Shown here: positions 1 to 57,988 of the stretch, one piece after another
Numbering within the stretch: the stretch's first letter is position 1
Layout of the letters: every line of letters starts with the position of its first letter
Origin: a virus
IMG/VR virus record: IMGVR_UViG_3300031965_000033
Coordinates: 1 to 57,988 of that record
Direction: 5' to 3' (one strand)
DNA length: 57,988 nt
Notes under the pieces: model-generated
What the model was told of the DNA's origin: nothing
What the model saw: the letters and a program-made list of their open reading frames with translations, nothing else
Databases searched by the model: none
Translations under genes and position numbers: made by a program

Positions 1-127
1 TCCAAGCGCAACCGCGACCCGCTACCCGACGGAGGTCCCGCCACCGACGACGATCCCATCAACAGCGGTCCCCTGGTGCTCCACACGGACCAAGAAGATG
101 GAGATTTGTCAGCACTCGGGGTCAGTT
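1..127. repeat. Terminal direct repeat, left copy (identical to 57862..57988)
   Basis: Bases 1-127 (tccaagcgcaacc...ggggtcagtt) recur exactly at 57862-57988, so the contig closes on itself. Unique length is 57,861 bp. Confidence 0.95.
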
Positions 128-208
128 CCGCCCACTCCGACGACACAGCTTTGCTCAGTCGCGACGCAGACACCAAGCACGAAAGCCTACCTGTGCGCAA
201 ATGACTGA
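2..208 (+). CDS. 3' part of junction-spanning ORF (continuation of 57635..57988); membrane-anchored Pro/Thr-rich protein
   Basis: The frame open at the contig end continues in phase (codons at 2,5,8...) to TGA at 206-208. Bases 2-127 duplicate 57863-57988. Confidence 0.45.
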   Translation, partial: PSATATRYPTEVPPPTTIPSTAVPWCSTRTKKMEICQHSGSVPPTPTTQLCSVATQTPSTKAYLCAND

Positions 209-263
209 CGCGTGTCGTCAACAGTTAACCGGAAAGTTACACTTCGGGCGATAGGAGGCGACG

Positions 264-587
264 ATGGCAGATGGGTTAGTACAGGTGACGTGCATCAATT
301 GCGGAGGCACTGGACAGATGTGCCTGGGTCCATCGCTCGATGTGTGTGAGGACTGCACGAATTGCAAGGGTAATGGATATGTATTTACCGCCACGATTGC
401 GAGTGTCGAGGAGCGAGTTGTCCAACTGCTCAATGAAGCGTTAGCGACCTACATCCTTGATACCGATCACCACGCTGCCGCTGTCCAGTCGATCATCGCT
501 GAACTTATTCATCAGCGATTGCTTCGTCGCTATGCCGAAGAGGAGCATCGCATAACCCCCGCCACGGGGCGAGAGGAGCGGCGATGA
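264..587 (+). CDS. Small zinc-finger protein with DnaJ-type CxxCxGxG motifs
   Basis: AGGAGG lies upstream of the ATG. Motifs CINCGGTG and CTNCKGNG are present. The stop overlaps the endolysin start (ATGA). Confidence 0.7.
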   Translation: MADGLVQVTCINCGGTGQMCLGPSLDVCEDCTNCKGNGYVFTATIASVEERVVQLLNEALATYILDTDHHAAAVQSIIAELIHQRLLRRYAEEEHRITPATGREERR

Positions 588-1990
588 ACTGGCGCGAGAT
601 CCCGAACTGCTCGTATGAAACGTGGCACACGGAGATCACCGAGGCCGGTGGACCACCGATGCTTGCCGCCAAAGTCTCGTACGAATCCGCTATCCCCATG
701 ACCGCGCTGTGCCTGGCGATGCTCCATGCTGAGAGTTCGTATGCGACCGACTTCAACGCCAATAAGCCACAGAACAAGAACCCACTGAACCTTCGCCCAC
801 GAGGCGGCGCCGGGTATTTGGAATTCGTGAGTTACGCCGATTGCATTCGAAACTGGCGCTTGCGTTTACTCGATCCTGATTATGCCTACGCGCACACCAC
901 CACGATTCAGGACCTCGTGCACGTCTATGCCCCGTCGACAGATGGGAATAACGAGACTGCGTACGTGGCCTCGATTGATCGCGATCTCGCCCGCTGGGGC
1001 ATCGTTCAGGAGGCATCGCCAATGGCAAACATCTACGGACTCGTGCCATACCCACAAGTGGTAACGAGCCATCTTCCCGCGAGCAACCCGTTCGTCAAGA
1101 CCTCGGGGGCACCGGACATCCCTGACGCGATGTTCTGGCACATTATGGTCGGTAGTCTCAAGGGCACGGACGGTTGGTTCCACATGGGCAAGGCGGCGAC
1201 CGCGTACGGTATTGGCGTCGCGTCAACCGACGGTCCCGCGTTGGCTGGGGTTATTTATGAATGGATCAAACCGCGCACGGGCTGGTACGGCGAATCGTCG
1301 GGACCGGCGATCGCCCCATATGGCGACGGTCAAAAGTTCGTGCTTGAAGTCGGTGCCAGTTCAGTCAACCGGCGATCGAAAGCGATCGAGATCAGCGGCA
1401 CACCGGACACGCCACTTGATGATAAAGCGCGAGACGCGATTGCCAACATGACGGCGTATTGGGCGGATCAAAAGCAGATTCCGTGGGAGACGTTCCCGAT
1501 GGTTCCCGGAACGCAGCGGTCGTTCGTCATCTGGCACAACGAGATCACGGGACTTGCGTTCAAAACGTGTCCGGGTCGGGTGGTCATGGCGGAAACATCG
1601 GCGCTCATTGAGCGGACGAGACAGGTGCTCAAACGCTACCAGACGAGCGCATCGCCACCGATCGAGCCAACCCCTGAGCCGCCACCCATCGAGCCACCCA
1701 TCGAACCGTTCCCCGGGTTCACGCACGGACTTAGAACAGGGACTGATCAGCACGTCGGCAACATCACCTATCAATTCGTTAGTCGTTTGGTGACGGTTCG
1801 CCGAGGGCGGCAAGCGCCGGGCTATGACAGGCCGGGCGGAACGAAGCGCGTCACCCTCACGGCGGGCACGAAAATTCGAAGCGCGTTCATCGCAGACATC
1901 GACGGGAAACAGTACCTCTGGGACGATGGTGGGACCGTGTATTCGCGAAGTCCGTGGACTCCCAAGCTCACTCTTCAGAGACTCAAATAA
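584..1990 (+). CDS. Endolysin: glucosaminidase-like domain + N-acetylmuramoyl-L-alanine amidase (amidase_2/PGRP-like) + Pro-rich linker + C-terminal domain
   Basis: N-terminus: LAMLHAESSY..NPLNLR..YAPS pattern of glucosaminidase-type lysozymes. Middle: WHIMVG..AYGIGV..NRRSKAIEISG..IWHNEI..KTCPG pattern of T7-lysozyme-type amidases. Then a PPIEPTPEPPPIEPPIEP linker. Confidence 0.85.
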   Translation: MNWREIPNCSYETWHTEITEAGGPPMLAAKVSYESAIPMTALCLAMLHAESSYATDFNANKPQNKNPLNLRPRGGAGYLEFVSYADCIRNWRLRLLDPDYAYAHTTTIQDLVHVYAPSTDGNNETAYVASIDRDLARWGIVQEASPMANIYGLVPYPQVVTSHLPASNPFVKTSGAPDIPDAMFWHIMVGSLKGTDGWFHMGKAATAYGIGVASTDGPALAGVIYEWIKPRTGWYGESSGPAIAPYGDGQKFVLEVGASSVNRRSKAIEISGTPDTPLDDKARDAIANMTAYWADQKQIPWETFPMVPGTQRSFVIWHNEITGLAFKTCPGRVVMAETSALIERTRQVLKRYQTSASPPIEPTPEPPPIEPPIEPFPGFTHGLRTGTDQHVGNITYQFVSRLVTVRRGRQAPGYDRPGGTKRVTLTAGTKIRSAFIADIDGKQYLWDDGGTVYSRSPWTPKLTLQRLK

Positions 1991-2095
1991 GTGAACGCTA
2001 TGGGATTCATGGTAAAATACGGGGGTGAACGAGCGATTTCGGCGCTCAATCCACCCCCTAACCAACGGCCTGAATTGACCAGGCAGGAGGCTTCC

Positions 2096-2740
2096 ATGAG
2101 TGTACCGAGAATTTGCAAGTTCTGCGGCGAGACGTTCAGTGTTCGTCCGGCTGTCGTGCGACTAGGTTATGGCATTTACTGCAGTCGGCAATGCCGGTAT
2201 GACGACATGCGATCAAATCACGCTCAAAGATTCTGGAGCAAGGTCGACAAAAACGGTCCTATCCCTGACTATCGACCAGAGTTGGGGCCATGTTGGATAT
2301 GGAAAGCGAACACCAGTCCTACCGGTGGATATGGTCGGTTCAAGTTCAACGAAAGATTTAGACATGCTCATATCTATTCCTGGGAAGCGGAGTATGGGAC
2401 AGTCCCTGACGGATTGGAGTTGGATCACCTTTGTCGAGTTCGAGTGTGTGTTAGGCCATCGCACCTTGAGGCGGTAACTCATCTAGAGAATTATTTGAGA
2501 GGGATGGCCAGGGGCGCAATTGTCATACGAACTGGGATGTGCCTCCACGGTCACAAACTAACGCCGGAAAATGTGTACGTTAAATCGCGCTATGGCAAAA
2601 CGTGCGTTACCTGTAGAACCTGCGCGCAGCGTAGAGCACGTGAGGCAAGCCAGAAAAAACGCGACGCATGGACTCCGGAAGAACGGGAAGAACACAACAT
2701 AAAACAACGAGAGCAGTATCGTCGAAGGCGCTTACCGTAG
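2096..2740 (+). CDS. HNH homing-type endonuclease (HNH_3-like) with N-terminal zinc ribbon
   Basis: RFWSKVDK..CWIW..GGYGRF..HAHIYSW..LELDHLCRVRVCVRPSHLEAVTH motif string. ATG 2096 follows AGGAGG (the ORF opens at 1991). Paralogous to 55273..55848 and 28652..29536. Confidence 0.85.
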   Translation: MSVPRICKFCGETFSVRPAVVRLGYGIYCSRQCRYDDMRSNHAQRFWSKVDKNGPIPDYRPELGPCWIWKANTSPTGGYGRFKFNERFRHAHIYSWEAEYGTVPDGLELDHLCRVRVCVRPSHLEAVTHLENYLRGMARGAIVIRTGMCLHGHKLTPENVYVKSRYGKTCVTCRTCAQRRAREASQKKRDAWTPEEREEHNIKQREQYRRRRLP

Positions 2741-2746
2741 GGAGGT

Positions 2747-2935
2747 ATGAGATTGCGTTTCCTGATTAAACTGCAATTCGACAATGTTCCGCCCGAGAAG
2801 GAATTGGACTACCGCGTGACGATCAGCAAGGGTATGACTGATCTGATCCAGTCAATTCAGCCCGAGTATTTTCATTACAAACTCACAGACGTCAGCGATA
2901 CGGTCTATCTCGACCCAATTGAAGTCGAGGTGTGA
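2747..2935 (+). CDS. Hypothetical protein
   Basis: 62-aa ORF with GGAGG directly upstream of the ATG. Visibly AT-richer than the genome. No motif recognised. Confidence 0.5.
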   Translation: MRLRFLIKLQFDNVPPEKELDYRVTISKGMTDLIQSIQPEYFHYKLTDVSDTVYLDPIEVEV

Positions 2936-2936
2936 G

Positions 2937-3011
2937 ATGTCCATCGAACGAGCGATCGCAATTGCCATCATCATCGTCGCGCTCGTGTGGGCCGCGACCC
3001 GGCTTACCTAA
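2937..3011 (+). CDS. Possible 24-aa hydrophobic peptide
   Basis: ATG 2937 after GAGGTG. Product MSIERAIAIAIIIVALVWAATRLT is a single TM-like helix. Too short to be sure. Confidence 0.25.
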   Translation: MSIERAIAIAIIIVALVWAATRLT

Positions 3012-3021
3012 AGGAGGAGGT

Positions 3022-3306
3022 ATGAACAAGATTTCGCCAAGCCAAGAACCGATTGGGATAAGCACCATCGCGGTCATCGTCTCGTGGCTCGGTGGCCGGT
3101 ACGCGCTCGACCTGGACACGGCAACGGCGTCCGCTGTATCGGTGGTCGTGCTTGTGGTCGCTCAATGGTTGGCGCGTCGGTTCAGCACGCCGGTCGGCAA
3201 GGCTGAGAATGCCGTCGCAACCGCACTCCAGACCGAGCCAACGATCGCGACGGTGGCCGGGTCGGACGTGCAGAGCAAAGAGATATTGGCAACGAGCAAG
3301 GCGTAG
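3022..3306 (+). CDS. Small membrane protein (two predicted TM helices; holin-like by architecture)
   Basis: ATG 3022 follows a strong AAGGAGGAGG. Hydrophobic stretches IGISTIAVIVSWLGG and AVSVVVLVVAQWLA. The ORF opens at 2932. Confidence 0.6.
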   Translation: MNKISPSQEPIGISTIAVIVSWLGGRYALDLDTATASAVSVVVLVVAQWLARRFSTPVGKAENAVATALQTEPTIATVAGSDVQSKEILATSKA

Positions 3307-3311
3307 AATAC

Positions 3312-3402
3312 CCATATCGCCTGATCGTCTAATGGTGAGGACACCTTGCCCGAAGTATCCTAGGCGGGTGAGGAGGCGCGGGTTCGATTCCTGCAATATG
3401 GC
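3312..3402 (+). ncRNA. tRNA-like element 1 (non-canonical; aberrant or degenerate tRNA)
   Basis: Canonical T-arm gcggg-ttcgatt-cctgc (3378-3394). Canonical D-arm gtct-aatggtga-ggac (3327-3342) preceded by TC. 4-nt variable loop. However, the anticodon arm is a 9-bp stem (3344-3352/3365-3373) with a 12-nt loop, and the acceptor halves do not pair in register. Confidence 0.45.
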
Positions 3403-3414
3403 GCACCGGAGGGG

Positions 3415-3624
3415 ATGATGAGAACTCAAACCGAAAAAAGGTTCTGCTCAATCACGCGCGAGTCGTGCGAGAAGTTAGCGAGAGAACTGTATGCACAGGA
3501 CCACCCTGACGATGGTCCATTCTTCCTTGGATTCACCGATCATTGGGACGAGTACTTCAACCGAGTCTATGCATTCGACGAGGCGATGCGAGCGCTCGGA
3601 TTCACACTCGTTCGGTCAGCCTAA
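3415..3624 (+). CDS. Hypothetical protein (69 aa)
   Basis: GGAGGGG lies upstream of the ATG. Composition is balanced and protein-like. Bracketed by the 13-nt direct repeat atggcgcaccgga (3398-3410 and 3634-3646). Confidence 0.6.
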   Translation: MMRTQTEKRFCSITRESCEKLARELYAQDHPDDGPFFLGFTDHWDEYFNRVYAFDEAMRALGFTLVRSA

Positions 3625-3646
3625 CCCCGCGCGATGGCGCACCGGA

Positions 3647-3665
3647 CGTGCTATGCTGACGGCAC
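3647..3665 (+). promoter_or_regulatory. 19-nt repeat copy 1 (cgtgctatgctgacggcac), extended -10-like TGcTATGCT
   Basis: Perfect 19-mer repeated at 3946-3964, each at the head of an ORF-free unit that ends in an intrinsic terminator. No convincing -35. Confidence 0.35.
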
Positions 3666-3945
3666 ATAGATCGGTGGAGCAACCCCAGACACAGGGCCAC
3701 CGGGTAGTACCACACGGCTCCTGTGGTATGTAGCGGAGCCATTTACTTGGTCACGACGGGAAACAGGTTGGCCTCTGGGCGCAACGGTCGAACAGACAAG
3801 AACCGTAGGCCACGATGAAGTAGTCGCGTAACGATGAGAGGGCGCGACGAAAAAGCACCTAGCCCGTATGCTGAGGTACCTGCTGTAATGCATGTTTCGT
3901 GACTAAGACGAGAATGGCGGGGGCACACACGCTCTCGCCGTTTTT
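3666..3945 (+). ncRNA. Structured ncRNA (~280 nt), family unknown
   Basis: No credible ORF. H-type pseudoknot at 3710-3740 (ccaca/tgtgg interleaved with ggctcc/ggagcc). Hairpins at 3672-3702, 3768-3812 and 3823-3848. Long-range 7-bp helix 3750-3756/3897-3903. Ends in the terminator 3916-3945. Confidence 0.5.
3916..3945 (+). terminator. Intrinsic terminator
   Basis: ggcgggggc-acacac-gctctcgcc (9 bp including 2 G-U) followed by gTTTTT. Confidence 0.7.
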
Positions 3946-3964
3946 CGTGCTATGCTGACGGCAC
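3946..3964 (+). promoter_or_regulatory. 19-nt repeat copy 2 (cgtgctatgctgacggcac), extended -10-like
   Basis: Identical to 3647-3665. Starts right after the T-tract of the preceding terminator. Confidence 0.35.
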
Positions 3965-4084
3965 CACGATCATGAACGTGGGAGATAACTCACGCAAGCG
4001 GAGAGGTGCCTTGGCGTATTCACCTGGTTCGATTCCAGGCCTTGCGTGACACATCGATTGAGCCGTCCTCCGGGGCGGCTTTTT
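3965..4084 (+). ncRNA. Short ncRNA carrying tRNA-like element 2 (acceptor/T-arm minihelix, 3990..4049)
   Basis: Perfect T-arm cctgg-ttcgatt-ccagg (4023-4039) enclosed by a perfect 9-bp stem tcacgcaag/cttgcgtga (3990-3998/4041-4049). Only 24 nt stand in place of the D and anticodon arms, and this segment aligns with part of element 1. Ends in the terminator. Confidence 0.5.
4061..4084 (+). terminator. Intrinsic terminator
   Basis: agccgtcc-tccg-ggggcggct, an 8-bp stem running into TTTTT. Confidence 0.75.
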
Positions 4085-4190
4085 CGTACACGTTGTTTCT
4101 GTGTGCATCTTCGGGAGTCTGCCGTCACAAGCAACGTATCGGCTCGACACGCGGGCGGGTGGGGCGCTACGATTGCGGGCGGAGGTGACG

Positions 4191-4706
4191 ATGGCAAAGG
4201 TTGAGGTCGACACAGAATATCTCTCGAACCTACGCGCTCTGGCAATTGGGATTGAGTGCTCAGACGAAGAAGTCGTCAAGCAACTCGACGGGTCCAACAT
4301 CGAATACATCATGGCGGCGATCGCCAAGAGCAACGATGAGGTTCACCCGATCGACCGAATCACCAAATTTGAGCAGGTCCCCGAACTTGTCGGAGTGGTG
4401 ACCGACGAACAATACGAGTCAATTTCGGTGGCAATGTCCGTGCTCTACGACAGAAGAAATAAGTACCTGAAGGCGATCAACGCAATTGATGCGTGGTCAG
4501 GGAGCCATGAACAAGGCGAAGTGTGGAATGTCCTACAAAACAGGCTAGCGACAACCATCGTCTGTCTGAATACGTTGCGGAGCATTCTGCACGAACGGGC
4601 GACCCCTGATTATTGTCGTTCTCATCCAGAAGAGTGTGCCAATACAAACGAGACGATGAAATCGCTTAGATTGCATTGGGACAAAGAAGCGGCCGGAGTG
4701 GCCTAA
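4191..4706 (+). CDS. Hypothetical protein (lysogeny-module cargo)
   Basis: ATG 4191 after GGAGGTGACG (the ORF opens at 4101). Convergent with the integrase and overlaps it by 4 bp. No motif recognised. Confidence 0.65.
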   Translation: MAKVEVDTEYLSNLRALAIGIECSDEEVVKQLDGSNIEYIMAAIAKSNDEVHPIDRITKFEQVPELVGVVTDEQYESISVAMSVLYDRRNKYLKAINAIDAWSGSHEQGEVWNVLQNRLATTIVCLNTLRSILHERATPDYCRSHPEECANTNETMKSLRLHWDKEAAGVA

Positions 4707-6232
4707 CGAAACCCTTTACCGCCCCTCGGCACAGCAATAACCACCCCCGGCAGATGCGGCGCAACCTCGGGCAGATAAACCACCCTGACCCCATGCTCAC
4801 TGACATAGACGGTCCCGAGCGTCGCCAACAACGTCCGCAACCGATCCCCGGACGTCTCGGCAATGACCTCGGTCATCGTCGACAACTGCTGTGACATCTG
4901 CTCGATCGCCGCCAGCGATTGCGGTTTCGGCAAAGCAGCGACGGCCTCCGCGTGCTCCCGTTCAGCGGTGGCCAGCAGCTCGTCTTCCACATCCATCACA
5001 TCGCCGGGAAGTTTGCCGACGGCATAACGACTACTCATACGCTGCCACCGCGCCTGTGCGTCGCTGAGGCGCTTGTCGAGCCGTGCACGGTGTTTGACTA
5101 CTGACGTGCCACCACTTCGCTCCTGGGCGATTGTGAGGGCTTCAGCGGGTGTTCTCACACCGGCGAAGTCGGCAACGAGACACCGCCGTACCGCGGTCTC
5201 GAGCAACTGCCCGCCGATGATCTTCCTAGGCTCGGTGCAATGGACGGTCATCGTCTTACCCAGACCCCGGCAGACGAACATTCCGCCGCTGCCCTTGGAA
5301 TAGGATTGCCAGTACATGCGTTGCCCGCAGACGTGCGTGACGTAGCCCTCCAACCAAGAGTCGATCTGGTTTCGGCGGATTACGGGAGCGCGGCTAAGTT
5401 TGGCCTGCACGCGGTCGAACAGGTCACGGGGCACGATCTGCCATGCGTCGTTGTGTGCGACAACCTGACCGTGATGCGCGATGTCGCCGGTGTAGATCGG
5501 AGATTGGAGCATCGCGCGAACGGTTGAGCGTTCCCACTGCCCGCCACGGGGACCGGGACCGAGCGCGGCCATCGATTCGGCCAGCGTGTGGATGGATTCG
5601 CCGGCGTCGAACCGCGTGAACAGATCGAGGATGATCGCGGCGCCGTCGGGGTCGATCAGCGGTTCGCCGGTTTGGCGTTCGTAGCTGGTGCCGTTGGCGC
5701 GGTGAATGGTGATCGTGTGGGGTCGTCTAAACCCGGTAGGCGTTGGGCCCGTGGGGAATCCACCGTCACGGGCTCTTCTCGCAAAGGCGTTCTTGAGATG
5801 CGCGGACGTTTGGCGTGTCGCGTTCTCATTCATCAAGCCGTAGATGCCGCGGATGAACGGATCGTCGATCCCGCCCTCGGTGTCACTGACGATGCGCCCG
5901 ACGCCCGCGCGTTCGATCTCGCGGCAGATCATGAGTTGCAGGATCAGATCACGGGCGAGGCGAGAGAGCGCGAAGAGCCAGACGATATCGACCCGTTGGC
6001 TCTTGACGGCATCAAGCAGCGTCTTGATGCCTGGGCGGTCGGCGTCCGCTCCCCGCAGATCGTGATCGGTGATGACCTGGGCCACGGTGCCACCGATGGA
6101 CGCGACCCACGCTTTGCCGCGCTCTTCTTGCGAGCGGAGCGACAGGCTGGTCTTCGCGTCTTCGCCTGGTCTTTGCTCTGACTGCCTTGCATAGATCACG
6201 ACACGCGGCGCTGACCCGTTGGCATCTAGCAT
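4703..6232 (-). CDS. int: Large serine recombinase (integrase)
   Basis: N-terminal resolvase-type catalytic domain (VVIYARQSEQ..., LFALSRLARD). 509 aa, with a Cys-containing zinc-ribbon-like region and a C-terminal coiled-coil-like tail, typical of large serine integrases. Confidence 0.9.
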   Translation of the reverse strand: MLDANGSAPRVVIYARQSEQRPGEDAKTSLSLRSQEERGKAWVASIGGTVAQVITDHDLRGADADRPGIKTLLDAVKSQRVDIVWLFALSRLARDLILQLMICREIERAGVGRIVSDTEGGIDDPFIRGIYGLMNENATRQTSAHLKNAFARRARDGGFPTGPTPTGFRRPHTITIHRANGTSYERQTGEPLIDPDGAAIILDLFTRFDAGESIHTLAESMAALGPGPRGGQWERSTVRAMLQSPIYTGDIAHHGQVVAHNDAWQIVPRDLFDRVQAKLSRAPVIRRNQIDSWLEGYVTHVCGQRMYWQSYSKGSGGMFVCRGLGKTMTVHCTEPRKIIGGQLLETAVRRCLVADFAGVRTPAEALTIAQERSGGTSVVKHRARLDKRLSDAQARWQRMSSRYAVGKLPGDVMDVEDELLATAEREHAEAVAALPKPQSLAAIEQMSQQLSTMTEVIAETSGDRLRTLLATLGTVYVSEHGVRVVYLPEVAPHLPGVVIAVPRGGKGFR

Positions 6233-6261
6233 CTTTGATGATCCCCTGTTAACCTACGTTC

Positions 6262-7509
6262 ATGAGTACACGCATCCTCATTGGCGACGTTCGTGAGCAA
6301 CTTGCAACGCTGCCCGATCAGTCGGTTCAATGCTGTGTGACCTCCCCGCCGTACTACGGACTGCGTGATTACGGTGTTCCCGGCCAACTCGGACTAGAGC
6401 CGACACTTGCGGAATACATCGCCACGATGGTTGAGGTGTTCCGAGACGTGCGACGCGTGCTGCGAGACGACGGTACGCTCTGGCTCAACATCGGGGATTC
6501 GTACAACGCCGGTACGTCGGCAGGTCGAAAGCCGAGCGCCAACGTGGAGCACGGATATTGGGGAAACGGCGGCTCGATGGGTGATCGTCGTGTCAAGGAT
6601 GTGACGACCAAAACCAAGGACCTGATGATGGTCCCGGCGCGTCTGGCGATTGCGCTGCAAGACGATGGTTGGTATCTCCGCTCGGACATTATTTGGGCGA
6701 AACCAAACCCGATGCCCGAGAGCGTGACGGATCGCCCGACATCGAGCCACGAGCACATCTTCCTGCTGACCAAGAGTCGCACCTATTTCTACGATGCTGA
6801 TGCGGTTCGGTCGCCACTTGCTGAATCGTCGATCTCTCGACTGTCGCAGAACATCGAATTGCAGATCGGTTCGGAACGGGCGAACGGTGGTGCGAAGACC
6901 AACGGCACAATGAAAGCCGTCGGCGGCCGGCAATGGTGGAACGAAACTAAAGGCCCGGACTACATGACCGCTAGAGACGGTCGTAACGACGGCGGGAAGA
7001 TCAAAGGTGGCAAGAATCCAGACGATCATATGCTCGGTGCCAATGTCCGCAACGTCTGGAACATCGCCACGATGCCGTATGCTGAGGCGCATTTCGCCAC
7101 ATTCCCACCAGAGATACCGCGACGGTGCATCAAGGCAGGATCATCTGAAAAGGGATGCTGCGCGTCCTGTGGCGCTCCATATCGACGATCCACCAATGTC
7201 ACGTACGAAAACCCCGGAAACCGAACAACGAACGGATCGCGTTCACTAGAACAGCGACACGAGACGGCAGGGTTCGCGGTCAGGTTAGAGAAGCGAGTCG
7301 AGACAACCGGCTGGTCGGCGTCGTGCGAATGCGAGGCGGATATCTCGCCGTGTGTCGTGCTCGATCCGTTTCTTGGCAGCGGTACGACGCTGCTGGTTGC
7401 CGACCAACTAGACCGCGACGGCATCGGAATCGAACTGAATCCGGCGTACGCGGAACTTGCCCGGTTACGCATCTACAATGACGCCCCGCTCTTTGCCAAC
7501 ATCGCCTAA
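6262..7509 (+). CDS. DNA methyltransferase (N4-cytosine or N6-adenine, beta-class order)
   Basis: Motif IV TSPPYYGL near the N-terminus and motif I VLDPFLGSGTT near the C-terminus. No cognate nuclease adjacent. Confidence 0.9.
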   Translation: MSTRILIGDVREQLATLPDQSVQCCVTSPPYYGLRDYGVPGQLGLEPTLAEYIATMVEVFRDVRRVLRDDGTLWLNIGDSYNAGTSAGRKPSANVEHGYWGNGGSMGDRRVKDVTTKTKDLMMVPARLAIALQDDGWYLRSDIIWAKPNPMPESVTDRPTSSHEHIFLLTKSRTYFYDADAVRSPLAESSISRLSQNIELQIGSERANGGAKTNGTMKAVGGRQWWNETKGPDYMTARDGRNDGGKIKGGKNPDDHMLGANVRNVWNIATMPYAEAHFATFPPEIPRRCIKAGSSEKGCCASCGAPYRRSTNVTYENPGNRTTNGSRSLEQRHETAGFAVRLEKRVETTGWSASCECEADISPCVVLDPFLGSGTTLLVADQLDRDGIGIELNPAYAELARLRIYNDAPLFANIA

Positions 7510-7513
7510 CCCC

Positions 7514-7542
7514 TTGCATCACTAGAACACCCGTGCTATTCT
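7514..7542 (+). promoter_or_regulatory. Sigma70-like promoter TTGCAT-17-TATTCT with TGc extension
   Basis: ttgcat (7514-7519), 17-nt spacer, tattct (7537-7542). Shares the cgtgctat core with the two 19-nt repeats at 3647 and 3946. Confidence 0.45.
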
Positions 7543-7571
7543 CATCTCATCCCCAGAGGCCAGAAGGTCCA

Positions 7572-7934
7572 ATGAGCGCCGGAGCGCCATCACCCAAACG
7601 TCCTGTGCCCTACGGCCCGTGGATCGGTCAGTTTGTCTTGTCGACAATTCGATGCGCCATTGTTAGCATCGAATCCCCAATTGAATGCACCGCTCCGACG
7701 CCCACGGTGCTTGCTGCAAGGAGCATTCGAATGACCCCGCGCTCGTCGCTTTCGGGACACATCTTCTGCGTTGACGGCACGACGGCGGCGATTGCCGTGA
7801 CGGTTGCGGACCACCTGACGACGGTTCAGGTGGAGCGGGTGCCGGACGAGCCAACCCGCTCGATCCAGTCGGTCAGTCCCGAGGTGGCGGGGTTCGCGTT
7901 GAAGCTCATCGAGCTGCTTACGAGCGACGTCTAG
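7572..7934 (+). CDS. Hypothetical protein
   Basis: ATG 7572 lies downstream of the predicted promoter. GC-rich third positions favour this strand over the Arg-rich antisense ORF 7590..7955. Confidence 0.5.
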   Translation: MSAGAPSPKRPVPYGPWIGQFVLSTIRCAIVSIESPIECTAPTPTVLAARSIRMTPRSSLSGHIFCVDGTTAAIAVTVADHLTTVQVERVPDEPTRSIQSVSPEVAGFALKLIELLTSDV

Positions 7935-8301
7935 CACCTTCGGTCCACGTTTCAAACATGCGGATCAAGCCCTCGATTTGAATGGCGCTCATGGGCGTGC
8001 TGTCGATCGCGGCGTGCAACCGATGACGCGGGTCGTCGGGATCGATCGTGACGACGCCGGTGGCGGTGCCGAGTTCGTCGCGGGTGATCTCACCTGCGGC
8101 AACGAGTAGGTCGAGATGCGAGACGCCGAGCGAGTCAGCTAACCGGCGACGAAAGTCCGCGCCGGGCAACGCCACGCGCCCGCCTTCAATCTGCGCGATC
8201 CGCGCTCGACTGATGCCGGTTTCTTCTGACAGGCGCTCTTGAGTCCACCCCAAACGAGCCCTGCGCTTACGGATGAATTGTCCGATTCCAGACTCGCTCA
8301 T
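7918..8301 (-). CDS. CI-like repressor (XRE-family helix-turn-helix)
   Basis: FIRKRRARLGWTQERLSEETGISRARIAQIEGG HTH signature. Divergent from the early operon. Start taken at MSESGIG (8301) rather than 8337. Confidence 0.8.
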   Translation of the reverse strand: MSESGIGQFIRKRRARLGWTQERLSEETGISRARIAQIEGGRVALPGADFRRRLADSLGVSHLDLLVAAGEITRDELGTATGVVTIDPDDPRHRLHAAIDSTPMSAIQIEGLIRMFETWTEGARRRS

Positions 8302-8330
8302 TGTGAAAAACCTAACACAGTTACTACTAG

Positions 8331-8359
8331 TTGACACTAGAGTAGAGATGCGCTACACT
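8331..8359 (+). promoter_or_regulatory. Early rightward promoter TTGACA-17-TACACT
   Basis: ttgaca at 8331-8336 and tacact at 8354-8359 with an exact 17-nt spacer. ACTAG/CTAGT repeats overlap the -35. Confidence 0.6.
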
Positions 8360-8399
8360 GGCCGTAGTCAGTAGCAACCAACAACGAAAGAGGTCGTAC

Positions 8400-8600
8400 A
8401 TGGGTGACAGTCAAGGGCGGGTGTACGAGAAGCGGTCTGTCTCGTTTCACCCAGACCAGATCAAGGCGATCACAGAGATCGTCCGCACGGAAAAGCGGAT
8501 GACCTTTAGTGGCGTCGTCCAAGACGCGGTTGACGAGTTGATCGAGCGGCGCGAGCAAGTGGCCGAATCACGAGAAGAGCAGGAGGCAGCAGTCGTATGA
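8400..8600 (+). CDS. Cro-like / ribbon-helix-helix-type small regulator (putative)
   Basis: First gene of the rightward operon, opposite the repressor. RBS AGAGG. KRSVSFHPDQIKAI...VVQDAVDELIERR resembles RHH proteins (weak). Confidence 0.55.
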   Translation: MGDSQGRVYEKRSVSFHPDQIKAITEIVRTEKRMTFSGVVQDAVDELIERREQVAESREEQEAAVV

Positions 8601-8791
8601 CCGCCGAAGCTAAGGACCAGGCGGCACGAGCTGCCATCGCCGCGATGTTTTGCACGTCTGTCGATCGCGTCAAGGTCGATGACCCCTTAGTTATCAATAC
8701 CGCGCGATGGGAAAACTGGGTTTCGCTTGCGACCTTTCGCGCGATCGGTGACGCCATCGAAGCTGCGGTTGAAACGGCGGTGACTTCGTGA
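8597..8791 (+). CDS. Hypothetical protein
   Basis: ATGA start/stop overlap with the upstream gene; early operon. Confidence 0.55.
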   Translation: MTAEAKDQAARAAIAAMFCTSVDRVKVDDPLVINTARWENWVSLATFRAIGDAIEAAVETAVTS

Positions 8792-8976
8792 CCGGCCCAG
8801 AGTTGATCGCCCACGCCTGGCTCGAGCTTGCGGTCGGGGTATTCCAGGACAAGATCGCGGAGATGGAGCGCCGCGCCGGAGACGATACCGAGTACGCGAT
8901 GCCCGGTTCTGCCGATATCGCAGATCGCGCGGTAGGCGGGGAAGTGGACGAGATGGAGCAGGGAGAAGCAGCGTGA
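8788..8976 (+). CDS. Hypothetical protein
   Basis: GTGA overlap with the upstream gene; acidic 62-aa product. Confidence 0.5.
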   Translation: MTGPELIAHAWLELAVGVFQDKIAEMERRAGDDTEYAMPGSADIADRAVGGEVDEMEQGEAA

Positions 8977-9215
8977 CATTGATCAAACGACACCCCTTCA
9001 GTAATCAGCGCGAACTTAATACAAACGCCGCTCGTGAACGTGATAACTGGATTGAAACCGCCAATATTCACTGTAAAAACGAATTCTTCTGGCGGGGTCG
9101 ATGCAAAGAACGGTGCGCCAAAGACGGACACACAAACGTCGTGACTGGAGATGGTGCTGGGTTGTACTGCACCTGTTGCGGTGCAACGTCGGCGTTGGAA
9201 GGGGCGCTCTCATGA
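8973..9215 (+). CDS. Hypothetical protein
   Basis: GTGA overlap with the upstream gene; Cys-containing 80-aa product. Confidence 0.5.
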   Translation: MTLIKRHPFSNQRELNTNAARERDNWIETANIHCKNEFFWRGRCKERCAKDGHTNVVTGDGAGLYCTCCGATSALEGALS

Positions 9216-9688
9216 TCTCCACCAGCCACTTCGATCTCGACCACCCAGCGTTCGACCAACCCGCTCGCGGCTGGTCAGGGGATGCCACGGAGCAAGAGGC
9301 GCCGGCCGAGTTTGAGCAATGCCCCGACTGCATTGGAGTCGGCGAGGTCTACGCAGGATACGAGGATCAATTCCGAGTATGCGATCGCTGTCACGGGAAC
9401 GGATATCTGTCTGTGGCAGACGAGCCGGACGAGTTCGAGCGAGCGCAGTGGTTCGTTACTGACTCTGGTTCGCTTTGTATCCATTGCCCGTGCGGTGGAA
9501 ACACCGGCGACTACGACATCTGCGCTGGCTGCGGCCGGCAATGGGACATCCAAGTCATCGTTACAGAGATCACCAATGTCAAGGAGTTTGAGTCGGAACC
9601 TCGGGACGCGAGCGGTCGGGTGTATTGCCCAGACTGCATGGAGTTCGACGGTAATCATGCCGAATGGTGCATGCCGGGAGAGAGGTAG
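9212..9688 (+). CDS. Cys-rich zinc-finger protein (CxxCxGxG motifs)
   Basis: ATGA overlap (the ORF opens at 9101). Motifs CPDCIGVG and CDRCHGNG, plus further CxxC pairs. Confidence 0.65.
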   Translation: MISTSHFDLDHPAFDQPARGWSGDATEQEAPAEFEQCPDCIGVGEVYAGYEDQFRVCDRCHGNGYLSVADEPDEFERAQWFVTDSGSLCIHCPCGGNTGDYDICAGCGRQWDIQVIVTEITNVKEFESEPRDASGRVYCPDCMEFDGNHAEWCMPGER

Positions 9689-9691
9689 ATC

Positions 9692-9925
9692 ATGGCTATG
9701 AACCCCAATCACCGATTCGCCATTCTCGATGCCTCTAAAGGATCTAGGTTGATTGAGACGCACCCCACTTTGGGACGGGCGCTCAACCGGGCGGACTACC
9801 TGACGCGAGCACGGAAAGCGCCGATCGAAGTCAAGGACCGTGAGCAGAAAAATACCCACGGTAAATCCGTGTGTATCTATCGGACGGTGGGGATGTCTGA
9901 CGCTGGAATTCGCGAAATAGCCTAG
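9692..9925 (+). CDS. Hypothetical protein
   Basis: GAGAGG RBS; 77-aa ORF. Confidence 0.6.
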   Translation: MAMNPNHRFAILDASKGSRLIETHPTLGRALNRADYLTRARKAPIEVKDREQKNTHGKSVCIYRTVGMSDAGIREIA

Positions 9926-9934
9926 GAGTCTCCA

Positions 9935-10093
9935 ATGGAGCAATTCATCCTCGCGGCTCTTTTGAAGCGCATAGTGGACCTGATGGCCCGACAGGAGGCC
10001 GGGGAGCTGGTTGACGTGCGTGTGATCCAACTTGTGGCGAAGCAGATCGATTGGACGGCTGAGATTGTGCGGTTGCAAGTGGAGGGGAGTTGA
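9935..10093 (+). CDS. Hypothetical protein (52 aa, below the ORF-track cutoff)
   Basis: AGGAG lies 6 nt upstream of ATG 9935. Reads MEQFILAALLKRIVDLMARQEAGE... through to TGA at 10091-10093. Confidence 0.45.
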   Translation: MEQFILAALLKRIVDLMARQEAGELVDVRVIQLVAKQIDWTAEIVRLQVEGS

Positions 10094-10094
10094 G

Positions 10095-10238
10095 GTGTAC
10101 GACGACCAATACGGAGACGAGCTGAAGTACCCGCCGCACCCGGACCCTGGATTTTTGATCGGTGCTCTCAACGCGGTCCTGTTCGCCTTCGCGCTCATCG
10201 GCATCGTGATCCTCATCGTCAATTTCCTTGTCTCATGA
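10095..10238 (+). CDS. Small membrane protein (47 aa)
   Basis: GTG 10095 after GGAGGGGAG. C-terminal TM helix FLIGALNAVLFAFALIGIVILIVNFLV. The stop overlaps the next gene (ATGA). Confidence 0.45.
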   Translation: MYDDQYGDELKYPPHPDPGFLIGALNAVLFAFALIGIVILIVNFLVS

Positions 10239-10969
10239 GCACACCTGTGAAGTTCTACGAACGTGACGGGATCACGATCTACCACGGCGATGCGAGAGAC
10301 ATTCTGCCCACGATTGCGCCGGGTTCGGTGGACTTAGTGCTGACCGATCCGCCGTACCAGAGCCTTGACGTCGAAGTGACGGTCGGCACCACTACGCGGC
10401 TAGTTGGTCTCGACCAACTAGCCGGTAAGCGATTGGCCGCACTCGGAGGGCGAGCGTGGTTTGAGACGTTGCCAGCCGCCGACATCATTGCGGCTATCCA
10501 GTTTGGGCAATCGCTTCTCAAGCCAACAGGGGCCACGTATGTCTTTGCAGATGTAAAGAGCGGGCTGGAACTTTTCCCACTCTTGGATCCAGCGAATGTC
10601 ATCGTATGGGACAAACTTAAACTCGGCATGGGGTACAACTGGCGACGAATGCACGAATGGATCGCATTCATACCCCAGCCGGACCACAAACTGAGAAACC
10701 AAGGGCGCGGCGACATCATCCGGTGCAACGGCGTCGGTGAAAAGTCGCACCCGACTGAGAAGCCTACCGGCGTGCTCCAGTCTCTCATTCTCAATTCAAC
10801 CGACAAAGACGACCTCATTATCAATCCCTTCATGGGCACCGGCTCCTTATTGGTTGCGGCGTCCAAACTCGGACGCCGCGCTATCGGTATCGACATCAAC
10901 GAGGACTACTGCATCACGGCCTACAAACGCCTGCAACAAACGGCGATGAATCTAGAGATACCAGCATGA
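10235..10969 (+). CDS. DNA N6-adenine-type methyltransferase (DPPY, beta-class order)
   Basis: LVLTDPPYQS (motif IV), HPTEKP, and INPFMGTGS...GIDIN (motif I). Confidence 0.9.
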   Translation: MSTPVKFYERDGITIYHGDARDILPTIAPGSVDLVLTDPPYQSLDVEVTVGTTTRLVGLDQLAGKRLAALGGRAWFETLPAADIIAAIQFGQSLLKPTGATYVFADVKSGLELFPLLDPANVIVWDKLKLGMGYNWRRMHEWIAFIPQPDHKLRNQGRGDIIRCNGVGEKSHPTEKPTGVLQSLILNSTDKDDLIINPFMGTGSLLVAASKLGRRAIGIDINEDYCITAYKRLQQTAMNLEIPA

Positions 10970-11679
10970 CTCTTTCACCCGGTTGCATCGTGAGCCTCGA
11001 CGATCGCGGCGCTCACACAACCACGGACGCTACCGGCACGTTGCCGGTGCGTTCCGGAGACGGCTGGGCCAGTGGCACCCTGCACTGCCATCCCTCCTGG
11101 CTGAGCCGTCCCCAGAGCGTTCGTCAAGCGCTCGGTCCGGTTGCGATCCTGGATGGTCCAGGTGGACGGCGGGGCGGTCAACGTGGAATCCACTTGCGAA
11201 GGATGGTGAGCGTCGTCCGAGGCATTGAATTGTGTCGGATGTCTAGCCACAAGTTCGTATTGCAGCGGCGCCGGGTGACAACTGGATACCCGGCGCCAAT
11301 ACCACTCAATTGGTCACGGGCTATGGCAATTGTTCATGGTCCGAGCATAGCAACGGGGGTGTCCCAATGCTGGAATCAATTAACAACAGAGGGAGTGAAC
11401 GTGATGAGTATGAAACCTACGTTGGCGAAAACAGCGGTGGTCCATGGAGATCGTGCGTTGCACGTATTTCGCGACGCGATAGCCGACGGCGTGATCGATG
11501 CCGACGACCTGCGGGCGATCGGTTCCGCACTTGGCGACTGGCATGCCGTGGCGCGAGCCACCTACGTCGCTCAGGCGCTGGGAGACGCGCTCGAGCGGGG
11601 TATTGAGGATGAGGTGTACACGCGGCGACTGGTCAACGCCTACCGGGCGGAGATCGACGAACTTCCGGCAACAGCCTAA
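10966..11679 (+). CDS. Hypothetical protein (start uncertain; alternative start 11404)
   Basis: ATGA overlap with the methyltransferase. The C-terminal 90 aa look clearly coding; the middle section (about 11150-11400) has poor coding character. Confidence 0.45.
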   Translation: MTLSPGCIVSLDDRGAHTTTDATGTLPVRSGDGWASGTLHCHPSWLSRPQSVRQALGPVAILDGPGGRRGGQRGIHLRRMVSVVRGIELCRMSSHKFVLQRRRVTTGYPAPIPLNWSRAMAIVHGPSIATGVSQCWNQLTTEGVNVMSMKPTLAKTAVVHGDRALHVFRDAIADGVIDADDLRAIGSALGDWHAVARATYVAQALGDALERGIEDEVYTRRLVNAYRAEIDELPATA

Positions 11680-11760
11680 GAAAAAGGGCTCGGATCGCGC
11701 AAACGACCCGAACCCTCCGACCTGCCAAAGGCAAGCCCGAACACAGAAAAGGATACACCA

Positions 11761-11982
11761 ATGAACGAGCAAACCGAAACCAAACCAACGATGCGCATTC
11801 GGATTCAACACAGTCACACATTGAAGGACGGCTGGCGATGCGCTGAAACCACAGTCGAGTGGAGTGGACCAGCGGACTCCCCGTACCCGCGAAGTGATGT
11901 CATGGCGCGGGAGATGGAGTCCGCGCATACCCAAGGTCTCACAGAGGCCATGCGCCGCAATGCGGTCGAGGCGGCGTTATGA
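11761..11982 (+). CDS. Hypothetical protein
   Basis: 73-aa ORF with AAAAGGA upstream. Confidence 0.55.
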   Translation: MNEQTETKPTMRIRIQHSHTLKDGWRCAETTVEWSGPADSPYPRSDVMAREMESAHTQGLTEAMRRNAVEAAL

Positions 11983-12221
11983 GCGACACACCGAAACCAG
12001 TAAGCCCGTTCGAAAACCGGCCACTGATCTGCTCGACGCGGGTCGAGGATGCGGACCCGGACGATCCCCATTGCGAGGGGACGGTGATCATCGTGCTGCG
12101 CATCCCCGCATCGGAACTGCCGGAGATGGTCACGCTCACCTCGATCTCCAACGCTGAATCGTGGCGGTTGATTGACTCAATCAAGGGGCGGCGAGGGCAG
12201 CTAGCGGGGTGGGGCAGATGA
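11979..12221 (+). CDS. Hypothetical protein
   Basis: ATGA overlap with the upstream gene. Confidence 0.55.
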   Translation: MSDTPKPVSPFENRPLICSTRVEDADPDDPHCEGTVIIVLRIPASELPEMVTLTSISNAESWRLIDSIKGRRGQLAGWGR

Positions 12222-12559
12222 CCATGGACATGCAGCGCGCAACTTCAATGGCGGCTGATTGCGAGAACAACGGATGGACCGAGCACGCGAAGTTGTACCG
12301 GCTTCAAGGCGAAAACGATACCGTGCAGCGTTTTCTCGATTGGTTGTTGGATGAAAAGGGGTACTCGCTCATGGCCTGGCGGGAGAAACAAGGCGACCTC
12401 AACGATCTGAACTCACCCTACGAACCCGCTGGATGGAAGTTGATGCCAGAGAGCCGTGAACAACTCATGGCGCAGTTCTTCGACGTTGACCTCTCCAAAC
12501 TCAGCAACGAGAAGCAGGCGATGTACGACCTACTCGTTGCGTCGAAGGCCGCGTCATGA
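12218..12559 (+). CDS. Hypothetical protein
   Basis: ATGA overlap at 12218 (the ORF opens at 12209). Confidence 0.6.
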   Translation: MTMDMQRATSMAADCENNGWTEHAKLYRLQGENDTVQRFLDWLLDEKGYSLMAWREKQGDLNDLNSPYEPAGWKLMPESREQLMAQFFDVDLSKLSNEKQAMYDLLVASKAAS

Positions 12560-12996
12560 CGACCCCCACAACGCCCCCCGGCGAGCAGACTGGTATGACA
12601 ACTGATCAATTGGCTTCGCTTGCGGAGTCGCTATCTATTGCCAACCAGCCCGACACGATGGGTCCGTTCCGCTTTTGGCACGAGCACAGTCCACACGAAA
12701 AACAACGATGGCTACACATGGTCGAGGTCGGGGTGTGCGGCTGGCTAGAAGAGCACTCGATGATTATCGCCCCCGCCGCATCGGTGATCGGTCCCGACCA
12801 GCGGGCGGCGCTGGGGCGGTTACTGGAAGTCCACGATGCCGAACGAGCTGTACCCGCCGTTAGAAGGAAGGCCGGAGCGTACTCTCCGGATCTGGCGGCT
12901 GCTTTCCACCGACTAGGAAACGCCAAGTCATCCGTCACCACCGCCGATCTAGCGCTCCTCCGGGACCTCGCGGCAGGGGGTGGGGGAGATGAGTGA
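12556..12996 (+). CDS. Hypothetical protein
   Basis: ATGA overlap with the upstream gene. Confidence 0.6.
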   Translation: MTTPTTPPGEQTGMTTDQLASLAESLSIANQPDTMGPFRFWHEHSPHEKQRWLHMVEVGVCGWLEEHSMIIAPAASVIGPDQRAALGRLLEVHDAERAVPAVRRKAGAYSPDLAAAFHRLGNAKSSVTTADLALLRDLAAGGGGDE

Positions 12997-13582
12997 GCGA
13001 GACACGGACTTCAATAGGCGAATCTCTCAACTTGAATACGGATTGACACCGGTGATGAGGGCGATGAACGCAACAGAAAACGCGCTCTTGGCCCGCATCG
13101 CCGCGCTCGAAAAGGACGCGACGGATGTTGCAGTACTGACGAATCAACTTGGTGAACTCGCAATAGCAGTTAATCGGCACAGCACGTTTCACGACCGGAT
13201 CGTCAAACTCGAATCCGCGGCCACGGGTGGGGTGGAGACGGCGCATAGATATGACCCGTCGGCGTTGTGTAAGAACTGCAATCACCGGCTTGACGACCAC
13301 CCCGGCAATGTCGACACCGGACATGCGCGGTGCCAGGTGCTGACGTGCTCGTGTCTCAACTATAGCTATCCATCCACGCCCGAGCCTCGGGTGACGCCTG
13401 CGGACGAGTTGTCTGTCCCAATGGTTCCTTGGGATCACGTCAATCGTCACCAGATTTGGTGTGTCATCCGCGATGTTGTTCTAGAGACGTATCGCAAGGA
13501 AACGCGAATGGATACCTCGGTCACCGCGCGTACGGAAAACGCGATCGACCGCATTGAGCGCATTCTCGGAGTCACATCATGA
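12989..13582 (+). CDS. Hypothetical protein (coiled-coil N-terminus, Cys/His cluster)
   Basis: ATG 12989 (the ORF opens at 12980). Contains CKNCNHRLDDH...HARCQVLTCSC. Confidence 0.6.
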   Translation: MSERDTDFNRRISQLEYGLTPVMRAMNATENALLARIAALEKDATDVAVLTNQLGELAIAVNRHSTFHDRIVKLESAATGGVETAHRYDPSALCKNCNHRLDDHPGNVDTGHARCQVLTCSCLNYSYPSTPEPRVTPADELSVPMVPWDHVNRHQIWCVIRDVVLETYRKETRMDTSVTARTENAIDRIERILGVTS

Positions 13583-13709
13583 AACCGCGCAACAGTGAAC
13601 GGTGCCTACTACATCAGGTCAACCGTCGCCGGTTCGGGGTGGTGGCGCGGGTGCGGCGGTGGTGGAGTGCGTTGGATGTCGTGCGGGTCATTGGTGGAGG
13701 GATACGGAT

Positions 13710-14045
13710 GTGAGCGATGAACAGGCAAAGCAGTTACGCGGTTGGTCCCAGGCGATCGGGCTTAGTAATCCAACACAGGGATGGGATGACATCTCGGAAC
13801 CGCGTCGGGATCAATGGAGGCGTTTTACCCGCCACATGCACGAGGACGGTGTTCGCATCATCTCCGTCGACGATCTCAAGGTCGTTCTGCGATTGGCGGA
13901 TTACATCGTTCCGGCAAGTGAGATGAATCAATTCGACCCCAAAGAACAAGATGTCATTGATCGCATACAGGCCCTCATCGCCCCCGCCCCCCGGCACGCG
14001 CCGGAGACAGATGGAGAAAAGGAGGCAGCGCCATCGAGCAGATGA
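13710..14045 (+). CDS. Hypothetical protein
   Basis: GTG 13710 lies 7 nt after GGAGGG. The upstream part of ORF 13602.. is Gly/Arg-rich and unlikely to be translated. Confidence 0.5.
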   Translation: MSDEQAKQLRGWSQAIGLSNPTQGWDDISEPRRDQWRRFTRHMHEDGVRIISVDDLKVVLRLADYIVPASEMNQFDPKEQDVIDRIQALIAPAPRHAPETDGEKEAAPSSR

Positions 14046-14165
14046 CCAAGGGGCCGTGAGTGGAGGTGGCGATCATTGGGTAAGCGCCTGATCAATCTCA
14101 ATCGGAACACGGTTGCGAACGACGAACGGTTGACGGTTACGAAGACGAAACGGAGACGTAAGCAC

Positions 14166-14666
14166 ATGACATCTTCAGTGCAATTAGGTCAGTACAGCGA
14201 AAAGATCCGGCCGGCGTACACGCCTCCGCCCGAGGATCGGTACGTGCTCAAACTTGACGATTGGGACGAGCCAAAACGGTCTGCGTATGCGGACGACGAA
14301 ACGGGCGAGTATCCGCTTCGGATCAATCTCAAGTTCAAGGTGGTCAAAGACATCGCGGGCGATGACGAGTTCGCCGGCAAGGATGTCAACAAGTGGGTCG
14401 GCCTGGATCTTAATCCGAACGACAAGGGGTCCATCTGGCACGTCCTATGTGCCCTCGATCCCGAAAACGAGCCGGAGCCTGAATCGCAGATCGAGTCGTA
14501 TCGCGGGAAGTTGCTGATCGGTGACGTCGAGCACAACACCAAGGCAAACAAGCAGGGTGTGATGACAACGTACGCCAACGTCGGAAAGGTCCGGGCAAAC
14601 AAGAAGCCAAAGGCCGGCGTGACTTCCGGGAAGAATCCTCTCTTGAATAAAGACGACGACGAATAG
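14166..14666 (+). CDS. Hypothetical protein, possible ssDNA-binding protein
   Basis: ATG 14166 (the ORF opens at TTG 14076). Acidic C-terminal tail NKDDDE and a position just upstream of the primase resemble phage SSB/DUF669-type proteins (recalled from memory, weak). Confidence 0.45.
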   Translation: MTSSVQLGQYSEKIRPAYTPPPEDRYVLKLDDWDEPKRSAYADDETGEYPLRINLKFKVVKDIAGDDEFAGKDVNKWVGLDLNPNDKGSIWHVLCALDPENEPEPESQIESYRGKLLIGDVEHNTKANKQGVMTTYANVGKVRANKKPKAGVTSGKNPLLNKDDDE

Positions 14667-14748
14667 GTTGTCGTTCTGATCCGTGCGCCTGCTTCTGTGG
14701 GCGCACCAATCAGGACGGTGGTCTGTTGTCGTTCGTGTTGGGTGGTGA

Positions 14749-16974
14749 ATGAGCACACTATTTCAGTCGGCGCTTGCCGCACACGACGCTGGACTTTCGG
14801 TCGTTCCGATCATGAACGATGGCACCAAGCGCCCACCGTTCAAGTGGGGCGAGTACCAGACCGAACAGGCTGACATTGCGCTTGTGCGGACATGGTTCAA
14901 ACGCGGCGCGTACACCGGGTTCGCTTTGATCTGCGGTCCGGTTTCGAACAACCTCGAAGTGCTTGATTTTGACGATGCCGACACGTACGAGATGTTCTGC
15001 GACACCGCGGAGAGCCTCGGGTTAGACGATCTGGTCGACCGTCTTCGTGCTGGGTACGCGGAGCGGACTCCTTCGGGCGGTGTGCATCTTCCGTACTACT
15101 GCGAAACGATCTCGGGCAACACCAAGTTAGCGCGGCGCTCGGATAAAGAGGTTCTGATCGAGACACGCGGAATTGGCGGGTACTTCATCGCGGCGCCGTC
15201 CAACGGCTCGGTTCACCCGAACGGCGGCGCGTGGACGATCATCTCGGGCGGGCTGGATTCAATCGCCACTATTACCGCCGAAGAACGCGAACTCCTATTC
15301 CAACTGGCTCGATCGTTCGACCAGGTGCCTCCGGTGGACGCGCAGGATGATCCACGAGCGTCGACAACGCTCGTGGGTGGCCTACGTCCAGGTGACGACT
15401 TCAAGCAGCAACATGGGAGCGTTGGATCGTTTGCGTCGATCGTCGAGCCGCACGGGTGGAAGCTCACGCACCGGCGCGGCAACGTCGGGTACTTCCGGCG
15501 TCCGGGAAAAGACGACGGTTGGTCGGCCACGTTCAACCATGCGGACTCGGGTTTGTTCTACGTGTTTTCGAGTTCGACCGATTTCGAGGCTGAGCGGGGA
15601 TACAACCCGTTCAGTGTGTACGCGCTGCTCAACCACAAGGGAGATTTTAGGGAAGCGGCAACGGAGCTCGTCAAGAAGGGGTACGGGAAAAAGGCGTCCG
15701 TTAGTCTCGGGTCAGTCAAGGTTGGGAAGAAAACCGAAAAACAGCAGTCTCATTTGGCTGCTTTTAGGCCGACCGAACTTCCAGCGGAATCCGTGTATGG
15801 ATGGTTCGCGGAGTATTTGGATCATGTGGAGCCGACCACGGAATCCCCAAACTCGTTCCATATGGCCGCTGCGCTAACCATTGTTGGGGCGTGTATTGGT
15901 AAGCGCGTCGGACTGTTTCACGCTTCTGATCGGCTCTATCCGAACTTCTACACGCTTCTCATTGGGCCTTCGGGACGGTCACGCAAAGACACCGCGATCC
16001 GGCGGATGCTCGATATGTTTTATGCCATTCCGCCCAGGGGAGAACCGTTGATCGCGACACAGGTTCCGTTCCGAGTTGTACGTGATATCAGTTCTGCGGA
16101 AGGGCTAATCGCCACGGTCAAAGAGAATGCGAACACGGTGTTTTATACGTCTGAGTTTGCGAAGCTGATGAATAACGCGGGGCGTGAGAGTACGCGGAGT
16201 ATCGGACCGTTGATGATCGAAGCGTTCGATTGTCCTCCTTCTCTTCAGAACAATACCGTTGCCAGCATTGAGGACAAGAAGCCGAGGGAGGCGAAGGACC
16301 CGTTTGTTTCCGTTCTGTCTACGGTGCAGCCGGAAATCTTAGCGGAAGTGATTGGATCGCAGCAGCAATACAGCGGCTTCCTTAATAGATGGCTTCTCGT
16401 CGTGGGAGACGGGAAGGCCCCGAGGCCGAATCCTCCGCGGATCGATACCGATCGGTCATGGCGTCTTATTAGGCGTTTGATCGATACCATTCGCAGTTAT
16501 CCAGAAAATCACATCCTTGAATTCGATGATGACGCTGCGGACCGATGGTCAGAGTGGTACGTCGATTCTTATCCGACTGGGAATGAGTCAGCGCAAGAGG
16601 ACGCGATGGGAATCCGGCGCGGGACGATGGTGAAAAAGATTGCCCTCGTTCATGCGGTAACGGATTCGTCGAAGGTCGTCACACTGGATCACCTGAATCG
16701 CGGTATCGCATTTTCTGATTGGTCATGGCAGCACACGAAGCGTCTCCTTCCGATGTGGGGCGAAACCAAACATGCCGAGTTGGAGAGGAAGATTCTAGAG
16801 AATCTTACGGCAATCGGAAGTCCGACGAGGAAGCGAGAGATGCAGCGCAAAGTTGCGAGCAAATTGGGGCCAGGCGTGTTTGCCGGAATCGTCAAATCGA
16901 TGGTCGAAAACGACGATATCGTGGTGTTAGAGAACGGAACAATCGCGTTAAAGGAATGGATCGAACATGGCTGA
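14749..16974 (+). CDS. Bifunctional primase-polymerase (Prim-Pol) fused to a P-loop helicase-like domain
   Basis: N-terminus: AGLSVVPI..KRPPFKWGEYQ, LEVLDFDD (DxD), TPSGGVHLPYY. C-terminus: Walker A LIGPSGRSRKDT (DUF3987-like). Confidence 0.85.
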   Translation: MSTLFQSALAAHDAGLSVVPIMNDGTKRPPFKWGEYQTEQADIALVRTWFKRGAYTGFALICGPVSNNLEVLDFDDADTYEMFCDTAESLGLDDLVDRLRAGYAERTPSGGVHLPYYCETISGNTKLARRSDKEVLIETRGIGGYFIAAPSNGSVHPNGGAWTIISGGLDSIATITAEERELLFQLARSFDQVPPVDAQDDPRASTTLVGGLRPGDDFKQQHGSVGSFASIVEPHGWKLTHRRGNVGYFRRPGKDDGWSATFNHADSGLFYVFSSSTDFEAERGYNPFSVYALLNHKGDFREAATELVKKGYGKKASVSLGSVKVGKKTEKQQSHLAAFRPTELPAESVYGWFAEYLDHVEPTTESPNSFHMAAALTIVGACIGKRVGLFHASDRLYPNFYTLLIGPSGRSRKDTAIRRMLDMFYAIPPRGEPLIATQVPFRVVRDISSAEGLIATVKENANTVFYTSEFAKLMNNAGRESTRSIGPLMIEAFDCPPSLQNNTVASIEDKKPREAKDPFVSVLSTVQPEILAEVIGSQQQYSGFLNRWLLVVGDGKAPRPNPPRIDTDRSWRLIRRLIDTIRSYPENHILEFDDDAADRWSEWYVDSYPTGNESAQEDAMGIRRGTMVKKIALVHAVTDSSKVVTLDHLNRGIAFSDWSWQHTKRLLPMWGETKHAELERKILENLTAIGSPTRKREMQRKVASKLGPGVFAGIVKSMVENDDIVVLENGTIALKEWIEHG

Positions 16975-17204
16975 CAGTCAGAAGGTGTCAGAAAATGGCT
17001 TCTGACAGTGTTTATGGCGTATTTCCGGGAGAAACTGACCCAAAATCGGCGTTTGTCAGACTGTCTACCGATTTTGAAAAAGGAGTCGTAAAAAAAAGAT
17101 GTCTGACAGTCTGACAGGTGGTCATTTTGGTCGAGTTTATGGCGTATTTCCGGGAAGAAAACTGTCATCCGCAAAGTCTGACAAAGTTCTGACTGTCAGA
17201 AGGG
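16971..17204. repeat. Iteron cluster with AT-rich core (putative replication origin or operator array)
   Basis: At least 12 GTCAGA/TCTGAC-type hexamers. Includes ctgacNgtcagaagg at both edges (16971, 17190), tandem gtctgaca x2 (17101-17116), and the 21-bp direct repeat gtttatggcgtatttccggga (17010-17030, 17135-17155). AT-rich stretch at 17071-17100. Confidence 0.6.
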
Positions 17205-17215
17205 AGTGTGGTAAA

Positions 17216-17701
17216 ATGAACGGAACGACGAGCGTGCTGCAAACACACTCGCCGCCCCTAACCGGTCGTCACCTAGAAGGAGGTGCGGCGGCTATGTCGC
17301 ATGGTAACAAACCCGTTGATTTTCCGGTTTTAACCAAACAAGAAGTACTCAATGCCATCAGCCTTGGTGTGGCTGAGGCGTTTCCTTATTCAGATGAAAT
17401 CTTCAACGCGATTCACGGCGGCTGTCGTGGTGCAATGCTCAAGCTTGACGATGAACGCCGAGTTCGCGGTGTCTCGCCGCCACGATCTCCTCGAACGAAG
17501 CGGAAACCAAACAAACAACTCATTCCGAATGAAATACGGTGGGCGGTCTGGGAGAGAGACAACTTCACGTGCCGCGCATGCGGTGCTCGGCGGCATCTCT
17601 CGGTTGATCACATCCTCGCAGAATCAAAGGGCGGATTATTGACGCTCGAAAACTGCCAAACGCTTTGCCGAACATGCAATAGCAGGAAGGGCAACCGATG
17701 A
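17216..17701 (+). CDS. HNH endonuclease (HNH_5-like)
   Basis: WERDNFTCRACG..LSVDHILAESKGG..NCQTLCRTCNSRKG. Start 17216 (AGGGAG RBS) or 17294; the ORF opens at 17099 inside the iterons. Confidence 0.8.
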   Translation: MNGTTSVLQTHSPPLTGRHLEGGAAAMSHGNKPVDFPVLTKQEVLNAISLGVAEAFPYSDEIFNAIHGGCRGAMLKLDDERRVRGVSPPRSPRTKRKPNKQLIPNEIRWAVWERDNFTCRACGARRHLSVDHILAESKGGLLTLENCQTLCRTCNSRKGNR

Positions 17702-17958
17702 CAACACTTGGCCGCCTAACGCCGCCAAATCCCCCAACAGAGGCAATGGTCAATTACGTTCGGGTGCTCCAGAAAAAACATCATCTGCCGAACGACCTGC
17801 TCGACAACCACTGTATTGAGCGGTTTGGGTTGGCGTTCTCAAAACTAGCGTTTCGACAGGTGAGCGAATTGATTGACGAGATGATCGAGTGGGGATCGTT
17901 GCCGGCTGATCTGATGCGGGCGAAGGGTCAACTTGATCTGTTTGGAGAAATGGCATGA
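17698..17958 (+). CDS. Hypothetical protein
   Basis: ATGA overlap with the upstream gene. Confidence 0.6.
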   Translation: MTTLGRLTPPNPPTEAMVNYVRVLQKKHHLPNDLLDNHCIERFGLAFSKLAFRQVSELIDEMIEWGSLPADLMRAKGQLDLFGEMA

Positions 17959-18545
17959 GTGTCTTGGTTCTCGGATCGCGAACATTCGCGCCGCTACAAG
18001 AGATTGACCGGGAGCTCAACGGTCAGTCGGATGTCTATTCGTTCGGTGTCTCTGATGTCGCCATCCGGGCGGAGCAGTGCGGCGCCAGAAGGAAGCCGCT
18101 CGAAACGACGAGGGCAACGCTGCTTGACATGGCGGCGGAACCGGACGCCTCGGTCTGGCTGTTCGTGGCTCGGGATGCTCAGACGAAGCGTCCAACGCAG
18201 GGGATGGCTGACGTTCAGCATTTGTTGACGGAGAAACGAATTGACTTCCGGGTAATCTCATCTCCGTTGCCTGGGTCGGTGTGTGAGTTGATTACGAATC
18301 TTCGTCATGCGGTCGACAAAACGGTGAAGGCGTTACCGGGAGCAAGGCGGGATTCGGCAATGAGCAAAGCGCTGGGGTTTGCGGGCCTGGTGGTCGATAA
18401 ACGAGACGAGTACGAACGGAAGATGGAACAGGGGTTTTCGTTCGAGGTTGGCAACCTGGAGCTTGACGGTCGGTTCATCCGATGGACTCGGATTTACGAA
18501 AACCTGTGCGATGCGCTCGAAGACGCGAAGCGGATATTGACGTGA
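17955..18545 (+). CDS. Hypothetical protein
   Basis: ATGA overlap with the upstream gene; 196 aa; no confident motif. Confidence 0.6.
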   Translation: MSVLVLGSRTFAPLQEIDRELNGQSDVYSFGVSDVAIRAEQCGARRKPLETTRATLLDMAAEPDASVWLFVARDAQTKRPTQGMADVQHLLTEKRIDFRVISSPLPGSVCELITNLRHAVDKTVKALPGARRDSAMSKALGFAGLVVDKRDEYERKMEQGFSFEVGNLELDGRFIRWTRIYENLCDALEDAKRILT

Positions 18546-19033
18546 ACGTCAAACTTGGGAAGCGGGTCGACACGACAGCGTACAAGGACGCGAAACAACT
18601 GCGGGAGTGGAGTCGACGGTTCGGTCAACTTTGGTTGGATCTTCATTGCGACGCAGGCGGGATCATCCATCACACCAAACGGATCGAGGCGATCGAGCGG
18701 CGGATCAACGATGCCGACTACTGCGAAGCGAATAACGTTACTGCAGAGCACATCGTCGCGGCTCGGGAGAGCATTCAACGGCACGGTGATGCGATCAAGC
18801 GGAGGCGGCAACGGTTCGAAGAGGCAACGTGGCAGTTCGTGGACTTTTGGAAGGGCAAGCCGGAAGGAGCGGTGCAATGGTTACAAGAAACGTGGTGGGG
18901 GTACGCAGACGAAATGGACGACGTGCTCAAAGTTTTTCCAGGGTTTCCGTTTATTGGGCCGATCTGGGAAGAGATCGTCAAGACGTGGGACGGCCGAAGC
19001 AAATCGGTCAACGCGGAACCGTGTCCATTTTGA
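18542..19033 (+). CDS. Hypothetical protein
   Basis: GTGA overlap at 18542 (the ORF opens at 18482). Confidence 0.55.
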   Translation: MNVKLGKRVDTTAYKDAKQLREWSRRFGQLWLDLHCDAGGIIHHTKRIEAIERRINDADYCEANNVTAEHIVAARESIQRHGDAIKRRRQRFEEATWQFVDFWKGKPEGAVQWLQETWWGYADEMDDVLKVFPGFPFIGPIWEEIVKTWDGRSKSVNAEPCPF

Positions 19034-19076
19034 TGACGCACACGGCGCGGGCCGGCACGAGCGGAGGGGAGCGGGG

Positions 19077-19325
19077 ATGACGTGCACGTTTTGCCATAAG
19101 CGGCGGCGGGTAGTTGGGTTCTTGTGCTGCCAGCGATGCCTTGACTTTCAAGCGCGCTACATCATGTCGGAGGTGATCCCACACGATTCAATTCCGAGTG
19201 ACGACAACATCGCGCTGGTCATGCGGGAGCTCGATGTTGACGAGCATTTGGCGCGGCTACTGCTGGACGATCAGCGGCTTGACGACTCCTACTCTAATCA
19301 AAAACGGAGGACGGTGAGCGCATGA
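19077..19325 (+). CDS. Hypothetical Cys-rich protein
   Basis: ATG 19077 after GGAGGGGA. Begins MTCTFCHKRRRVVGFLCCQRC. The upstream part of ORF 18555.. is Arg/Gly-rich shadow. Confidence 0.5.
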   Translation: MTCTFCHKRRRVVGFLCCQRCLDFQARYIMSEVIPHDSIPSDDNIALVMRELDVDEHLARLLLDDQRLDDSYSNQKRRTVSA

Positions 19326-19603
19326 GAACATCTTCCCAGCCTAAGTATCAGAAAACCGTCCACATCAGGATCCGGGATCGCGAGTCGGGGTTCGTGCTCT
19401 TTGGCAGCATCAAAGTCGAGCGGCACCGGATCACCCTCAATCCGACGCCGGGGCTCATTCTGAGTCTTGGTCCCGGCGAGTTAGATCACCCCGTGGTCGA
19501 GCGGTTGCATGCGCGGTCCTTGAAATTAGCGAGCATTCTACAAAAACGGTGGTGGCCGTCCGTGGGGGCGAGCGAGCGAACGGGGGAGACGGATGGCAAC
19601 TGA
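19322..19603 (+). CDS. Hypothetical protein
   Basis: ATGA overlap with the upstream gene. Confidence 0.5.
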   Translation: MRTSSQPKYQKTVHIRIRDRESGFVLFGSIKVERHRITLNPTPGLILSLGPGELDHPVVERLHARSLKLASILQKRWWPSVGASERTGETDGN

Positions 19604-19856
19604 GCACGAGTGGACTTGTGGAGACCGGGCGTGGTTTCCGGGCTACCGGAGCTGTTGGAGCGACGGAACGGTACACGCGACGCAGGTGCTCGTTGACGAG
19701 GCGATCCCAGAGAGTGATATCGCCGCGCTGGTCCGGTTGGCGGCCGCAGTGCTCGTGTGGGACCCAAACGATCCGGAGAGCTCGTCGTACAGCGTCGAGC
19801 TCAACGCGGCGAAGGCGGGGGTGAGTGAGGAGTTGATTGAGCGGGTGAAACGATGA
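19593..19856 (+). CDS. Hypothetical protein
   Basis: 87-aa ORF overlapping the upstream gene by 11 nt. Confidence 0.5.
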   Translation: MATEHEWTCGDRAWFPGYRSCWSDGTVHATQVLVDEAIPESDIAALVRLAAAVLVWDPNDPESSSYSVELNAAKAGVSEELIERVKR

Positions 19857-20080
19857 TCAAAACAGAGATGACAACAATCACAATCAGCGATACGACGTGT
19901 GGCGAAATACACGAGGCACTGGAAGCACGCATTCGCAACCTTGTCGATGTGCTTCGCTTCAGCGGCGAATATCCAGCGTCCACGGTCAAGATGCTGCGGG
20001 AAGCGCTGGACGATGTACAAGAAGCGTTTGATGAGTTTGAAGGTGCGTGGGGTGACGCTGAGGACAAGAAGCGGAAATGA
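19853..20080 (+). CDS. Hypothetical protein
   Basis: ATGA overlap with the upstream gene; acidic helical product. Confidence 0.55.
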   Translation: MIKTEMTTITISDTTCGEIHEALEARIRNLVDVLRFSGEYPASTVKMLREALDDVQEAFDEFEGAWGDAEDKKRK

Positions 20081-20430
20081 CAGAAACCGAACTCCAGAAC
20101 GGACTCATTGACGCAGCTCGCCGGCTTGGCTTCCTGTGCTTCCACGCAACGGACGCCCGTCGATCAGAACCGGGATTCCCGGATCTCGTGATTGTTGGTC
20201 ATGGCCGGGTGCTTGTCTGTGAGTGCAAGACGCAAAAGGGAAAACTTCGCGGTCAGGCGGTCACGAAACGTGGTCGTGTGCTTCCTGGGCAACAAGATTG
20301 GCTCAACGCATTCGACAAAGCCGGCGCCTATACCACTGTGGTTCGGCCAGAGGCCACGAGAGACGCGATTGGGTACGACGAAGCGTTGAAGATCATTCAA
20401 GCGGCGGCAGAATATCCCAAGCTATCGTAG
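20077..20430 (+). CDS. VRR-NUC domain nuclease
   Basis: PD-(D/E)xK-type pattern GFPDLVIV...VLVCECKTQKGKL...GQQDW, typical of the VRR-NUC family; 117 aa. Confidence 0.8.
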   Translation: MTETELQNGLIDAARRLGFLCFHATDARRSEPGFPDLVIVGHGRVLVCECKTQKGKLRGQAVTKRGRVLPGQQDWLNAFDKAGAYTTVVRPEATRDAIGYDEALKIIQAAAEYPKLS

Positions 20431-20482
20431 GCCGCCTGAGCGCGGCGCGCGACCATGAGCAGGCCGAACGAAAGGAACGAGG

Positions 20483-20677
20483 ATGGAAGCGTCTGAAATC
20501 AGCAGACTAACACGCAAAGAGATTGAACAAAAATGTTTAGAACTGCAACGCCTCGGCTTGTTGCGGCCGCGAGTCAATCGCGAAACAGGTAAACGGGAAT
20601 GGACTGCGACCGCTGCGGGAAAGTGGATGCAAGGTCGGAAGTATCCCAGGAACAGTAAGTTCAAGGAGGCTGGGTGA
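20483..20677 (+). CDS. Hypothetical protein
   Basis: 64-aa basic ORF with GAGGA upstream. Confidence 0.5.
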   Translation: MEASEISRLTRKEIEQKCLELQRLGLLRPRVNRETGKREWTATAAGKWMQGRKYPRNSKFKEAG

Positions 20678-21261
20678 TGGGGAGCGAACCGGGCACGAGG
20701 GCACCGTACAACGTCGACGATCCTGACCACGAGTTGCACGAGTTCCTAGCGCAGACCGGCCACCGGGTGGTGAGCGCGGAGGTTGTGGCGGCGATCCGTG
20801 ACATCTTCGACGCGGAGCAAGACGAGGCGATGCCGGAGACGGTCGCGGAATTAGTGTACAAGCATTACGATCTGGTCCGTGCTTGGCTGAATACTTCCCC
20901 GCCGTCGCCAGGGGTGGATCTAGAGTCCGCGATATCGGAGCTCGTGCGTGCTGCATGCAGTCTTGGTACGGTTGATCGGGTGTCCGAGATGCGGAAAATA
21001 GACGCCAGAATCACCGCTGCGAGGCAGTCTATTCGTGATGCATTTGCCCGTCACGTCGCCCTGCCGTCGCCCGGTCCCCAGGGGAGCGAGGAACTGCGAA
21101 CGGTCATTCGTGAAGCGCTCGAGCGTTCGTGGGGTATGCGGTTCGAAAATCCCCTGAGTCATCGTGTGAGCGGCGATCCGCCACAATCGGCTGATTTCGA
21201 CTGGATGACCGACTCCGTGCTATCGGCGCTGCGCTCGGGTGGAGGGGAGGGGAAGGGGTGA
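20674..21261 (+). CDS. Hypothetical protein
   Basis: ATGA overlap with the upstream gene; 195 aa. Confidence 0.6.
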   Translation: MMGSEPGTRAPYNVDDPDHELHEFLAQTGHRVVSAEVVAAIRDIFDAEQDEAMPETVAELVYKHYDLVRAWLNTSPPSPGVDLESAISELVRAACSLGTVDRVSEMRKIDARITAARQSIRDAFARHVALPSPGPQGSEELRTVIREALERSWGMRFENPLSHRVSGDPPQSADFDWMTDSVLSALRSGGGEGKG

Positions 21262-21428
21262 AACGCGACACCTGTCCGCTCTGCGGCGGTGACCGCGCCG
21301 TCGGGTTCTTTACCGCCTACTGCGGCGACTGCGACACCGTTCAACGCGCTCCCGAGTGGCAGCGATTCCACGAAGCGGTGCAGTCGCTCGGTCAGGCGCT
21401 GCGGGATGCGTTCCGGTGGAGACGATGA
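21258..21428 (+). CDS. Possible zinc-ribbon protein (56 aa)
   Basis: GTGA overlap at 21258. Reads VKRDTCPLCGG...YCGDCD (two CxxC pairs). Below the ORF-track cutoff. Confidence 0.4.
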   Translation: MKRDTCPLCGGDRAVGFFTAYCGDCDTVQRAPEWQRFHEAVQSLGQALRDAFRWRR

Positions 21429-21521
21429 CCAATTGACGCCCGCCCCGAACGCCGTGACGTTGGTTGCGTCCGGATCGTGCTAAGATGTCACCGTCTACGT
21501 CCGTTGGGTGGAGGCGTGCCC

Positions 21522-22163
21522 GTGGCTCAAACCGTGCAACCGGATATCTGGAGATCACGCATCGTCGGATACGCTGACGTGCCGCCCGATCAACTCCTCG
21601 CGAACGAAAACAACTTCCGGCGCCATCCCCGTACCCAGCAAGACGCGCTCTCTGGCCTCATCGGTGAAATCGGATATATCGATCCGGTGCTCGTTCAGTC
21701 CGGCACCGATCGCGTCATTGACGGTCACCTTCGCGTTGAGCTTGCGCTGCGCACCGGGCAGCCGACCGTGCCCGTGCAGTACGTCGATCTGACCGACGAC
21801 GAGGCGAACCTTGCATTAGCATCGTTCGATCCGATAAGTGCGATGGCCTACCACGACGCCGCGCAACTCAAGGCGCTGCTCGACGAGGTGTCAACGTCCG
21901 ACGCGGCGGTCATGGCGATGTTGAGTGAACTGGCCGAGGATGCGGGCGTGATTCCGCCGGATTGGTCCGACGCGATGGGTGGCTTACCCGACGGCGACAA
22001 ATCTCCGTTTGAGCAGATGACGTTCACGGTATCGACCAAACAGGCTGAGGTCGTTCGTGAGGCATTGTCACAAGCCAAGGGTGGGGGATTCGATACCGAC
22101 AATGAGAACAGCAACGGCAACGCCTTAGCGCGGATTGCGGAGGCGTACCTCGATGCCGCATGA
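21522..22163 (+). CDS. ParB-like nuclease domain protein
   Basis: ANENNFRRHP..Q..L..I..IGYIDPVLV..DRVIDGHLRVELA pattern of the ParB/Srx N-terminal domain. GTG 21522 lies 7 nt after GGTGGAGG (the ORF opens at 21477). Confidence 0.75.
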   Translation: MAQTVQPDIWRSRIVGYADVPPDQLLANENNFRRHPRTQQDALSGLIGEIGYIDPVLVQSGTDRVIDGHLRVELALRTGQPTVPVQYVDLTDDEANLALASFDPISAMAYHDAAQLKALLDEVSTSDAAVMAMLSELAEDAGVIPPDWSDAMGGLPDGDKSPFEQMTFTVSTKQAEVVREALSQAKGGGFDTDNENSNGNALARIAEAYLDAA

Positions 22164-22986
22164 CCTGACCGCCAAAGACATTGTGCTTCGACCGATTGAC
22201 TCGAAGACCGCGAATGCATTGGTCCGGCGTGTCCACTATTCAGGCAAGGTGGTCAACAATTCGCAACTGCATATCGGCGTCTACCTCGGCGGCAAACTTG
22301 AGGGCGTGATGCAGTTCGGGCCGTCGTTGGATAAGCGCAAGTTACAGGGGTTAGTAGCGGGAACCGGGTGGAACGAATTCATCGAATTGAACCGGATGGC
22401 GTTCACCGATGCGCTACCCCGCAATAGCGAATCACGGGCGCTATCGATCGCCATGAAGTTGCTTCACAAACATGCCCCGCATGTGAAATGGGTCGTTACG
22501 TTTGCCGATGGCGCTCAGTGTGGGGATGGGACGATTTATCGAGCGGCGGGTTTTGTTCTGACGAGTATCAAAGTCAACGATCAGGTTTGGACTGATGGCG
22601 GTACGACTGACAGTCGTACCGCCATCACTGCGTTAGGACATAAAGGCGCGTCGGCACAACGTCGGACGATCAGCCGAATGACGGTAACCAAGGGGCAACA
22701 CATAACCGAAACCGGCGCTTCGTCCATGAAGCAATATGCAGATGCCGGATTCGCGCCGCTAAAGGGCCATCAACTCCGCTATGTCTACTTCCTCGACCCG
22801 TCGTGCCGGGAACGATTGACCGTGCCGATTCTGCCGTTTAGTGAAATCGAACGACGGGGCGCGGGTATGTATCGCGGTGAACCACGCGCCGGAAGTGTTG
22901 ACAGCGACACGCTCGGAGTCCATCCGGGAGAGGGCAGTGCGATCCTGACCTCGGCGCTCCACGATCACGCGATGGCGGCGGACTGA
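22153..22986 (+). CDS. Mom-like GNAT-fold DNA-modification protein (putative)
   Basis: VHYSGKV...IGVY..G.L.GVMQFGP...ELNRMAF.D.LPRNSESRALS...VVTFAD...GDGTIYRAAGF matches my recollection of the Mom/acyltransferase-like phage family. Overlaps the ParB-like gene by 11 nt. Confidence 0.55.
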   Translation: MPHDLTAKDIVLRPIDSKTANALVRRVHYSGKVVNNSQLHIGVYLGGKLEGVMQFGPSLDKRKLQGLVAGTGWNEFIELNRMAFTDALPRNSESRALSIAMKLLHKHAPHVKWVVTFADGAQCGDGTIYRAAGFVLTSIKVNDQVWTDGGTTDSRTAITALGHKGASAQRRTISRMTVTKGQHITETGASSMKQYADAGFAPLKGHQLRYVYFLDPSCRERLTVPILPFSEIERRGAGMYRGEPRAGSVDSDTLGVHPGEGSAILTSALHDHAMAAD

Positions 22987-22987
22987 T

Positions 22988-23374
22988 ATGGCTGGGCGCA
23001 AGACCAAGTACACCCCGCAGGTCATCGACAAACTCGTGACCGCGCTCTCAGTCGGCATGACCGATCAAGACGCCTGCGTCGTGGCCGGGATTACGACCGA
23101 AACGTTCTATTCTTGGAGGCGCAACAAGGCTGATTTTTCTGACAGAACTACGCGCGCGCGAGAAGAAGGATGGCAAGCGGCGCTCGCCGTGATCAAGCAC
23201 TCTGCCATCAAAGACCGCGATTGGCGGGCGGCAGGTGAATTCCTGGACCGTACCAAGTCGGCGTACCGTAAATCGCAAGAGATGCAGGTTACCGGGCCGG
23301 GTAGTGGTCCGATCGAGATCACCGAGGTGGAGGTCACACGCACCGTTCCGCCGTTGGTTGAGGCAGCGTCCTAA
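22988..23374 (+). CDS. terS: Terminase small subunit
   Basis: HTH-type N-terminus (TKYTPQVIDKLVTALSVGMTDQDACVVAGITTETFYSWR), immediately upstream of the large subunit. Confidence 0.75.
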   Translation: MAGRKTKYTPQVIDKLVTALSVGMTDQDACVVAGITTETFYSWRRNKADFSDRTTRAREEGWQAALAVIKHSAIKDRDWRAAGEFLDRTKSAYRKSQEMQVTGPGSGPIEITEVEVTRTVPPLVEAAS

Positions 23375-24735
23375 TGGTGGCGCAGATTGCCGCGCCACGA
23401 CCTGAACTGTCGGTGGTTGAACCGACAGGCAACGGCAAAGGTAAGTTGCGTTTTGCGCTCCATGCCGGACAAACGAGAGCGTGGGATTCCGAAAAGCGAT
23501 TCGTGCTTATTCTTGCTGGTCTTCAATCCGGTAAAACGTCATTTTACCCTCCGTGGCTCTGGCGCGAGATGAAGCGCAAAGGACCAGGCGACTACCTCGT
23601 TGCATCGCCAACCTTCACGCTTTTGGAGCTCAAAGCCCTTCCTGAGTTCAAACACTTCTTTGTCACCAATATGCGGGCTGGAGAGTACAAGGCTTCTCCG
23701 ATTCGCGAGTTCACATTGAACCGCCGTGGTGAAACGATCCTTTGGGGAGGCCCCCAAGAGACGCCAACGCGTGTGCTCTTCGGCCATGCCCAAGATCCCG
23801 ATTCGCTCGAGTCTGGCACCTACAAAGCGGCGGTGCTTGACGAGGCGGGGCAAAAGAAGTTCCGGCGCGATTCGTGGGTGAGTATTCAGGGCCGGCTCTC
23901 AATCCACGAGGGGCGCGTGCTCTTCCCGACCACCCCGTACACGCTAGGCTGGTTGAAGTCCGAGCTTTACGATCCGTGGGAACGATCCGGGCGCAATCAT
24001 CCTGAGATCGACGTGATCAATTTTGAGAGCATCGAAAACCCCGTGTTTCCAGCCGCTGAGTTCGAGCGTATGCGCCAGGTGCTTCCGAAGTGGCTCTTCG
24101 ATATGCGCTATCGCGGTCGCTTCACCCGGCCCGCTGGTTTGATTTACGATTGTTTTGATGAGTCTAAGCACATTGTGCCGAGATTCGCGATTCCGAATGA
24201 TTGGCTTCGATTCGGCGGTGCTGACTTTGGAGGCACCAACACAGCGGGCGTCTTCCTCGCGCAGGAGCGTTCGGATGGTAAAGTGACCGGGCGGTACTTT
24301 GCCTATCGTGAATACCTCTACGGTGGACGCACGATCAAACAACATGCCGATGCCTGGATCAAAGACGAGCCGCGCCGCCCGACGATGATCGGCGGCTCCA
24401 AGTCCGAGCACCAGTGGCGGCGAGACTTCGGAGCGGCAGGACTCGCCATCGGTGAACCGCTTGTGCCTGAAGTTGAGGTCGGCATTCAGCGTGTGTACGG
24501 CGGGATCACCCTGGACCATCTGTTGATCTTCGATGATCTCCTTGGGTTGCGAGATGAGATCACAAGCTATAGCCGGGAGCTCGACGCGAATGGCGAGCCA
24601 ACGGAAGTCATCGAAGATAAATCCACCTACCATCGCCTCGACAGTCTAAGATATATTGGGTCACTAATCTTTGGTGAGCCACAGACCACCATCGCCGCCC
24701 CGTCTGCCGGCCGCCAAGTCAACGTGTTTGGGTAA
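23374..24735 (+). CDS. terL: Terminase large subunit
   Basis: Walker A ILAGLQSGKTS and Walker B AAVLDEAGQ, with a C-terminal nuclease-like half; 453 aa. Confidence 0.9.
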   Translation: MVAQIAAPRPELSVVEPTGNGKGKLRFALHAGQTRAWDSEKRFVLILAGLQSGKTSFYPPWLWREMKRKGPGDYLVASPTFTLLELKALPEFKHFFVTNMRAGEYKASPIREFTLNRRGETILWGGPQETPTRVLFGHAQDPDSLESGTYKAAVLDEAGQKKFRRDSWVSIQGRLSIHEGRVLFPTTPYTLGWLKSELYDPWERSGRNHPEIDVINFESIENPVFPAAEFERMRQVLPKWLFDMRYRGRFTRPAGLIYDCFDESKHIVPRFAIPNDWLRFGGADFGGTNTAGVFLAQERSDGKVTGRYFAYREYLYGGRTIKQHADAWIKDEPRRPTMIGGSKSEHQWRRDFGAAGLAIGEPLVPEVEVGIQRVYGGITLDHLLIFDDLLGLRDEITSYSRELDANGEPTEVIEDKSTYHRLDSLRYIGSLIFGEPQTTIAAPSAGRQVNVFG

Positions 24736-24747
24736 TCTATAACTGAA

Positions 24748-25002
24748 GTGATCATCCAATTACTCTCCGGTTTTGGCGGTCTATCGCTTGGAGTTGTATT
24801 TTACAAGTGGCGAGATCGATGTCGTTCGAGAGATGACGAAAAGAATCTTGCGTTACACCTAGTACAGCAACGGCGCGCGGAGATCGCACAGTGGAAGACT
24901 GAGGCCATGCAAACTATATCGTATCCTGGTGGTAGCGAAAGCGGCGCGGACACCGTGAATCCGAGGCTGGCTGGCATTGCCGTGCATGGATGGTCAAACT
25001 GA
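24748..25002 (+). CDS. Hypothetical protein with N-terminal TM helix
   Basis: GTG start. IIQLLSGFGGLSLGVVFY hydrophobic N-terminus. Lies between terminase and portal. Confidence 0.45.
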   Translation: MIIQLLSGFGGLSLGVVFYKWRDRCRSRDDEKNLALHLVQQRRAEIAQWKTEAMQTISYPGGSESGADTVNPRLAGIAVHGWSN

Positions 25003-26456
25003 TGACCGATTCGACCAAGATCACCGTCAACCCCGTCGGCTCCCCCGGCCTCAACGTCATGGGCGGCTACATCTACGAAGAGTGGGACCGGCGGCTCACG
25101 GGCACGAAGGCGATCAAAACCTATCGCGAGATGGTCGACGATCCGAACGTCTACGCGGTGCTGTTCGCGATCGAATCGATGGTGCGCGCGGTCGGGTTCC
25201 GGATCGACGCCGCCGACGATTCCGAGCCCGCGAAGGCTGAGGCCGAATTAGTCCACACCGATTTCGACGAGATCGATGGCGCATGGGGCGATACGTTCTC
25301 AGAGATTCTCTCGTGCATCCCGTTCGGCTTCAGCCTGATGGAAGTGCTGTACAAGCGGCTCGAGTCCGGCCGGGTGACGTGGGACCGTTGGGCGCCGAGA
25401 GCGCAAGAAACGATCCAGGAATGGACGTTCGATCAAACGACCTGGGAAGCGACGCACGCGATTCAGCAAGCGCCGCCGCGCAACAAGCGGGTGTCGATCC
25501 CGCTTGATCGCTGCCTGCACTTCCGCATTCGCCCGAGGAAGCAGAACCCTCAGGGTAGTTCTCTCCTTCGACCTTGTTTCGATCCCTGGTATTTCACCAA
25601 GCACATTCAACGGATCGAAGCAATCGGGATCGAGCGGGACCTGACGGGTATCCCCGAGATCGGGATACCGGCTGACGACTATAACGATGAGACGAAGCGC
25701 ACGGCCTGGGAGCAAGTCGGATCACAGATCAAAGCCAATGAGGCCGCGTACATGCTCCTGCCGACCGACGTGTTCGCGAATACCTCAGTTCCGCGGTATT
25801 CGTTCCGGCTCGTCACCACGGCCGGCGAGCGTTCGATCGACACCGACGCGGTGCTTGCCCGCTACCAGCGCTCGATCTTCCGCGCGTTCCTGGGTGGATT
25901 CCTCACGCTGGGCGATCAGGGCGTCGGCTCGTATGCGTTAGGTTCCACGCAAGCGGATCTCTTCATCACGGCCGCCAAGGCGCTCCTGGAGGGCATTCAG
26001 GACACGATCAATGTCAACGGCGTCCGGCGACTGGCCGCGATCAACGGCGTACCGGACGAACTGATCCCGACGTTTCGGTTCAACGAGGTCAAGCAGACGG
26101 ATGTGACAGCGTTCGCGCAGACGATGGTTGCGCTGGCGACGGCGGGATTTGTCGATCCGAACGACCCGAAGATTCAGCAGCATGTGTCCGATGTGCTCGG
26201 GTTGCCAATGATGGACGATGTTGTTGACGACGACACTGAAGCGCCCGCGAAACCACCAGTGAAGCAACTGCCGTCGGGCGAGCAGATGACGCCTGAGCAG
26301 ATGCAAGCAACTGAGTCGCTGGCGTTCGCGGAGAAAAAGCAGTTGACGGCGGACCAGATCAAGCGGGCGGTTAAGGCGTGGAGCGATGCGATGAAAGGCG
26401 AGAAGAACGCGCCGCCGCTCGATGTCGAGGTGGTTGGTGAGGAGGATGCGCCCTAA
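24990..26456 (+). CDS. Portal protein (Mu gp29/DUF935-like)
   Basis: 488 aa directly after terminase. TYREMVDDPNVYAVLFAIESMV region resembles DUF935 portals. Acidic C-terminus. Confidence 0.85.
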   Translation: MVKLMTDSTKITVNPVGSPGLNVMGGYIYEEWDRRLTGTKAIKTYREMVDDPNVYAVLFAIESMVRAVGFRIDAADDSEPAKAEAELVHTDFDEIDGAWGDTFSEILSCIPFGFSLMEVLYKRLESGRVTWDRWAPRAQETIQEWTFDQTTWEATHAIQQAPPRNKRVSIPLDRCLHFRIRPRKQNPQGSSLLRPCFDPWYFTKHIQRIEAIGIERDLTGIPEIGIPADDYNDETKRTAWEQVGSQIKANEAAYMLLPTDVFANTSVPRYSFRLVTTAGERSIDTDAVLARYQRSIFRAFLGGFLTLGDQGVGSYALGSTQADLFITAAKALLEGIQDTINVNGVRRLAAINGVPDELIPTFRFNEVKQTDVTAFAQTMVALATAGFVDPNDPKIQQHVSDVLGLPMMDDVVDDDTEAPAKPPVKQLPSGEQMTPEQMQATESLAFAEKKQLTADQIKRAVKAWSDAMKGEKNAPPLDVEVVGEEDAP

Positions 26457-27070
26457 TGGCCGGTACATGGCAGTGGGACGCAATAGCTAAAGCGTATCGA
26501 TCACCGTCCGGCCGCAAGCTCACGCCGCACGCGACCGCCAACCTGCGCAACCGCTTCGCCGCCGCCCGCTCCGAGATCGCCCGCATGCTCGCTAACGACT
26601 TCACGTCGGGCGTCCTGACTAAAGCGCAGTTCTCGACCGCGTTCGAGGTGTTCATCGGCGACACGATGACCGCGAGCTTCCTTGCCGGCCGGGGCGGGGT
26701 GAACGCGATGGTCGACGCGGATATGAAGTCGATCCTCGATCTCATCACCGATCAACTGGGATTTGCTGACGAGTTCGTGAAGGAGATGGACGGGCTGAGC
26801 GCGGAGCAGATCGCGAACCAGGCGAGTCTGTACGGAGATGCCGCGGTGAAGGGATTCGAGGAGGGGCACGGGGCGAGCCACGGCGCTGATCTCCCGGGGT
26901 ATCCAGGGGATTGGAGCACCCCCTGTGCAAGTGGCTGTAGGTGTTATTGGGAAATTGTAACGGATAACAAGGGTACTACTTATAACTGGATCACCGCGTC
27001 AGACGATCGCGTGTGTTCAGGGTGCGAACAACGCGGCCGGGATTGGAATCCGTGGACTCCAAGCGAGTGA
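26456..27070 (+). CDS. Head morphogenesis protein (Mu F / SPP1 gp7-like)
   Basis: Follows the portal. C-terminal PGYPGDWSTPCASGCRCYW...DRVCSGC motif typical of this family. Confidence 0.8.
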   Translation: MAGTWQWDAIAKAYRSPSGRKLTPHATANLRNRFAAARSEIARMLANDFTSGVLTKAQFSTAFEVFIGDTMTASFLAGRGGVNAMVDADMKSILDLITDQLGFADEFVKEMDGLSAEQIANQASLYGDAAVKGFEEGHGASHGADLPGYPGDWSTPCASGCRCYWEIVTDNKGTTYNWITASDDRVCSGCEQRGRDWNPWTPSE

Positions 27071-27294
27071 GCGCCGTCGCGTTGACTCATCCTGAGCCGC
27101 AGACCGAGCGAAGCCACATGCGCTACGTTCGCTGCCCTGGCGTGCTGTGCAACCATGCGATCTTCATGGAGACCGAGGGGATCATTGATCCGCCGAAGGA
27201 TTTCAAAGGAACGGTGATTCGTCAGCAGTGCATCTGCAAGGACCGGCGATGCAAGCGGGCGTTCACGGTTCGCATTGGAATCGTGATACATTGA
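27067..27294 (+). CDS. Hypothetical Cys-rich protein
   Basis: GTGA overlap at 27067. Cys pairs in RCPGVLCNH...QQCICKDRRC. Confidence 0.45.
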   Translation: MSAVALTHPEPQTERSHMRYVRCPGVLCNHAIFMETEGIIDPPKDFKGTVIRQQCICKDRRCKRAFTVRIGIVIH

Positions 27295-27374
27295 CGACGA
27301 ACTAAAGACCCAGGCTACGCGCCCTGATCGGCAGAGACGTTACGCACGTCGAGCCGGGATAGGCGCGTTTCCCT

Positions 27375-27806
27375 ATGTCAGCACTCTTCCAGAAATTCAT
27401 GCAGGTCAATGCGGCGGGGGTCGAGGTTTCGTCGGAGATTGCGACCGAAACCGTGTCAGTGACCACGACGGGGTCAGCTGGAACCGCAACCGGCAGCGCG
27501 GTGTCGGGTGAGCTCAACGGGTTCCTTCTTGACATTTATCTCGACTTCCATGCCTCCGCTCCAGCGACGACGGACACGACGATCGCGCACACCGAGCCGA
27601 CGATGGGGAATATCCTCGTCGTCTCGAATAGTGCGACCGATGCGCTTATTACGCCTCGGGCAAAAGCGGTGGATAGCGCGAACGCGGCGATCACGAACTC
27701 GCACGACAAAGTTCCGTTAGATGGAACCGTGACCATCAGCCTCGCGGAGTGCGACGCACTCACGAACGCGCTGGTTGCTCGTATTCGCTATCTCCGGACG
27801 GTGTAG
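27375..27806 (+). CDS. Hypothetical (virion-associated?) protein
   Basis: 143-aa Thr/Ala-rich ORF in the structural region. Confidence 0.55.
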   Translation: MSALFQKFMQVNAAGVEVSSEIATETVSVTTTGSAGTATGSAVSGELNGFLLDIYLDFHASAPATTDTTIAHTEPTMGNILVVSNSATDALITPRAKAVDSANAAITNSHDKVPLDGTVTISLAECDALTNALVARIRYLRTV

Positions 27807-27809
27807 TCG

Positions 27810-28199
27810 ATGAGTGACCGCGACACACCAGGAGACGGTGATGAGTTTGACGGATGGAGGGTCAGATGGTCCAGCCGTCGCCGCCGCAACTACCAGCGCG
27901 GAGAGCTCCACGAGCCGGTGCTCATCCTCACCAAGCCGGGGCGGTCCTGGGTCGAGGTCAAGGGCCAATGCGAGATCGACCGCCCGGTGATGCTCGCGCA
28001 CGGGATGGTGAGTGCATCGCTGTGCGACGCGCATTTCGCCCACCAGTGGGGGGATGAGGCGGCGGCGATCCGCTACGAGATCGAAGCCGAGCGGTGGCGG
28101 CAAATCGTGAAGGTTCGAACAATCGGCGCGGCAGTCCAACGTGTGGGCGCCGCACGCATGGCAGTAGAACCGGCGGGAGCCGGAGCGAAAGGACGGTAA
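27810..28199 (+). CDS. Hypothetical protein
   Basis: 129-aa ORF starting 4 nt after the upstream stop. Confidence 0.5.
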   Translation: MSDRDTPGDGDEFDGWRVRWSSRRRRNYQRGELHEPVLILTKPGRSWVEVKGQCEIDRPVMLAHGMVSASLCDAHFAHQWGDEAAAIRYEIEAERWRQIVKVRTIGAAVQRVGAARMAVEPAGAGAKGR

Positions 28200-28202
28200 C
28201 CA

Positions 28203-28646
28203 GTGGCAGTCAGCAATAAGTGGTACGGAAATGCGTTTTTGGCCGCCTTCGATAAGGAGATCGATTATCTCGCCGACGATATCGCCGTGACCCTGCATAC
28301 CGTGACCTACGTCCCGGATCAGGACGTTGACGATTATGCCGACGATGCGACGAACCAACTTTCGACCGCAAACGGGTACACGTCTGGTGGCGAGTTGCTC
28401 GGGAGCAAGACGAACGATTACACGTCGGGCACCAACGTCGTGGCGTTCAAGGCGGCCGACGTGGTCTGGACGGCAACGGGCACGCTGACGGCGAGACTGG
28501 CCGTAGTTTCGGACACGACACCAGGCACGGCGGGGACAAACCCGTTGCTCACCTATCACTTGAGCGATGCAGATATTTCAGCCACGGATGCATCCTGGAC
28601 CTTCGATTTACCTGCCGGAGGTTTTGCCACGATAACACCTGCTTAG
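28203..28646 (+). CDS. Hypothetical (virion-associated?) protein
   Basis: GTG start 4 nt after the upstream stop; 147 aa, beta-rich composition. Confidence 0.55.
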   Translation: MAVSNKWYGNAFLAAFDKEIDYLADDIAVTLHTVTYVPDQDVDDYADDATNQLSTANGYTSGGELLGSKTNDYTSGTNVVAFKAADVVWTATGTLTARLAVVSDTTPGTAGTNPLLTYHLSDADISATDASWTFDLPAGGFATITPA

Positions 28647-28651
28647 GGAAA

Positions 28652-29536
28652 CTATGGTCTCCATTCTGTTCCGCGAAGAATGGGGCCGATGCTTCCTCGA
28701 CTTACGCCGTATTTACCGGCAAGGGATCGCTGCGTATGACGACCGGATGCGTAGTCAAGACGAATAGCAGCAACCTGCTCGGTGGTCAATTTGGACCGAC
28801 CGTTACGTTCTCCTGTCCTGCCACGATCTTCGGAGGAAAGAAGCAGATGGGTAGGAACATCGCAACGCGGCTCATCGTCGGTTTTCCAGTACTCGTTGCG
28901 GACGATGACGGATACCAGAGATTTACTGACGCGGAACTCGGCAGCCAGGGAGCGGACAGTGCATTGCCCGGTGGCATAAGCTGCGCGGATAACCTCAACC
29001 TTAGCGTTAGTCAGTTTCGATTGCCCGTTCCCCTCGCCGCGCGGTCGCTTCTCCGGGTGCGTGTTGGCTCCATTCTTCTCGCCGTATGGCCGGCACTCCG
29101 GGTGAAGATGCGAGCCGTTCTCGTCTCCACGAAGGACCAACTCAGGCAATCGTCGCGTCCAGTGATCATCCCCACGAAGGACGCGCTCGGGATACAGACG
29201 CATGCCGTTCTTGTCTCCCACTGCTTGGCGTCCCTTGGCGACCATATCGGCCATGTTATCGGCCGGAGTACCAAGCCAAAGATGCTTAGGATTCACGCAC
29301 GACGGGTTGTCTCCGTTGGGGCAGTTGTGGCAAACGTGAAGGCCATCTGGAATCGATCCGTGGTGCAACCGCCAAGAAAAGCGGTGAGAAAAAATCAAAT
29401 GCCGCTTCACGGAAAATCTACCGTAGCCGGATTCAGTACGCCCGCCGATCCACAACCAACACGAATCCGGTCCGCCGGAGCAATCGACTTTCGACCAAAA
29501 ACGGGTAACGTCGCGTGGGGTAAACTGATCGAGCAT
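28652..29536 (-). CDS. HNH homing-type endonuclease with C-terminal repeats and HTH modules
   Basis: RFWSKVD..CWLWIG..GYGRF..HRFSW..LHVCHNCPNGDNPSCVNPKHLWLGT. Repeated NG..HPE..RG units and two SKLT...SLA..VS HTH-like units. The only minus-strand gene inside the head region. Confidence 0.85.
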   Translation of the reverse strand: MLDQFTPRDVTRFWSKVDCSGGPDSCWLWIGGRTESGYGRFSVKRHLIFSHRFSWRLHHGSIPDGLHVCHNCPNGDNPSCVNPKHLWLGTPADNMADMVAKGRQAVGDKNGMRLYPERVLRGDDHWTRRLPELVLRGDENGSHLHPECRPYGEKNGANTHPEKRPRGEGNGQSKLTNAKVEVIRAAYATGQCTVRSLAAEFRVSKSLVSVIVRNEYWKTDDEPRCDVPTHLLLSSEDRGRTGERNGRSKLTTEQVAAIRLDYASGRHTQRSLAGKYGVSRGSIGPILRGTEWRP

Positions 29537-29757
29537 TGCAGACTCCTATCTGTGGTGCCACGGCCCCGGCGAGACCATTCGCGCGGGGTCACTTTGTTGC
29601 CCTCCATTTTACCATTTTCCGCGCATTCACGCGGGTTTTACGGATACGAACGATGAGACCGACGAAAAAGCCGCACCCCACGAAACCTCCCCCGCTCCTC
29701 GCCGGAAGCCGGTTCGGGGTGGGGGTGCTGGGCGCGTTTATCCTGGGGAGTTAGCCA

Positions 29758-31038
29758 ATGCCCTACACACATACAACCAAATCGGACGGGCAGACGCTGA
29801 CTGCTGCCGAGTGGAACGCGGTCGGCGATGCGGTTGAGTCGGGCACGGTGTCCGTTACCGAAGTCCTTGTCGCCGCGTCCAACGCGCCCGCGAAGACCAT
29901 TGCCGGCGCGGATTACGGCTGCGATGGCACGGACGATCATGTCCAGATTCAGGCAGCGATTGATGCCGCGCAGGCCGATGTCGATGCGCACGGCGGAGCC
30001 ATCGAGCTCAAACTGATTGGCGACTTCAAAACCGCCGATACGATTGAGTGGAAGTCATGCCCGCTCGTTGGCTCCCAGACCAAGCACGGCACATCGCTGC
30101 GCTGGGACGGCGCGGCGGGCGGTCTCATGATGACAAAAAACCATACGCTCGAAGGCGGCATGTCGCTCAACCATATGCGCGAGATTCAGTTCCGAAGCGG
30201 CACCGCTGAGCCGCTCAACTTCCTCGAATTCCCGCACAGCACGGACTCAGGCAAGTACGTTGACGCGGAGCTCCAACTTCAGCGTGTCAAATTCTTTGGA
30301 TCGTCCGGGTCCGGCATCAAAGTCGGGCGCTGGGTCAATCTCCATTGGGAGCATTTGCGATGGGATAACGTCGGCGGGTACGCGATTGAGCTCAAGGCGG
30401 GCCAGTTCGACAACCAGGCGGACTTCTGCATCGATGGCTTTAGCTATGATCACAGCCGCACGTCATCGCGCGGACTTGGTTTTCTCAACATTGACCTGAC
30501 GACCCATCCCAGCAACGCGGGAACGGTCACACTTAAGAATGCCCGCGTCGAGGTTAACAAGGCATGGGAAGGCAACCAAGCCTTCGTCAATCTCTACCAC
30601 GGCGCGGATTCCACCGCATCAGCTCGCAGCGTGCAGCTCCATATCGAGGACATCACGTTCCAGGATGTCGGCAACGGCGAAGCCAAGATGACCGACGATT
30701 GCATCATCTACCGGGACACCGCCAACACAACCCAGAGTGAATCGTTTTATATCGAGAACTGCGTATGGACATCGGATTCCGCCGTCCTTGGTGGAACATG
30801 GCCGACGACGCAGGTGATTCCGGCGATGCCACCCGCCGGATTGATCCAGTTGATGGTCAACGGCAGCGTGCTTCGTTTGCTTGACGGCGTGTCGGTCAAA
30901 GTCGTGGCGGGCGCGGTTAGCGACGGGAGTTTCGCGCCGACCACGGTTCCGGACGGTACAGTCGCAATCGATTCGACCAACGGACGATTTTATTTCAAGT
31001 ACGGCGGGGCTTGGCATTACGTAACCCAGACAGCGTAG
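29758..31038 (+). CDS. Pectate-lyase-fold (right-handed beta-helix) protein, depolymerase/fibre-like
   Basis: GADYGCDGTDDHVQIQAAIDAA matches the N-terminal signature of Pectate_lyase_3-type tailspikes. Confidence 0.65.
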   Translation: MPYTHTTKSDGQTLTAAEWNAVGDAVESGTVSVTEVLVAASNAPAKTIAGADYGCDGTDDHVQIQAAIDAAQADVDAHGGAIELKLIGDFKTADTIEWKSCPLVGSQTKHGTSLRWDGAAGGLMMTKNHTLEGGMSLNHMREIQFRSGTAEPLNFLEFPHSTDSGKYVDAELQLQRVKFFGSSGSGIKVGRWVNLHWEHLRWDNVGGYAIELKAGQFDNQADFCIDGFSYDHSRTSSRGLGFLNIDLTTHPSNAGTVTLKNARVEVNKAWEGNQAFVNLYHGADSTASARSVQLHIEDITFQDVGNGEAKMTDDCIIYRDTANTTQSESFYIENCVWTSDSAVLGGTWPTTQVIPAMPPAGLIQLMVNGSVLRLLDGVSVKVVAGAVSDGSFAPTTVPDGTVAIDSTNGRFYFKYGGAWHYVTQTA

Positions 31039-31048
31039 GAGGCGAGCG

Positions 31049-33676
31049 GTGGCGTTCGTCTCGGACAGCTTCACCGATACCGATACAACCGAACTGTCGC
31101 TCCACACCGGCGAAACCGGGGCGACCTGGACAAAGCACGCCTCGTATAGCACGCTCATCACGATCGTCGGCAACCGTGCCGTGGTGCCCGCCACGACCAA
31201 TACGCTCTACTACGCGAGCGGAACGCCCACCAACGCCGATTACGATGTTGAGGCAGCGATTACTCCGAAGGCCGTTGAGGCCAACGTCGGCATCTGCGCC
31301 CGGATCGACACGTCGGCGAACACGCTCTACATCCTGCAATACGTCGCCGCCAGCACCCGCTGGGAGATCGGACGATTCAGCGCCGGGTCGTACCAAGCGC
31401 TCGGCACCTTTACCCAGACACTCACCGTTGATCAGGCGTACGCGGTCAAGTTCGAACTGCGCGGCGACGCACTCAAGGCGTACATCGACAGCGTTGAGCG
31501 GATCAGTGTCACGGATAGCACCATCACGGCAGCGGGGCGCGTCGGCATCCGGGGCTCTCGGGTTGGCGCGGACGCGGCGACTCGTGGTCTGCATGTCGAT
31601 GATTTCAGCGCGAGCGATCCAGCGGTCGCGGGTCAATTCGCCCGTCCCGACGCGGATGTGTCGGCCGGGACGTGGACCACCGCTCCGCTCTGGAGCAGCA
31701 TCGACGAAGCGGCGGCTGACGACGGCGATCTCATCACCTCGTCAACCACCTCGGGCAGTACGTGCGAGGTTGCGCTCTCCGACGTAACCGACCCCGCCGT
31801 CTCCACCGGGCACATCGTCCGCTACCGCTACAGCAAGACGGCGACTGGGGGTAGTAGTCCGAACATCACGGTCGATCTGGTCGAAAACACGACCGTTCGC
31901 GCGAGTAGCGGCGCGGTCGCGATCCCGGACGCGACGACCTGGAACGACGGAACGTTTACCCTGACTGGCGGGGAAGCCGACTCGATCACGGACTACGCGG
32001 ACCTGCGGTTGCGCTTCACGATGACGCGAGCCGGGGGATCTGCTCGCGGCGCTCGGGTAAGTTGGGCAGAGTTTGAGGTCCCAGCGGCTGGGACTCCGGC
32101 GTCCCTAACGGTGGCAGCGGCAACGGCGCCCGCCGCTGGGGGCACAGTCAATCTCCTGGTTGCCGCGATCCTATCGGTCACGGCGGCAACCAGTGCAGCG
32201 GCGGCAGATGGTGCGCTCACCGTTCCGAATGCACTGACCGTCACCGCAGCTGAGGCAACCGCCGCTGGCGATGCGAACATCACCGCCGCGTCGATCCTGA
32301 CCGTGACCCCGGCTGAATCCCCGGCGGCAGGCGGGTCGGTCAACCTGTCGGCGGCGTCCCTGTTGACGATTACACCTGCCGAGTCCCCCGCTGCCGCTGA
32401 TGGCGCACTCACCGGGCAAGGCGCTCTGGGCGTCGTCAACGCCACCGCACCGGCCCAGGCCGAATCTGTCGATCTCGTTGGTTCGGCGGTCGCAAGCCTC
32501 ATGGTTGATCCCGCGACATCCGCCGCCGCTGGTGGACCCGTGAACTTTACGGCGGCGGCGCGGATGGTCATCTCCGAGGGATTCGAGCTCGGTGAGGACC
32601 TGCTCGGCACGGGCACGCTGGGCACAGGTCTCCCGTCGGCTAGTGCTGACGGTGGAGCGGTCACCTTTGCCATTACGTCGGCGCTAATCGTCACCCCTGC
32701 TGAAGCACCGGCATCGGGTGGCACGGTCAACCTAACTGCAGCCTCGTCATTCGCGATCACACCGGCTGAGGCTTCGGCTGTTGGCGATGGCGCGTTGACC
32801 GGGCAAGGCGTGCTCGGGGTTTCGATCGCGACCGCTCCCGCTGCTGGTGGGGCGGTTGATCTGCTCGGTGATGTGAGCGCGGCGGGCACGTTGACCGTGG
32901 CGGCTGCTGAGGCTCCGGCAGCTGTTGATGCCAACCTCACCGCCGCGTCCGTGTTCGCGGCTAATACGGCGACGGCCACCGCGCAGGCGGAAACATCCGC
33001 ACTGATCGGACAGGCCCGGCTCGCGGTGGTTGCTGCCGAAGCGGCGGCACAGGCCGAGACCGTCAGTCTCACTGGGCAGGGCATCCTGTCGGTTACCGGC
33101 GCTGAGTCGCCCGCGCAGGGTGAAGGCGTCACGTTCGATGCCGCCGCCCGGATGGTGCTGGCCGAAGCTCTGGCAAGTGCCGAGGCGGGCGCGGTTTCGC
33201 TCAATGCCGGTGGCGCGGCGTCATTGACGGTCAGTCCGGCGACAGCAGACGCGGCGGCTGACAGCGCGTTCACGGCGGCGGCGACATTCGGCGTGACCAC
33301 GGCGACCGCTGTTGCCGAAGGCGCGGCGGTTTCGTTTGACGCCGCGAGCAGGATGGTCCTAGTATCGGCGCTCGCGGCCGCGGCGGGCGGGGGCGTTACG
33401 CTCGCTGCACCAGGCGCGCTCGCCGTTGATCCAGGCGCGGCTACGGCGGCGGCCGACGGCGCTATGGTTGGGGCTGCCATCCTGTCATTGGATGCAGCGA
33501 TCGCCGTCGCCGCAGCAGCTGGAGATGTGAATTCCGCTGGGTCAATCGCGTTCCTCGGGCGGTTGACGATCAGCGCCACCGGCGGACTGGTTACTGTGAC
33601 GAATACAGACGGCGACCTTACCATAACGCAATCAGGTGGAGTCCTGGCAATCACAGGAGGTCAATACGATGACTGA
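31049..33676 (+). CDS. Large repeat protein: LamG/ConA-like N-terminal domain + ~25 degenerate Ala/Thr/Gly-rich repeats
   Basis: GTG after GGAGG. The N-terminal ~190 aa is jelly-roll-like. From about aa 350, units such as LTVTPAESPAAGGSVNLSAAS repeat. Confidence 0.7.
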   Translation: MAFVSDSFTDTDTTELSLHTGETGATWTKHASYSTLITIVGNRAVVPATTNTLYYASGTPTNADYDVEAAITPKAVEANVGICARIDTSANTLYILQYVAASTRWEIGRFSAGSYQALGTFTQTLTVDQAYAVKFELRGDALKAYIDSVERISVTDSTITAAGRVGIRGSRVGADAATRGLHVDDFSASDPAVAGQFARPDADVSAGTWTTAPLWSSIDEAAADDGDLITSSTTSGSTCEVALSDVTDPAVSTGHIVRYRYSKTATGGSSPNITVDLVENTTVRASSGAVAIPDATTWNDGTFTLTGGEADSITDYADLRLRFTMTRAGGSARGARVSWAEFEVPAAGTPASLTVAAATAPAAGGTVNLLVAAILSVTAATSAAAADGALTVPNALTVTAAEATAAGDANITAASILTVTPAESPAAGGSVNLSAASLLTITPAESPAAADGALTGQGALGVVNATAPAQAESVDLVGSAVASLMVDPATSAAAGGPVNFTAAARMVISEGFELGEDLLGTGTLGTGLPSASADGGAVTFAITSALIVTPAEAPASGGTVNLTAASSFAITPAEASAVGDGALTGQGVLGVSIATAPAAGGAVDLLGDVSAAGTLTVAAAEAPAAVDANLTAASVFAANTATATAQAETSALIGQARLAVVAAEAAAQAETVSLTGQGILSVTGAESPAQGEGVTFDAAARMVLAEALASAEAGAVSLNAGGAASLTVSPATADAAADSAFTAAATFGVTTATAVAEGAAVSFDAASRMVLVSALAAAAGGGVTLAAPGALAVDPGAATAAADGAMVGAAILSLDAAIAVAAAAGDVNSAGSIAFLGRLTISATGGLVTVTNTDGDLTITQSGGVLAITGGQYDD
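32090..33560 (+). repeat. Degenerate ~60-66-bp tandem coding repeats inside 31049..33676
   Basis: Recurrent ...ACn CCn GCn GAn GCn CCn GCn... units, with higher-order duplication (about 32270-32520 vs 32690-32890). Confidence 0.6.
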
Positions 33677-33935
33677 GCCGATCTATGTTGGACAAACGTT
33701 TCGCGCCACCGCGAGCGAATTGGTTGACGCCGCAGGGGTCACGCTGACCACGCCGGTCGTTACGATAACGATCACTGATCCCGACGATGATGTGACGGTT
33801 GGAACGGTGGTTCCCAGTGGGTCAACCTATTACGCGGAATTCGAAGCCGACCGGCGCGGCATCCATACGATCGTGGCGCGCGCGGTCGCTGGGGGTGGCA
33901 CATGGATTGACAAAACGGAGGTTACGATCTCGTGA
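33669..33935 (+). CDS. Hypothetical small beta-rich protein (Ig-like?)
   Basis: ATG 33669 lies 8 nt after AGGAGG (the ORF opens at 33636). Confidence 0.55.
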   Translation: MTEPIYVGQTFRATASELVDAAGVTLTTPVVTITITDPDDDVTVGTVVPSGSTYYAEFEADRRGIHTIVARAVAGGGTWIDKTEVTIS

Positions 33936-34053
33936 CGCTGACACCGAACTTGCATACGTTGCGAACATAGCGTAGAGTCTTCCGTAATTATCGATTCTGG
34001 GCCACGCGCCCTCTGCTTCTGAGCTACGCGCTCCAAAGCATTGGGCGTTTTGC

Positions 34054-35772
34054 ATGTCCCGGACCTGGACCTCATTCCAATTCGCCAAACCCGATAAGCG
34101 ATCATCGGCCATGGTTGGCCTCTGGCTTGCGCCCGAACCAGCCGCAACGCTCGCGCTCGATGGTCAACTCCCACCCGACCAACTGCATATCACGCTCGCG
34201 ATCCTGGAGGCCGATGCCGCCAGCCTGAGCGACGTGCAGCAGGCGCGTTTCCTGACCACGGTTGACGATCTCGCGGCTTGGACCGCGCCGCTTTCCGGCG
34301 ATGTCGCGGGCATGGGCCGGTTCTACGCGTCGGACTCGAGCGACGGTCAAGACGTGCTCTTTGCGATTCCGAATGTCGAGGGCTTGGGAAAACTCCGGCA
34401 CCGGCTGTGCGAGAACCTTGGGTACGCGCAACTCCCGCACAAAGACGACTTCGAGTTCTTTCCGCACATTAGCCTCGCCTACGTCGCGTCCGGCGCCGAA
34501 TCGCCCGTGGCTGCCGTCGCAACGACTCCGCTCAGTTTCACCGCCCTGACCGTCGTCATGGGCGATCGGATGACCACCGTCCCCCTTCGTGGTTGGTCCG
34601 ACGGCGCGATGTCCTACGCCGATGCCGGGATCATCGGCGAGGGGCACCGCCTGTTCACCGAACTGCAAACCTACATCGAACCGCCTGAATGGCTTCCGCT
34701 CATGCCGGCCCCCGGCAACTACGTGCACCGCGACTACGGCACGGTCGATTTACCGGCGGATCGGATCGAACGGCTTGTGGCCAGCATCAATAACGGGGTC
34801 TATCAAAAGTCGATTCCGATCGATGTCTCGCACGACAAGGACGATCTCGACCTAAACGGCGGGCTCGGCTGGTTCGGCACTGCCCGCATCAATGCCGACG
34901 GCTCCGCCGATGTGCGGGTCGAATGGACGCCGCGTGGCACGGAAGCGCTGCTGGCGGATCGGTTCCGGTACGTCAGTCCGGAGTTCGCGCTCTCATGGAA
35001 AGACGAGGACGGTGTTGATCACGACGATGTCGTGCTTGGCCTGGCCCTCTGCACGAATCCCTTTTTCAAGGACCTCGCGATCGATCGTGCGCTCGTTGCG
35101 TCCGAGCGCGGCGCGTCCGTTTCCACGCTTTCTCTTGTTCATCAGTTTGGCGAGCCGGTGCGGTTCGTCGCGAAGGATCAGGCGCACCGCGCGCCGGAGG
35201 AAACACTCATGGCAGACGAGAAGCCAGCAGTTGCCCCCACGGCTCAGCAGTTCACGGAGTTGAGCCAATCGTTCAGCGATCTCAAGACGAGTTTCGGCGA
35301 GTTGCAGCAGAAGTTCACCGAGTCGGAGACGGCGCGCGAGACTGAGAAGACCGCACGCGAAGCCGCCGAAGCCAAAGCGACCGAAGCCGATGCCCGCATC
35401 CAGGCGATGGAAGACGCGAAGCGGCGCAAGGAATTCACGGACGAGGTTCTCGGTAAGTCGGACGCGAGCGGGATTCGCTGGTTCGGCAACGCCGATAACC
35501 ACATCAAAATCCTTGAATCCTTTACCGACGATGCGCTCCGGCAGACCTACATCGACGAACAACGTGAGAACGCGAAGCGGATGACGGCGGCCGCGATCAA
35601 GCCGGAGATTGGCAGTGATGCGCCGGGAGAGACCGACATTCAGTCTCAGTACAACGCCGAGGTCACGCGGGTAATGACGGAATCGAAGGTGTCCAAGGCG
35701 CAGGCAACCCGCACGGTGTTGCGTGAGAACCGGGAGCTCGCGGCCGCGGTTGCGGCTGGAAAGGTCAAGTAA
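34054..35772 (+). CDS. Fusion protein: 2H phosphoesterase (LigT-like) domain + Mu gpI-type prohead protease + coiled-coil scaffold
   Basis: Two HxT/S motifs (LHITLAIL, PHISLAYV) about 100 aa apart. Then IPIDVSHDKDD..GWFGTARINADGSADVRVEWTPRG..FRYVSPEF (Mu I-like). Then a long Glu/Lys/Ala-rich helical region. The start may be 34111. Confidence 0.8.
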   Translation: MSRTWTSFQFAKPDKRSSAMVGLWLAPEPAATLALDGQLPPDQLHITLAILEADAASLSDVQQARFLTTVDDLAAWTAPLSGDVAGMGRFYASDSSDGQDVLFAIPNVEGLGKLRHRLCENLGYAQLPHKDDFEFFPHISLAYVASGAESPVAAVATTPLSFTALTVVMGDRMTTVPLRGWSDGAMSYADAGIIGEGHRLFTELQTYIEPPEWLPLMPAPGNYVHRDYGTVDLPADRIERLVASINNGVYQKSIPIDVSHDKDDLDLNGGLGWFGTARINADGSADVRVEWTPRGTEALLADRFRYVSPEFALSWKDEDGVDHDDVVLGLALCTNPFFKDLAIDRALVASERGASVSTLSLVHQFGEPVRFVAKDQAHRAPEETLMADEKPAVAPTAQQFTELSQSFSDLKTSFGELQQKFTESETARETEKTAREAAEAKATEADARIQAMEDAKRRKEFTDEVLGKSDASGIRWFGNADNHIKILESFTDDALRQTYIDEQRENAKRMTAAAIKPEIGSDAPGETDIQSQYNAEVTRVMTESKVSKAQATRTVLRENRELAAAVAAGKVK

Positions 35773-36162
35773 ATGGCGTGGGAAGGTCCAATGATCAAAG
35801 CGCCCGCGCTCGTCGCGGCCGGCGATCTCTCAACCAAGCAGTATTACTTTGTGAAGCTGAGCGCGGCAAACACGGTTACGGTGTGCACCGGAGCGACCGA
35901 CAAGCCGTACGGCGTGCTCCAGAACACCCCGGATGCTGCGGGCGAGCCTGCTGAGGTTTGCGTATTCGGCTTCACCAAGGTCAGCGGCGACGCCAACCTT
36001 GCGTACAACGATTCCGTCGGCACCTCGGCGGACGGACAGGCTGCGACCTACACCGTGTCCGATACCACCAAGTACATCGTCGGAGTTGTTCAGGAGGATA
36101 ACGCGGCGGCCGGTGGCCTAGCGACGATCTTCCTTCATGGGCCTGGCCGGGTCCTGGCCTAA
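35773..36162 (+). CDS. Head decoration / cement protein (DUF2190-like)
   Basis: 129 aa between scaffold and capsid genes. KQYYFVKL...GVLQN...GEPAEVCVFG pattern recalls DUF2190. Confidence 0.65.
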   Translation: MAWEGPMIKAPALVAAGDLSTKQYYFVKLSAANTVTVCTGATDKPYGVLQNTPDAAGEPAEVCVFGFTKVSGDANLAYNDSVGTSADGQAATYTVSDTTKYIVGVVQEDNAAAGGLATIFLHGPGRVLA

Positions 36163-36183
36163 GCCGAGAAGGAGTAACGTACG

Positions 36184-37134
36184 ATGGCTCAGCCCACACT
36201 CAGTTCAGTCCATATCAATCAGCCTTTGACACAGATTAGCGTCGCGTATCTGCAATCGGTAGATCACTACATCGCGACGAAGGTCTTTCCGATCGTGCGC
36301 GTCGGTAAACGCACGGACAGCTACTTCATTTACACCAAAGACGATTGGCGTCGCGATGAGGCGAAGATTCGACCACCGGGAACCGAGTCCGCTGGCTCCG
36401 GCTACGGGCTCAGCACAGCGACCTATACCGCCGACGTGTTCGCGTTCCACAAGGATGTCGACGGGCAAACACTTGCCAACTCAGACGATCCGCTGCGACC
36501 GTACGAGGACGCGACAGAGTACGTCACCCAGCGCTTGCTGCTCCGGCAGGAAAAGCAATGGACGGCCGACGCATTCGTCACCGGCGTGTGGGGCACCTCG
36601 ACTACACCCTCCGCGCTGTGGAGCACCTATGCGACGTCGGTCCCGATCACCGATGTCGAAACCGCGAAACGCACCATCTTGATCAATACCGGCTTTATGC
36701 CGAATACGATGGTGGTCGGGTACGACACGTACATTCAACTGATCAACCATCCCGATATCGTTGACCGGCTGTCGAACCAGTCAGACCGAATTGTCAACGA
36801 AGGGAAGCTCGCCTCGATCTTCGGACTCCCGAACTTCTATATCGCCAAGGCCTCGGAAAATACCGCCGTTGAGGGCGAAACCGCGGTCAACGCCTTCGTC
36901 CAGGGCAAGCACGCCTGGGTCGGCTATGTTGCGCCGAATCCATCGCTGTTGACTCCGAGCGCGGGCTACACCTTCGTCTGGGATTCCGTCTCGGGCGGCA
37001 TCGGTGAGGACATCGCGATCATGCGGCTCGATATGCCGTGGATCGACAGTGTGCGGATCGAGGGGCAGCTTGCATTCGATAATAAGTTGGTCGCAACAGA
37101 TTTAGGTTACATGTTCGTTGATGTGGTCGCATGA
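36184..37134 (+). CDS. Major capsid protein (lambda E / Mu T-like, HK97 fold)
   Basis: 316 aa after the scaffold and decoration genes. GAAGGAG RBS. The N-terminal QPLTQISVAY..ATKVFP.V.V region resembles Phage_cap_E-type capsids. Confidence 0.85.
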   Translation: MAQPTLSSVHINQPLTQISVAYLQSVDHYIATKVFPIVRVGKRTDSYFIYTKDDWRRDEAKIRPPGTESAGSGYGLSTATYTADVFAFHKDVDGQTLANSDDPLRPYEDATEYVTQRLLLRQEKQWTADAFVTGVWGTSTTPSALWSTYATSVPITDVETAKRTILINTGFMPNTMVVGYDTYIQLINHPDIVDRLSNQSDRIVNEGKLASIFGLPNFYIAKASENTAVEGETAVNAFVQGKHAWVGYVAPNPSLLTPSAGYTFVWDSVSGGIGEDIAIMRLDMPWIDSVRIEGQLAFDNKLVATDLGYMFVDVVA

Positions 37135-37161
37135 CCTAGCTAACAGTTAGGAAGGGCAACC

Positions 37162-37392
37162 ATGAGATTTCAAGTACTTCGCCCGGTTGATCTCGGTAGT
37201 GGCATCGTGCAACCGGGGGAGATCGTGACGGATGACGGATGGGCGGATCGACGGGCGCAGCAGATGGTCGCACAGCGATTGATCACGCCGGCCGATCCGT
37301 TCCAGCCGGGTGATCCAGTGCCGACGGTCGGTCGACAAACACAGACACAACGACGGGGCTCGCGCGGCGTGTCCCAGTCGCAGCGGAGGTAA
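37162..37392 (+). CDS. Hypothetical protein
   Basis: 76-aa ORF with GGAAGGG RBS. Confidence 0.5.
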   Translation: MRFQVLRPVDLGSGIVQPGEIVTDDGWADRRAQQMVAQRLITPADPFQPGDPVPTVGRQTQTQRRGSRGVSQSQRR

Positions 37393-37398
37393 CACCCA

Positions 37399-37929
37399 AT
37401 GGGTAACGCACTGAATATCGGAGCGTTCAGCGTCGATGCGATCACGAACGCAGGGATCGCAGACGAGGCGTTCGGCGAAGAGCACTACGACGCGTATGCA
37501 ATGGCGGCCCTAGCGCTCGGCAAGCGGGTCACTCGCGACACGGCCACGCTTCCGGCTGGAGTCGCGACGCCGTATTTCACGGTCACGGGCGGGCCGATTC
37601 TGCTTGTGCAGATTTATGGCGTGGTCACCACGATCGTGCAAACGCAGGCATGTAATGCCAAATTGATCGCAAACCCGACCACTGGATCTGATGTCGATCT
37701 GTGCGCGGTGCTTAACATCACAGCGGCTGCGGCGGGCAGTTTCTTCACCATCACTGGAACGGTTGCTGACGCGCTGTTGAATCTCGTTGCTGTCAAGGCA
37801 ATGGTGACTCCGCTCATCATCCCGGTCGGCTCGATCGACTTATCGATGTCGGCAACGAATACAGGTGCGACTCGCTGGGTGGCGCATTACCTTCCACTCG
37901 AAAGCACGTCAGTCCTGGCGGCTGCCTAA
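37399..37929 (+). CDS. Hypothetical structural protein
   Basis: 176-aa Ala/Thr/Val-rich ORF. Confidence 0.55.
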   Translation: MGNALNIGAFSVDAITNAGIADEAFGEEHYDAYAMAALALGKRVTRDTATLPAGVATPYFTVTGGPILLVQIYGVVTTIVQTQACNAKLIANPTTGSDVDLCAVLNITAAAAGSFFTITGTVADALLNLVAVKAMVTPLIIPVGSIDLSMSATNTGATRWVAHYLPLESTSVLAAA

Positions 37930-37956
37930 GTCGAGGTTTGAATCGGGGGTCATTGG

Positions 37957-38304
37957 ATGAATCGCACGCACGGAAAAGAAGTCATCGGTGCGCTCGCGCT
38001 GAAACCATCGACCGCGACCGGATCAGCCAACGCATCAACCTGTCACGCCGCAAGCGGCAAGATCACGACCGAATCGGCCACGACCGCGGCCGGAGCGACG
38101 TTTACCGAGACGATCACGAACGATCAAATCGCGGCAGCGGATATGGTCTTTGCCTCGGTGACAACGACGGGGACAGGGTCTCCCGTGGTTACGAAGGTCA
38201 CGCCGGGGGCTGGCTCGGTGGTGATCATTATTCAAAACATCCATGCGTCGGCCGGATTCAATGCGGCGCTCGTGATTTCGTTTGCCGTGCTGAAGGCGAG
38301 TTGA
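37957..38304 (+). CDS. Hypothetical structural protein
   Basis: 115-aa Thr/Ala-rich ORF; the last gene before the terminator. Confidence 0.55.
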   Translation: MNRTHGKEVIGALALKPSTATGSANASTCHAASGKITTESATTAAGATFTETITNDQIAAADMVFASVTTTGTGSPVVTKVTPGAGSVVIIIQNIHASAGFNAALVISFAVLKAS

Positions 38305-38343
38305 CCGGTCCGGTAAGCGGTCACATGGATTGACGCAAACGCG

Positions 38344-38377
38344 GGGGCGGACGAGTGCAAGTTCGTCCGCCCCTTTT
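38344..38377 (+). terminator. Intrinsic terminator after the head operon
   Basis: ggggcggacga-(loop)-tcgtccgcccc followed by TTTT. Confidence 0.8.
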
Positions 38378-38397
38378 CAGTCAGGAGCTATCGATCA

Positions 38398-38604
38398 ATG
38401 CCAGACACCGCACAGATCACTCTTCACGTTCGCATCCGTCGCGTGTGGCCGCTCCATGTGGCCGCGCTGGTTGCACGCGTGTGGCCGTCTGTCGGTCGGT
38501 GGCTGTTCTGCCGGGTACTTGGTATGCCTCGCCTTGACTATCGCACGGGCAAACGGTGGCAGCCACTCGGATCGATTGATGACTTGTTTGAGGTGACGTG
38601 CTGA
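38398..38604 (+). CDS. Possible small protein
   Basis: AGGAG upstream; the stop abuts the next ATG. However, the product is Arg/Val/Trp-rich and contains three GTGTGGCCG-type DNA repeats. Confidence 0.35.
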   Translation: MPDTAQITLHVRIRRVWPLHVAALVARVWPSVGRWLFCRVLGMPRLDYRTGKRWQPLGSIDDLFEVTC

Positions 38605-38605
38605 T

Positions 38606-39031
38606 ATGGCGTACGACCCGACAGTAGCTGGCAGCGGTCGCAATCTCGTGAGGCACTACCTCGGTGGGGCGCTCACGAACGATGTGCTGACCGACGACGA
38701 GATCGACTTGTATTTGACGGGCGGGGCGCTCGCCAAATCAAGCACGATCCTGGCGGCTGTCGCGTGCGGCGAATATCTGCTCAGGCAGGCCAGCTACCAC
38801 GTCGATATCCGGGAGGGCGGCGCATCCGCCACGCTTTCGCAACTCGCGCCGCAGCTCCGGTTGATGGTTGCCGAGTTGCGAGCCGTCGCGGCGGGGGCGG
38901 CTGGGCCTACGGCGCTGCTGGCATCGATCAATGTCGACTCCGCGGGCAACACCCGCCTGCCGTCGTTCACGCGAGCGATGGGCGATATCCGGGACGATGC
39001 GCCCAAAGCCGTGGATTGGGCGGACGCATGA
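38606..39031 (+). CDS. Head-tail connector/adaptor (putative)
   Basis: Called by position: the first gene of the connector block. Confidence 0.5.
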   Translation: MAYDPTVAGSGRNLVRHYLGGALTNDVLTDDEIDLYLTGGALAKSSTILAAVACGEYLLRQASYHVDIREGGASATLSQLAPQLRLMVAELRAVAAGAAGPTALLASINVDSAGNTRLPSFTRAMGDIRDDAPKAVDWADA

Positions 39032-39381
39032 GCTTCCTGCTGCAACGCCAGAACGCCGCCTTTCAGCGCGCCCTTAGGCCATTCAAGGGGCCGGACACGG
39101 GCACCGGTTCGTGTGAGGTTCGGTATGCCGCCGATGCCTGGGTGGCTGGGGATTCCTACGCCTGCCATTATGAGATGACGCCACCAAAGACGGGCGCTTC
39201 GATCGACTACGAAGCGGGCAACGGCTACGGCTATACGGTGTGGTTTGACGAGGTCCCCGCGACGGAGCCCGTGCCGGCCGATACCGTGATTGTGAACGGT
39301 ATCACCATCTCCGTGCAGCGGGTGCCGGAGCGCGGCAACCTGACGCCGGGGTTCCGGATCGAGGGGGTGGGTCGTGGTTGA
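39028..39381 (+). CDS. Head-tail joining protein (putative)
   Basis: ATGA overlap at 39028 (the ORF opens at 38764). Confidence 0.5.
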   Translation: MSFLLQRQNAAFQRALRPFKGPDTGTGSCEVRYAADAWVAGDSYACHYEMTPPKTGASIDYEAGNGYGYTVWFDEVPATEPVPADTVIVNGITISVQRVPERGNLTPGFRIEGVGRG

Positions 39382-39865
39382 TTCCACCCTCCATATCGAC
39401 ACGAGTGATATTCGCAAGAAGATTTACTACAAGTATGGGCGTCCGGCGGTCGACATTCTCGTCGCCGAAATGCGCACCGCGTTCCAGGATTCCGGCAAGA
39501 TCGCGCAGCACGAAGCCAATGTCCTCATCACGGGTGGCGAGGAATCGAACCTCGCGAAAGCGTCCACCGTCACGGTACGCGAAAGCGCACGGGATATCTC
39601 GGCGATCGTCTCCTGGGACGGCGCGCGATCCGCGACTGGATTCCCCTACGCCGCGTCCGTCAATACCGGACGTAAGGCGTTCGGGCCGATCACGGCGAAG
39701 GCGCTGCGCTTCGAAATCGACGGGGAAGTCATTTATACGAAGTGGGTCAGGGCGTTCCCAGGGATTCAGTTCACCAAGCGCGGAACCGCGAACGCGCGGC
39801 CGAAGATCATCGCCCGTATGACGAAGATGCAGCACAACGTGCATCGTAGGCTGGCAGCGCCATGA
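39374..39865 (+). CDS. HK97 gp10-like tail-completion protein (putative)
   Basis: GFPYAASVNTGRKAFGP resembles the gp10-family core. Position fits. Confidence 0.45.
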   Translation: MVDSTLHIDTSDIRKKIYYKYGRPAVDILVAEMRTAFQDSGKIAQHEANVLITGGEESNLAKASTVTVRESARDISAIVSWDGARSATGFPYAASVNTGRKAFGPITAKALRFEIDGEVIYTKWVRAFPGIQFTKRGTANARPKIIARMTKMQHNVHRRLAAP

Positions 39866-40317
39866 GCCTCCTGGCCGCGCTCGCGGTGCTGCAAACCCGG
39901 CTTGATACCATCGTCAGTTTGACCACGGTGGTTGACGAGATCACCGAGCTCGATCCAAGCGCCGCTGAATTGCCCGGGATCTGGATGAAGGTCGGCGCTC
40001 CGATCAGTGGACTCGATGAAGAGCTGGGCACGATGGACCGCATGACGTTGATCTGGCCGATTGATCTGTACTGTCTGTGCTGCATTCGATCGAAAGACAT
40101 CGCCGTCGACCTCTCGCTCACGATTCCGATCCTCGAGTCGGTCATCGAATCGATCAACGGCAACTTGACGCTGTCGAACACGCTCGACGGTGTGATCACC
40201 TACGCCAATCCCATGACCGACGGACCGGGGGTCATTCCCTGGAAGCAGACCGCGTATACGGGGTTCGTGCTGCACACGAGGCTCCCGATTCTGACGAGTG
40301 CCACGTACGGCGTCTAG
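39862..40317 (+). CDS. Tail terminator-like protein (putative, by position)
   Basis: ATGA overlap; 151 aa, upstream of the major tail gene. Confidence 0.45.
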   Translation: MSLLAALAVLQTRLDTIVSLTTVVDEITELDPSAAELPGIWMKVGAPISGLDEELGTMDRMTLIWPIDLYCLCCIRSKDIAVDLSLTIPILESVIESINGNLTLSNTLDGVITYANPMTDGPGVIPWKQTAYTGFVLHTRLPILTSATYGV

Positions 40318-40326
40318 GAGGTCTTC

Positions 40327-40668
40327 ATGCCAGAGCCAGTCGTTATCTACACATTCACACCGCAATTCGAGGGCGCGTATTTGAAGGATGTGCCGAAGCG
40401 CGATTTGACCGCAGTCGACGTCGCCAACATGACCGGGGCGCAGATGCGCGATGCGTTCAGTCCGCATCCTGTCCACGGCACGCCGCTCTATACGCCGGTC
40501 GATCCATCGAGCGCGCCGGACTTTTCGCACGTCCATGAGGCGCCGATCGAGATCATCTCGGAAGAAGAGCAGGCGCAGCGCCGGGCAGCGGGCGCGGCCG
40601 AAGCCAAACGCAAAGCCGACGCCGCGAAAGCGACAACGAAAGACACGGGCAAGGACGGTGAATCATGA
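40327..40668 (+). CDS. Hypothetical protein
   Basis: 113 aa with a Lys/Ala-rich C-terminus. Confidence 0.55.
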   Translation: MPEPVVIYTFTPQFEGAYLKDVPKRDLTAVDVANMTGAQMRDAFSPHPVHGTPLYTPVDPSSAPDFSHVHEAPIEIISEEEQAQRRAAGAAEAKRKADAAKATTKDTGKDGES

Positions 40669-41909
40669 CGGTTCCAGTCGGACCTCCAAACTATCAGCAG
40701 CTCGTGCGGACGCAGGTCGGCGTTGAAACCATCCGCGGCACCTCCGTCACCAAAACCAACAAGTGGTACGGTCGCCTGGCCTTGACCCGCCGTCAGCCTC
40801 TGGCCGATTCCGAGGACTTCGACGGCTCGTTCTTCGGTGACGTCGAGCCGGTCCGTGGCGCGATGATGGTCGACGGCACGTACTACCAGCCGATGGCGTA
40901 CGAGGATGTCCATCTGTTGCGCTACGCCGTCAAAGGCGGGGTGACGCCGGTGACCGATGGCGAGACGACGCCGGGTTATCTCAGCACCTTCCGCCACACC
41001 GGCAGCCGCGATGATCTCGATACCGCTTCGATCGAGTACGGCACGCCGGAGATGATCTGGGCGTGCAACGGGATCATGTTCCCGGAGTTCACATTTTCGA
41101 GCGATATCGACGATCCGCAGGCAGTGTGGAAATTCAACGCTCGCGCGATCGGACTCTCAAAGGACCTGAAGGCCGGACTCGATGACGTCGCCGCAACGTC
41201 CGGCACAACCACCACGTTCGTCAAAACCGCGTGGGGCTTGACGGGCTCCGCACACGTTGGCGCATGGATTCATGTCAAGAGCGGTACCGCCGGCAATATC
41301 GGGCTGTGGCGCGAAGTCACAGCCAATGACACCACGTCGTTAACCTTTGCCGCGCTGCCGTCTGCCGTGGCGTCTGGCGATGTGATCGACGTCTATCCGG
41401 TTTTCACAGCCGCTGTCGCCGATCGCGCACGTGAGAAGATCATCGGGCCGGGGACGAAACTTTACCTAGATCCGCTAGGCGGCACGATCGGAACGACTGA
41501 GATCACCGGGCGCTTTATTTCCTGGAGTGTCACGAGCCAGATCAACGCTGCCTACAAGCGCTTCCAGGACAATGTCGCCACAATGTCGAACCGGGTCGAT
41601 CGCGGCACGATCCGGATGACGGGTCAGGTGGTGCTGGAATTCGACCGCAAGGCCGAATGGGATCTGTACAAGGCGATGACGCCGAGCTTGATTCGCATCG
41701 AGCAAACCGGCACGACGATCGACGCCGGCGCCGGTACGACCAAGAGCGCGACGATCGATCTTTACCGTGCGGTATTCGATGATCCCACAGAAACAATACG
41801 TGGCAACAATGTTATCGCCACGTGGCCATTTAGAGCGTACAAATCCGTTGCTGAGTCTGTTTACGGAGAGTACGCGCTGAAGACAACCGCAGCGGCATTG
41901 CTGGCCTAA
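40665..41909 (+). CDS. Major tail protein (putative)
   Basis: ATGA overlap. At 414 aa, the largest gene between the connectors and the chaperones. Confidence 0.5.
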   Translation: MTVPVGPPNYQQLVRTQVGVETIRGTSVTKTNKWYGRLALTRRQPLADSEDFDGSFFGDVEPVRGAMMVDGTYYQPMAYEDVHLLRYAVKGGVTPVTDGETTPGYLSTFRHTGSRDDLDTASIEYGTPEMIWACNGIMFPEFTFSSDIDDPQAVWKFNARAIGLSKDLKAGLDDVAATSGTTTTFVKTAWGLTGSAHVGAWIHVKSGTAGNIGLWREVTANDTTSLTFAALPSAVASGDVIDVYPVFTAAVADRAREKIIGPGTKLYLDPLGGTIGTTEITGRFISWSVTSQINAAYKRFQDNVATMSNRVDRGTIRMTGQVVLEFDRKAEWDLYKAMTPSLIRIEQTGTTIDAGAGTTKSATIDLYRAVFDDPTETIRGNNVIATWPFRAYKSVAESVYGEYALKTTAAALLA

Positions 41910-41912
41910 TCG

Positions 41913-42215
41913 ATGAGCTCATCCCCGCTCACCTGCCGGTGCGGCCGCATCCTGGCGACGAGGCACCACGGTGGGCGGGTGCATGTCTGTGAGCGGATCG
42001 GGGTCGTACTGGAGCCGACGGGGCAGTTCGGGCCGTTCGCGCGGTTGACGTGTGTGTGCGGGGCAGCACGGAACGTGACGATGGCGCGGGGATCGGCTAC
42101 GCCGGGGGATCGGGACTTGCGTTTACGCGATCTATCCAGTCCGCGATCCGTTCAGGATGATACAACCGGACATCTGTCAGTCGATCAAAGATCCCCGGAT
42201 GTGCCGCACGCATAA
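41913..42215 (+). CDS. Possible zinc-ribbon protein
   Basis: The N-terminal half has CRCG...HVCE...CVCG. The 3' 118 nt overlap the convergent gene 42097..42429. Confidence 0.35.
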   Translation: MSSSPLTCRCGRILATRHHGGRVHVCERIGVVLEPTGQFGPFARLTCVCGAARNVTMARGSATPGDRDLRLRDLSSPRSVQDDTTGHLSVDQRSPDVPHA

Positions 42216-42429
42216 CAGTCAACTCACGGCAATTGGTCAATCGTCTAGCGTCTTCCCACTTTTCAATCCAGCGACCTCCGCGAGATCGCACCACAAGCCG
42301 GACGCGATCCCCGGCATTGCCGACGTTGAATCCGCAGATGTACGCCTTCGCTCCAACAGATGCGACGTTGGTTGCCTCTGCATAGTTGCAGGCGATGGCG
42401 CGGACCTCGTCCGTATTCGGTTCGCTCAT
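42097..42429 (-). CDS. Hypothetical protein (island operon gene 4)
   Basis: ATGA-coupled to the upstream gene; 110 aa. Confidence 0.6.
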   Translation of the reverse strand: MSEPNTDEVRAIACNYAEATNVASVGAKAYICGFNVGNAGDRVRLVVRSRGGRWIEKWEDARRLTNCRELTVMRAAHPGIFDRLTDVRLYHPERIADWIDRVNASPDPPA

Positions 42430-42608
42430 TCCTCATCCTCGTTGAGTTCTTGGATTCGACTCAAAGCAACCGCGTTGCGAAGACGACGTATGAGACTTGC
42501 CTCAACGTCGGTGATTGATTCGATTGCGAGTTGCTGGAGGTGGTCCCATAGCCATGCGGCATCCTGGTTCTCAAACGTTACGACACGGACGGTTTGGTTC
42601 TCTCTCAT
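42426..42608 (-). CDS. Hypothetical protein (island operon gene 3)
   Basis: ATGA-coupled on both sides; 60 aa with an acidic tail. Confidence 0.55.
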   Translation of the reverse strand: MRENQTVRVVTFENQDAAWLWDHLQQLAIESITDVEASLIRRLRNAVALSRIQELNEDEE

Positions 42609-43141
42609 TTATCATCCTCCGGCGTCAACTCCCGTGGCTCGACACCGAGCGGCGTCTTCTTCCGGCCGCGTCCTGGAATAAGCAGCGCCGAGATAATCCT
42701 AACGTCACGATCATCAAACACGAGTAAGCGGGCACCGATCTGCGAACCGAGCCCGTGCTTCGCGGCTAGCTTGCGAACGTGAGCGGCTGAGATGCCCAGC
42801 CGCTCCGCTACCTCTTGGGTAGTGATTGGGACAGTCGGGCCCGATGCTAGTTGAGTTGGCCGCGAAAGATTGACGATGGTATCCCCGCGCTCTCGAAGGC
42901 GATCCATCCATTCAGCTTCGGAACCAATGAGATCATAAGCGTGCTTGATTTCCTCGAGGCATTCGAAGGAGAAGGTAGACGGCCCGTCTTCAGTCCAAGC
43001 GTTCTGAAGATGTTCGTTGTAATGACTCTTTCTCTTCAATAGGGCGCGATGATTCGAAAACCGAGACTCAATGTTGATACTACTGCCGACATAGGCAATT
43101 CCTCGGCCTACACTTCGAACGGCATATACCCCTATCGTCAT
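42605..43141 (-). CDS. GIY-YIG nuclease with C-terminal helix-turn-helix
   Basis: GVYAVRSVGRGIAYVGSSINIESRFSNH..HYNEHLQNAW (GIY...YIG...R...N). C-terminal ITTQEVAERLGISAAHVRKLA. Confidence 0.85.
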   Translation of the reverse strand: MTIGVYAVRSVGRGIAYVGSSINIESRFSNHRALLKRKSHYNEHLQNAWTEDGPSTFSFECLEEIKHAYDLIGSEAEWMDRLRERGDTIVNLSRPTQLASGPTVPITTQEVAERLGISAAHVRKLAAKHGLGSQIGARLLVFDDRDVRIISALLIPGRGRKKTPLGVEPRELTPEDDK

Positions 43142-43317
43142 TTGATCCCCATCTCCTTCCGTACTCGTTCAATCTCTGTTGGATCGAACCGCCGATATCC
43201 GCTCAGTAATTTAATCATCGGAACCTTGCCGGCGTCGGCCCACGTCCGCAATGTCGTTGGGTGAACTCCAAGCCGTCGGGCCGCTTGAGCGATCGTCAAG
43301 AGTTTCGATTCTGCCAT
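43138..43317 (-). CDS. Excisionase/MerR-type HTH DNA-binding protein
   Basis: ATG 43317 lies 6 nt after AGGAGGG. LLTIAQAARRLGVHPTTLRTWADAGKVP. The ORF opens at 43596, but that part is upstream of the promoter. Confidence 0.8.
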   Translation of the reverse strand: MAESKLLTIAQAARRLGVHPTTLRTWADAGKVPMIKLLSGYRRFDPTEIERVRKEMGIK

Positions 43318-43336
43318 CTCGTACCCTCCTGCGCTC

Positions 43337-43365
43337 ATCATACCAAAATAGAACGACTTTAGCAA
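43337..43365 (-). promoter_or_regulatory. Leftward island promoter TTGCTA-17-TATGAT
   Basis: On the minus strand, ttgcta (43365-43360), 17-nt spacer, tatgat (43342-43337). Confidence 0.6.
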
Positions 43366-43371
43366 GAACGC

Positions 43372-43400
43372 TTGACTTTTACAGTAGACTTTGATAGACT
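43372..43400 (+). promoter_or_regulatory. Rightward island promoter TTGACT-17-TAGACT with GACTTT repeats
   Basis: ttgact at 43372-43377 and tagact at 43395-43400. GACTTT occurs at 43355, 43374, 43387 and 43397. Confidence 0.6.
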
Positions 43401-43437
43401 TTAGACATTGAATCGGACGACAGAAACGGAGACGGAC

Positions 43438-43629
43438 ATGACACAGGCTGAGATGAGAATCGAAAACATGAAGCACCTGACCGATGCGGACCTGGTCAAG
43501 CGAGCCCTGACCGACGATCACACGAGCGCATACCGCAGCAACCACTACATCTCTTCCCCGACCAACCTGTACCGAGCGGAGTTGCAGCGGCGACAAGCGG
43601 TCGCCGCAACGGAATTGGTGGCCGCGTGA
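43438..43629 (+). CDS. Hypothetical protein (island, rightward gene 1)
   Basis: ATG 43438 after GGAGACGG (the ORF opens at TTG 43408). Confidence 0.5.
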   Translation: MTQAEMRIENMKHLTDADLVKRALTDDHTSAYRSNHYISSPTNLYRAELQRRQAVAATELVAA

Positions 43630-43883
43630 TGGTGACCTTGACGAGCAAGCTCTACAAAGGACTCGAGTGGTCGACGGATCGCGCGGAAGGCGTGACCTCG
43701 ATCGAGCACGCGGCGCGAATGTTGGCGCGGTGGACGGCGATGTATGCGCGGCCGGAAGCGATCCAGGCCGGAGCCGATGCCAAGTTCTGGTTCCGGCGGG
43801 ATGATTACAATTTATTAGTAACCGTACAGAATGTGTCCATTGACGATCTACGAGCGGCGTACCGGCAACTCCGCGCGTCGTGA
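43626..43883 (+). CDS. Hypothetical protein (island, rightward gene 2)
   Basis: GTGA overlap; 85 aa. Confidence 0.55.
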   Translation: MMVTLTSKLYKGLEWSTDRAEGVTSIEHAARMLARWTAMYARPEAIQAGADAKFWFRRDDYNLLVTVQNVSIDDLRAAYRQLRAS

Positions 43884-44006
43884 GCGCTTGTCATGACGAT
43901 TTGATCCCGCGCTTCTCCGCTAATTCGCGTATCAAAATCTCCAGCATCGCCGTCTTATCGACGCCTTGCCTTTCCGCCATTTGAGCTCATCAAAACGCTG
44001 GAAGAC

Positions 44007-44531
44007 TTGGAGTACGACATTCCCGCCGAGGCCACGCACGAGGAAATCCTTGAAGCCATCAAGAAAGTCGCAGCTCAGCGGAACGGCAATACCTTCCGGC
44101 GCAACGAAGACGGATTGTTCCTGAGCGGCTACCAGATCAAAGCCATGCTGAAAGAAGCAACCGCGATCATGTTCCCCGGCGGCAACGGCGACGGAACGCA
44201 CAAGTGGGGAATCACGAGAAAAGCGCCGCGCTCGTATCTTGCGGAACGTGTGTTTGTGGACGAATTAGCGGTGCCACTCGGACGCACGGAACCGGACGGA
44301 ACGCACCTACAGATCGGACAAGTCAAGAGTCCGAAAGGGCAACGGTCCACGCTGACCTATGTGGATTATTGCGAGCAACCGACAATATCGTTCACGATTT
44401 CATCTGCGCAAGACTGCATCGATCGCACGAAGTGGACGGAGATTTTTGTGTTGAGCCAGCGGCTGGGACTTGGGGCGTTGCGGTCGATGGGCTACGGTAC
44501 ATTCAAAGTAACGGCATTTGATAAGGCATGA
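44007..44531 (+). CDS. RAMP-like protein (Cas6/Cas7-type glycine-rich loop); function unknown
   Basis: C-terminal GLGALRSMGYGTF fits the GhGxxxxxGhG loop of RAMP proteins. N-terminal LSGYQIKAMLKEA resembles the [ST]xhKGxhR motif. TTG start is uncertain. Confidence 0.5.
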   Translation: MEYDIPAEATHEEILEAIKKVAAQRNGNTFRRNEDGLFLSGYQIKAMLKEATAIMFPGGNGDGTHKWGITRKAPRSYLAERVFVDELAVPLGRTEPDGTHLQIGQVKSPKGQRSTLTYVDYCEQPTISFTISSAQDCIDRTKWTEIFVLSQRLGLGALRSMGYGTFKVTAFDKA

Positions 44532-45005
44532 CGCGGTTGAGACCGCTACACGAATCGACCGCCCGAACCCGCGTTGATCAGTTCGTCTCGCGTCACCGCG
44601 ACTACCCTTCACCTTTCGGCACTTGTCATCTCAGTTCGCACCGACGGTTCCAGTTCCTTCTCGACGAATCGACGTTTCGTAACGGAGCCATTCTGTGCGC
44701 CCCGACGTACCGTGACGGTCCCAGGCTTTGCGAATCGACTATCCGCTACCGTTCCCCTCGTCTCGTCTCGACTACTCTATTCGTGACTTATCGACACAAG
44801 CCGACGTGACTGTACCGCCCAGGTCTCGACTGGCCAAATCCGAGTATACCGACTACCCGCTACTGCACCCCTCGTCTTATTTCGACGAGACTGGTCGACT
44901 CACCCTGAGCCATGACCTGACGCACCGACTAGCCGCCACGCGACTCTTCTTTCCCCCGCGACGGGGCATAACGATGTGACATCGTGACCGCTTGCGGCCA
45001 GGGAG
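44532..45005 (+). other. C-rich, strand-asymmetric CGAC-repeat tract (probably untranslated RNA)
   Basis: 17 CGAC on the plus strand against 1 GTCG. Hand count over 44581-44940: A65 C132 G77 T86. Degenerate 100-137-bp repeats (CGACTAYCC at 44599, 44736, 44849). All three forward frames are partly open, and no ORF looks protein-like. Confidence 0.55.
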
Positions 45006-45059
45006 CGCCTAGTGTGGTAGACTGACCCTCAGCAAACCAAAAACATGGTGGACGTACGG

Positions 45060-45104
45060 GCCGCCGGTGGACTCGCTGTAATCGCGAGTTGCCGGCGGCT
45101 TTTT
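45060..45104 (+). terminator. Strong intrinsic terminator closing the island
   Basis: gccgccgg...actcgc-tgtaatc-gcgagt...ccggcggc (8 + 6 bp) followed by TTTTT. Confidence 0.85.
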
Positions 45105-45126
45105 CGTATTACCCAAAGGATCAACG

Positions 45127-45630
45127 ATGGTAGCGAAGACGAAGACACTGGAGACAACCGAAGCGCCGGTCATCGATGACGAGCAGGCGGTTGTCGATAA
45201 GGCGGTATCGCGGTTCACCTTTGCTGATGACTTCCCCGCTGTTGTGCCAGATCCTGATGGGTTCTACCACGATGCGAGCTGGATCAAGATCGAGTGCGAT
45301 TGGGACGGACTGAAGCCAAAACCGGGGTGTGCCCCACTCTGGGCCGAGATCGATGCCGGGCTCACGTTTGACGACGCGGAAGCGATTCCGAACATCTTCG
45401 AAACGCCGTACGGTCAACTCTACCGCTATGTCTGCCCACGCGTGCGGGCGTGGAACGCGAAGGCTCGCGATCTCAATACTGGTCACCTTATGGATGTTCC
45501 GCCACCCGCTGAGATCGGGCCCGACGCCTTCCGCGCAATTCATCCGCGCATCTTGCTCTGGATCGCCTACACGCTCAAGACGATTCATTTAGGCGGTGGT
45601 CCGAACCGCCCAAAAGAGACGAGCTCATAA
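45127..45630 (+). CDS. Tail assembly chaperone (G-like)
   Basis: Immediately upstream of the tape measure. Contains the slippery heptamer near its 3' end. Confidence 0.7.
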   Translation: MVAKTKTLETTEAPVIDDEQAVVDKAVSRFTFADDFPAVVPDPDGFYHDASWIKIECDWDGLKPKPGCAPLWAEIDAGLTFDDAEAIPNIFETPYGQLYRYVCPRVRAWNAKARDLNTGHLMDVPPPAEIGPDAFRAIHPRILLWIAYTLKTIHLGGGPNRPKETSS

Positions 45631-45917
45631 AGTCATGGACGCGTTGGAATGAGCGTCGTCGATTGGATTTACCCAACGCGGATTGGGACGACGATGACCC
45701 GGAGAATCCACCGCCCGTCAAACCAGGCGGGCTCGATAAGAATTTGTTCTATCGATGGGGAGAGCGCATCTGGCCCGATGAGCTTGGACGGCAACGAGCG
45801 ATGCGCTTCAGTCAGGCGATGCGGGATCAACAAGTCTACCGAGAGACGATCGAAAGCGTCGCTCAACAAGCACAGGCGTTCGGTGTCGTGAGTACGGACA
45901 TTTCGCCGGTTGCTTAG
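45127..45917 (+). CDS. Tail assembly chaperone G-T fusion (via -1 frameshift at 45609-45615)
   Basis: The -1 frame reads PKRDELIKSWTRWNERRRLDLPNADW... without stops to TAG at 45915-45917. The canonical arrangement upstream of a tape measure gene. Confidence 0.6.
45609..45615 (+). other. -1 programmed frameshift heptamer C_CCA_AAA
   Basis: X_XXY_YYZ in the zero frame (cgC CCA AAA). The -1 frame is open from here to 45917. Confidence 0.65.
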
Positions 45918-46042
45918 AGGTTGAACGCGAGCGCGATTAAGTAGTAGGCGAATCCCAGAATGACGATGACAAGCAAGATCGCCCACACCGTTTTCCAAAT
46001 GATCGACAGGATACGCGTAAACGACGGCGTTTCGTTCGACAT
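45914..46042 (-). CDS. Small antisense-oriented membrane protein (42 aa)
   Basis: Minus-strand GGAGG lies 7 nt before the ATG. Product MSNETPSFTRILSIIWKTVWAILLVIVILGFAYYLIALAFNL. Fills the whole chaperone-TMP gap. Confidence 0.4.
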   Translation of the reverse strand: MSNETPSFTRILSIIWKTVWAILLVIVILGFAYYLIALAFNL

Positions 46043-46054
46043 GGGTGTCCTCCA

Positions 46055-48490
46055 ATGAGCGATAAAGTCGAGATCAAGATAACAGGAACTAACCAGGCCG
46101 GTCCTGCATTTCGACAGGTTACGTCAGATGCCCAAACAATGGGGCGATCAATCGACGAAACCGGGCGGCGCTCCGCTCAGTCGCTACAAAACATCAACCA
46201 ACGAGCGGCCGCGTTGGGTGCTGCGATCGGTGGCGCAACACTCCTCATGGGCGAGTTTACCCGTGCCGCCGCTGAGGACGAAGCAAGCCAAGCACGGGTT
46301 GAACAAGCCATCCAGAACACCGGCGACGCACTGGATGACTATTCCGCCAAGCTCGACATCGCCATCAAAAAAGGCCAAGAAAAAGCATTCTCCGACGACG
46401 ATACCCGCGACGCACTGACGAAACTAATCGGCGTTACCAACGATACTGGCCTGGCGATGGACAATCTCGGGCTGGTTATGGACTTTGCGCGAGCGCGGGG
46501 TATTAGCCTCGCGACATCTGCCGACATCATCGGGAAGGTGATGGGCGGCAACCTCGGAATTCTTTCCAGGTACGGAATCGTGCTTGGCGAGAACGCCACT
46601 AAAGAGGAAGCGCTCGCACTCATTCAGCAACGATCGGCGGGGCAGGCGGCAACCTATGCGGAAACTTCACTCGGTCAACTCGACATCTATAAGGACAAAC
46701 TCGGTGAACTGACCGAAGGGTGGGGCGCTCACGCCGGGGCGATGCAGTCCGTGCTGCTCATGTTGCCGGGACTACGTGCTGGATACATTGCGCTAGCGGG
46801 CGCGATCGGTGGACTCGGCGGGCTCGGGGCGCTCGCCGGGATTGCCGTTCCAGCCGCCTTAGTTGCGGGCGGCGCATCACTCGCGTACGGCTACAACCAG
46901 GATACGATTGGCGAGACGGCGACTAATACCTTTTGGAATAACTTTTTCCTAAAAGGCTCCCAGGTCATGAACGCCCTGCTTCCGGGCGATCCATATGACG
47001 TTCAGAAGTATCGCGAGCAGCTCCTTGAGAATGAACGCGGGGCACTCATCAACACCGGACTCCTAGCTCCAGGCGAAGACCAGTCGGTTGTTTGGGATCG
47101 CATTGCCGCGCTCACTGGAACGATCACCGGCGAGATGAGCACGCGAGAGCTCATTGATCATGTCGTACGGCTTTCAACTGGTCAGGGCCTGACGATTCCG
47201 CAATGGGTTTCGCAGACAGCGGGGGCGCGGGCTGACTGGATTCAAGACCCGATCACTGGCGTCAATATGCCGAGATCGGAATACAGTCGCTACAACAGCC
47301 AACGTCTTATTGGGTCCGGGATGTATCCGACAACTGGGGTCGGGCTCAGCGCGGGCTACGTTGGCCCATTGCCTCGCCCAGACCCGTACGGCGGGCAAGG
47401 TATCTATAACCCGTTCCAGTACGATTTCGCGAAGTACAACGCACAGGTCGGGTCACGGTTTGGCACGGAGCCGGCCTATAGCGCGTATGGCACCGGCGGC
47501 ACGGGTGCCATCGCCAATACGCTAAGCGGCGCGGGTGCGGCTCCGATTGTGCTCTCACAGGCCAATCAAGACATTGCTAATGCCGCCAACGCGGCCGCCT
47601 ACACCGCCGCGCTCGAAGAGCAGTACGGCGCGTACGCTCGACTGATCGAGGGGATTGACGGCGCAAGGGGAGCGGCTTCTGCGTACAAAGCGGTTCAGGA
47701 TGGGCTACTTGGAGACCAGGAAGTTTACAACCATCAATTAGGCGAATTCGGCGGTGTTCAGTCCGATCTCACGGCTGGCTATGAGATCCTTTTAGAACGG
47801 CAAGCGGCGGGGCAAAAACTCACTAAAGAAGAACAAAGCTTGCTCGACAACTACCCTGCGCTGTATGCGCGAATCAGCGGTGCTGTAGACGACGCGACGG
47901 TTTCCAATGCGCTGATCGCCGCATCCTATATCGAAAACATGAAACAGAGTGATGCTTGGAAGTCATCACTCGATGACACCAATGGATCACTTGGCAGCCT
48001 GAACGAGACCCTTCAACTCTTCATTCTCAGTCTCGAAGGCGTGCCTGAAGAAGTCCGTACGAGAATCTACCTCGACAACATCTCGCTTGCGCTTCAGGAC
48101 ATCGAGACGTTCAAGTCTCTACTCGACAGCGTGCCGCCTTCCGTCGCGACCACACTCTATCTGACGTATCAGGACTACATCCCAGGCGGCGTTGGCTCTC
48201 CGTTCCTACACGGTGGCATTCCCAGGTACGCCAATGGCGGCATTCCGATTTACGCGGGCGAAGCGGGTCCTGAGTTGATGAGCTTTGCGAACGGCGGTTC
48301 CGCGATGGCGATGACGCCGGGTATTTACACCGTGCCCCAGAACACCCATATCACCCCCGCCCCCGCGTCCAGGGGGCGGATGAGCGGCGGTGGCGGGAAC
48401 ATCATCGTGCAGGGCGATCTCCACCTGCATATGAGCGATCCCAACGTCTATGCGGCTGTCCGTGAATCCGCGATCGGCGGTTCGCGATGA
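46055..48490 (+). CDS. Tape measure protein
   Basis: 811 aa, Ala/Gly-rich helical with hydrophobic segments, downstream of the G/GT chaperones. Confidence 0.9.
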   Translation: MSDKVEIKITGTNQAGPAFRQVTSDAQTMGRSIDETGRRSAQSLQNINQRAAALGAAIGGATLLMGEFTRAAAEDEASQARVEQAIQNTGDALDDYSAKLDIAIKKGQEKAFSDDDTRDALTKLIGVTNDTGLAMDNLGLVMDFARARGISLATSADIIGKVMGGNLGILSRYGIVLGENATKEEALALIQQRSAGQAATYAETSLGQLDIYKDKLGELTEGWGAHAGAMQSVLLMLPGLRAGYIALAGAIGGLGGLGALAGIAVPAALVAGGASLAYGYNQDTIGETATNTFWNNFFLKGSQVMNALLPGDPYDVQKYREQLLENERGALINTGLLAPGEDQSVVWDRIAALTGTITGEMSTRELIDHVVRLSTGQGLTIPQWVSQTAGARADWIQDPITGVNMPRSEYSRYNSQRLIGSGMYPTTGVGLSAGYVGPLPRPDPYGGQGIYNPFQYDFAKYNAQVGSRFGTEPAYSAYGTGGTGAIANTLSGAGAAPIVLSQANQDIANAANAAAYTAALEEQYGAYARLIEGIDGARGAASAYKAVQDGLLGDQEVYNHQLGEFGGVQSDLTAGYEILLERQAAGQKLTKEEQSLLDNYPALYARISGAVDDATVSNALIAASYIENMKQSDAWKSSLDDTNGSLGSLNETLQLFILSLEGVPEEVRTRIYLDNISLALQDIETFKSLLDSVPPSVATTLYLTYQDYIPGGVGSPFLHGGIPRYANGGIPIYAGEAGPELMSFANGGSAMAMTPGIYTVPQNTHITPAPASRGRMSGGGGNIIVQGDLHLHMSDPNVYAAVRESAIGGSR

Positions 48491-51402
48491 CGATGGTCCC
48501 TTGGGCCCTCAATGGGCGCTTGCTATCGACTGACTATGTTGGCTGCGGATTCCAAATCGGCAGTACGTCGGGGCCGAGCCGATACCCGGTCGAGATACCG
48601 GTCGCCGACGATGCCCCGATCATCGCGGGCATGCGCCAGAGCGCCCGCACGCTCACGCTCGAATTCACCCCGGTCAGCGGCTCCACGTCGCTCAACGATG
48701 CGAACTATGTGATGCGGCAGGCGCTTGCGCTCGTGGGGCCGTCCGGGTCGGATCGCAAGACGCTGGTTGTCAAGCTCGTTGGCGGGCCAGACGCCGACAC
48801 CGAGCTCGAGGCCGAGGTGTCCGTCGGGCAGTATCGCTACGCGTCGCCGTCCCGCAATACCGTGCTCGTCGATCTCGCGATGGCCGACGATCGCTGGTAC
48901 GAGCGCGCCGACACCATCATGGGGCAGGTGCTCTTCAGTGGCCCGATCGCGATCCCGCTGCTCAATCACGGCGGGGCCGACGTTGCGCCCGTGATCTCGA
49001 TCGAGATGAATACGCAGCGCACGACGGAATCGGCGACGGTCGGTTGGAAGTGGCGACGAACGAAGACGATCAGTGCGGGCGGGGATCGCAACTGGAACCG
49101 CGTGCGGCTCACGATCGATCTGGGCGATACCGAGGCGCTGGTGACGGCGGGCAAGGCGCTGGCCTCGGGCGACGATCTCCGGGTCCGGTTCCAGGGCCGC
49201 GAGCTGACTCGCACGTTGACCAATTGGAACACCGATCGCACGTTTGTCCATTTCGTTGGCACGATCCCGGCGGGCGGGTCGGCCACCTATGAAGTCATCT
49301 ACGGCAATCCCGATGCGACCACGCCGGATAATCTCAGCACCCGCACGAGCCATTACGACACCTATGTCGCCGACGATCTGCATGGCTATACCGGGACCGC
49401 CACATCTGGCGCGGTCGGGTCGATGACTGATTCAGGCGCATCGTGGGAGACAAACGAATGGGCGGGCGGCTTCATCGGTTTCCTGTCCGGGACCGGATCG
49501 GTGCGTTACCGCCGTGTGCTTTCGAACACCGGGACCGTGATCACGCTAAACCGTGACGCCGCGACGGCGCCCGCGTCCGGAACGGTCTATATCCTGTGGA
49601 AGAGCAGCATCTTTATCGACGGCGGCCGTGTCACTGCCAGAGACTCGACCACGATCACGGACGATCAGCATACCGATAAATGGGCGCCGAGTAGTCTCAA
49701 GGGCGCGACGGTGACCTTCATCGCCGGTTCAGGCGCCACCCCGGCAACGATGACGGTCTCAGACAACACAACCGATACGATCACCTTCACCACCGCGTTC
49801 AGTATCGTGCCTTTGGTCAACGATCAGTACCAGATCGAGCGGTACGGCCTTCTCGGCTACCACGTCGACAAGAGCATCGTCTCAACCCCGCATCGCGGAC
49901 TCTGGCGCACAAGCCACCATGCGTCGTCGGGCGGTGAGATCACGTTCGGTGATCGCACGCCGGGCGGCTGGAACTCGTGGCTGATGACCGATAACCAGGA
50001 CCAGTTCGCTCAGTTGCGTGTGACCGACGAAACCGCCGGGGCCAGCGTCAGCAACTGGCCGTACCTCTCCGCGCGCCGCCGGGTCCGCTCCGATCTGACG
50101 ATGCCCGAAAAGGGTGCGGCGGATGGCGTGTGCCTGTATGAGCCGCGCGGGATCGTGTCGCTCGATTGGAACTATCGCTTCGAAAACGATAACGGCATCG
50201 GGTCCGTGCATGTCATGACGCAGAAACCGGACGGCGACGATTGGTCGATCGTCACAAGTGACGACACGACCTACGCGAGCATGACGGCGGTTACGTCCGG
50301 CACGGGCTCGGCGGGCGGTTGGTCGCTCGCTGGCACCGAAAACCCTGTCCGGCTCTATCTCGGAATGCTCCCGGCGGGCGGTCCCGACTCCGAAGTCGCG
50401 AGCACCGAGTCAAAAAATCGCAACGCCGAAGTCCGCAATCACACCCGGATGATGGTCTGGCTGAGCATCGACACGTGCGGCGGGCTCTCCGGATCGATCT
50501 GGTCGATTGGCTCCGAGGTGGCGATCTACGATCTCAACGTGACCGGACGGCTCGGCGGCGGAGCGATCGGGGCGGAAGTCGCGCCGTATTTTACCTTTGC
50601 CGCTGGCGGCGATGGGCATTACCTGCATCTCGCATCCGGTCAAAAACTTGAGATCAATCCAGCACCGACCGCGGTCTACCCACTCCTGGGCTTGTATGAC
50701 TCGAGCGATGTGCTGGTGAGCCGTGTGCCGTACGCGGCGGTGATCAATCGGTACGAGTTGAACCTGGACGGCACGGATACCGCGATCACCGATTACGCGA
50801 TGTCGCTTCCGCCTGGACTCAATCTCATTACGACGGGCGAGGACAGCTCCACCGGTTGGTCGATCGCGAACAGCGCGGGTGTGACCGCCACGATCGCGGA
50901 CGGCGCCACGGTCTGGGACGGCGGGGCAACGTCGCTCGAGGTGACGGTTACCACGACCCCCGCCGGAGCCTGGACGATCACGTTGACCCGCACGGCGGAT
51001 TCCGGGCGCATCGATGTCATTCCGGGAACGCTCTATGAGTTCGGGTTTGTGCGGCGGCGCAACGGTCTAACCAACGCGATCACCTGCGAGATGACCGTGA
51101 CCTGGAGTTACGACGCGGGCACACCGAGCACGACCGACGCGGCGCAAACGATCGGCGGGGCAATGGCCGCGGCCGACACCTGGTATCCGGCGGGCACGGG
51201 CAGGTCGATTCATCCAGGGAGCGACGCGGAGTCCGCGACCACGGAAGCGGCCGTCAGCATCGTGATCGGGGGCACGGGCAGCACATCTGGCACGATCTTC
51301 ATCGATCCGGTCACGCTCGGCGTGCCGAACCTGTATCTGGACGAAGCAGAGATTGGGACGCTCGCGGTCGATCTCTTTTGGAATGAGGCGCAGTATGCGT
51401 GA
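48487..51402 (+). CDS. Distal tail protein with large extensions (putative)
   Basis: ATGA overlap with the tape measure; 971 aa. Confidence 0.6.
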   Translation: MTMVPWALNGRLLSTDYVGCGFQIGSTSGPSRYPVEIPVADDAPIIAGMRQSARTLTLEFTPVSGSTSLNDANYVMRQALALVGPSGSDRKTLVVKLVGGPDADTELEAEVSVGQYRYASPSRNTVLVDLAMADDRWYERADTIMGQVLFSGPIAIPLLNHGGADVAPVISIEMNTQRTTESATVGWKWRRTKTISAGGDRNWNRVRLTIDLGDTEALVTAGKALASGDDLRVRFQGRELTRTLTNWNTDRTFVHFVGTIPAGGSATYEVIYGNPDATTPDNLSTRTSHYDTYVADDLHGYTGTATSGAVGSMTDSGASWETNEWAGGFIGFLSGTGSVRYRRVLSNTGTVITLNRDAATAPASGTVYILWKSSIFIDGGRVTARDSTTITDDQHTDKWAPSSLKGATVTFIAGSGATPATMTVSDNTTDTITFTTAFSIVPLVNDQYQIERYGLLGYHVDKSIVSTPHRGLWRTSHHASSGGEITFGDRTPGGWNSWLMTDNQDQFAQLRVTDETAGASVSNWPYLSARRRVRSDLTMPEKGAADGVCLYEPRGIVSLDWNYRFENDNGIGSVHVMTQKPDGDDWSIVTSDDTTYASMTAVTSGTGSAGGWSLAGTENPVRLYLGMLPAGGPDSEVASTESKNRNAEVRNHTRMMVWLSIDTCGGLSGSIWSIGSEVAIYDLNVTGRLGGGAIGAEVAPYFTFAAGGDGHYLHLASGQKLEINPAPTAVYPLLGLYDSSDVLVSRVPYAAVINRYELNLDGTDTAITDYAMSLPPGLNLITTGEDSSTGWSIANSAGVTATIADGATVWDGGATSLEVTVTTTPAGAWTITLTRTADSGRIDVIPGTLYEFGFVRRRNGLTNAITCEMTVTWSYDAGTPSTTDAAQTIGGAMAAADTWYPAGTGRSIHPGSDAESATTEAAVSIVIGGTGSTSGTIFIDPVTLGVPNLYLDEAEIGTLAVDLFWNEAQYA

Positions 51403-51423
51403 TCAACATAAGGACACATCGAC

Positions 51424-53241
51424 ATGGTGACGTTACCGGCAGTGCAAGAAGATCGCGTCGGAGGCGTCGGCGGCACGCCTGCGGTTGCTGCGGTCATCAA
51501 CCTCTTGCGGACTGCCATTGATCAGCTTGCGATCCGGCTGCAAGTTTCGACCTATGGCGCGGTTGGAGATGGCTCCACTGACGATACCGCCGCGATCGAT
51601 CTCGCGATGGACGCGGCGTATGCGCTTTACATCGCACAGAGCGCCACCCACAAAAACGCCAAAGTCATCCTCGAATTCGAGGGAGATAAAACCTACATCA
51701 TTGCCCGTCGCGTTGCTGGCGATGCTGGGCTCGGCGGTATCTTCCTGCGAATCGGTGTTTGCCTAGAGGGCAATGGCGCGACATTGAAACTCTCCGAAAG
51801 CGCAACCACGACCTGTGCCTGGATTCGCACCAAGACCCCAACGACAGTTGACAAGATCGCCACGCTTTCGCTGTTGACCCAGATCACGGCAAACATCGCC
51901 GTCAACGCCACCCAGATCACCGTCACCAGTTCGGCGGGATTCGCGGTCGGTGACGATGTGTTCCTGCGGATCAACGACAATGCTTACGATTCGGCGGAAA
52001 CCAAAGACCCGATGTTCGCCAAGATTCTGACGGTGGACGATGCCACGCACGTCACGCTCGACCGTCCGATTCCGGTGGCGATGACGGAAGCCACGACCGC
52101 CACCGCGAACAAACGTCTCATCCTGATGCATGAACCGATCGAGGGCATCTTCATTCGCAACTTCCACCTCATCAACAGCCAGGTCGGAACCGCCAACGGA
52201 TCGTATGGCATCGATATCCGGTATACCCGCAATTGCGTGGTCGAAAACATTACCGGCGAGCACGTTGGGCCCGGCATTATCGGCGGTGGCTATAACGAAG
52301 ATCTCATTGGACGGAACCTCCGGGTACGCACCTGTGACGATCAGGGGGCAACCTCCAGCAAGGGCCGGGTGCTTGGGCTCTGGAACTCCAAGAATTGTTT
52401 GTTCGAGTCGGTCTACGGTGAGGATTTCCAGAACCAATTCACGTACTTCGAGTCCTACTGCCGCAACATCGTCGTGCGGGGCGCCCATGCGGTCAACACC
52501 CATGCGAGCCACGGCACAACCGGTATTTTCACCGCCACGCAGGAAAGCCAGGTGCATTACGAGAATGCCCTGATCGAGGGCAAGGGCGGCATGTCCGCCT
52601 TTACCGCGCTGACGAATGGGGTATCGACGTTCTCGGATATCCGTATTCGCACGGGGTCGGCGATCAAGGTCCTTCCGTTGCGCTATGCGGCGCGCTCGAT
52701 CGAGGTTGCTGGTACGACGTACCGAGAACTCAAGCAGTGGTCGTGCCTCTTTCCGATCCGAGCGAGTTTGAGCAATGTTGATCTTGGATTGCCGTCCGGG
52801 ATTTACGCGAAGGTCAAGGTCTTTGTCAGTAGTGTCACCGGCTTGACCGGGTTCCGGCTCAAAACCGCGACCGTACAGGGGCCGGGCGACCAGACCAGCA
52901 GTTTAGTCGCGGGCCAACTCGTCGATCTCTCGGTCACGTTCGGCATGTATGGGAGCGACTATGCGTTCAACAACGAGGTTGACAAGATCACCGACATCGA
53001 CACGGACGGCACGGTGCCCGCCGGGGCGTGGGGTGTGCTCTGGATTGAGTATTACCCGGTGGCGGGGAACGACAAGAGCAAGGGGATTATTCAGGCGTAC
53101 GGGAATCAAATTGCGCTCACAGCGGCGGATGCGTCGGCGCTCAATACCGGGGATGCGACGAGTGACACGGTGATTGGAAACATGAGGACCCGAATCGGAG
53201 AGATCGAAGACATGCTCAAAATAGCCAGAATCCTAGCGTAG
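51424..53241 (+). CDS. Tail-tip beta-helix protein (pectate-lyase fold; tailspike/depolymerase-like)
   Basis: STYGAVGDGSTDDTAAIDLAMDAAY signature of the Pectate_lyase_3-type N-terminus; 605 aa. Confidence 0.7.
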   Translation: MVTLPAVQEDRVGGVGGTPAVAAVINLLRTAIDQLAIRLQVSTYGAVGDGSTDDTAAIDLAMDAAYALYIAQSATHKNAKVILEFEGDKTYIIARRVAGDAGLGGIFLRIGVCLEGNGATLKLSESATTTCAWIRTKTPTTVDKIATLSLLTQITANIAVNATQITVTSSAGFAVGDDVFLRINDNAYDSAETKDPMFAKILTVDDATHVTLDRPIPVAMTEATTATANKRLILMHEPIEGIFIRNFHLINSQVGTANGSYGIDIRYTRNCVVENITGEHVGPGIIGGGYNEDLIGRNLRVRTCDDQGATSSKGRVLGLWNSKNCLFESVYGEDFQNQFTYFESYCRNIVVRGAHAVNTHASHGTTGIFTATQESQVHYENALIEGKGGMSAFTALTNGVSTFSDIRIRTGSAIKVLPLRYAARSIEVAGTTYRELKQWSCLFPIRASLSNVDLGLPSGIYAKVKVFVSSVTGLTGFRLKTATVQGPGDQTSSLVAGQLVDLSVTFGMYGSDYAFNNEVDKITDIDTDGTVPAGAWGVLWIEYYPVAGNDKSKGIIQAYGNQIALTAADASALNTGDATSDTVIGNMRTRIGEIEDMLKIARILA

Positions 53242-53250
53242 GAACGAACG

Positions 53251-54354
53251 ATGCCGGTCAACTGGGGCGATTTGTATTGGGGGGAATTCTACTGGGGCGA
53301 GCTTCCTGGTCCGCTCAGTCGCTTCTCCGGGCAGCGCCGCGCTCCGCTCAACTCCGACTCGACGATCATCATGGCGAATCCTGGATGGTACGGCGAACGA
53401 CATGTCCGTGTCGGCAATCTCGCGGTCGGCTGGCGCGTCAACGGGGCGGGACGGCTGTCGTGCCACATGGCCGCTCGCGACGCGCACGCGTTGGGATTCG
53501 ATGCACTCCTGGGACGCTGGGTCTGGTGGTCGGGGCCAACCGGCGCATGGGCCGGGATTGTTGAGGACGTGAACGCCGATGTGTCGACCGGGATTGTTGA
53601 ACTGAGTTGCACCGATATGGGCAGCCTGCTCGATCTCATGATCACCCCGCGCACCTATCGCCAAACGTCTAGCTCGCCAGGTGCGTTGATCGGACGCGCG
53701 ATCCGGGATAGCGGCGTCGATAGCGGATCGTGGTTTACCCGCATGATCATCGACGAGGACGGCGCTCCGGTCACAATCGAATGGCGTGGCGAGCAAACCA
53801 GCAACGTCGTGCGGCTTTTGGCAAACCGCGCGGGCGGACAATGGTACGTCGCGATCGAAGCGGACAAGAGTCTGACCTTCACCTATCGCGCGATCCCCCG
53901 CGACATGCGCGGTTCACTACTACTCGTCGAGGGGCTCAATGTCCTCTCCGGCTCGATTCGGCCGGGCATTTCCAATATGGTCAATGACCTGCTCGGGGTG
54001 GCGAATGACCGCGACTGGCAACGGGCGGGCGCGGCGCGGGCGATCAATCAGGCATCGGTGCGGCTCTACGATCGTCGCAGGGCAACGAAACGCTATCAGG
54101 GTCATACCGGCAAAGCATCGCTCGAAACCGTCACCCGCGCGGACGTGGATGTGCTGAGCGTGCCGTCCGGGCCGGTTTCACTGGATATGTTCGCCGGCGA
54201 TCGCACGGTGACCGATCTGCGCATCGGCGATCTCGTGACGTTGTGGTCGCGGTCCCAGAACCGTGTGTACGACCTGACGATGTTAGGGCTTGCGGAAGAT
54301 ACGAATAGGGGAACGATTACTGTCGTGGGCAGTGTGGTGGAGTCTGAGACATGA
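53251..54354 (+). CDS. Tail protein (baseplate/tip-associated, putative)
   Basis: 367 aa in the tail-tip block. Confidence 0.6.
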   Translation: MPVNWGDLYWGEFYWGELPGPLSRFSGQRRAPLNSDSTIIMANPGWYGERHVRVGNLAVGWRVNGAGRLSCHMAARDAHALGFDALLGRWVWWSGPTGAWAGIVEDVNADVSTGIVELSCTDMGSLLDLMITPRTYRQTSSSPGALIGRAIRDSGVDSGSWFTRMIIDEDGAPVTIEWRGEQTSNVVRLLANRAGGQWYVAIEADKSLTFTYRAIPRDMRGSLLLVEGLNVLSGSIRPGISNMVNDLLGVANDRDWQRAGAARAINQASVRLYDRRRATKRYQGHTGKASLETVTRADVDVLSVPSGPVSLDMFAGDRTVTDLRIGDLVTLWSRSQNRVYDLTMLGLAEDTNRGTITVVGSVVESET

Positions 54355-54559
54355 GATCACGCAGCGCCTTCGCATACAGTCCAGTGGGAGAGCGAGTTCC
54401 ATGCTCCCAATGCCACACGGCCATTTCGGAGCAACCGATGAGCGCGGCGAATGCAACCTGGGTTAGTCCTAAACGAGTTCGCAAGTCGCGGATGGATTCT
54501 TTAGTGAGCGGCTCCTGCATACGACGAATCATCCTCTCCGCGCGTGACCTCTTTCTCAT
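54317..54559 (-). CDS. XRE-family HTH regulator (lone minus-strand gene in the tail-tip region)
   Basis: IRDLRTRLGLTQVAFAALIGCSEMAVWHWEHG. Overlaps the 3' end of the tail gene by 38 nt. Confidence 0.75.
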   Translation of the reverse strand: MRKRSRAERMIRRMQEPLTKESIRDLRTRLGLTQVAFAALIGCSEMAVWHWEHGTRSPTGLYAKALRDLMSQTPPHCPRQ

Positions 54560-54566
54560 CTCAGTC

Positions 54567-54600
54567 AGTATAACATGTGATACTATCCGTCTCAGGGCAG
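54567..54600 (-). promoter_or_regulatory. Promoter/operator for the XRE gene
   Basis: Minus-strand TATACT ends 7 nt before the ATG (leaderless-type spacing), with -35-like CTGAGA. Imperfect palindrome gtataacatgtgatac at 54568-54583. Confidence 0.4.
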
Positions 54601-54637
54601 ATCACGATGGTCGGTCAGACGACGGAAAGGTATCACG

Positions 54638-55261
54638 ATGGTTGGGACGACATGGTCCAGGAGAGCAGTCATTGGCGGCGGGGGCTTAGGCATGGTCAGT
54701 CGATTGATCGATCCCACGCGGGACATTGAGCGGGCAGCGGACGCCCAGCATGGCGTCATCACGCAGCGCGAATTGCGGCGCGAGATCGATCAGGCCGGGA
54801 AGCTCGACGCACAGTCGGATCGCACACAGCGCACCTTTACGTTCGAAACACTCTCTCGCTATTTCTTCGACGTGCCGTCAAATACGGATTCGATCATGGG
54901 TGACATCATGGTTGATTCGGCGTCGACGATAACCCTGATGACGATTACGGACGATGTGCCGTTGCAATGCCGCATCGCCGTCCTCAGGGTCAAGTCGACC
55001 GCCAACGTCTCCGCTGGCACCCTTATTCCAGTCGTGCGGGTCTATGAGGATGGGGTCCCAGTCGATTACGCGTTCGACACATGCGAGCTGAGTGCGGGCG
55101 ACCATAGTCGCAGAAACTCGGCCGTCTTCGATTGGCCGTCAGCGATCCAGATCGCAAAAAACAACGCGTGGCAGATCATCGCGCGGACGGATGCAGCGTT
55201 TGTCGCAACAACAGCCGATGTGAAGGTTGACATCACATTCCAATATGAGCAATGGATATGA
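54638..55261 (+). CDS. Hypothetical protein (tail fibre-associated?)
   Basis: GGAAAGG lies 7 nt before ATG 54638; 207 aa. Confidence 0.6.
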   Translation: MVGTTWSRRAVIGGGGLGMVSRLIDPTRDIERAADAQHGVITQRELRREIDQAGKLDAQSDRTQRTFTFETLSRYFFDVPSNTDSIMGDIMVDSASTITLMTITDDVPLQCRIAVLRVKSTANVSAGTLIPVVRVYEDGVPVDYAFDTCELSAGDHSRRNSAVFDWPSAIQIAKNNAWQIIARTDAAFVATTADVKVDITFQYEQWI

Positions 55262-55272
55262 CGCTAACTAAA

Positions 55273-55848
55273 TTACACCATAGACCTGATTCGTCTTTGG
55301 TAGGCTTGGTTTCTCGCGCGCCCACAAGTTCGGCACTCACGACCACCATCCTTACGCTGGATCGTGTTCTCCGGCGTGAACTCATGGCCACGAAGGCAAT
55401 GTGTTTTTACCGCATTCAGAGCGGCATCGGCATTGCCGCGAAGTACATTGACCTGATGGGTCACAGGTTCAAGGTGATCGGGTCGAATGCAGTTTCGGTG
55501 AGTGCATTCACTTGTCTTGACGTGATCGATCTCGTGCCCCTCGGGGATTGGGCCAACGTGAAGCTCATACGAAAAGCGATGAGCGCGAACCTGCTTCACT
55601 CCGTCGTAAAAAACTCCATACCCTCTGTCAGTGAGTTGACCGGTCCAAAGCCAACAAGTTTCAGTCTTATTGACGTAAGACCAAAATCGGACGATGGGGT
55701 CTGTTTTGCGACCACTACCAGAAATGCCGAAATAGCACGTTCGAGAGCAGTACCTTCCCTTGCCTCTCGCATGCAGCGAGCGATAGATATCAAACGACTT
55801 GCCACAGTTCTGGCAAACGCATTGAACCTTGGTAGACTCACGGGGCAT
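55273..55848 (-). CDS. HNH homing-type endonuclease (HNH_3-like) with N-terminal zinc ribbon
   Basis: CQNCGKSF..YCSRTC; RFWSYVNK..CWLWTG..RGYGVF..AHRFSY..HEIDHV..CIRPDHLEPVTH. Paralogue of 2096..2740. Confidence 0.85.
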   Translation of the reverse strand: MPRESTKVQCVCQNCGKSFDIYRSLHARGKGRYCSRTCYFGISGSGRKTDPIVRFWSYVNKTETCWLWTGQLTDRGYGVFYDGVKQVRAHRFSYELHVGPIPEGHEIDHVKTSECTHRNCIRPDHLEPVTHQVNVLRGNADAALNAVKTHCLRGHEFTPENTIQRKDGGRECRTCGRARNQAYQRRIRSMV

Positions 55849-55956
55849 TGGATTGGTCTCCTTATCCGAGACGATGAAGGTGTCTTATGCCGCGGCCCAC
55901 TCCAATGGGTGCGCGGCTTTTCCGTGCCTGAATTATACCCGATTTAGCTAGGAGCA

Positions 55957-56388
55957 ATGCACATGGAGCCAGTTGAGATCGTCCCGCGAACGCCAGCCGA
56001 ACAACGGGCCGCAGATCGCGTCCAGTGGGTGAGCGGATCGATTCCGCAGTTACGCCGGAAATGGAGCGGGCGCTGTGTTACGTGCGCGAATTGGGAGCCG
56101 AGGAGTGAGGGATCACTTGGATCGTGCTCATGGTTAACTAGCGACGAAGCGCTCATGGTCATCCTGATTGGCACCGATCTCCCTATTCCCACCGCACCGG
56201 AATTTGGCTGTATCGGCTGGGCCGAGATCGTCCCGGAAATGACCGAGGTGGTGATCGAGCATCGCGGTCAAGTCGAGATCGTCCACCGGGAGCTTGCGGG
56301 CCCGGTTCGCGATCGCACGGAATTCGCCATCGCGGCGGGATTGATGCCTGACCTGCCGGTGGAGCAAGAGCTCGCGTCGCCACGATAG
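55957..56388 (+). CDS. Hypothetical protein
   Basis: TAGGAGC RBS; 143 aa. Confidence 0.55.
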   Translation: MHMEPVEIVPRTPAEQRAADRVQWVSGSIPQLRRKWSGRCVTCANWEPRSEGSLGSCSWLTSDEALMVILIGTDLPIPTAPEFGCIGWAEIVPEMTEVVIEHRGQVEIVHRELAGPVRDRTEFAIAAGLMPDLPVEQELASPR

Positions 56389-56462
56389 ACACCGGAGCAC
56401 AGCACCCAGCCACACTCGCGATGATTGCACGCGAGCGGCCCGTCGCAGGAAATGATCTATGA

Positions 56463-56866
56463 ATGGAACGATGGCTCGAACAACATTGGCATTGGATCGC
56501 ATCCGCAGCCTCGATTCTTGGTGGCTGGTTTGGGCGCCACCGGCTTGGCTCCCTGCGGCGATCAATCAACCGGCTCAACAACCAAGCCAATCAAATCGCG
56601 AGCTTAGAGAACGAATTGCAGCTCTGCGCAGACACCAGGGATTACGTCATGCGGGCACTCCAAGAGATCGCGGATACAACGGAACTCTTGGATCGGGCCC
56701 AAGCCCGAGCGATGAGGATGTCGAAAGCGTCGTCCGAAAAATCTTCTCTACCCTTGACCGGATCGCCGAGTTCGGCATCAGGACCGGCTTCCTCGATCCC
56801 GACCCGCCGAGCCTCGCCCCGCGCAACCCGCGTGCACCCCACCCGAAAGTGAAGGCGAAGCCGTGA
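56463..56866 (+). CDS. Membrane/coiled-coil protein requiring a -1 frame change near the A5 run at 56737-56741
   Basis: The 5' half codes in frame 0 (TM WIASAASILGGWF plus a coiled coil). The 3' half codes in the -1 frame, which has no start codon and ends in a GTGA overlap with the next gene. Confidence 0.4.
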
Positions 56867-57147
56867 ATAACTGGCATTGGGAAACGTGTCCGAGTTGCAA
56901 CGGTACGGGCGAGACTAAGCGGTTGGCTAGTTGTGGATATTCATCAGGTATGAAAGTCACCCATCCAATGTTCTTTGAATCGTGGGTGACTGTCATATGC
57001 GAGTGCTGCCAGCGACAGGGGCAGTTGCGAATCCCCAACGGCTATCACCTGAAACAGAATGAAGTCACCGTCACGATCAGCATAAATACGACGAACCCGC
57101 CTGTATTTACGCCGAGCGACACGCACATCAAGGAGGGACTCGCGTGA
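56863..57147 (+). CDS. Zinc-finger protein (CxxCxGxG)
   Basis: GTGA overlap. Motifs CPSCNGTG and CECC. Confidence 0.6.
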   Translation: MNNWHWETCPSCNGTGETKRLASCGYSSGMKVTHPMFFESWVTVICECCQRQGQLRIPNGYHLKQNEVTVTISINTTNPPVFTPSDTHIKEGLA

Positions 57148-57638
57148 GCATCCGCGAGAATTGGAACGCCTTGTCTGATCGGTGGCGAACGTTTTTCATC
57201 TGGTTCGTGCCGCTGTGGTGTTCGTTTGGCCTCTTCGCGGCGGATTGGGTGTGGCGGATGAACGACGGCCCGCCAAATTCGAACGAGTCGCGACGACTTG
57301 CGATCCGCGCGGGGGTCGCGTTTCTGTTCTGGGTGGCCATCAAGCTTGCCTTTACCCGTGGGTGGACGTTTGACGCCATCGGTTCCATCTGGGCGCTTGC
57401 CGGGGTTGCCGGGGCCTTTGTCCGCATCTTCGGTCAATTGGGTCCGGCACCGGGAGACCACGAATATGTCGCCATCTGGTCTGCGATCGATGTCGGCACC
57501 ACGATCCTATTGTTAGGCCTCCCCATTTGGCTGATCGTGCATCTGTTCCACCAGCACGGAGTTGATCCACCGTGGGACGGGAGCGAGCGGCGGGTGGAGC
57601 AACGGCGGCGCTGGCCGGACCGGAGACAGGACGAGTGA
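57144..57638 (+). CDS. Four-TM membrane protein (holin candidate)
   Basis: GTGA overlap. Four hydrophobic helices and a charged C-terminus. Lies upstream of the endolysin across the junction. Confidence 0.55.
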   Translation: MSIRENWNALSDRWRTFFIWFVPLWCSFGLFAADWVWRMNDGPPNSNESRRLAIRAGVAFLFWVAIKLAFTRGWTFDAIGSIWALAGVAGAFVRIFGQLGPAPGDHEYVAIWSAIDVGTTILLLGLPIWLIVHLFHQHGVDPPWDGSERRVEQRRRWPDRRQDE

Positions 57639-57988
57639 GCGTTCGTGACGGAATTCACCAGCACGAGATGAGTAGGAGGGTACCCGATTGGATCGTGTAC
57701 ACGATGATTGCGGCGGTGTCGCTCCTGTTCGGGTTCGCACTCTCCCCTTTTGGTTCGAACGAGCAATCCGAGTCACGCCCCTCCACATTGCAACAAGCTC
57801 CCATCTTCGAAACGGAAGCAGCGGCAAATCTATTGCAGATGACCCCATCAATCACGCGCGTTCCAAGCGCAACCGCGACCCGCTACCCGACGGAGGTCCC
57901 GCCACCGACGACGATCCCATCAACAGCGGTCCCCTGGTGCTCCACACGGACCAAGAAGATGGAGATTTGTCAGCACTCGGGGTCAGTT
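57635..57988 (+). CDS. 5' part of junction-spanning ORF: N-terminal TM anchor + Pro/Thr-rich region (continues at 128..208)
   Basis: GTGA overlap at 57635 (alternative ATG 57668). TM WIVYTMIAAVSLLFGFAL. No stop before the contig end. Confidence 0.5.
   Translation, partial: MSVRDGIHQHEMSRRVPDWIVYTMIAAVSLLFGFALSPFGSNEQSESRPSTLQQAPIFETEAAANLLQMTPSITRVPSATATRYPTEVPPPTTIPSTAVPWCSTRTKKMEICQHSGSV
57862..57988. repeat. Terminal direct repeat, right copy (identical to 1..127)
   Basis: Exact 127-nt identity with the contig start. Confidence 0.95.

Follow-up and report, generated by a model that had tools for sequence, protein, structure and literature searches.

The ORF-free locus at positions 3647-4084 of the window (the whole 57,988-nt stretch of DNA that was analysed) probably encodes two stand-alone phage RNAs that would act in trans, with the first of them (unit 1) founding a small new family. 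Taken by itself, the status of unit 1 as a genuine structured RNA gene is very likely: the helices of a 165-nt core are retained, with compensatory changes, in its only homolog found, on the IMG/VR contig UViG_3300033066_000391 (locus L004, reached by a lysin-based search), and this core is clearly under structural selection. In the arrangement we propose, two non-coding RNA genes would be transcribed independently, each from the same promoter core and each ending at its own intrinsic terminator. The 3' 165 nt of unit 1 would fold as a closed, pseudoknotted multi-helix domain, and unit 2 (~120 nt) would form a tRNA-derived minihelix. Overall, what the preliminary description observed is confirmed, and most of its interpretation stands.

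Genomic setting and transcription units

The window corresponds, in rotated form, to a circular metagenomic phage contig of 58 kb (ENA ERZ27256875, k141_2628644) with a G+C content of 59%, and its source is a temperate, uncultured phage with a circular 58-kb genome. No relatives of it were found in INPHARED (50,697 deposited phage genomes), whether the comparison used DNA or the lysin and integrase proteins. A homolog of the integrase at 58% identity occurs in a Thermomicrobiales MAG, which gives a weak hint that the host possibly belongs to the Chloroflexota. The RNA locus is part of a variable tRNA/ncRNA island that separates the late lysis cassette from the lysogeny module, and has the following neighbours:

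584-1990, amidase-type lysin
1991-2740, HNH endonuclease
2932-3306, holin-like gene
3312-3403, + strand, degenerate tRNA-like cloverleaf upstream of unit 1 (Rfam tRNA 23.7 bits, and its fold)
3415-3624, 69-codon ORF (ORF69)
3647-4084, two-unit RNA locus
4191-4706, ORF171 (~171 codons), between unit 2 and the integrase
4703-6232, large serine integrase, convergent
6262-7509, DNA methylase

The locus had been placed in the lysogeny region next to the integrase in the preliminary description. The region is as described, but one gene (ORF171) intervenes, and the integrase belongs to the serine recombinases. Both ORF69 and unit 1 are flanked by direct repeats.

A perfect 19-mer containing TGcTATGCT had been said to head two consecutive units, and this is exact: CGTGCTATGCTGACGGCAC occurs in precisely two copies, both on the + strand, at 3647-3665 and 3946-3964. 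There is no third copy in the window even with 3 mismatches allowed (0.01 expected by chance), and a search of IMG/VR for the 19-mer returned no match. At 88% identity the similarity continues over 26 nt, taking in a GATC common to both copies, which are spaced 299 nt apart. TGcTATGCT is an extended -10 element (TGnTAnnnT type), from which starts near 3664 and 3963 are predicted; read from the sequence, the 19-mer would then cover approximately -17 to +2 relative to these starts. Elsewhere, TGnTATGCT-like sites are at chance level only, and the GTGC-N10-GCAC pattern, considered as an operator, has no other sites. Promoter use, promoter activity and the transcript ends of both units, as listed here, are predictions:

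3647-3665, + strand, first copy of the 19-mer, predicted promoter core (TG at 3649-3650, TATGCT at 3652-3657; predicted start ~A3664)
~3664-3945, + strand, unit 1 RNA, ~282 nt: variable 5' domain, conserved core and terminator (homolog at ~2536-2812 of L004)
3908-3945, + strand, intrinsic terminator of unit 1 (GC core 3916-3939, U5 at 3941-3945)
3946-3964, + strand, second copy of the 19-mer, an exact repeat with the same predicted promoter core (predicted start ~A3963)
~3963-4084, + strand, unit 2 RNA, ~122 nt: 27-nt leader, minihelix 3990-4049, 10-nt trailer and terminator
3990-4049, + strand, tRNA-like minihelix, read from the sequence
4056-4084, + strand, intrinsic terminator of unit 2 (hairpin, then U5)

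Each unit ends, as had been described, in an intrinsic terminator with a strong hairpin and a U5 tract. The folding energy is -24.8 kcal/mol for the terminator of unit 1 (3908-3950; z -6.3) and -19.5 kcal/mol for that of unit 2 (4056-4088; z -5.1), and in both cases 0 of 200 shuffles were as good; a simple consensus terminator scanner overlooked both. The position of the unit 1 terminator is conserved in L004, where it covaries. The absence of genes also holds, since the depositor's gene calls leave 3625-4190 empty and the mechanical ORFs in this interval are not conserved in L004. With a promoter core and a terminator of its own, each gene looks like a stand-alone 'moron'-type unit. The 'moron' position in prophages usually houses conversion, immunity or defence functions.

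The conserved core of unit 1

The phages carrying the window locus and L004 are distant (protein identity 51% for the lysins and 32% for the integrases), but the genomic position of the RNA matches. L004 carries a lysin, a holin, a ~500-nt ORF-free stretch, one gene (a C5 methyltransferase) and a convergent serine integrase, that is, the same order of lysis cassette, RNA, one gene and convergent integrase as in the window. Positions 3744-3908 of the window align nearly without gaps to 2619-2779 of L004, and the following elements were placed on the alignment:

3744-3908, + strand, conserved 165-nt core (alignment with L004, covariation)
3750-3756 with 3897-3903, P1, the closing stem (GTCACGA/TCGTGAC, 7 bp)
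3757-3759 with 3864-3866, P1b, a 3-bp extension of P1
3764-3768 with 3878-3882, conserved pseudoknot between the 5' junction and the P5 loop
3769-3774 with 3807-3812, P2, lower part of the long bulged P2/P3 hairpin
3784-3788 with 3802-3806, P3, upper part of P2/P3, with a 13-nt loop on top
3789-3801, + strand, the 13-nt P3 apical loop, CGAACAGACAAGA
3823-3828 with 3843-3848, P4 hairpin
3829-3842, + strand, P4 apical loop with the conserved GAUGA(G/A)AGG
3868-3871 with 3890-3893, P5 hairpin

All 30 counted pairs, that is, the helix portions lying in common alignment columns of both sequences, hold in the window as well as in L004, and in 11 of them both partners have changed. When the partners were slid by 1-3 columns as a control, only 0-2 compensatory pairs were left. 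P5 is the most striking helix in this respect, with 4/4 pairs changed in a compensatory way, and in the 7-bp long-range helix 3750-3756/3897-3903, whose presence had been noted beforehand, 2/7 pairs covary in L004. The consensus fold has an RNAalifold energy of -38.9 kcal/mol compared to -13.0 ± 3.5 for 500 class-preserving column shuffles (z -7.3; 0/500 as good), and the covariance model built from the two members (R1) scores them at 189.6 and 179.3 bits; these statistics describe two sequences and a structure drawn from those same two. Compensatory changes are thus present at a homologous locus, and the earlier suggestion of a compact folded RNA is borne out by L004, which keeps all helices. 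The features proposed to define the family (P1 with P1b, P2/P3 with AACAGACAAG, P4 with GAUGArAGG, P5 and the pseudoknot) all occur in both the window and L004. The sequence blocks that are invariant between the two are CACGACGGnAAACA, AACAGACAAG, CCACG, GAUGAnAGG, CCGU, GUAAU and UCGUG; AACAGACAAG is invariant within the P3 loop, while the stem beneath it covaries. A U-G pair in the L004 pseudoknot is strand-specific and, together with the U-tracts and the polarity of the terminators, places the RNA on the + strand.

The 5' domain behaves differently from the core. An H-type pseudoknot described in unit 1 is present in the window and is in fact longer than stated, with a 7-bp stem (TACCACA 3708-3714/TGTGGTA 3722-3728) interleaved with a 6-bp stem (GGCTCC 3716-3721/GGAGCC 3735-3740), but it is not conserved: no counterpart was found in L004. 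It is listed as a candidate specific to the window:

3708-3740, + strand, candidate H-type pseudoknot with 7-bp and 6-bp stems

About 2% of shuffles contain an H-type pseudoknot with stems of at least 5 and at least 6 bp. The 5' domain of the window unit (3664-3747) aligns weakly to L004, which carries an extra ~88-nt stretch and its own promoter-like site, TGgTAGACT. The conserved part of unit 1 is the 3' core and not the 5' pseudoknot.

Protein coding, a DNA-level role and control in cis would each account for the core in another way. The case for a small protein gene centres on a 22-23-codon ORF starting from the conserved GATGA (window 3834), where an ATG stands at the same column in both sequences and opens a frame ending near the P1 3' strand (columns 82-165). 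In this ORF, however, amino-acid identity is 25% against a nucleotide identity of 54%, codon position 1 is the most conserved with positions 2 and 3 equal (counted from the alignment), a conserved Shine-Dalgarno sequence is absent, and the ORF contains P5 with its 4/4 compensatory pairs. More generally, a 4-nt indel between the two gap-free halves of the core breaks any common frame, none of the frames, on either strand, stays open through the two halves in both sequences, and amino-acid identity in the core frames is 14-52% (best frames 25-52%) compared to 54-62% at the nucleotide level. The test for a conserved small ORF as the cause of the conservation was therefore negative on frames, identities and P5 covariation alike, and we regard this explanation as hardly credible. 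Repeats and hairpins that serve integration (attP), replication or packaging as DNA would suit a locus in the lysogeny module where the attP of the serine integrase is unlocated and direct repeats flank ORF69 and unit 1. But a strand-specific U-G pair and terminators with U-tracts are signs of RNA, and phages with closer integrases do not have the element. The attP sites of serine integrases are inverted repeats, short and imperfect, and not 165-nt covarying multi-helix domains. An attP reading leaves the strand-specific pairs and the covariation unexplained; a DNA-level element is very improbable.

A cis-regulatory leader deserves somewhat more weight and is still quite unlikely. Here unit 1 would be a riboswitch-like element or attenuator whose terminator controls read-through into what lies downstream, and such a leader could well look like this: a complex pseudoknotted fold with an intrinsic terminator immediately behind it, and a next gene that in both phages reads in the same direction. 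In the window, though, what comes directly after the terminator is not an ORF but another promoter with a second non-coding unit, and ORF171 has its own promoter-like site. The genes downstream are unrelated in the two phages (ORF171 in the window and the C5 methyltransferase in L004), the P1 3' strand has no evident alternative partner with which to form an antiterminator, and no riboswitch family matches. It is mainly the second promoter and non-coding unit after unit 1, and the difference between the downstream genes, that make a leader unlikely. We do not think that unit 1 is an mRNA or a cis-acting leader, and prefer to read it as an independent RNA gene.

Distribution of unit 1 and the tRNA island around unit 2

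Related loci were reached via the ORF171, ORF69, lysin and integrase proteins, and model R1 detected unit 1 in none of the more than 20 loci with related lysins or integrases, including searches with filters off. These R1-negative loci include ones with integrases 54-61% identical to that of the window. Two block patterns were also run against IMG/VR, JGI metagenomes and GTDB genomes and returned L004 plus matches that R1 confirmed as chance; weak BLAST matches to three further loci (L015, L018 and L019) were likewise rejected as chance. Two of these, L015 and L018, match L004 up through the holin terminator and diverge exactly at the start of the L004 RNA promoter, so the RNA is part of an exchangeable accessory/lysogeny module. 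Its absence from more than 20 related loci indicates that it is dispensable, and its absence from closer integrase relatives speaks against a specific functional link to integration. Judging from these loci, the RNA does not travel with the lysin or with any one integrase, and the family would be either rare or too diverged for exact patterns.

The tRNA-like minihelix described in unit 2 is present. It consists of a canonical T-arm at 4023-4039 (CCUGG-UUCGAUU-CCAGG, a 5-bp stem with a loop that fits UUCRANY) stacked on a 9-bp acceptor-like helix (3990-3998 with 4041-4049), and a 24-nt internal segment stands in place of the D and anticodon arms. The layout of the unit, with promoter, leader, body, trailer and terminator, is that of a one-gene tRNA operon. 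Unit 2 does not match the Rfam tRNA model even at E<=10, and ARAGORN at default settings finds 0 genes in the window. Its single-sequence folding is mildly better than that of shuffles (z -1.75 to -2.7). Since no homolog of unit 2 was found, its status is judged from its sequence features.

The surroundings also carry tRNA features. In the element at 3312-3403 the D and T arms are good, but the anticodon stem has 9 bp and a loop of 12 nt, the acceptor stem is displaced, and the Rfam tRNA score of 23.7 bits lies below the gathering score of 29. The element shares GGTTCGATTCC (at 3381-3391) with the unit 2 minihelix; a third occurrence at ~39551 on the - strand was dismissed as chance, as it falls inside a + strand structural gene. 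In a related phage locus whose integrase is 54% identical (L029), the corresponding position is taken up by a tRNA-Met and a second tRNA whose anticodon loop is shortened, scoring 40 and 52 bits. True tRNAs at this syntenic site identify it as a tRNA/ncRNA island, and unit 2 most likely derives from a tRNA gene of the island.

Known RNA families and possible roles

Neither RNA could be assigned to a known family by eye in the preliminary description, and the Rfam and ARAGORN checks have now led to the same result. Searches of the window and L004 against Rfam 15 (4,227 families), at gathering and at permissive thresholds, gave nothing in common between the two, and there was no Rfam match to tmRNA, C4/CI, YrlA, riboswitches or self-cleaving ribozymes at the thresholds tried. 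Two relaxed ARAGORN calls overlap the locus, a 'tmRNA' at 3691-4046 (together with an overlapping permuted call) and an 'intron-containing tRNA-Asp' at 3318-4047, and both are considered noise because the same settings yield 39 tmRNA, 80 tRNA and 10 intron-tRNA calls in the 58-kb window.

Two readings would connect the locus to tRNA-related genes without a new family of stand-alone RNAs. The first of these takes unit 2, and perhaps the 5' domain of unit 1, as the debris of a decaying tRNA island, that is, non-functional tRNA remnants that still carry a promoter and a terminator. It would explain why unit 2 fails every tRNA model and has no homolog, and it fits with the degenerate tRNA-like element 250 nt upstream and the real tRNAs at this site in L029. 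What it does not explain is a promoter copy that is perfect over 19 nt, a strong terminator, the perfect 9-bp helix of unit 2 (neutral decay would have destroyed its 5' strand), and a unit 1 core under structural selection; for us, the promoter copy, the terminator and the intact helix of unit 2 point to use over decay, and debris seems rather unlikely. The other reading, a split (two-piece) tmRNA, is extremely improbable. Unit 1 would be its pseudoknot-rich coding piece and unit 2 its tRNA-like domain, and the resemblance to tmRNAs, including two-piece permuted ones, lies in a ~300-nt pseudoknot RNA beside a T-arm/acceptor module. ARAGORN at an 80% threshold does give 3691-4046 a tag (VGHDEVVA*) with the stop codon in the P4 loop, and the locus does have a T-arm and an acceptor-like helix, but this call is one of 39 of its kind in the window at -ps80, while default ARAGORN and the Rfam tmRNA models are negative. 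Moreover, the acceptor pairs are A-U, C-G and G-C, G3:U70 and ACCA are absent, GACA follows the helix, and L004 has neither the T-arm nor a comparable tag in the aligned frame.

Several other systems resemble the two stand-alone RNAs in part. The P4 CI RNA and the P1/P7 C4 antisense RNA (RF01695) are also small structured phage RNAs that stand alone in an immunity/lysogeny region, are substrates of RNase P owing to tRNA-like features, and act via exposed loops. They are however ~77 nt long and come from phages of Proteobacteria, whereas the unit 1 core has 165 nt and a pseudoknot, and the C4 covariance model gave no match at E<=10. A duplex scan for targets of the conserved loops returned chance-level matches, none of them common to both phages (with 10 kb of the L004 contig covered), and an unrestricted search for duplexes between unit 1 and unit 2 was uninformative. 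For YrlA, there is no match to the covariance model (RF02553) in the window, and no Ro/Rsr (TROVE) protein gene among the ~40 window ORFs scanned against Pfam. Nor was a reverse transcriptase (of a retron or similar) seen among the ORFs scanned. Phage tRNA islands share the position, as in L029, and the canonical T-arm kept by unit 2 and by the 3312-3403 element; unit 2 differs from their tRNAs in having neither a D arm nor an anticodon arm, and unit 1 shows nothing tRNA-like. A promoter, a repeated RNA, a terminator and then a ~171-codon gene recall Type III toxin-antitoxin systems (ToxI type), but the repeat here is just a 19-26-nt promoter/leader with 299-nt spacing. This candidate was rejected as ORF171 has no ToxN, CptN, TenpN, Pfam, PADLOC or PHROG toxin match, and L004 has a methyltransferase at the ORF171 position. 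A partner of another defence type was likewise rejected. Unit 1 also resembles the orphan structured RNA motifs that comparative genomics has turned up in phages and metagenomes (Weinberg et al. 2017, PMC5737381), being rare, supported by covariation and located on phage DNA near integrase and lysis genes. Unit 1, with two representatives known, is not among the Rfam 15 families. We found no description of such an RNA in the literature.

As for what the RNAs may do, unit 1 would act in trans as a folded RNA whose invariant single-stranded loops (AACAGACAAG and GAUGArAGG) are displayed to a partner, either a protein or another RNA. These loops probably contact such a partner. Unit 2 would be a plausible substrate or decoy for tRNA-recognising enzymes, and could be recognised by RNase P, the CCA-adding enzyme or tRNA-targeting factors. 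As unit 1 is paired with a tRNA-like minihelix that carries the same promoter, a link to tRNA biology suggests itself, but our confidence in any specific function for either RNA is low. A bolder version, in which unit 1 is the first of a new class of complex-fold phage RNAs (a catalytic RNA, or a protein scaffold or decoy) that would rival small ribozymes or riboswitch aptamers in intricacy, and is co-expressed from an identical promoter with the tRNA-mimic unit 2, for example to subvert a host pathway of tRNA targeting or processing in lysogeny or infection, is rather unlikely.

Structured RNAs of phages are much less catalogued than phage proteins, and those known come mostly from cultured phages of Proteobacteria and Firmicutes. 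The fold described here comes from an uncultured lineage, is supported by covariation and sits in an accessory 'moron' position. The find, an RNA motif with two members, is modest but real and new. If expressed, unit 1 offers a compact and tractable 165-nt domain whose clear invariant loops can be mutated.

tRNA, tRNA-like and sRNA-like elements near the lysis cassette in the window and related phages

The position occupied by the two tandem predicted RNA genes of the window carries another ORF-free stretch in L016, a relative with a tyrosine integrase. This stretch (L016 8925-9453) lies 3' of the lysis cassette and is unrelated to that of the window. Within it, a repeat approximately 30 nt long (ACTTCCTGTTTT..CCCTCAACTGA.GTG) is present in two copies, each followed by 100-190 nt and then a terminator. 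With this organization, the stretch is a second tandem sRNA-like locus, located where the window has its two units.

The syntenic site in L029, a related phage whose integrase is 54% identical, harbors true tRNA genes, and the window itself has a tRNA-like element:

L029 8935-9005, (-) strand: tRNA gene
L029 9127-9183, (-) strand: tRNA gene
Window 3312-3403: degenerate tRNA-like cloverleaf, directly 3' of the holin-like gene

One of the L029 genes scores 52 bits, yet its anticodon loop is abnormally short, and ARAGORN reports it as 'tRNA-???' with an anticodon of 2 nt. The other is a tRNA-Met represented by its 3' part only, as the contig end truncates the gene. In the window element, the D and T arms are canonical, the 9-bp anticodon stem carries a loop of 12 nt, and the acceptor stem is shifted by 7 nt. 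Against the Rfam tRNA model this element scores 23.7 bits, short of the gathering score (29), and ARAGORN made no tRNA call at 3312-3403.

Terminators, T-loop pairing and GATC sites of units 1 and 2

The hairpin-plus-U5 terminators of units 1 and 2 (window 3908-3950 and 4056-4088) both have folding z-scores of -5 or lower. Neither was reported by the consensus terminator scan; negatives from that scan are no proof of absence.

In the T-loop of unit 2, the bases UCGAU (4029-4033) are complementary to AUCGA in the 3' trailer (4053-4057). The two segments could possibly form a pseudoknot, which would hide the T-loop in the unprocessed transcript, or the complementarity may have arisen by chance.

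A GATC spans positions +6 to +9 relative to each of the two predicted RNA starts; the aligned site in L004, the one locus found to carry a homolog of the unit 1 core, has it as well. The phage also encodes the following proteins:

Window 22135-22986: Mom-family protein
Window 6262-7509: N6/N4 DNA methylase
Window 10235-10969: N6/N4 DNA methylase

Based on these genes and the GATC near both starts, it is conceivable that expression of units 1 and 2 is methylation-sensitive.

Flanking ORFs and a head-gene fusion

The ORF69 cassette (3415-3624) is flanked by an exact direct repeat of the 13-mer ATGGCGCACCGGA (3398-3410 and 3634-3646), the second copy of which adjoins the first 19-mer promoter; the pair looks like an insertion or duplication scar. 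ORF69 and ORF171 (4191-4706), which flank the RNA locus, are near-orphans. Neither had a significant match in Pfam, PHROG or PADLOC, and ORF171 has one homolog (42% identity, non-syntenic context) among 5.8 billion protein clusters.

Elsewhere, the head-gene block encodes an unusual 572-aa fusion (34054-35772), in which a 2H phosphoesterase domain of the 2'-5' RNA ligase superfamily at the N terminus is joined to a Mu-like prohead protease region.

Follow-up and report, generated by a model that had tools for sequence, protein, structure and literature searches.

We describe here a virus gene in which a 2H phosphoesterase domain is joined in one reading frame to a Mu gpI-type prohead protease and a helical scaffold. 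A second, in-frame start at M386, at which initiation of the scaffold alone is predicted, is well supported by the sequences compared; this nesting of a scaffold start within a 2H-protease gene is a point added by the present analysis. The gene was found in positions 1 to 57,988 of IMG/VR virus record IMGVR_UViG_3300031965_000033, and this stretch of 57,988 nucleotides is referred to below as the window. Head-packaged, injected 2H domains directed against nucleotide signals were predicted earlier (PMC5512222, 2017; PMC9503650, 2022), and a 2H-XkdF protease fusion is present in Arthrobacter phages in culture, so a sequence-only reading of the window, which presented a capsid-targeted enzyme as an unusual counter-defense, overstated its novelty. 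Because the idea had been predicted computationally in 2017 and 2022, the value of the gene lies in its clean, testable, and abundant architecture. Literature searches found no experimental work on 2H-protease fusions or on 2H enzymes packaged by phages.

Structure and starts of the fused gene

The open reading frame (ORF) consists of five parts, namely, the 2H domain, a disordered linker, the Mu gpI-type prohead protease, a second linker, and the helical scaffold (Table 1), and the same architecture is present in 25 full-length homologs with 33 to 60% identity. The fusion is genuine. The sequence-only reading had placed a 2H domain in frame with the protease and then the scaffold, and this order was confirmed with the ORF, Pfam, PHROG, and the alignment; the motifs quoted in its support, LHITLAIL (H45-I-T47), PHISLAYV (H138-I-S140), IPIDVSHD, VEWTPRG, and FRYVSPEF, are all present. 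There is next to no likelihood that two separate genes have been made to look like one by an artifact of annotation or assembly. The metagenome gene caller did pick another start, M20 (homolog record P0001), but the reading frame is unbroken across the whole gene, and the same fusion recurs in at least 25 homologs and another 35 clusters, drawn from independent samples, as well as in four loci that were fetched independently; these loci effectively refute such an artifact.

TABLE 1 Features of the fused gene and its head module (window coordinates)
Feature	Position	Strand	Details and evidence
Mu-type portal protein, same head module	24990..26456	+	PF06074 Portal_Mu, 7.2e-40; PHROG 113
Full-length 2H phosphoesterase, prohead protease, and scaffold gene	34054..35772	+	ORF list, 572 aa plus stop
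N-terminal extension, aa 1-19 (MSRTWTSFQFAKPDKRSSA)	34054..34110	+	Upstream of gene-caller start M20
2H phosphoesterase domain, aa 20-178	34111..34587	+	PF13563, AlphaFold, Foldseek
First predicted catalytic motif, H45-I-T47	34186..34194	+	H45 and T47 invariant in 25/25
Second predicted catalytic motif, H138-I-S140	34465..34473	+	H138 invariant in 25 homologs
Disordered linker 1, aa 179-204	34588..34665	+	Conserved M-x-Y-A-D motif; pLDDT 32-33, alignment
Mu gpI-type prohead protease, aa 205-340	34666..35073	+	PHROG 328, PF10123, motifs
Candidate catalytic residues H260 and S308	34831-34833 and 34975-34977	+	Invariant; align with Mu gpI motifs
Disordered linker 2, aa 341-385	35074..35208	+	Conserved LVASERG and PVRFVA motifs; pLDDT 24-40, alignment
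Internal ribosome-binding site GGAGGA (35196-35201) and ATG (35209-35211, M386)	35196..35211	+	Predicted nested scaffold start
Nested scaffold protein, 187 aa (predicted)	35209..35772	+	AlphaFold secondary structure, pLDDT 75-89
129-aa head protein, cement/decoration-like or scaffold-like	35773..36162	+	PHROG 673, 1.9e-15
Major capsid protein, 316 aa	36184..37134	+	PHROG 1005, 8.9e-76; synteny conserved in L004-L006

Residues 1 to 19, with the motif R-x-W-[ST]...F-x-x-P, are conserved in at least 9 homologs (P0003, 5, 7, 8, 9, 10, 13, and 16 among them) and in locus L007, and the start at 34054 is therefore favored over M20. No clear Shine-Dalgarno site was found ahead of either start.

The 2H domain belongs to its superfamily by motif, by profile threshold, and by predicted fold, and catalysis is predicted from the same sequence and model data. 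PF13563 (2'-5' RNA ligase superfamily, 2H family) matches residues 34 to 163 with an E value of 5.9e-8 and a score of 33.3 bits against a gathering score of 27, reaching 36.1 bits for the domain alone, and PHROG 14859 matches the 2H region at 5.6e-22. The AlphaFold model of residues 1 to 199 has a pLDDT of 85 and a pTM of 0.80, with values of 85 to 96 pLDDT for the 2H domain in the AlphaFold models. The 50 best PDB fold matches to this model found with Foldseek are all 2H enzymes or proteins, headed by 5h7e (E value, 4e-9; TM, 0.66/0.72) and followed by 1iuh and Escherichia coli LigT. The 2H assignment had been made to depend on a predicted 2H fold and on conserved histidine motifs. AlphaFold and Foldseek do predict this two-lobed alpha+beta fold, and both histidines, whose spacing of 93 residues lies within the roughly 80 to 100 typical of the superfamily, are invariant, with T47 and R89, in the 25 fusion homologs; at position 140 the query has S and 24 sequences have T, and Y143 is present in 24 of the 25 homologs. 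Mean pairwise identity among the 25 homologs is 0.47 for the 2H domain, 0.54 for the protease, and 0.33 for the scaffold; by this sequence measure, conservation of the 2H domain is on a par with that of the essential protease and exceeds that of the scaffold. We consider it very improbable that the domain lacks catalytic function and serves only in the structure or assembly of the procapsid core. Its location in a structural gene and the existence of 2H-fold binding modules such as AKAP18 would suit such a role, but both HxT/S motifs and R89 are retained in every one of the 25 homologs, 143 distant clade members have the equivalents of H, T, F, P, and H without exception, and close Mu-I protease relatives without a 2H domain carry other N-terminal modules.

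The protease is matched by PHROG 328 ("head maturation protease"; 1.7e-10). PF10123 scores 20.8 bits on the query, below its gathering score of 25.2, and 31 to 47 bits on homologs of the same family, and many fusion homologs have precomputed PF10123 matches. Residues H225, H260, S308, and K339 are invariant in the fusion homologs, and the Mu gpI motifs IDYEH and FGYLS align with the regions of H260 and S308. A search of PDB sequences with the protease region gave no match, and no protease structure is among the top fold matches. The linker that precedes the protease is a candidate release site of the 2H domain. Some long Mu-I protease homologs lack a Pfam 2H match; a diverged 2H domain hidden in them was ruled out by hmmsearch, and they carry ChaB-like and 4-Cys modules instead.

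The C-terminal part, residues 386 to 572, had been described as a coiled-coil scaffold; it is predicted to be helical, as one long helix of 69 residues (residues 397 to 465) followed by a helical C-terminal domain (residues 480 to 571). Matches to a local scaffold HMM always follow the protease in 35 clusters. The pattern GGAGG-N5-9-ATG was found 20 times in this genome against 9.7 expected, and the internal start therefore cannot be argued from the motif alone; a methionine occupies the M386 column in 20 of 25 homologs, and a Shine-Dalgarno sequence with an ATG is present at the M386 position in 5 of 5 DNA loci (the query, L004, L005, L006, and L007). The sequence-only reading had foreseen that a downstream start, for example near residue 200, might leave the 2H part untranslated. 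An internal start does exist, but at residue 386 and not near residue 200, and it leaves the 2H domain in the full-length product. Given the Shine-Dalgarno start at M386, the full-length 2H-protease form is probably the minor product.

The fused gene sits in a conserved gene order of Mu-type portal, 2H-protease-scaffold gene, cement-like protein, and major capsid protein. The 129-aa protein between the fused gene and the capsid gene has weak Pfam matches to Phage_cement_2 and XM1_gp53, and its position is conserved in L004 to L006. A promoter and terminator scan of positions 33500 to 36300 found none. Among genomes, just one close relative was found, a contig of a Gammaproteobacteria metagenome-assembled genome (MAG).

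Relatives and fusion partners of the 2H domain

By sequence profile and modeled fold, the 2H domain is closest to the bacterial LigT/ThpR cyclic phosphodiesterases and not to Acb1. A single-sequence search of PDB sequences with residues 1 to 199 failed to show relatives, giving just a spurious match to CNOT1 (E value, 0.1), and a profile search was required to reach them. LigT/ThpR RNA 2',3'-cyclic phosphodiesterases, which have the two HxT motifs in common with the query, are the best profile matches (E values, 2e-6 to 8e-6) and the best fold matches (5h7e, 1iuh, 1vdx, and 5ldm; TM, 0.61 to 0.72), and the best matches by sequence or fold include PH0099, Thermus TT0787, the Deinococcus radiodurans CPDase, and E. 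coli LigT. LigT_PEase matches 62 of 72 sampled clade members. Identity with the ThpR/LigT equivalog itself was ruled out, since TIGR02258 scores 15.7 to 18.4 bits against a cutoff of 65.7. The comparison with Acb1 that had been drawn from the sequence was not borne out: Pfam gave no Acb1 (PF23474) match in the query at E values up to 1, the clade profile matches the Acb1 structure 7t26 with an E value of 1.9, and the fold match ranks 35th (TM, 0.40/0.53). PF23474 is matched weakly by 6 of the 72 sampled clade members.

The same 2H clade is carried by 7,712 cluster representatives in an exhaustive search, and 35 of the top 143 clusters show the exact order of 2H domain, Mu-I protease, and scaffold; the description of the arrangement as unusual does not hold. 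Fusion partners were determined for a sample of 72 clade members, taken as every second sequence. At least 45 of these are fused to head-internal proteins, with Mu-I proteases in 20, XkdF in 8, S78 in 3, portals in 11, MuF in 2, and a capsid protein in 1. The portals span three families, and in these fusions the 2H domain is at the C terminus. No tail or terminase family is among the partners listed for the 72. As the partners are almost only head-internal, loading into the capsid is supported, and the earlier argument from fusion to capsid targeting thereby gains strong comparative support. The gene also shows one of the features by which Iyer et al. (2017) define head-packaged, polyvalent-type effectors, a putative effector domain joined to a head-internal morphogenesis protein within a head module. 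About 50 of 61 word-index matches have the form of gp18 of the cultured Arthrobacter phage Salgado, a 2H domain followed by an XkdF protease. Streptomyces phage Abt2graduatex2 gp11 has a MuF domain with a weak, subthreshold 2H match, and a protease by record annotation only.

Proposed function and alternatives

We propose that a head-maturation gene of the Mu I/Z type has acquired an enzyme as N-terminal cargo, which is loaded, released, delivered, and active in the host, and we give this proposal an even chance of being correct. Two products of the one reading frame are well supported. The rarer would be the 2H-protease-scaffold protein in full, whose start has a weak ribosome-binding site, and the commoner would be the scaffold alone, made from the internal Shine-Dalgarno sequence and ATG. 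Both would share the C-terminal helical scaffold, which is expected from the gene class to join the major capsid protein during assembly, so that a limited number of 2H-protease copies would be enclosed in the procapsid. The Ser/His protease would digest the scaffold and cut the disordered linkers, and the freed, folded 2H domain of about 20 kDa would stay in the head and enter the host with the DNA. The LigT-like enzyme may thus act there before any phage gene expression, on 2',3'-cyclic, 2'-5', or 3'-5' phosphodiester bonds. Its most likely targets would be nucleotide immune signals, for example, cyclic oligonucleotides, with healing or cutting of RNA ends as the main alternative.

There are points against parts of this proposal. 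The normal fate of prohead proteases and scaffolds is to leave the head or be degraded, and the 2H domain could be destroyed along with them, which counts against delivery. The closest characterized relatives are the housekeeping and RNA-repair enzymes LigT and ThpR, not known signal degraders, which counts against a role on immune signals. These same relatives are the best sequence and fold matches, and together with the frequency of LigT_PEase matches in the clade, they favor an enzyme that acts on RNA, which after infection would heal the 2',3'-cyclic phosphate ends left when host anticodon nucleases or toxin RNases cut tRNA or mRNA, or would attack host RNA as a Usb1-like RNase. Iyer et al. 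2017 (PMC5512222) likewise name an RNase ahead of other options for the 2H domains fused to MuF or portal. We nevertheless regard action on RNA as unlikely. A search of the 20 larger nonstructural ORFs turned up neither an RNA ligase nor a polynucleotide kinase, and RtcB was likewise not found among the larger ORFs of the phage; Iyer et al. report that 2H domains of this type are never associated with RNA ligases (PMC5512222). The low TIGR02258 scores (16 to 18 bits against 65.7) speak against a ThpR equivalog, and where PH0099 has an Arg after the second motif, the fusion proteins almost invariably have Tyr.

The enzyme might instead act only in the producing cell, late in infection, with the fusion serving only to couple its expression to that of the head genes and the domain being cut off ahead of assembly or in its course and never delivered. 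Such a course would agree with the usual removal of proteases and scaffolds from mature heads, with the disordered linker between the 2H domain and the protease, and with the triggering of many abortive-infection systems by late head proteins. We judge it to be rather improbable, since coexpression alone predicts any late partner, whereas those found are specifically head-internal proteins, and the weak start site would yield few copies, which fits a cargo more than an enzyme supplied in bulk to the cytoplasm.

The proposal of a delivered enzyme can be extended, tentatively and with less likelihood than the proposal itself, to a view in which the N terminus of prohead proteases (Mu-I, XkdF, and HK97-type S78) is a general loading dock for capsid cargo and the 2H domain is a premade eraser of immune signals. 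The cargo dose would then be set by the ratio of full-length to nested scaffold protein, and the carrier protease would free the cargo, which would be injected with the DNA. The 2H domain would be the commonest cargo, with the ChaB-like and 4-Cys modules as others in relatives, and the system would resemble T4 capsid targeting in function while having evolved independently.

If the 2H domain is loaded and injected, a premade phosphodiesterase would be in the host from the first moment of infection, possibly acting against cyclic-oligonucleotide immunity or RNA-cleaving defenses. This would be a virion-delivered counter-defense aimed at signaling molecules and not at restriction enzymes. The dose of cargo could be set in a simple manner, as the nested scaffold suggests. 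With thousands of clusters and with three protease and three portal carriers, the family is large, and one result for a cultured member such as Salgado gp18 would therefore annotate many head genes now labeled "RNA ligase" or "hypothetical."

Comparison with known systems

The bacterial and archaeal LigT/ThpR enzymes differ from the protein described here in that its 2H domain is joined to a virion protein, and PH0099 differs further in the Arg noted above, the fusion 2H domains having Tyr. Acb1, an anti-CBASS protein of phages, and the 2'-5' phosphodiesterases of rotavirus (VP3) and coronavirus (ns2) have the 2H fold in common with the query and are viral destroyers of immune nucleotides, VP3 being a good fold match (E value, 1.8e-6; TM, 0.49/0.66); they differ in not being known as capsid cargo attached to a protease.

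The MuF- and portal-fused 2H proteins of Iyer et al. follow the same logic (PMC5512222, section 20; PMC9503650, section 3.4.5). They belong to the same 2H clade, and the profile matches include portal-2H and MuF-2H proteins. Head packaging, injection, and action on RNA or nucleotide signals were predicted for them, as they are here, and a linked RNA ligase is found neither with them nor among the larger ORFs here. The 2H domain of the present gene is instead carried by a prohead protease/scaffold that contains a nested scaffold gene; such a carrier is not described for 2H domains in the text of PMC5512222 or PMC9503650, where a serine-peptidase carrier is mentioned only for Nudix. Salgado gp18 and its relatives, annotated as "RNA ligase" or "capsid maturation protease," have an N-terminal 2H domain 32% identical to that of the query (E value, 1e-14) followed by a prohead protease, and the gp18 gene has the portal/MuF genes on one side and the capsid gene on the other. 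They differ in having an XkdF (PF14550) protease and a length of about 370 aa without the long scaffold part.

Phage Mu gene I, with its nested gene Z, encodes a protease core followed by an in-frame internal scaffold start according to the Mu annotation, as is predicted here, and the Mu head module also has a Mu-type portal. The motifs of Mu gpI and the query correspond as IDYEH/IDVSH, GWF, FGYLS/FRYVS, and ALTNDP/ALCTNP; overall similarity is low, and the hhalign comparison of the family with Mu gpI (probability, 12%) was used for motif correspondence alone. Mu gpI (361 aa) is without an N-terminal 2H domain. By its sequence, the in-frame internal start, with initiation predicted, fits the Mu I/Z-type (and lambda C/Nu3-type) class of nested proteases. 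In phage T4, a capsid-targeting sequence directs the loading of the internal proteins and Alt, and the gp21 protease releases them. The same logic is predicted for the fused gene, with cargo placed in the prohead, freed by the protease, and ejected with the DNA. The T4 cargo proteins are separate and bear a short targeting peptide, whereas the putative cargo here is covalently joined to the protease and scaffold.

The query gene and its product

The window is a complete temperate-phage genome that encodes a serine recombinase, two DNA methylases, a Mom-like protein, a primase-polymerase, TerL, a Mu-type portal, a major capsid protein, and a tape-measure protein. The recombinase indicates the temperate lifestyle, and the Mom-like protein and methyltransferases indicate heavy investment in anti-restriction DNA modification, besides the putative 2H cargo. 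The query gene, located in a Mu-like head module, encodes a protein identical to one from a 58,002-nt contig (P0001). The ORF is as the sequence-only reading described it, and every motif quoted there was found: the two HxT/S motifs, said to lie about 100 aa apart, are H45-I-T47 and H138-I-S140 (spacing, 93 residues), and IPIDVSHD, VEWTPRG, and FRYVSPEF occupy the middle third of the protein. Pfam matched PF13563 (2H family) to aa 34 to 163 (33.3 bits; E, 5.9e-8; gathering score, 27) and PF10123 (Mu-like prophage I protein) to aa 233 to 449 (20.8 bits, just below the gathering score of 25.2). PHROGs matched phrog_14859 ("RNA ligase") to aa 18 to 192 (5.6e-22) and phrog_328 ("head maturation protease") to aa 208 to 464 (1.7e-10).

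A whole-protein AlphaFold model built on 25 homologues supports a tripartite architecture. Modeled separately, aa 1 to 199 reached a pLDDT of 85.3 and a pTM of 0.80, and all of the top 50 PDB fold matches were 2H enzymes. A sequence profile of the domain found PH0099, TT0787, and drCPDase at E values of 2e-6 to 8e-6, MHV ns2 at 0.007, and Acb1 at 1.9, the same family order as the fold matches. PH0099 has an Arg after the second motif, whereas the query 2H family has an almost invariant Tyr there. Assignment as a ThpR equivalog was ruled out (TIGR02258, 16 to 18 bits versus a cutoff of 65.7).

Features of the window and query protein, with selected fold matches of query aa 1 to 199
Feature	Position	Strand	Basis or score
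Large serine recombinase	4703-6232	-	Sole long minus-strand gene
N6/N4 DNA methyltransferase	6262-7509	+	
N6/N4 DNA methyltransferase	10235-10969	+	
Mom-like DNA modification protein	22135-22986	+	
Query ORF	34054-35772	+	572 aa
Alpha/beta domain	aa 18-178		AlphaFold pLDDT 85-93
First disordered linker	aa 181-204		AlphaFold pLDDT ~32
Beta-rich protease domain	aa 205-334		AlphaFold, mostly confident
Second disordered linker	aa 335-395		AlphaFold pLDDT 24-40
Single long helix	aa 397-465		AlphaFold pLDDT 75-89
Helical domain	aa 480-571		AlphaFold, mostly confident
D. radiodurans CPDase, 5h7e			E 4e-9; TM query/target 0.66/0.72
Thermus TT0787, 1iuh			E 1.1e-7; TM 0.64/0.69
E. coli LigT, 5ldm			E 2.1e-6; TM 0.61/0.69
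Rotavirus VP3 phosphodiesterase, 4rpt			E 1.8e-6; TM 0.49/0.66
Acb1, 7t27 (rank 35)			E 6.5e-4; TM 0.40/0.53

Conservation and translation starts

The fusion is common to 25 full-length homologues (33 to 60% identity), in which H45, T47, R89, and H138 of the 2H part and H225, H260, S308, and K339 of the protease part never vary and position 140 is either T or S; judged from these alignments, the 2H catalytic motifs are intact. Pairwise identity averages 0.47 in the 2H domain, 0.54 in the protease, and 0.33 in the scaffold, which places the 2H domain under constraint like that on the essential protease. At least nine homologues and the related locus L007 share residues 1 to 19 (R-x-W-[ST]...F-x-x-P), so the start at 34054 is likelier than the gene caller's M20. 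The product of each start includes the 2H domain. The doubts raised in the sequence-only reading about the fold, the motif histidines, and a downstream start were not borne out.

A candidate nested scaffold gene begins at ATG 35209 (M386), exactly at the onset of the helical part, 7 nt downstream of GGAGGA (35196 to 35201). The corresponding alignment column has Met in 20 of 25 homologues, and a Shine-Dalgarno site with ATG stands at the equivalent place in 5/5 examined DNA loci (the window and relatives L004 to L007), so that the putative internal start is well supported as conserved. Such motifs number 20 in the window versus 9.7 expected, which is not significant by itself; the case therefore rests on conservation and precedent. 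Lambda C/Nu3 is analogous, and the phage Mu record has the same arrangement, in which scaffolding protein Z begins within gene I and has a ribosome-binding site of its own. No clear Shine-Dalgarno site was found before the full-length start, which suggests that the 2H-protease form is a minor product.

Between the portal and protease genes lie genes for a tail-fibre-like 426-aa protein (29758 to 31038) and an 875-aa Ala/Thr-rich protein (31049 to 33676, + strand) with many degenerate 'LTVTAAEATAAG'-like repeats and no Pfam or PHROG family match. The latter gene falls within the window's most GC-rich stretch (0.659), and a comparable insertion is also present in L004. The gene at 33636 to 33935 (+ strand), listed with a GTG start at 33636, probably begins elsewhere: with GGAGG at 33656 and ATG 33669, the product would be an 88-aa protein, and its start would overlap the 875-aa gene's stop.

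Fusion partners of the 2H clade

When 1.84 billion cluster representatives were searched exhaustively with the profile, there were 7,712 2H-clade matches at E values of ≤1e-3 and 1,386 at ≤1e-30. Of the best 143 matches, 35 have exactly the order 2H, Mu-I protease, and scaffold, another 19 have 2H ahead of an XkdF protease, and only 16 are apparent stand-alone domains. Pfam analysis of every second protein of the 143 (n = 72) identified Mu-like_Pro in 20, Peptidase_S78_2 in 8, Peptidase_S78 in 3, three portal families in 11, MuF in 2, and capsid in 1; no tail or terminase family was among the listed partners of these 72. Of 10 portal fusions checked, 8 have the 2H domain at the C terminus, and the remaining two have no recognizable portal. 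The portal C-terminal end points to the capsid interior. Fusion of the clade almost exclusively to head-internal proteins is thus well supported.

The nearest relatives in cultured phages are also located in head modules. Arthrobacter phage Salgado gp18 joins 2H to an XkdF-type protease (PF14550); this one gene (L001, 5833 to 6954) is variously named "RNA ligase," "aldolase class I," "capsid maturation protease," and "hypothetical protein" across near-identical sibling genomes. Streptomyces phage Abt2graduatex2 gp11 (1,250 aa), recorded as "capsid maturation protease and MuF-like fusion protein," has by Pfam MuF at aa 115 to 241, a weak 2H match at aa 358 to 467 (16.4 bits, below the gathering score of 27) that tblastn with the query also hit (E, 1e-4), and no detected protease domain. 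BFVD fold matches included Microbacterium phage OneinaGillian "capsid morphogenesis protein" and large Gordonia phage proteins. In L006, the relative encoding P0026, a 1,561-aa MuF-containing, polyvalent-looking protein (307 to 4992) is encoded just upstream of the 2H-protease gene; this phage may have two kinds of head-delivered cargo.

Close Mu-I protease homologues without 2H carry different N-terminal modules, and this terminus appears to be a hotspot for domain gain. The add-ons, seen in P0027 to P0048 and also at the N termini of P0024 and P0026, are a ChaB-like module (MPYxSxxDLPxxVKKLPxKxQRQWMxVWNSSY...; ChaB confirmed in 2 of the 72 Pfam-sampled proteins), a 4-Cys module of about 50 aa (CGxCRFF...SCxLVEGxI...CDLWT), and a helical "ARAHAGG" repeat.

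Proposed role and precedent

We propose that the scaffold part would bring a few copies of the 2H-protease form into the procapsid, where the protease would release the 2H domain by cutting at the disordered linkers; the freed domain would remain in the head, enter the host with the injected DNA, and hydrolyze nucleotide signals or RNA ends. Action in RNA-end chemistry is a serious rival, given the similarity to LigT. However, a check of the window's 20 larger non-structural ORFs gave no RNA ligase or kinase partner, in agreement with the published remark that such 2H domains never pair with RNA ligases (PMC5512222), and signal degradation is slightly favored over RNA repair.

The literature searches identified no experiments on any member. 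The observation made in the sequence-only reading stands, and its interpretation is upheld in part; its view of the strategy as unusual is not, since the architecture is abundant and a head-packaged, injected 2H domain had already been predicted. This architecture also lends itself readily to testing. Fusions of 2H domains to MuF or portal appear in Iyer et al. 2017 (PMC5512222, section 20), who predicted head packaging, injection, and then RNase activity or 2-5A/cyclic-nucleotide degradation. Iyer et al. 2022 (PMC9503650, section 3.4.5) repeated the prediction and reported Nudix domains fused to a capsid-processing serine peptidase. Neither text names a protease or scaffold as a carrier of 2H, and the protease/scaffold is therefore a new carrier for the published prediction.

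Follow-up and report, generated by a model that had tools for sequence, protein, structure and literature searches.

Why does a block of DNA with predicted promoters of its own lie between two tail genes that adjoin in related phages? The block fills positions 41910–45126 of the window (the whole 57,988-nt stretch of viral DNA analysed here), and a first-pass annotation had described it as an autonomous, bidirectionally transcribed island that splits the tail module. To account for it, we consider in turn its boundaries, its predicted signals, its leftward and rightward genes and the non-coding tract on which the rightward unit ends.

The insertion between tube and chaperone genes

40665–41909: tail-tube gene (PF18906 in some homologs)
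41910–42096, no strand: left junction, absent from relatives
41913–42215, plus strand: uncalled ORF with two CxCG motifs, overlapping the opposite-strand 110-aa gene
45127–45630: tail-chaperone gene, 167 aa

The tube and chaperone genes are separated by 3.2 kb, and the breakpoint falls past the stop codon of the tube gene and ahead of the RBS of the chaperone gene. The island is absent from this junction in six of six relatives examined (L006, L007 and L008, with 63–69% tube-protein identity, and the distant Chloroflexota loci L031–L033), in all of which the chaperone ORF either overlaps the end of the tube gene or begins at most 51 nt past it. The description of a split tail module holds. The further description of the insert as visibly AT-richer applies to about 42.4–43.4 kb (GC 0.44–0.55 in 42426–43437 only, against a genome mean of 0.59), but not to the rightward genes, which at 0.59–0.60 are level with the genome mean, nor to the left junction at 0.70. 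The uncalled ORF is missing from the gene-call collection and gave no Pfam, PHROG or phage match; a terminator-like fold was sought at the left island end with none found, nor was a terminator for the leftward transcript. Against 50,697 phage records the island gave no megablast match, and the tube, 110-aa, 85-aa and 100-aa products gave none by tblastn; scanning the tube protein against IMG/VR likewise returned nothing. A large serine integrase is encoded at 4703–6232, and the phage is therefore temperate; its host may be a Chloroflexota bacterium.

A metagenomic contig that encodes a homing endonuclease could raise the suspicion of a chimeric assembly, an intron or an intein, but the likelihood of any of these is negligible. 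Across 10.3 kb including the island, a separate ENA assembly agrees at 100% identity, three contigs carry the island, and the island is intergenic with genes on both strands. Neither the gene interruption nor the ribozyme fold of a group I/II intron is present: Rfam gave no intron match even at E ≤ 1, and Rfam (gathering and E ≤ 1), tRNA and TRF searches returned nothing within the island.

Predicted promoters, GACTTT repeats and terminator

43365–43337, minus strand: predicted promoter, TTGCTA-17-TATGAT, with TG extension
43372–43400, plus strand: predicted promoter, TTGACT-17-TAGACT, with TG extension
43337–43402, both strands: back-to-back sigma-70-like promoter region, overlapping four GACTTT direct repeats
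45058–45104, plus strand: intrinsic terminator, a long GC-rich stem (45058–45099) followed by T5

The back-to-back near-consensus promoters reported at first pass are both present in the sequence, each matching at 9 of 12 positions, at a frequency of promoter-like matches that is not rare (5 in 10 kb against 4.2 expected). Their conservation was assessed in the only related cassette found, L002, where the −35 and −10 hexamers stand at the same positions (TTGATA-17-TAAGAT and TTGCAA-17-TAGTAT) and the spacers have diverged. The four reported GACTTT repeats are plus-strand copies at 43355, 43374, 43387 and 43397, among 25 copies on both strands of the whole window, and the last two read AGACTTT, 10 nt apart. 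In L002, GACTTT is replaced by three copies of ATCTCT at a spacing of exactly 10 nt. Because the hexamers are kept in L002 while the repeats are replaced, the repeats fit operators that co-vary with a cognate HTH protein.

The terminator had been called very strong, and its fold bears this out (−39.5 kcal/mol, z = −4.6, with 0 of 200 shuffles as stable); analogous terminators follow the periodic tract described below in L002 and L011. It stands 22 nt upstream of the essential chaperone gene, and late transcription past it would need read-through or antitermination. Such a placement raises the idea of a dosage insulator, in which the island is kept since its terminator lowers transcription of the chaperone and tape-measure genes relative to the tube gene. 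A phage needs far more tube protein than chaperone or tape-measure protein, and a very strong terminator directly upstream of the chaperone RBS would suit that requirement; yet all six relatives do without the island, and 3.2 kb far exceeds what a terminator needs, so that we regard this explanation as very unlikely.

The leftward operon carries a homing endonuclease

43138–43317, minus strand: MerR/excisionase-type HTH protein, 59 aa (Pfam HTH_17 8e-11, MerR 3e-10)
42605–43141, minus strand: GIY-YIG homing endonuclease, 178 aa (Pfam GIY-YIG 1.1e-7), with a candidate C-terminal HTH DNA-binding region
42426–42608, minus strand: acidic protein, 60 aa, with ATGA overlaps at both ends
42097–42429, minus strand: accessory protein, 110 aa, last gene of the leftward operon

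The four leftward genes are ATGA-coupled, as had been reported, through 4-nt overlaps at 43138–43141, 42605–42608 and 42426–42429, and the HTH and GIY-YIG identities proposed for the first two are upheld by the profile matches listed. The 59-aa HTH protein, which has a homolog in L002 (2729–2905, 54% identity), is the presumed regulator of the divergent promoters. In the second protein the GIY-YIG match lies above the Pfam family cut-off and is joined by the homing-endonuclease models of PHROG (1.6e-13) and PADLOC (HEase, 2.8e-10), and the HTH_17 match (1.1e-5), at 26.0 bits, falls just short of its cut-off of 27. The protein is matched by 140 phage records, annotated as homing, intron or seg-like endonucleases. 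Alignment with I-TevI shows Y6, Y17, R27, H31, H40, E75 and N90 all conserved, which includes the catalytic Tyr, Tyr, Arg, His, Glu and Asn of GIY-YIG enzymes, and the endonuclease is apparently active. The largest leftward gene appears to be a selfish homing endonuclease and not host-benefiting cargo. Like free-standing GIY-YIG endonucleases (the T4 seg genes and I-TevI-like enzymes), it combines conserved catalytic residues with a candidate C-terminal HTH, lies intergenically between conserved essential genes and is sporadic among relatives; unlike them, it belongs to a larger regulated operon, in which its translation is coupled to that of the HTH gene upstream. Scanning IMG/VR with this protein returned distant GIY-YIG domains only, and no close relative showing homing at this junction.

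The 60-aa protein is a singleton cluster with no Pfam, PHROG or PADLOC family match. The 110-aa protein belongs to a family of 11 homologs, the window's copy counted, with the conserved core motif VRSRGGRWIEKWE..RRL.NFR; the others occur singly at unrelated, partly moron-like positions in other phage contigs, and in L035 the homolog is a lone opposite-strand gene. Its AF2 model (pLDDT 82.5) is a five-strand small beta-barrel with a C-terminal helix, for which the best PDB matches are SH3/Sm-like and not significant (E ≥ 0.2).

These findings bear on the proposal of a moron or defence/anti-defence cassette. The moron-like architecture fits, because the island is absent in relatives, has divergent promoter hexamers (conserved in L002) and a predicted strong terminator of its own, and resides in a temperate phage. 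As in the morons of lambdoid and other temperate phages, it lies between genes adjacent in related phages, deviates partly in composition and has predicted sigma-70-like promoters and a predicted intrinsic terminator; unlike them, it is bidirectional, has seven ORFs, includes its own regulator and a homing endonuclease, and consists in part of a decayed gene. The defence part of the proposal finds no counterpart, since no product matches defence models in PADLOC, Pfam or PHROG, the PADLOC matches in the island being HEase and a generic HTH model (mad1) only. A classical cassette of either kind would mean that the 110-, 60-, 63- and 85-aa proteins, expressed from the prophage, are what matters, benefiting the lysogen or countering host immunity, with the endonuclease incidental. 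Promoter, genes and terminator set between otherwise adjacent genes, the temperate phage and the moron-like positions of 110-aa homologs elsewhere, as in L035, speak for this; the lack of any defence or anti-defence match, the uninformative folds and a rightward unit that is partly a truncated gene speak against it, and we hold it to be rather unlikely.

The rightward unit is rearranged and holds a truncated Cas7-like gene

43438–43629, plus strand: 63-aa protein, RBS GGAG and start region kept in L002
43626–43883, plus strand: 84/85-aa protein, start GTG 43626 or ATG 43629
43884–43985, no strand: rearrangement junction without L002 homology, from the end of the 85-aa gene to about codon 59 of the Cas7-like gene
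43986–44531, plus strand: 5′-truncated Cas7-like RAMP gene, homology beginning at 43986

Of the three rightward genes reported, the first two stand as small genes, but the third is a candidate 5′-truncated pseudogene of a Cas7-like protein. The 63-aa protein has no Pfam, PHROG or PADLOC family match. The 84/85-aa protein is 82% identical to an 84-aa protein of L002 and belongs to a small family with members of 80–110 aa, other matches being short and repeat-like; it has no match in the phage database, and a metagenome scan with the 85-aa form found only a fragment identical to L002. Compared with L002, whose cassette occupies another site just upstream of scaffold/capsid-like genes, the block of HTH gene, promoters, 63-aa gene and 85-aa gene has the opposite orientation with respect to the Cas7-like gene; the window also lacks both a partner gene and 58 Cas7-like codons.

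The phage Cas7-like RAMP family comprises at least 129 homologs, nearly all of 230–260 aa (typically ∼240 aa). The window's copy lacks the N-terminal ∼58 residues, which correspond to β1, β2 and α1 of the model, and with residues 1–58 absent it does not hold a complete RAMP core. A search for the missing N-terminus across the whole window gave chance-level matches only, and the first possible start in the truncated frame is TTG 44007 (174 aa), which is poorly spaced from an RBS. That the family might have naturally short forms was considered and rejected, as both shorter homologs checked (P0041 and P0048) are cut by contig ends. In the retained part, 19 of 19 family-invariant residues are intact, and the evolutionary rate is only slightly raised. 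Because the frame stays open for 181 codons and the invariant residues are kept, the copy may still be functional or its truncation may be very recent; we judge the remnant probably non-functional.

The full-length family, which with an adjoining tract includes L002 and Microcystis phage Mae-JY09, has an RRM-like RAMP core with a glycine-rich loop and a conserved motif GLGALRS.G.G. Its AF2 model (pLDDT 83.7) matches Cmr4, Csm3 and type VII Cas7 in Foldseek at E 1.8e-5 to 1e-3 (TM 0.4–0.5); the best 50 PDB matches listed are all type III/type VII CRISPR effector subunits or Cas7-11, with Cmr4 at the top, and the BFVD matches include one annotated RAMP superfamily protein (E 3.5e-9). Weak profile matches at the glycine-rich loop are to Csm4, Cas5, Cmr6 and Csf2. 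The usual partner, present in most complete loci, is a protein of ∼200 aa whose profile has no PDB match and no relation to the Cas7-like family, and individual partner sequences matched nothing in Pfam, PADLOC or the PDB. We found no CRISPR array in the window and no other Cas family among the scanned window and L002 proteins and the partner family, where a CRISPR-Cas system would have an array or further cas genes (Cas5, Cas8, Cas11, Cas6 or cysH-like). The phage family thus folds like the Cas7 (Csm3/Cmr4/Csf2) RAMP backbone proteins and, as in type IV-B, comes without a CRISPR array; it differs in its unrelated partner and the lack of other matched Cas families, and the window's copy differs also in lacking the N-terminal strands.

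A C tract of 5-nt periodicity adjoins the Cas7-like gene

44533–44546, plus strand: short GC hairpin just past the Cas7-like stop codon, then CTACACGAATC
44552–44990, plus strand: 5-nt periodic C tract, units GAC+(NNNNC)n

What had been termed a repeat tract is strongly periodic at 5 nt but is no tandem repeat, TRF finding nothing in it, and it belongs with the Cas7-like family. As a signature of that family, C occupies position 5 in 94–95% of pentamers (94% in the window's tract), and the window's spacings from CGAC to CGAC are 43, 43, 20, 8, 33, 33, 33, 23, 10, 25, 23, 33, 13, 30, 15 and 18. When the entire window was scanned for a period of 5 nt, each of the 13 top-scoring 300-nt segments began within 44401–44751, and among 14 tracts measured this one has the strongest periodicity (lag-5 C–C odds 1.46). 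A period of 5 nt cannot be protein-coding. The preceding hairpin, whose folding energy alone is not significant, is kept together with CTACACGAATC in L002 and L003. Rfam gave no match to the window's tract, and a structured RNA was rejected as its identity, there being no excess secondary structure over composition-matched shuffles (z = 0.22).

Related tracts are 200–1300 nt long. Wherever a related locus reaches far enough to show it, a tract lies directly 3′ or 5′ of the Cas7-like gene and on the gene's strand, and all complete loci have a full-length gene. Between the window and L002 only 39 nt of the tract can be aligned where the gene is 78% identical, a comparison by which the tract sequence diverges fast and its pattern is kept. 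Two apparent regularities failed: tracts do not always precede late genes (helicases follow in L028 and a PAPS reductase in L020, the latter only a lead towards the cysH-like genes of CRISPR-Cas systems), and they do not always end in an intrinsic terminator, which is clear in the window, L002 and L011 only.

We tentatively suggest, as a doubtful reading, that truncated gene and tract are the relic of an undescribed phage module of Cas7-like RAMP protein, partner and tract. In this module the Cas7-like protein would recognise the recurring C of the tract transcript and polymerise along it with a 5-nt step, giving a ribonucleoprotein filament specific to the tract. Text searches of the literature returned no account of such a gene paired with a periodic tract in phages. 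A filament of this kind would put the Cas7 fold to use independently of CRISPR, for counter-defence or the control of phage genes. Type IV-B Csf2 forms filaments on non-CRISPR RNA (PMC8175902); if the phage protein does read the tract, it would represent a new kind of sequence-programmed ribonucleoprotein filament and show what RNA an array-less Cas7 assembly can bind in nature, an issue also for type IV-B systems (PMC8175902). The periodicity in Cas7–crRNA complexes is 6 nt, in contrast to 5 nt in the non-coding phage tract. A second parallel is offered by TRAP-type RNA targets. These are (G/U)AG triplets with 2–3-nt spacers in non-coding RNA, read by an oligomeric protein, and thus also signals with a period of about 5 nt; the tract differs in its single-C motif, its arrays of 200–1300 nt, its protein fold and its phage context. 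Alternatively, the tract may act at the DNA level, for example in priming or as an origin.

The right half of the island could also still be functional, the tract acting alone as RNA or DNA, perhaps as a decoy or as a region rich in C and poor in G that loads Rho or insulates, or together with a Cas7-like protein that is made by a co-resident phage and acts in trans. Its periodicity, the strongest measured, its pattern kept despite fast sequence divergence, its position between a predicted promoter and the terminator, and its C-rich composition with no more structure than shuffles would all agree with this. All complete loci, however, have a full-length gene and most a partner, here broken or missing, and a recent rearrangement explains the good preservation equally well; we consider continued function unlikely. 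The best reading of this gene and tract remains a recently decayed copy of the module.

A mosaic cassette probably spread by its endonuclease

Taken together, it is reasonably likely that the island is a horizontally acquired, mosaic selfish cassette, spread by its endonuclease and carrying the decayed module copy, that was inserted precisely behind the tube stop codon and before the RBS of the chaperone gene. At its core would be a regulatory switch of two sigma-70-type promoters and the repeats they overlap, which probably serve the island's own MerR/Xis-type HTH protein as operators. Leftward transcription would supply this protein, the GIY-YIG endonuclease and the two small accessory proteins, and the rightward transcript two small proteins, followed by the Cas7-like remnant and the C tract before stopping at the terminator. 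When the phage co-infects a cell or recombines with relatives that lack the island, the endonuclease would cut near the conserved tube/chaperone junction and repair of the cut would copy the island into it, its own promoters and terminator making it a self-contained unit within the late operon. Against this reading stand the search that gave no leftward terminator, the scan that gave no close endonuclease relative homing here, the open frame and intact invariant residues of the remnant, the need for late transcription to pass the terminator ahead of the chaperone gene, and the comparison with a single related cassette. As such the island is a well-documented case of endonuclease cassettes or morons entering conserved tail operons, useful and unsurprising, and most of its parts (regulator, homing endonuclease, small accessory genes) are ordinary; the unexpected part is the Cas7-like family adjoined by its 5-nt periodic C tract. 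Also in favour of the selfish-cassette reading, the same genome encodes other homing-type nucleases, of the HNH type, at 1991–2740 and 17099–17701.

The island as an insertion in the tail module

The island between the tail-tube gene and the chaperone gene (41910-45126) is, in the reading that we hold to be reasonably probable, a mosaic selfish cassette with HTH-controlled divergent promoters, endonuclease-driven spread and a decayed Cas7-like/tract module. Islands of such a kind are already known, and the present one is a variant not seen before. The phage genome that carries it is ~58 kb long with a GC content of 0.59 and nearly all transcription rightward, and encodes DNA methylases, a PrimPol-type primase, HNH endonucleases and a Mu-type portal in addition to the following genes.

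Landmark genes of the phage (window positions)
4703-6232, minus strand: large serine integrase
36184-37134: major head protein
40665-41909: tail-tube protein, 414 aa
46055-48490: tape-measure protein

The serine integrase together with the head and tail gene content indicates a temperate, siphovirus-like phage. No close relative was found among 50,697 deposited phage genomes, and the tube protein's only relatives with a resolved genome come from Chloroflexota MAGs, a weak hint of a Chloroflexota host. Besides the endonuclease gene of the island, two homing-type genes, both HNH (1991-2740 and 17099-17701), make this a genome rich in selfish nucleases. Unusually for a head module, a 572-aa protein (34054-35772) combines an N-terminal region matching RNA-ligase PHROGs (5.6e-22) with a prohead-protease region; its homolog in the related locus L006 has a faint LigT/2H-phosphoesterase match. 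An 875-aa ORF (31049-33676), opposed by a 553-aa ORF on the other strand, lies where the GC content of the window is highest (0.64-0.69) and has no match in Pfam or PHROG.

A set of 48 tube-protein homologs, some of them with Pfam PF18906, were placed on their contigs. Three relatives of 63-69% identity (L006, L007, L008) and three more distantly related Chloroflexota loci (L031-L033) have the chaperone gene either overlapping the tube gene or starting at most 51 nt past its end, with the tape-measure gene after it. The window has 3.2 kb between the tube stop codon (TAA, 41907-41909) and the chaperone RBS and ATG (45127), and synteny and protein similarity pick up at once on either side, so that the segment is an insertion. 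The split of the tail module proposed in the first-pass annotation is thus borne out by six relatives without the segment. An artefact, one rival to a selfish cassette, is opposed by a separate ENA assembly that is 100% identical over 10.3 kb across the island, which therefore does not come from a single assembler. The description of the segment as visibly AT-richer holds for ~42.4-43.4 kb (GC 0.44-0.55) but not elsewhere, as GC equals the genome mean in the rightward genes and is 0.70 at the left junction.

An imperfect 18-nt direct repeat (16/18 identical) brackets the island at 41877-41894 and 45148-45165, just inside the C-terminal coding region of the tube gene and the N-terminal coding region of the chaperone gene; against a background of 37 repeat families in the 3.3 kb searched, it could be microhomology at the insertion or chance. 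An uncalled 100-aa ORF on the plus strand (41913-42215) begins 4 nt past the tube stop in a region of 70% GC, runs into the oppositely oriented 110-aa gene and contains two zinc-ribbon-like CxCG motifs 38 residues apart; homologs were not found in the phage database.

Divergent promoters and the leftward operon

Two back-to-back promoters are predicted at 43337-43365 (minus strand) and 43372-43400 (plus strand), as first annotated, each matching 9/12 positions with an extended -10 TG. Matches of the same quality occur at chance frequency in the 10-kb region (5 found, 4.2 expected). In L002, the only related cassette, both -35/-10 pairs are positionally kept (TTGATA-17-TAAGAT, TTGCAA-17-TAGTAT), with diverged spacers and 11 nt inserted between the -35 elements. 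The four GACTTT copies noted at the promoters are present, all on one strand and inside 48 nt (the two strands of the whole window together have 25), and the same place in L002 holds ATCTCT three times at an exact 10-nt spacing. Such a swap is what putative operators co-evolving with an HTH protein of 54% identity would look like, and the HTH protein would control the divergent promoter unit.

Leftward operon
Leftward: HTH protein, MerR/Xis-type, 59 aa (Pfam, 8e-11)
Leftward: GIY-YIG endonuclease with putative C-terminal HTH, 178 aa (Pfam, PHROG and PADLOC homing-endonuclease models)
Leftward: acidic protein, 60 aa
Leftward: 110-aa protein, family of 11 including the window's copy, conserved SRGGRWIEKWE core

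The ATGA coupling of these genes was confirmed as 4-nt overlaps. The GIY-YIG protein matches 140 phage records labelled homing, intron or seg-like endonucleases, and alignment with an I-TevI sequence shows all landmark residues of the catalytic domain to be conserved. This intact homing endonuclease would be the likely agent of spread into the conserved tube/chaperone junction, the operon also bringing small accessory genes. Other phage contigs carry homologs of the 110-aa protein as single copies at unrelated sites, and its model is a small beta-barrel (pLDDT 82.5) with no significant structural match. The first-pass proposal of a moron or defence/anti-defence cassette stands in its moron architecture, which a beneficial moron, a second rival, would share; its defence/anti-defence content is supported by no match.

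A truncated Cas7-like gene in the rightward operon

In its rightward operon, the favoured selfish cassette would carry two small genes, then a Cas7-like/periodic-tract module that has decayed recently, and at the end a terminator. The hairpin of this predicted terminator is as strong as first described (-39.5 kcal/mol, folding-energy z = -4.6); a dosage insulator is a further rival. Of the three rightward genes annotated, the two small ones (63 and 84/85 aa) hold and have homologs in L002, with neither yielding a functional assignment, but the third, a 174-aa ORF (44007-44531), is a truncated Cas7-like gene. Its 129 homologs are nearly all 230-260 aa, and homology to the full-length family starts at 43986; a stretch of ~58 N-terminal residues conserved in the family (GIFD..FT.YRV...VMGGVPQ.PEIIE.WLR) is absent and encoded nowhere else in the window. 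Naturally short forms were considered and rejected, as the two shorter entries looked up (P0041, P0048) end at contig ends.

The full-length family model (pLDDT 83.7) matches Cas7-type RAMPs at TM 0.4-0.5, including Cmr4 (6s6b_I, E 1.8e-5), many Csm3 chains and type VII Cas7, and a BFVD search with it returns viral proteins, one bearing a RAMP superfamily annotation (E 3.5e-9). At the glycine-rich loop, profile searches give weak matches to Csm4, Cas5, Cmr6 and Csf2, and one family member carries the JGI name Csm4. In the model, the absent residues form beta1, beta2 and alpha1, so that the RAMP core of the window's copy is incomplete.

In most other loci, the gene directly upstream of the Cas7-like one encodes a conserved helical partner of ~200 aa; the window lacks this partner gene. 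Besides L002, Microcystis phage Mae-JY09 (PP395641.1, 37174-38976) has a full-length Cas7-like gene with its tract. In L002, the 64-aa and 84-aa genes run in one direction from the divergent promoters, and the HTH, partner and Cas7-like genes followed by the tract run in the other; relative to this order, the window has the HTH-promoters-63aa-85aa block inverted and has lost the partner gene and 58 codons. Within the structural module, the L002 cassette (L002:2163-4800) has a different site from that of the island, as it directly precedes scaffold and capsid-like genes (similar to those of L008, with 210, 135 and 357 aa). The frame of the Cas7-like remnant is open, 19/19 invariant residues of the retained part are intact and its evolutionary rate is only slightly raised, which argues that the truncation is recent or that the fragment is still of some use. 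The chaperone C-terminus (..HLGGGPNRPKE.., 45585-45644) gives weak tblastn matches from three different queries (E 2.6-3.2) on GG.P..P, a motif in the N-terminal part that the remnant lacks; the likeness is probably chance.

A 5-nt periodic tract accompanies the Cas7-like family

The annotated repeat tract (44552-44990) is not a tandem repeat, as TRF finds none in the region, but is a patterned tract with strong 5-nt periodicity. The sequence CGAATCGAC has three exact copies in the window, all within 44551-44739. Next to the homologs, too, the DNA is C-rich (~0.35-0.52) and relatively G-poor (0.15-0.26) across 200-1300 nt, and CCGACT is over-represented (60 observed, 8.7 expected). Successive CGAC distances cluster at 8, 13, 18, ... 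53 and equal 3 mod 5 in 138/257 cases (binomial p = 7e-33). When the sequence is parsed into GAC plus successive pentamers, C occupies position 5 in 95% of the 795 pentamers from 14 loci taken together (94% in the window), with positions 1-2 unconstrained, and in 14/14 tracts the odds of C-C pairs show peaks at lags 5 and 10.

When 5-nt periodicity is scanned along the whole window, all of the 13 top-scoring 300-nt segments start within 44401-44751. Across 37 loci compared, the signal adjoins the Cas7-like gene and is essentially absent in control loci. The tract is always on the coding strand of that gene; it lies directly 5' and ends at the RBS in three loci, as a leader between the partner and Cas7-like genes (L017:5639-5980, L019:5406-5980, L021:4913-5525), and 3', after a short GC hairpin, in the others. 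In L021, tracts flank the gene on both sides. The 5-nt period means that the tract is not protein-coding; the window's copy has no Rfam match and no excess of secondary structure. The window and L002 tracts are alignable over 39 nt only and both retain the pattern, which suggests selection on pattern rather than sequence. Such retention would suit a still-functional tract, the remaining rival, here beside a Cas7-like gene shortened by ~58 residues; the selfish cassette that we favour holds the module to be decayed. As a pattern, the association of the Cas7-like gene with the (NNNNC)n tract is strongly supported, whereas its function we infer entirely; no description of it was found in the searchable literature.

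Comparison with Cas7 systems

The RNA-binding mode of Cas7 backbones has a 6-nt repeat, and the 5-nt period therefore places the tract outside this canonical mode. The nearest described situation is that of type IV-B, in which a filament of Csm3-like Csf2 binds non-CRISPR RNA of unknown origin (PMC8175902). In L020, a locus with a Cas7-like homolog, a PAPS-reductase-domain protein (L020:7997-8863; PF01507, 6.6e-15) directly follows the periodic tract. A cysH-like gene of the PAPS-reductase superfamily is a defining feature of type IV-B CRISPR loci; the L020 neighbour, a single occurrence, may be a coincidence.

Follow-up and report, generated by a model that had tools for sequence, protein, structure and literature searches.

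A damaged VIPR-like locus with a 5'-truncated Cas7-like RAMP gene and an intact pentanucleotide repeat array between the tail genes of a phage genome

The viral contig analysed here (57,988 nt in full, hereafter the window) carries a 5'-truncated gene of which about two thirds of a vipr-like frame, coding for a Cas7-like minimal RAMP, survives at 43983-44531 (+). The remnant corresponds to approximately residues 58-239 of full-length relatives and is followed by an array of 12 contiguous, vrRNA-like direct-repeat units at 44556-44991. The array is intact, and such arrays are tightly linked to the genes across the family. Judged by its architecture, the locus appears to be a new, damaged member of the recently described VIPR kind, and we regard a degraded VIPR locus as the probable explanation of the feature.

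VIPR (Viral Interference Programmable Repeat), described in June 2026, consists of a minimal RAMP gene (vipr), an accessory gene (vap) and vrRNAs, which contain 9-16 YNNGG pentads and a conserved 3' tail, with NNNGG, YNNNG and NNNNG as variants (bioRxiv 10.64898/2026.04.26.720920). Seven types have been reported, mostly phage-encoded; the variable bases bind dsDNA with a one-base skip and the genes of competing phages are repressed (10.64898/2026.04.26.720920). For type II only, the vrRNAs were reported to be expressed and to co-purify with Vipr, and DNA was reported to be bound according to the one-nucleotide-skip rule; VIPR was also proposed to be older than CRISPR (10.64898/2026.04.26.720920).

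The callable open reading frame inside the remnant, 44007-44531 (+), begins with TTG, encodes 174 aa and ends in ...QRLGLGALRSMGYGTFKVTAFDKA. The preliminary description had taken it for a complete product; the frame and its glycine-rich C-terminus are real, whereas the start is not that of the gene. In tblastn searches, full-length homologues align from 43983/43986 onward, upstream of the TTG, and there the homology ends. The in-frame codons 5' of the TTG read ...FELIKTLED in the window, and homology breaks before them; across the position of the assumed start, the nearest full-length relative, P0002 (88% identical), has the sequence ...ELRAMLIKTLEDLEYDIPAE. The N-terminal ~58 codons were not found anywhere in the window, a 58-kb stretch that comprises the entire contig (tblastn with five full-length relatives, word size 2, E up to 10). 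An in-frame stop is located at 43902-43904, and the TTG is the sole in-frame start downstream of it. In addition, the SD-like GGAAG is misplaced, sitting just 2 nt 5' of the TTG.

Within the retained part, the remnant is free of stops and frameshifts. Of the residues that an alignment of 85 full-length members shows to be invariant, all 13 in this part are kept in the window, the dN/dS of the remnant against its closest relative, L001, is ~0.04, and the remnant branch is not longer. The remnant is thus undecayed, and therefore either the truncation is recent or the remnant is still constrained; the low dN/dS could predate a recent truncation. Over 8,525 nt at the locus, the window does not differ from a second assembly (ENA, 58,002 bp; 100% identity). 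Because this independent assembly is identical, the truncated locus is no assembly artefact.

The comparison with L001 points to how the 5' part of the gene was lost. Two blocks were found with blastn: L001 3724-4263 matches window 43985-44524 with 78% identity, and L001 2179-2626 matches window 43864-43423 in inverted orientation with 77% identity. The sequence between them in L001 (2627-3723), containing an intergenic region, a small HTH gene, a ~198-aa upstream gene and RAMP codons 1-58, is missing from the window. L001 shows the order two small genes (-), promoter region, HTH (+), partner (+) and RAMP gene (+), whereas the window shows GIY-YIG endonuclease (-), HTH (-), a promoter-like pair, two small genes (+), a junction of ~100 nt and the truncated RAMP gene (+). 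This difference corresponds to an inversion combined with a deletion beside the GIY-YIG homing endonuclease gene. The rearrangement junction (43884-43982) has no counterpart in L001, as the blastn blocks stop at 43864 and resume at 43985.

The two small genes (43408-43883, +; ~63-73 aa and 84-85 aa) are inverted relative to L001, and the gene calls in L048 agree with them. In L001 they lie on the opposite strand, 5' of the HTH-vap-vipr operon, and in the window they read into the vipr remnant. No terminator was predicted between them and the remnant, which appears to be co-transcribed with them. A candidate divergent sigma-70-like promoter pair, recognised by consensus matches only, is located at 43337-43400 between the HTH gene (-) and the small genes (+). 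The ORF at 43138-43596 (-) has a MerR/HTH_17 DNA-binding domain in its C-terminal ~60 aa (Pfam HTH_17 6.7e-10, MerR 2.1e-9), and its counterpart in L001 is the small HTH gene on the + strand before the partner (L001 2729-2935, HTH_17 5e-11). The GIY-YIG homing endonuclease gene (42605-43141, -; PHROG homing endonuclease 1.6e-13, Pfam GIY-YIG 1.1e-7), which has an HTH_17 domain at its C-terminus, directly adjoins the rearranged block and is ~850 nt 5' of the homology break. It is plausible that the homing endonuclease caused the rearrangement via break repair.

All these genes belong to an accessory cassette of ~3.2 kb (41910-45126), whose edges were placed by synteny and whose GC content is slightly below that of the flanks. 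On one side the cassette is flanked by a putative major tail protein gene (40665-41909) and on the other by the genes for the tail chaperone and the tape measure (from 45127; tape measure 46055-48490); the major head protein gene is located at 36184-37134 (PHROG 9e-76). Searches of viral and metagenome contig collections gave no relatives of the 414-aa tail protein through which the edges of the cassette could be mapped. A 62-nt non-coding patch at 45047-45107, 5' of the gene for the 167-aa putative tail chaperone, is 82% identical to positions 12185-12243 of L002, where it is located 5' of the gene preceding the large terminase in a region otherwise unrelated to the window; this shared patch may be a regulatory element. 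Farther upstream in the window, the 572-aa protein encoded at 34054-35772 (+) joins an N-terminal RNA-ligase PHROG match (5.6e-22) to a head-maturation-protease region, which is an unusual fusion. A Pfam match to the 2'-5' RNA ligase superfamily among the window ORFs may concern the same protein.

The 174-aa ORF alone matched nothing in Pfam, PHROGs and NCBIfam, and phmmer gave nothing significant against PDB sequences. PADLOC gave weak matches to residues 105-169, all of them to RAMPs (Cmr6, E=0.002; type IV Cas5, 0.0044; Csm4, 0.03). A search of 5.8 billion proteins retrieved 129 homologues of the ORF, nearly all of 230-260 aa (~240) and with a query coverage of 99-100%; their extra ~58-65 residues are N-terminal. 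The whole family comprises 1,503 clusters at 50% identity (E<=1e-3), mostly metagenomic, and no genuine short form was found among them. Four candidates for a conserved short isoform were rejected: P0041, P0048 and P0275 are cut off by contig edges at their starts, and in P0269, which is of full length, the start was called late. The truncation in the window is unique so far.

An alignment of the 85 full-length members was used for an AlphaFold2 model of P0002, which has a pLDDT of 90 and a pTM of 0.82 and contains a single RRM. With this model, the best 50 Foldseek matches in the PDB are all Cas7-type RAMP subunits (Cmr-beta, Csm3, type VII Cas7 and Cas7-11 domains), with E values of 1e-6 to 5e-5, TM scores of 0.42-0.57 and alignments over the whole length. 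The modelled family can therefore be described with confidence as a Cas7-like RAMP. The sequence profiles are in line with this result, as weak RAMP matches recur across the 85 members: 54 match Csm4, and others match Cas6, Cmr6 and Csm3. Moreover, the family profile finds Csm4 chains as its best PDB sequence matches, aligned on the glycine-rich loop, so that GLGALRSxGYG is a genuine RAMP glycine-rich loop as first proposed. In BFVD, three significant viral matches were found, one of which is labelled 'Cas system-associated RAMP superfamily protein'.

The model also shows what the window copy has lost. The strand 16-25 and the helix 37-49, the first of the RRM core, both fall in the missing part, whereas the glycine-rich loop and a thumb-like hairpin, for which the long hairpin 163-188 is the candidate, are kept in the remnant. 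In RRM topology the first strand forms the centre of the sheet. Because this central strand is absent, the 174-aa product is unlikely to fold, and the remnant protein is probably inactive. The RRM-like fold that had been suggested for the ORF thus holds for the full-length family, whereas the window copy lacks its first strand and helix. The motif LSGYQIKAMLKEA, previously regarded as N-terminal, belongs to an internal helix of the model, at residues 106-120 of the full-length protein.

The proposed likeness to Cas6e did not hold either, since the predicted fold resembles Cas7/Csm3. The Cas6 profile is matched weakly by 12 of the 85 members (best E 9e-4), only at the glycine-rich loop, and no Cas6 structure is present among the best 50 Foldseek PDB matches; the family has a single RRM, unlike the two-RRM fold of Cas6-like proteins. 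The absence of other cas genes was borne out in a Pfam scan of the window ORFs, on which this statement rests: none of 75 matches a Cas family at E<=1e-5. The matches listed in a PADLOC scan of all these ORFs were methyltransferase models. A CRISPR array is likewise missing, as Rfam gave no match and the only close direct repeat in the window is a perfect 21-nt pair (GTTTATGGCGTATTTCCGGGA; 17010-17030 and 17135-17155, 125 nt apart). This pair lies just 3' of a 741-aa gene (14749-16974) for a putative Prim-Pol/DUF3987 protein and may be an origin or a regulatory site.

Two further family members outside the window deserve mention. P0135 (610 aa) contains an intein-like insertion with a LAGLIDADG domain (Pfam 3.7e-8) in the conserved ERWG-K/TKKGPK loop of the RAMP. 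The Microcystis phage Mae-JY09 (L010; PP395641.1, 37174-38976) is the only GenBank phage with a family homologue (38% identity); the partner, the RAMP gene and ~6 array units are located at the extreme right end of its linear record, all annotated as hypothetical.

A partner gene lies directly 5' of the RAMP gene in 41 of 45 other loci, and the partner stop often overlaps the RAMP gene start. Among 31 deduplicated related loci, the partner is the sole conserved neighbour of the RAMP gene. It encodes a mostly helical protein of ~170-225 aa, typically ~190 aa. No partner gene was found in the window. The contexts of the family loci vary, and most are placed at the end of the replication module, past DnaB/primase and ahead of the structural genes. 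Pfam returned nothing for eight partner proteins; the partner model, built from just eight usable sequences, reached a pLDDT of 59.5, and Foldseek gave no match for it (best E=1.2, lambda P loader, probability 0.05). A Cas11-like role for the partner is a conjecture by analogy.

The array occupies the ORF-free tract 3' of the remnant. Its units measure, in order, 43, 43, 28, 33, 33, 33, 33, 48, 33, 43, 33 and 33 nt. On the + strand, each consists of a CGAC(TAnCC) tag followed by C at each fifth base; on the - strand the same units read (NNNNG)n and end in ...(TA)GTCG. The lattice C is present at 72 of 80 positions against a background of 0.37 (p=5e-23). Autocorrelation gives z values of 5.7 at lag 5 and 6.5 at lag 33, and the array has the strongest 5-nt periodicity of the 58-kb window. 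BLAST conservation of the tract with L001 is limited to a single 39-nt patch (window 44927-44965, L001 4526-4564, 90%; AGCCGCCACGCGACTCTTCTTTCCCCCGCGAC), which spans the second-to-last unit. The remaining units differ wholly from L001, so that composition and lattice, not sequence, are conserved.

The same design is present across the family, in which the array is linked to the RAMP gene, confirming the downstream co-occurrence that had been considered at the outset. The tag CGAC[T/C]AnCC occurs in up to 15-21 copies 3' of the gene, compared with roughly 0.1-0.6 per kb elsewhere, and the unit spacings are quantised at 28/33/38/43 nt. In a tag-anchored profile of 185 units from 23 loci, C occupies +13/+18/+23/+28/+33 in 95/90/88/85/77% of cases against a background of 45%, and the bases between the lattice positions are unconstrained. 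The tract has no 3-nt coding periodicity. Read on the sense strand, it often begins at the RAMP stop codon, and in most family loci no other segment is as strongly skewed toward C over G. The lattice was detected by motif-anchored and autocorrelation analyses; tract-wide Fourier tests for a 5-nt periodicity were mostly not significant because the phase shifts by 3 nt at each unit.

The linkage is also visible from the DNA pattern. A scan of 2.9 million viral contigs that used only the DNA pattern of two neighbouring units yielded 29 stretches, and 21 of them recover module genes (18 carry the RAMP gene and three further ones the partner). In some loci the array is placed between the partner and the RAMP gene. 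Several separate pentad arrays or gene-less arrays were seen on one 90.8-kb viral contig (L065, L075 and L077) and in L051, L066, L069 and L076, where the absence of the RAMP and partner genes refers to the stored stretch around the array; this suggests orphan or multi-array configurations.

The likeness to VIPR lies in the architecture, on which the proposed membership is based. The family encodes a small phage-borne RAMP with one RRM core, a glycine-rich loop and a thumb-like hairpin, accompanied at family level by one adjacent accessory gene, which the window copy lacks. The window has neither a CRISPR array nor other cas genes, as expected of VIPR, and the flanking non-coding pentanucleotide arrays show fixed and hypervariable positions and a short conserved tag as the candidate cap. 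The window array displays at least four tandem pentads with fixed and hypervariable positions, the pattern by which VIPR repeats are recognised. Like the cassette in the window, VIPR cassettes in LittleE and phiHSIC also reside within structural modules.

Other features differ. The window has lost the N-terminus of the RAMP and does not encode an intact Vipr. The reference type II locus of Escherichia phage phiSUSP1, which we confirmed in sequence, has the order vipr-vap, whereas here the accessory gene precedes the RAMP gene. Each pentad has one strongly fixed base here (NNNNG/GgSNN type) instead of GGY, and the lattice base is C on the sense strand of the gene. To fit the G-type, 3'-capped pentad design, the window array would have to be transcribed antisense to the gene, whereas the SUSP1 arrays are sense; the - strand is accordingly the predicted RNA strand. 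Moreover, the units are contiguous and short (28-48 nt, 4-8 pentads), unlike the ~100 nt and 9-16 repeats of type II, and the GTCG-type cap falls far short of the structured type II tail in length. With hhalign, the family (A1) aligned with the single sequence of SUSP1 Vipr over 58 columns at a non-significant E of 0.034, and the profile-profile comparison with five type II members covered 125 colinear columns, also without significance (E=0.18). The partner has no similarity to vap1.

Homologues of the SUSP1-type Vipr are present in cultured actinobacteriophages, namely Mycobacterium phage LittleE (gp33-gp34; L082) and Gordonia phages (L081 and L083), and in a marine vibriophage, Listonella phage phiHSIC (ORF22; L084). 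Long G-lattice tracts lie alongside these genes, which are annotated as hypothetical and located within tail or head-neck modules.

Other RNA-guided systems resemble the locus in part. Cas7 of type III and type VII (Csm3, Cmr4/Cmr6 and Cas7-11 domains) gives the best whole-length structural match (Foldseek E ~1e-6); it shares the glycine-rich loop that joins the last helix and the last strand, and binding of RNA as a repeating lattice would by analogy be expected for the family too. The window, however, lacks Cas10, Cas5, Cas11, Cas6 and a CRISPR array, and the periodicity in the family is 5 nt and sequence-specific, whereas that of Cas7 is 6 nt and sequence-independent. Unlike Csm3/Cmr4, the family has no invariant acidic residue after strand 1, as judged from the alignment and not from residue-wise superposition: the invariant residues there are G31, G32 and P34, with no invariant Asp or Glu. 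In type IV-B Csf, a filament of the Cas7-like Csf2 with a small helical subunit forms on non-CRISPR RNA (PMC7937560). This system likewise combines a minimal RAMP with a helical partner on mobile elements and has no nuclease or adaptation genes, but it possesses Cas5 (Csf3) and Cas11 and has no dedicated repeat array. Partial RNA-guided systems on mobile elements are also represented by orphan repeat RNAs (solitary repeat units) and by 'biomimicry' anti-CRISPRs, in which phages encode an inactivated Cas9 and a tracrRNA (PMC10910872). The window, too, has an array but probably no working protein. In contrast to the anti-CRISPRs, it gives no sign of interference with host CRISPR, and its state would stem from rearrangement and not from design.

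In the explanation that we favour, the intact unit of the relatives comprises a ~190-aa helical vap-like protein, a ~240-aa vipr-like RAMP and a non-coding array, whose units are runs of pentanucleotides with one fixed base per pentad and a fixed tag as the cap. As published for VIPR type II, Vipr subunits would assemble on the pentad RNA with the protein holding the fixed bases, and the variable bases would pair with dsDNA by a one-base skip, repressing genes of competitor phages. In the window, an inversion and a deletion next to the GIY-YIG endonuclease gene removed the accessory gene and RAMP codons 1-58 and left an open but headless frame of 174 codons with a poor start signal, and the 12-unit array came along intact. 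With its headless frame and poor start signal, the remnant most likely yields no active protein. For the array, either a relic state or a function in trans is conceivable.

The preliminary description had envisaged an intact stand-alone RAMP that binds or processes RNA or sequesters host crRNA or Cas components. The open and undecayed frame with its dN/dS of ~0.04, the complete set of retained invariant residues, the glycine-rich loop and thumb-like hairpin, and the two same-strand genes 5' without a predicted terminator would suit such a protein; given the absence of decay and the apparent co-transcription, some residual function of the remnant is conceivable. The gene is nevertheless truncated at its 5' end, lacking residues 1-58 with the long central strand and the helix, starts from TTG with a misplaced SD, has no genuine short counterpart in the 1,503 clusters and is deprived of the partner found in 41 of 45 loci, and its low dN/dS may be inherited from before a recent truncation. 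Moreover, the known system that it matches, VIPR, acts by RNA-guided DNA binding between phages and not by processing its own RNA or sequestering host components (bioRxiv 10.64898/2026.04.26.720920). A functional shortened RAMP is hence improbable. An equally small likelihood attaches to the tract being a cis-acting element with the RAMP as its binding protein, either a Rho-utilisation-like terminator masked by both proteins as an early-to-late switch or a set of origin iterons. The location of most modules after DnaB/primase and before the structural genes, together with the C-skew and the frequent start of the tract at the stop codon, is compatible with such an element. However, unit lengths step by 5 nt, and because such a step equals half a DNA turn, it argues against phased dsDNA sites; moreover, one fixed base per pentad with a fixed cap and a hypervariable remainder is the published vrRNA design. 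In addition, the array sequence differs even between 78%-identical relatives with the lattice kept, as expected of guides and not of a terminator or origin, and arrays also occur between the two genes and in extra copies on one contig.

A gene split by an intron or similar insertion, with an N-terminal part that is encoded at another site and linked to the rest as RNA or as protein, can effectively be dismissed, as the window contains neither an N-terminal segment (tblastn, E up to 10) nor an intron family (no group I or II intron in Rfam). The GIY-YIG endonuclease gene near the break fits a split gene, and the P0135 intein indicates that mobile insertions do occur in the RAMP gene; the endonuclease and HTH genes, however, lie on the opposite strand and the flanking block is inverted relative to L001. 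Somewhat different readings within the VIPR framework also seem unlikely, though worth stating. The locus could be an orphan guide array relying on a trans-supplied Vipr, in which case the 12-unit array would still be transcribed and load onto Vipr from phages infecting the same cell or from resident prophages. Another option is that the headless RAMP fragment acts as an anti-VIPR that caps or poisons the Vipr filaments of a competitor. More broadly, the family could represent a VIPR type with antisense, contiguous and ultra-short (4-8 pentad) guides beyond the seven types of the preprint.

The degraded VIPR locus proposed here would amount to an independent rediscovery, from sequence only, of the VIPR hallmarks, namely the minimal RAMP, the accessory gene and the pentad-coded array, in a large family (~1,500 clusters at 50% identity) that sequence search does not link to the characterised SUSP1 clade. 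For annotation, ORF 44007-44531 is best treated as a truncated vipr-like pseudogene and not as a functional Cas-like protein. The window would further illustrate how VIPR loci decay and move, with a rearrangement beside a homing endonuclease gene, residence in a tail-gene module and an array that outlives its protein. It thereby raises the question of whether orphan guide arrays work with Vipr in trans; since some satellites have their own vrRNAs, the preprint hints that a trans-supplied Vipr can serve orphan arrays (10.64898/2026.04.26.720920).
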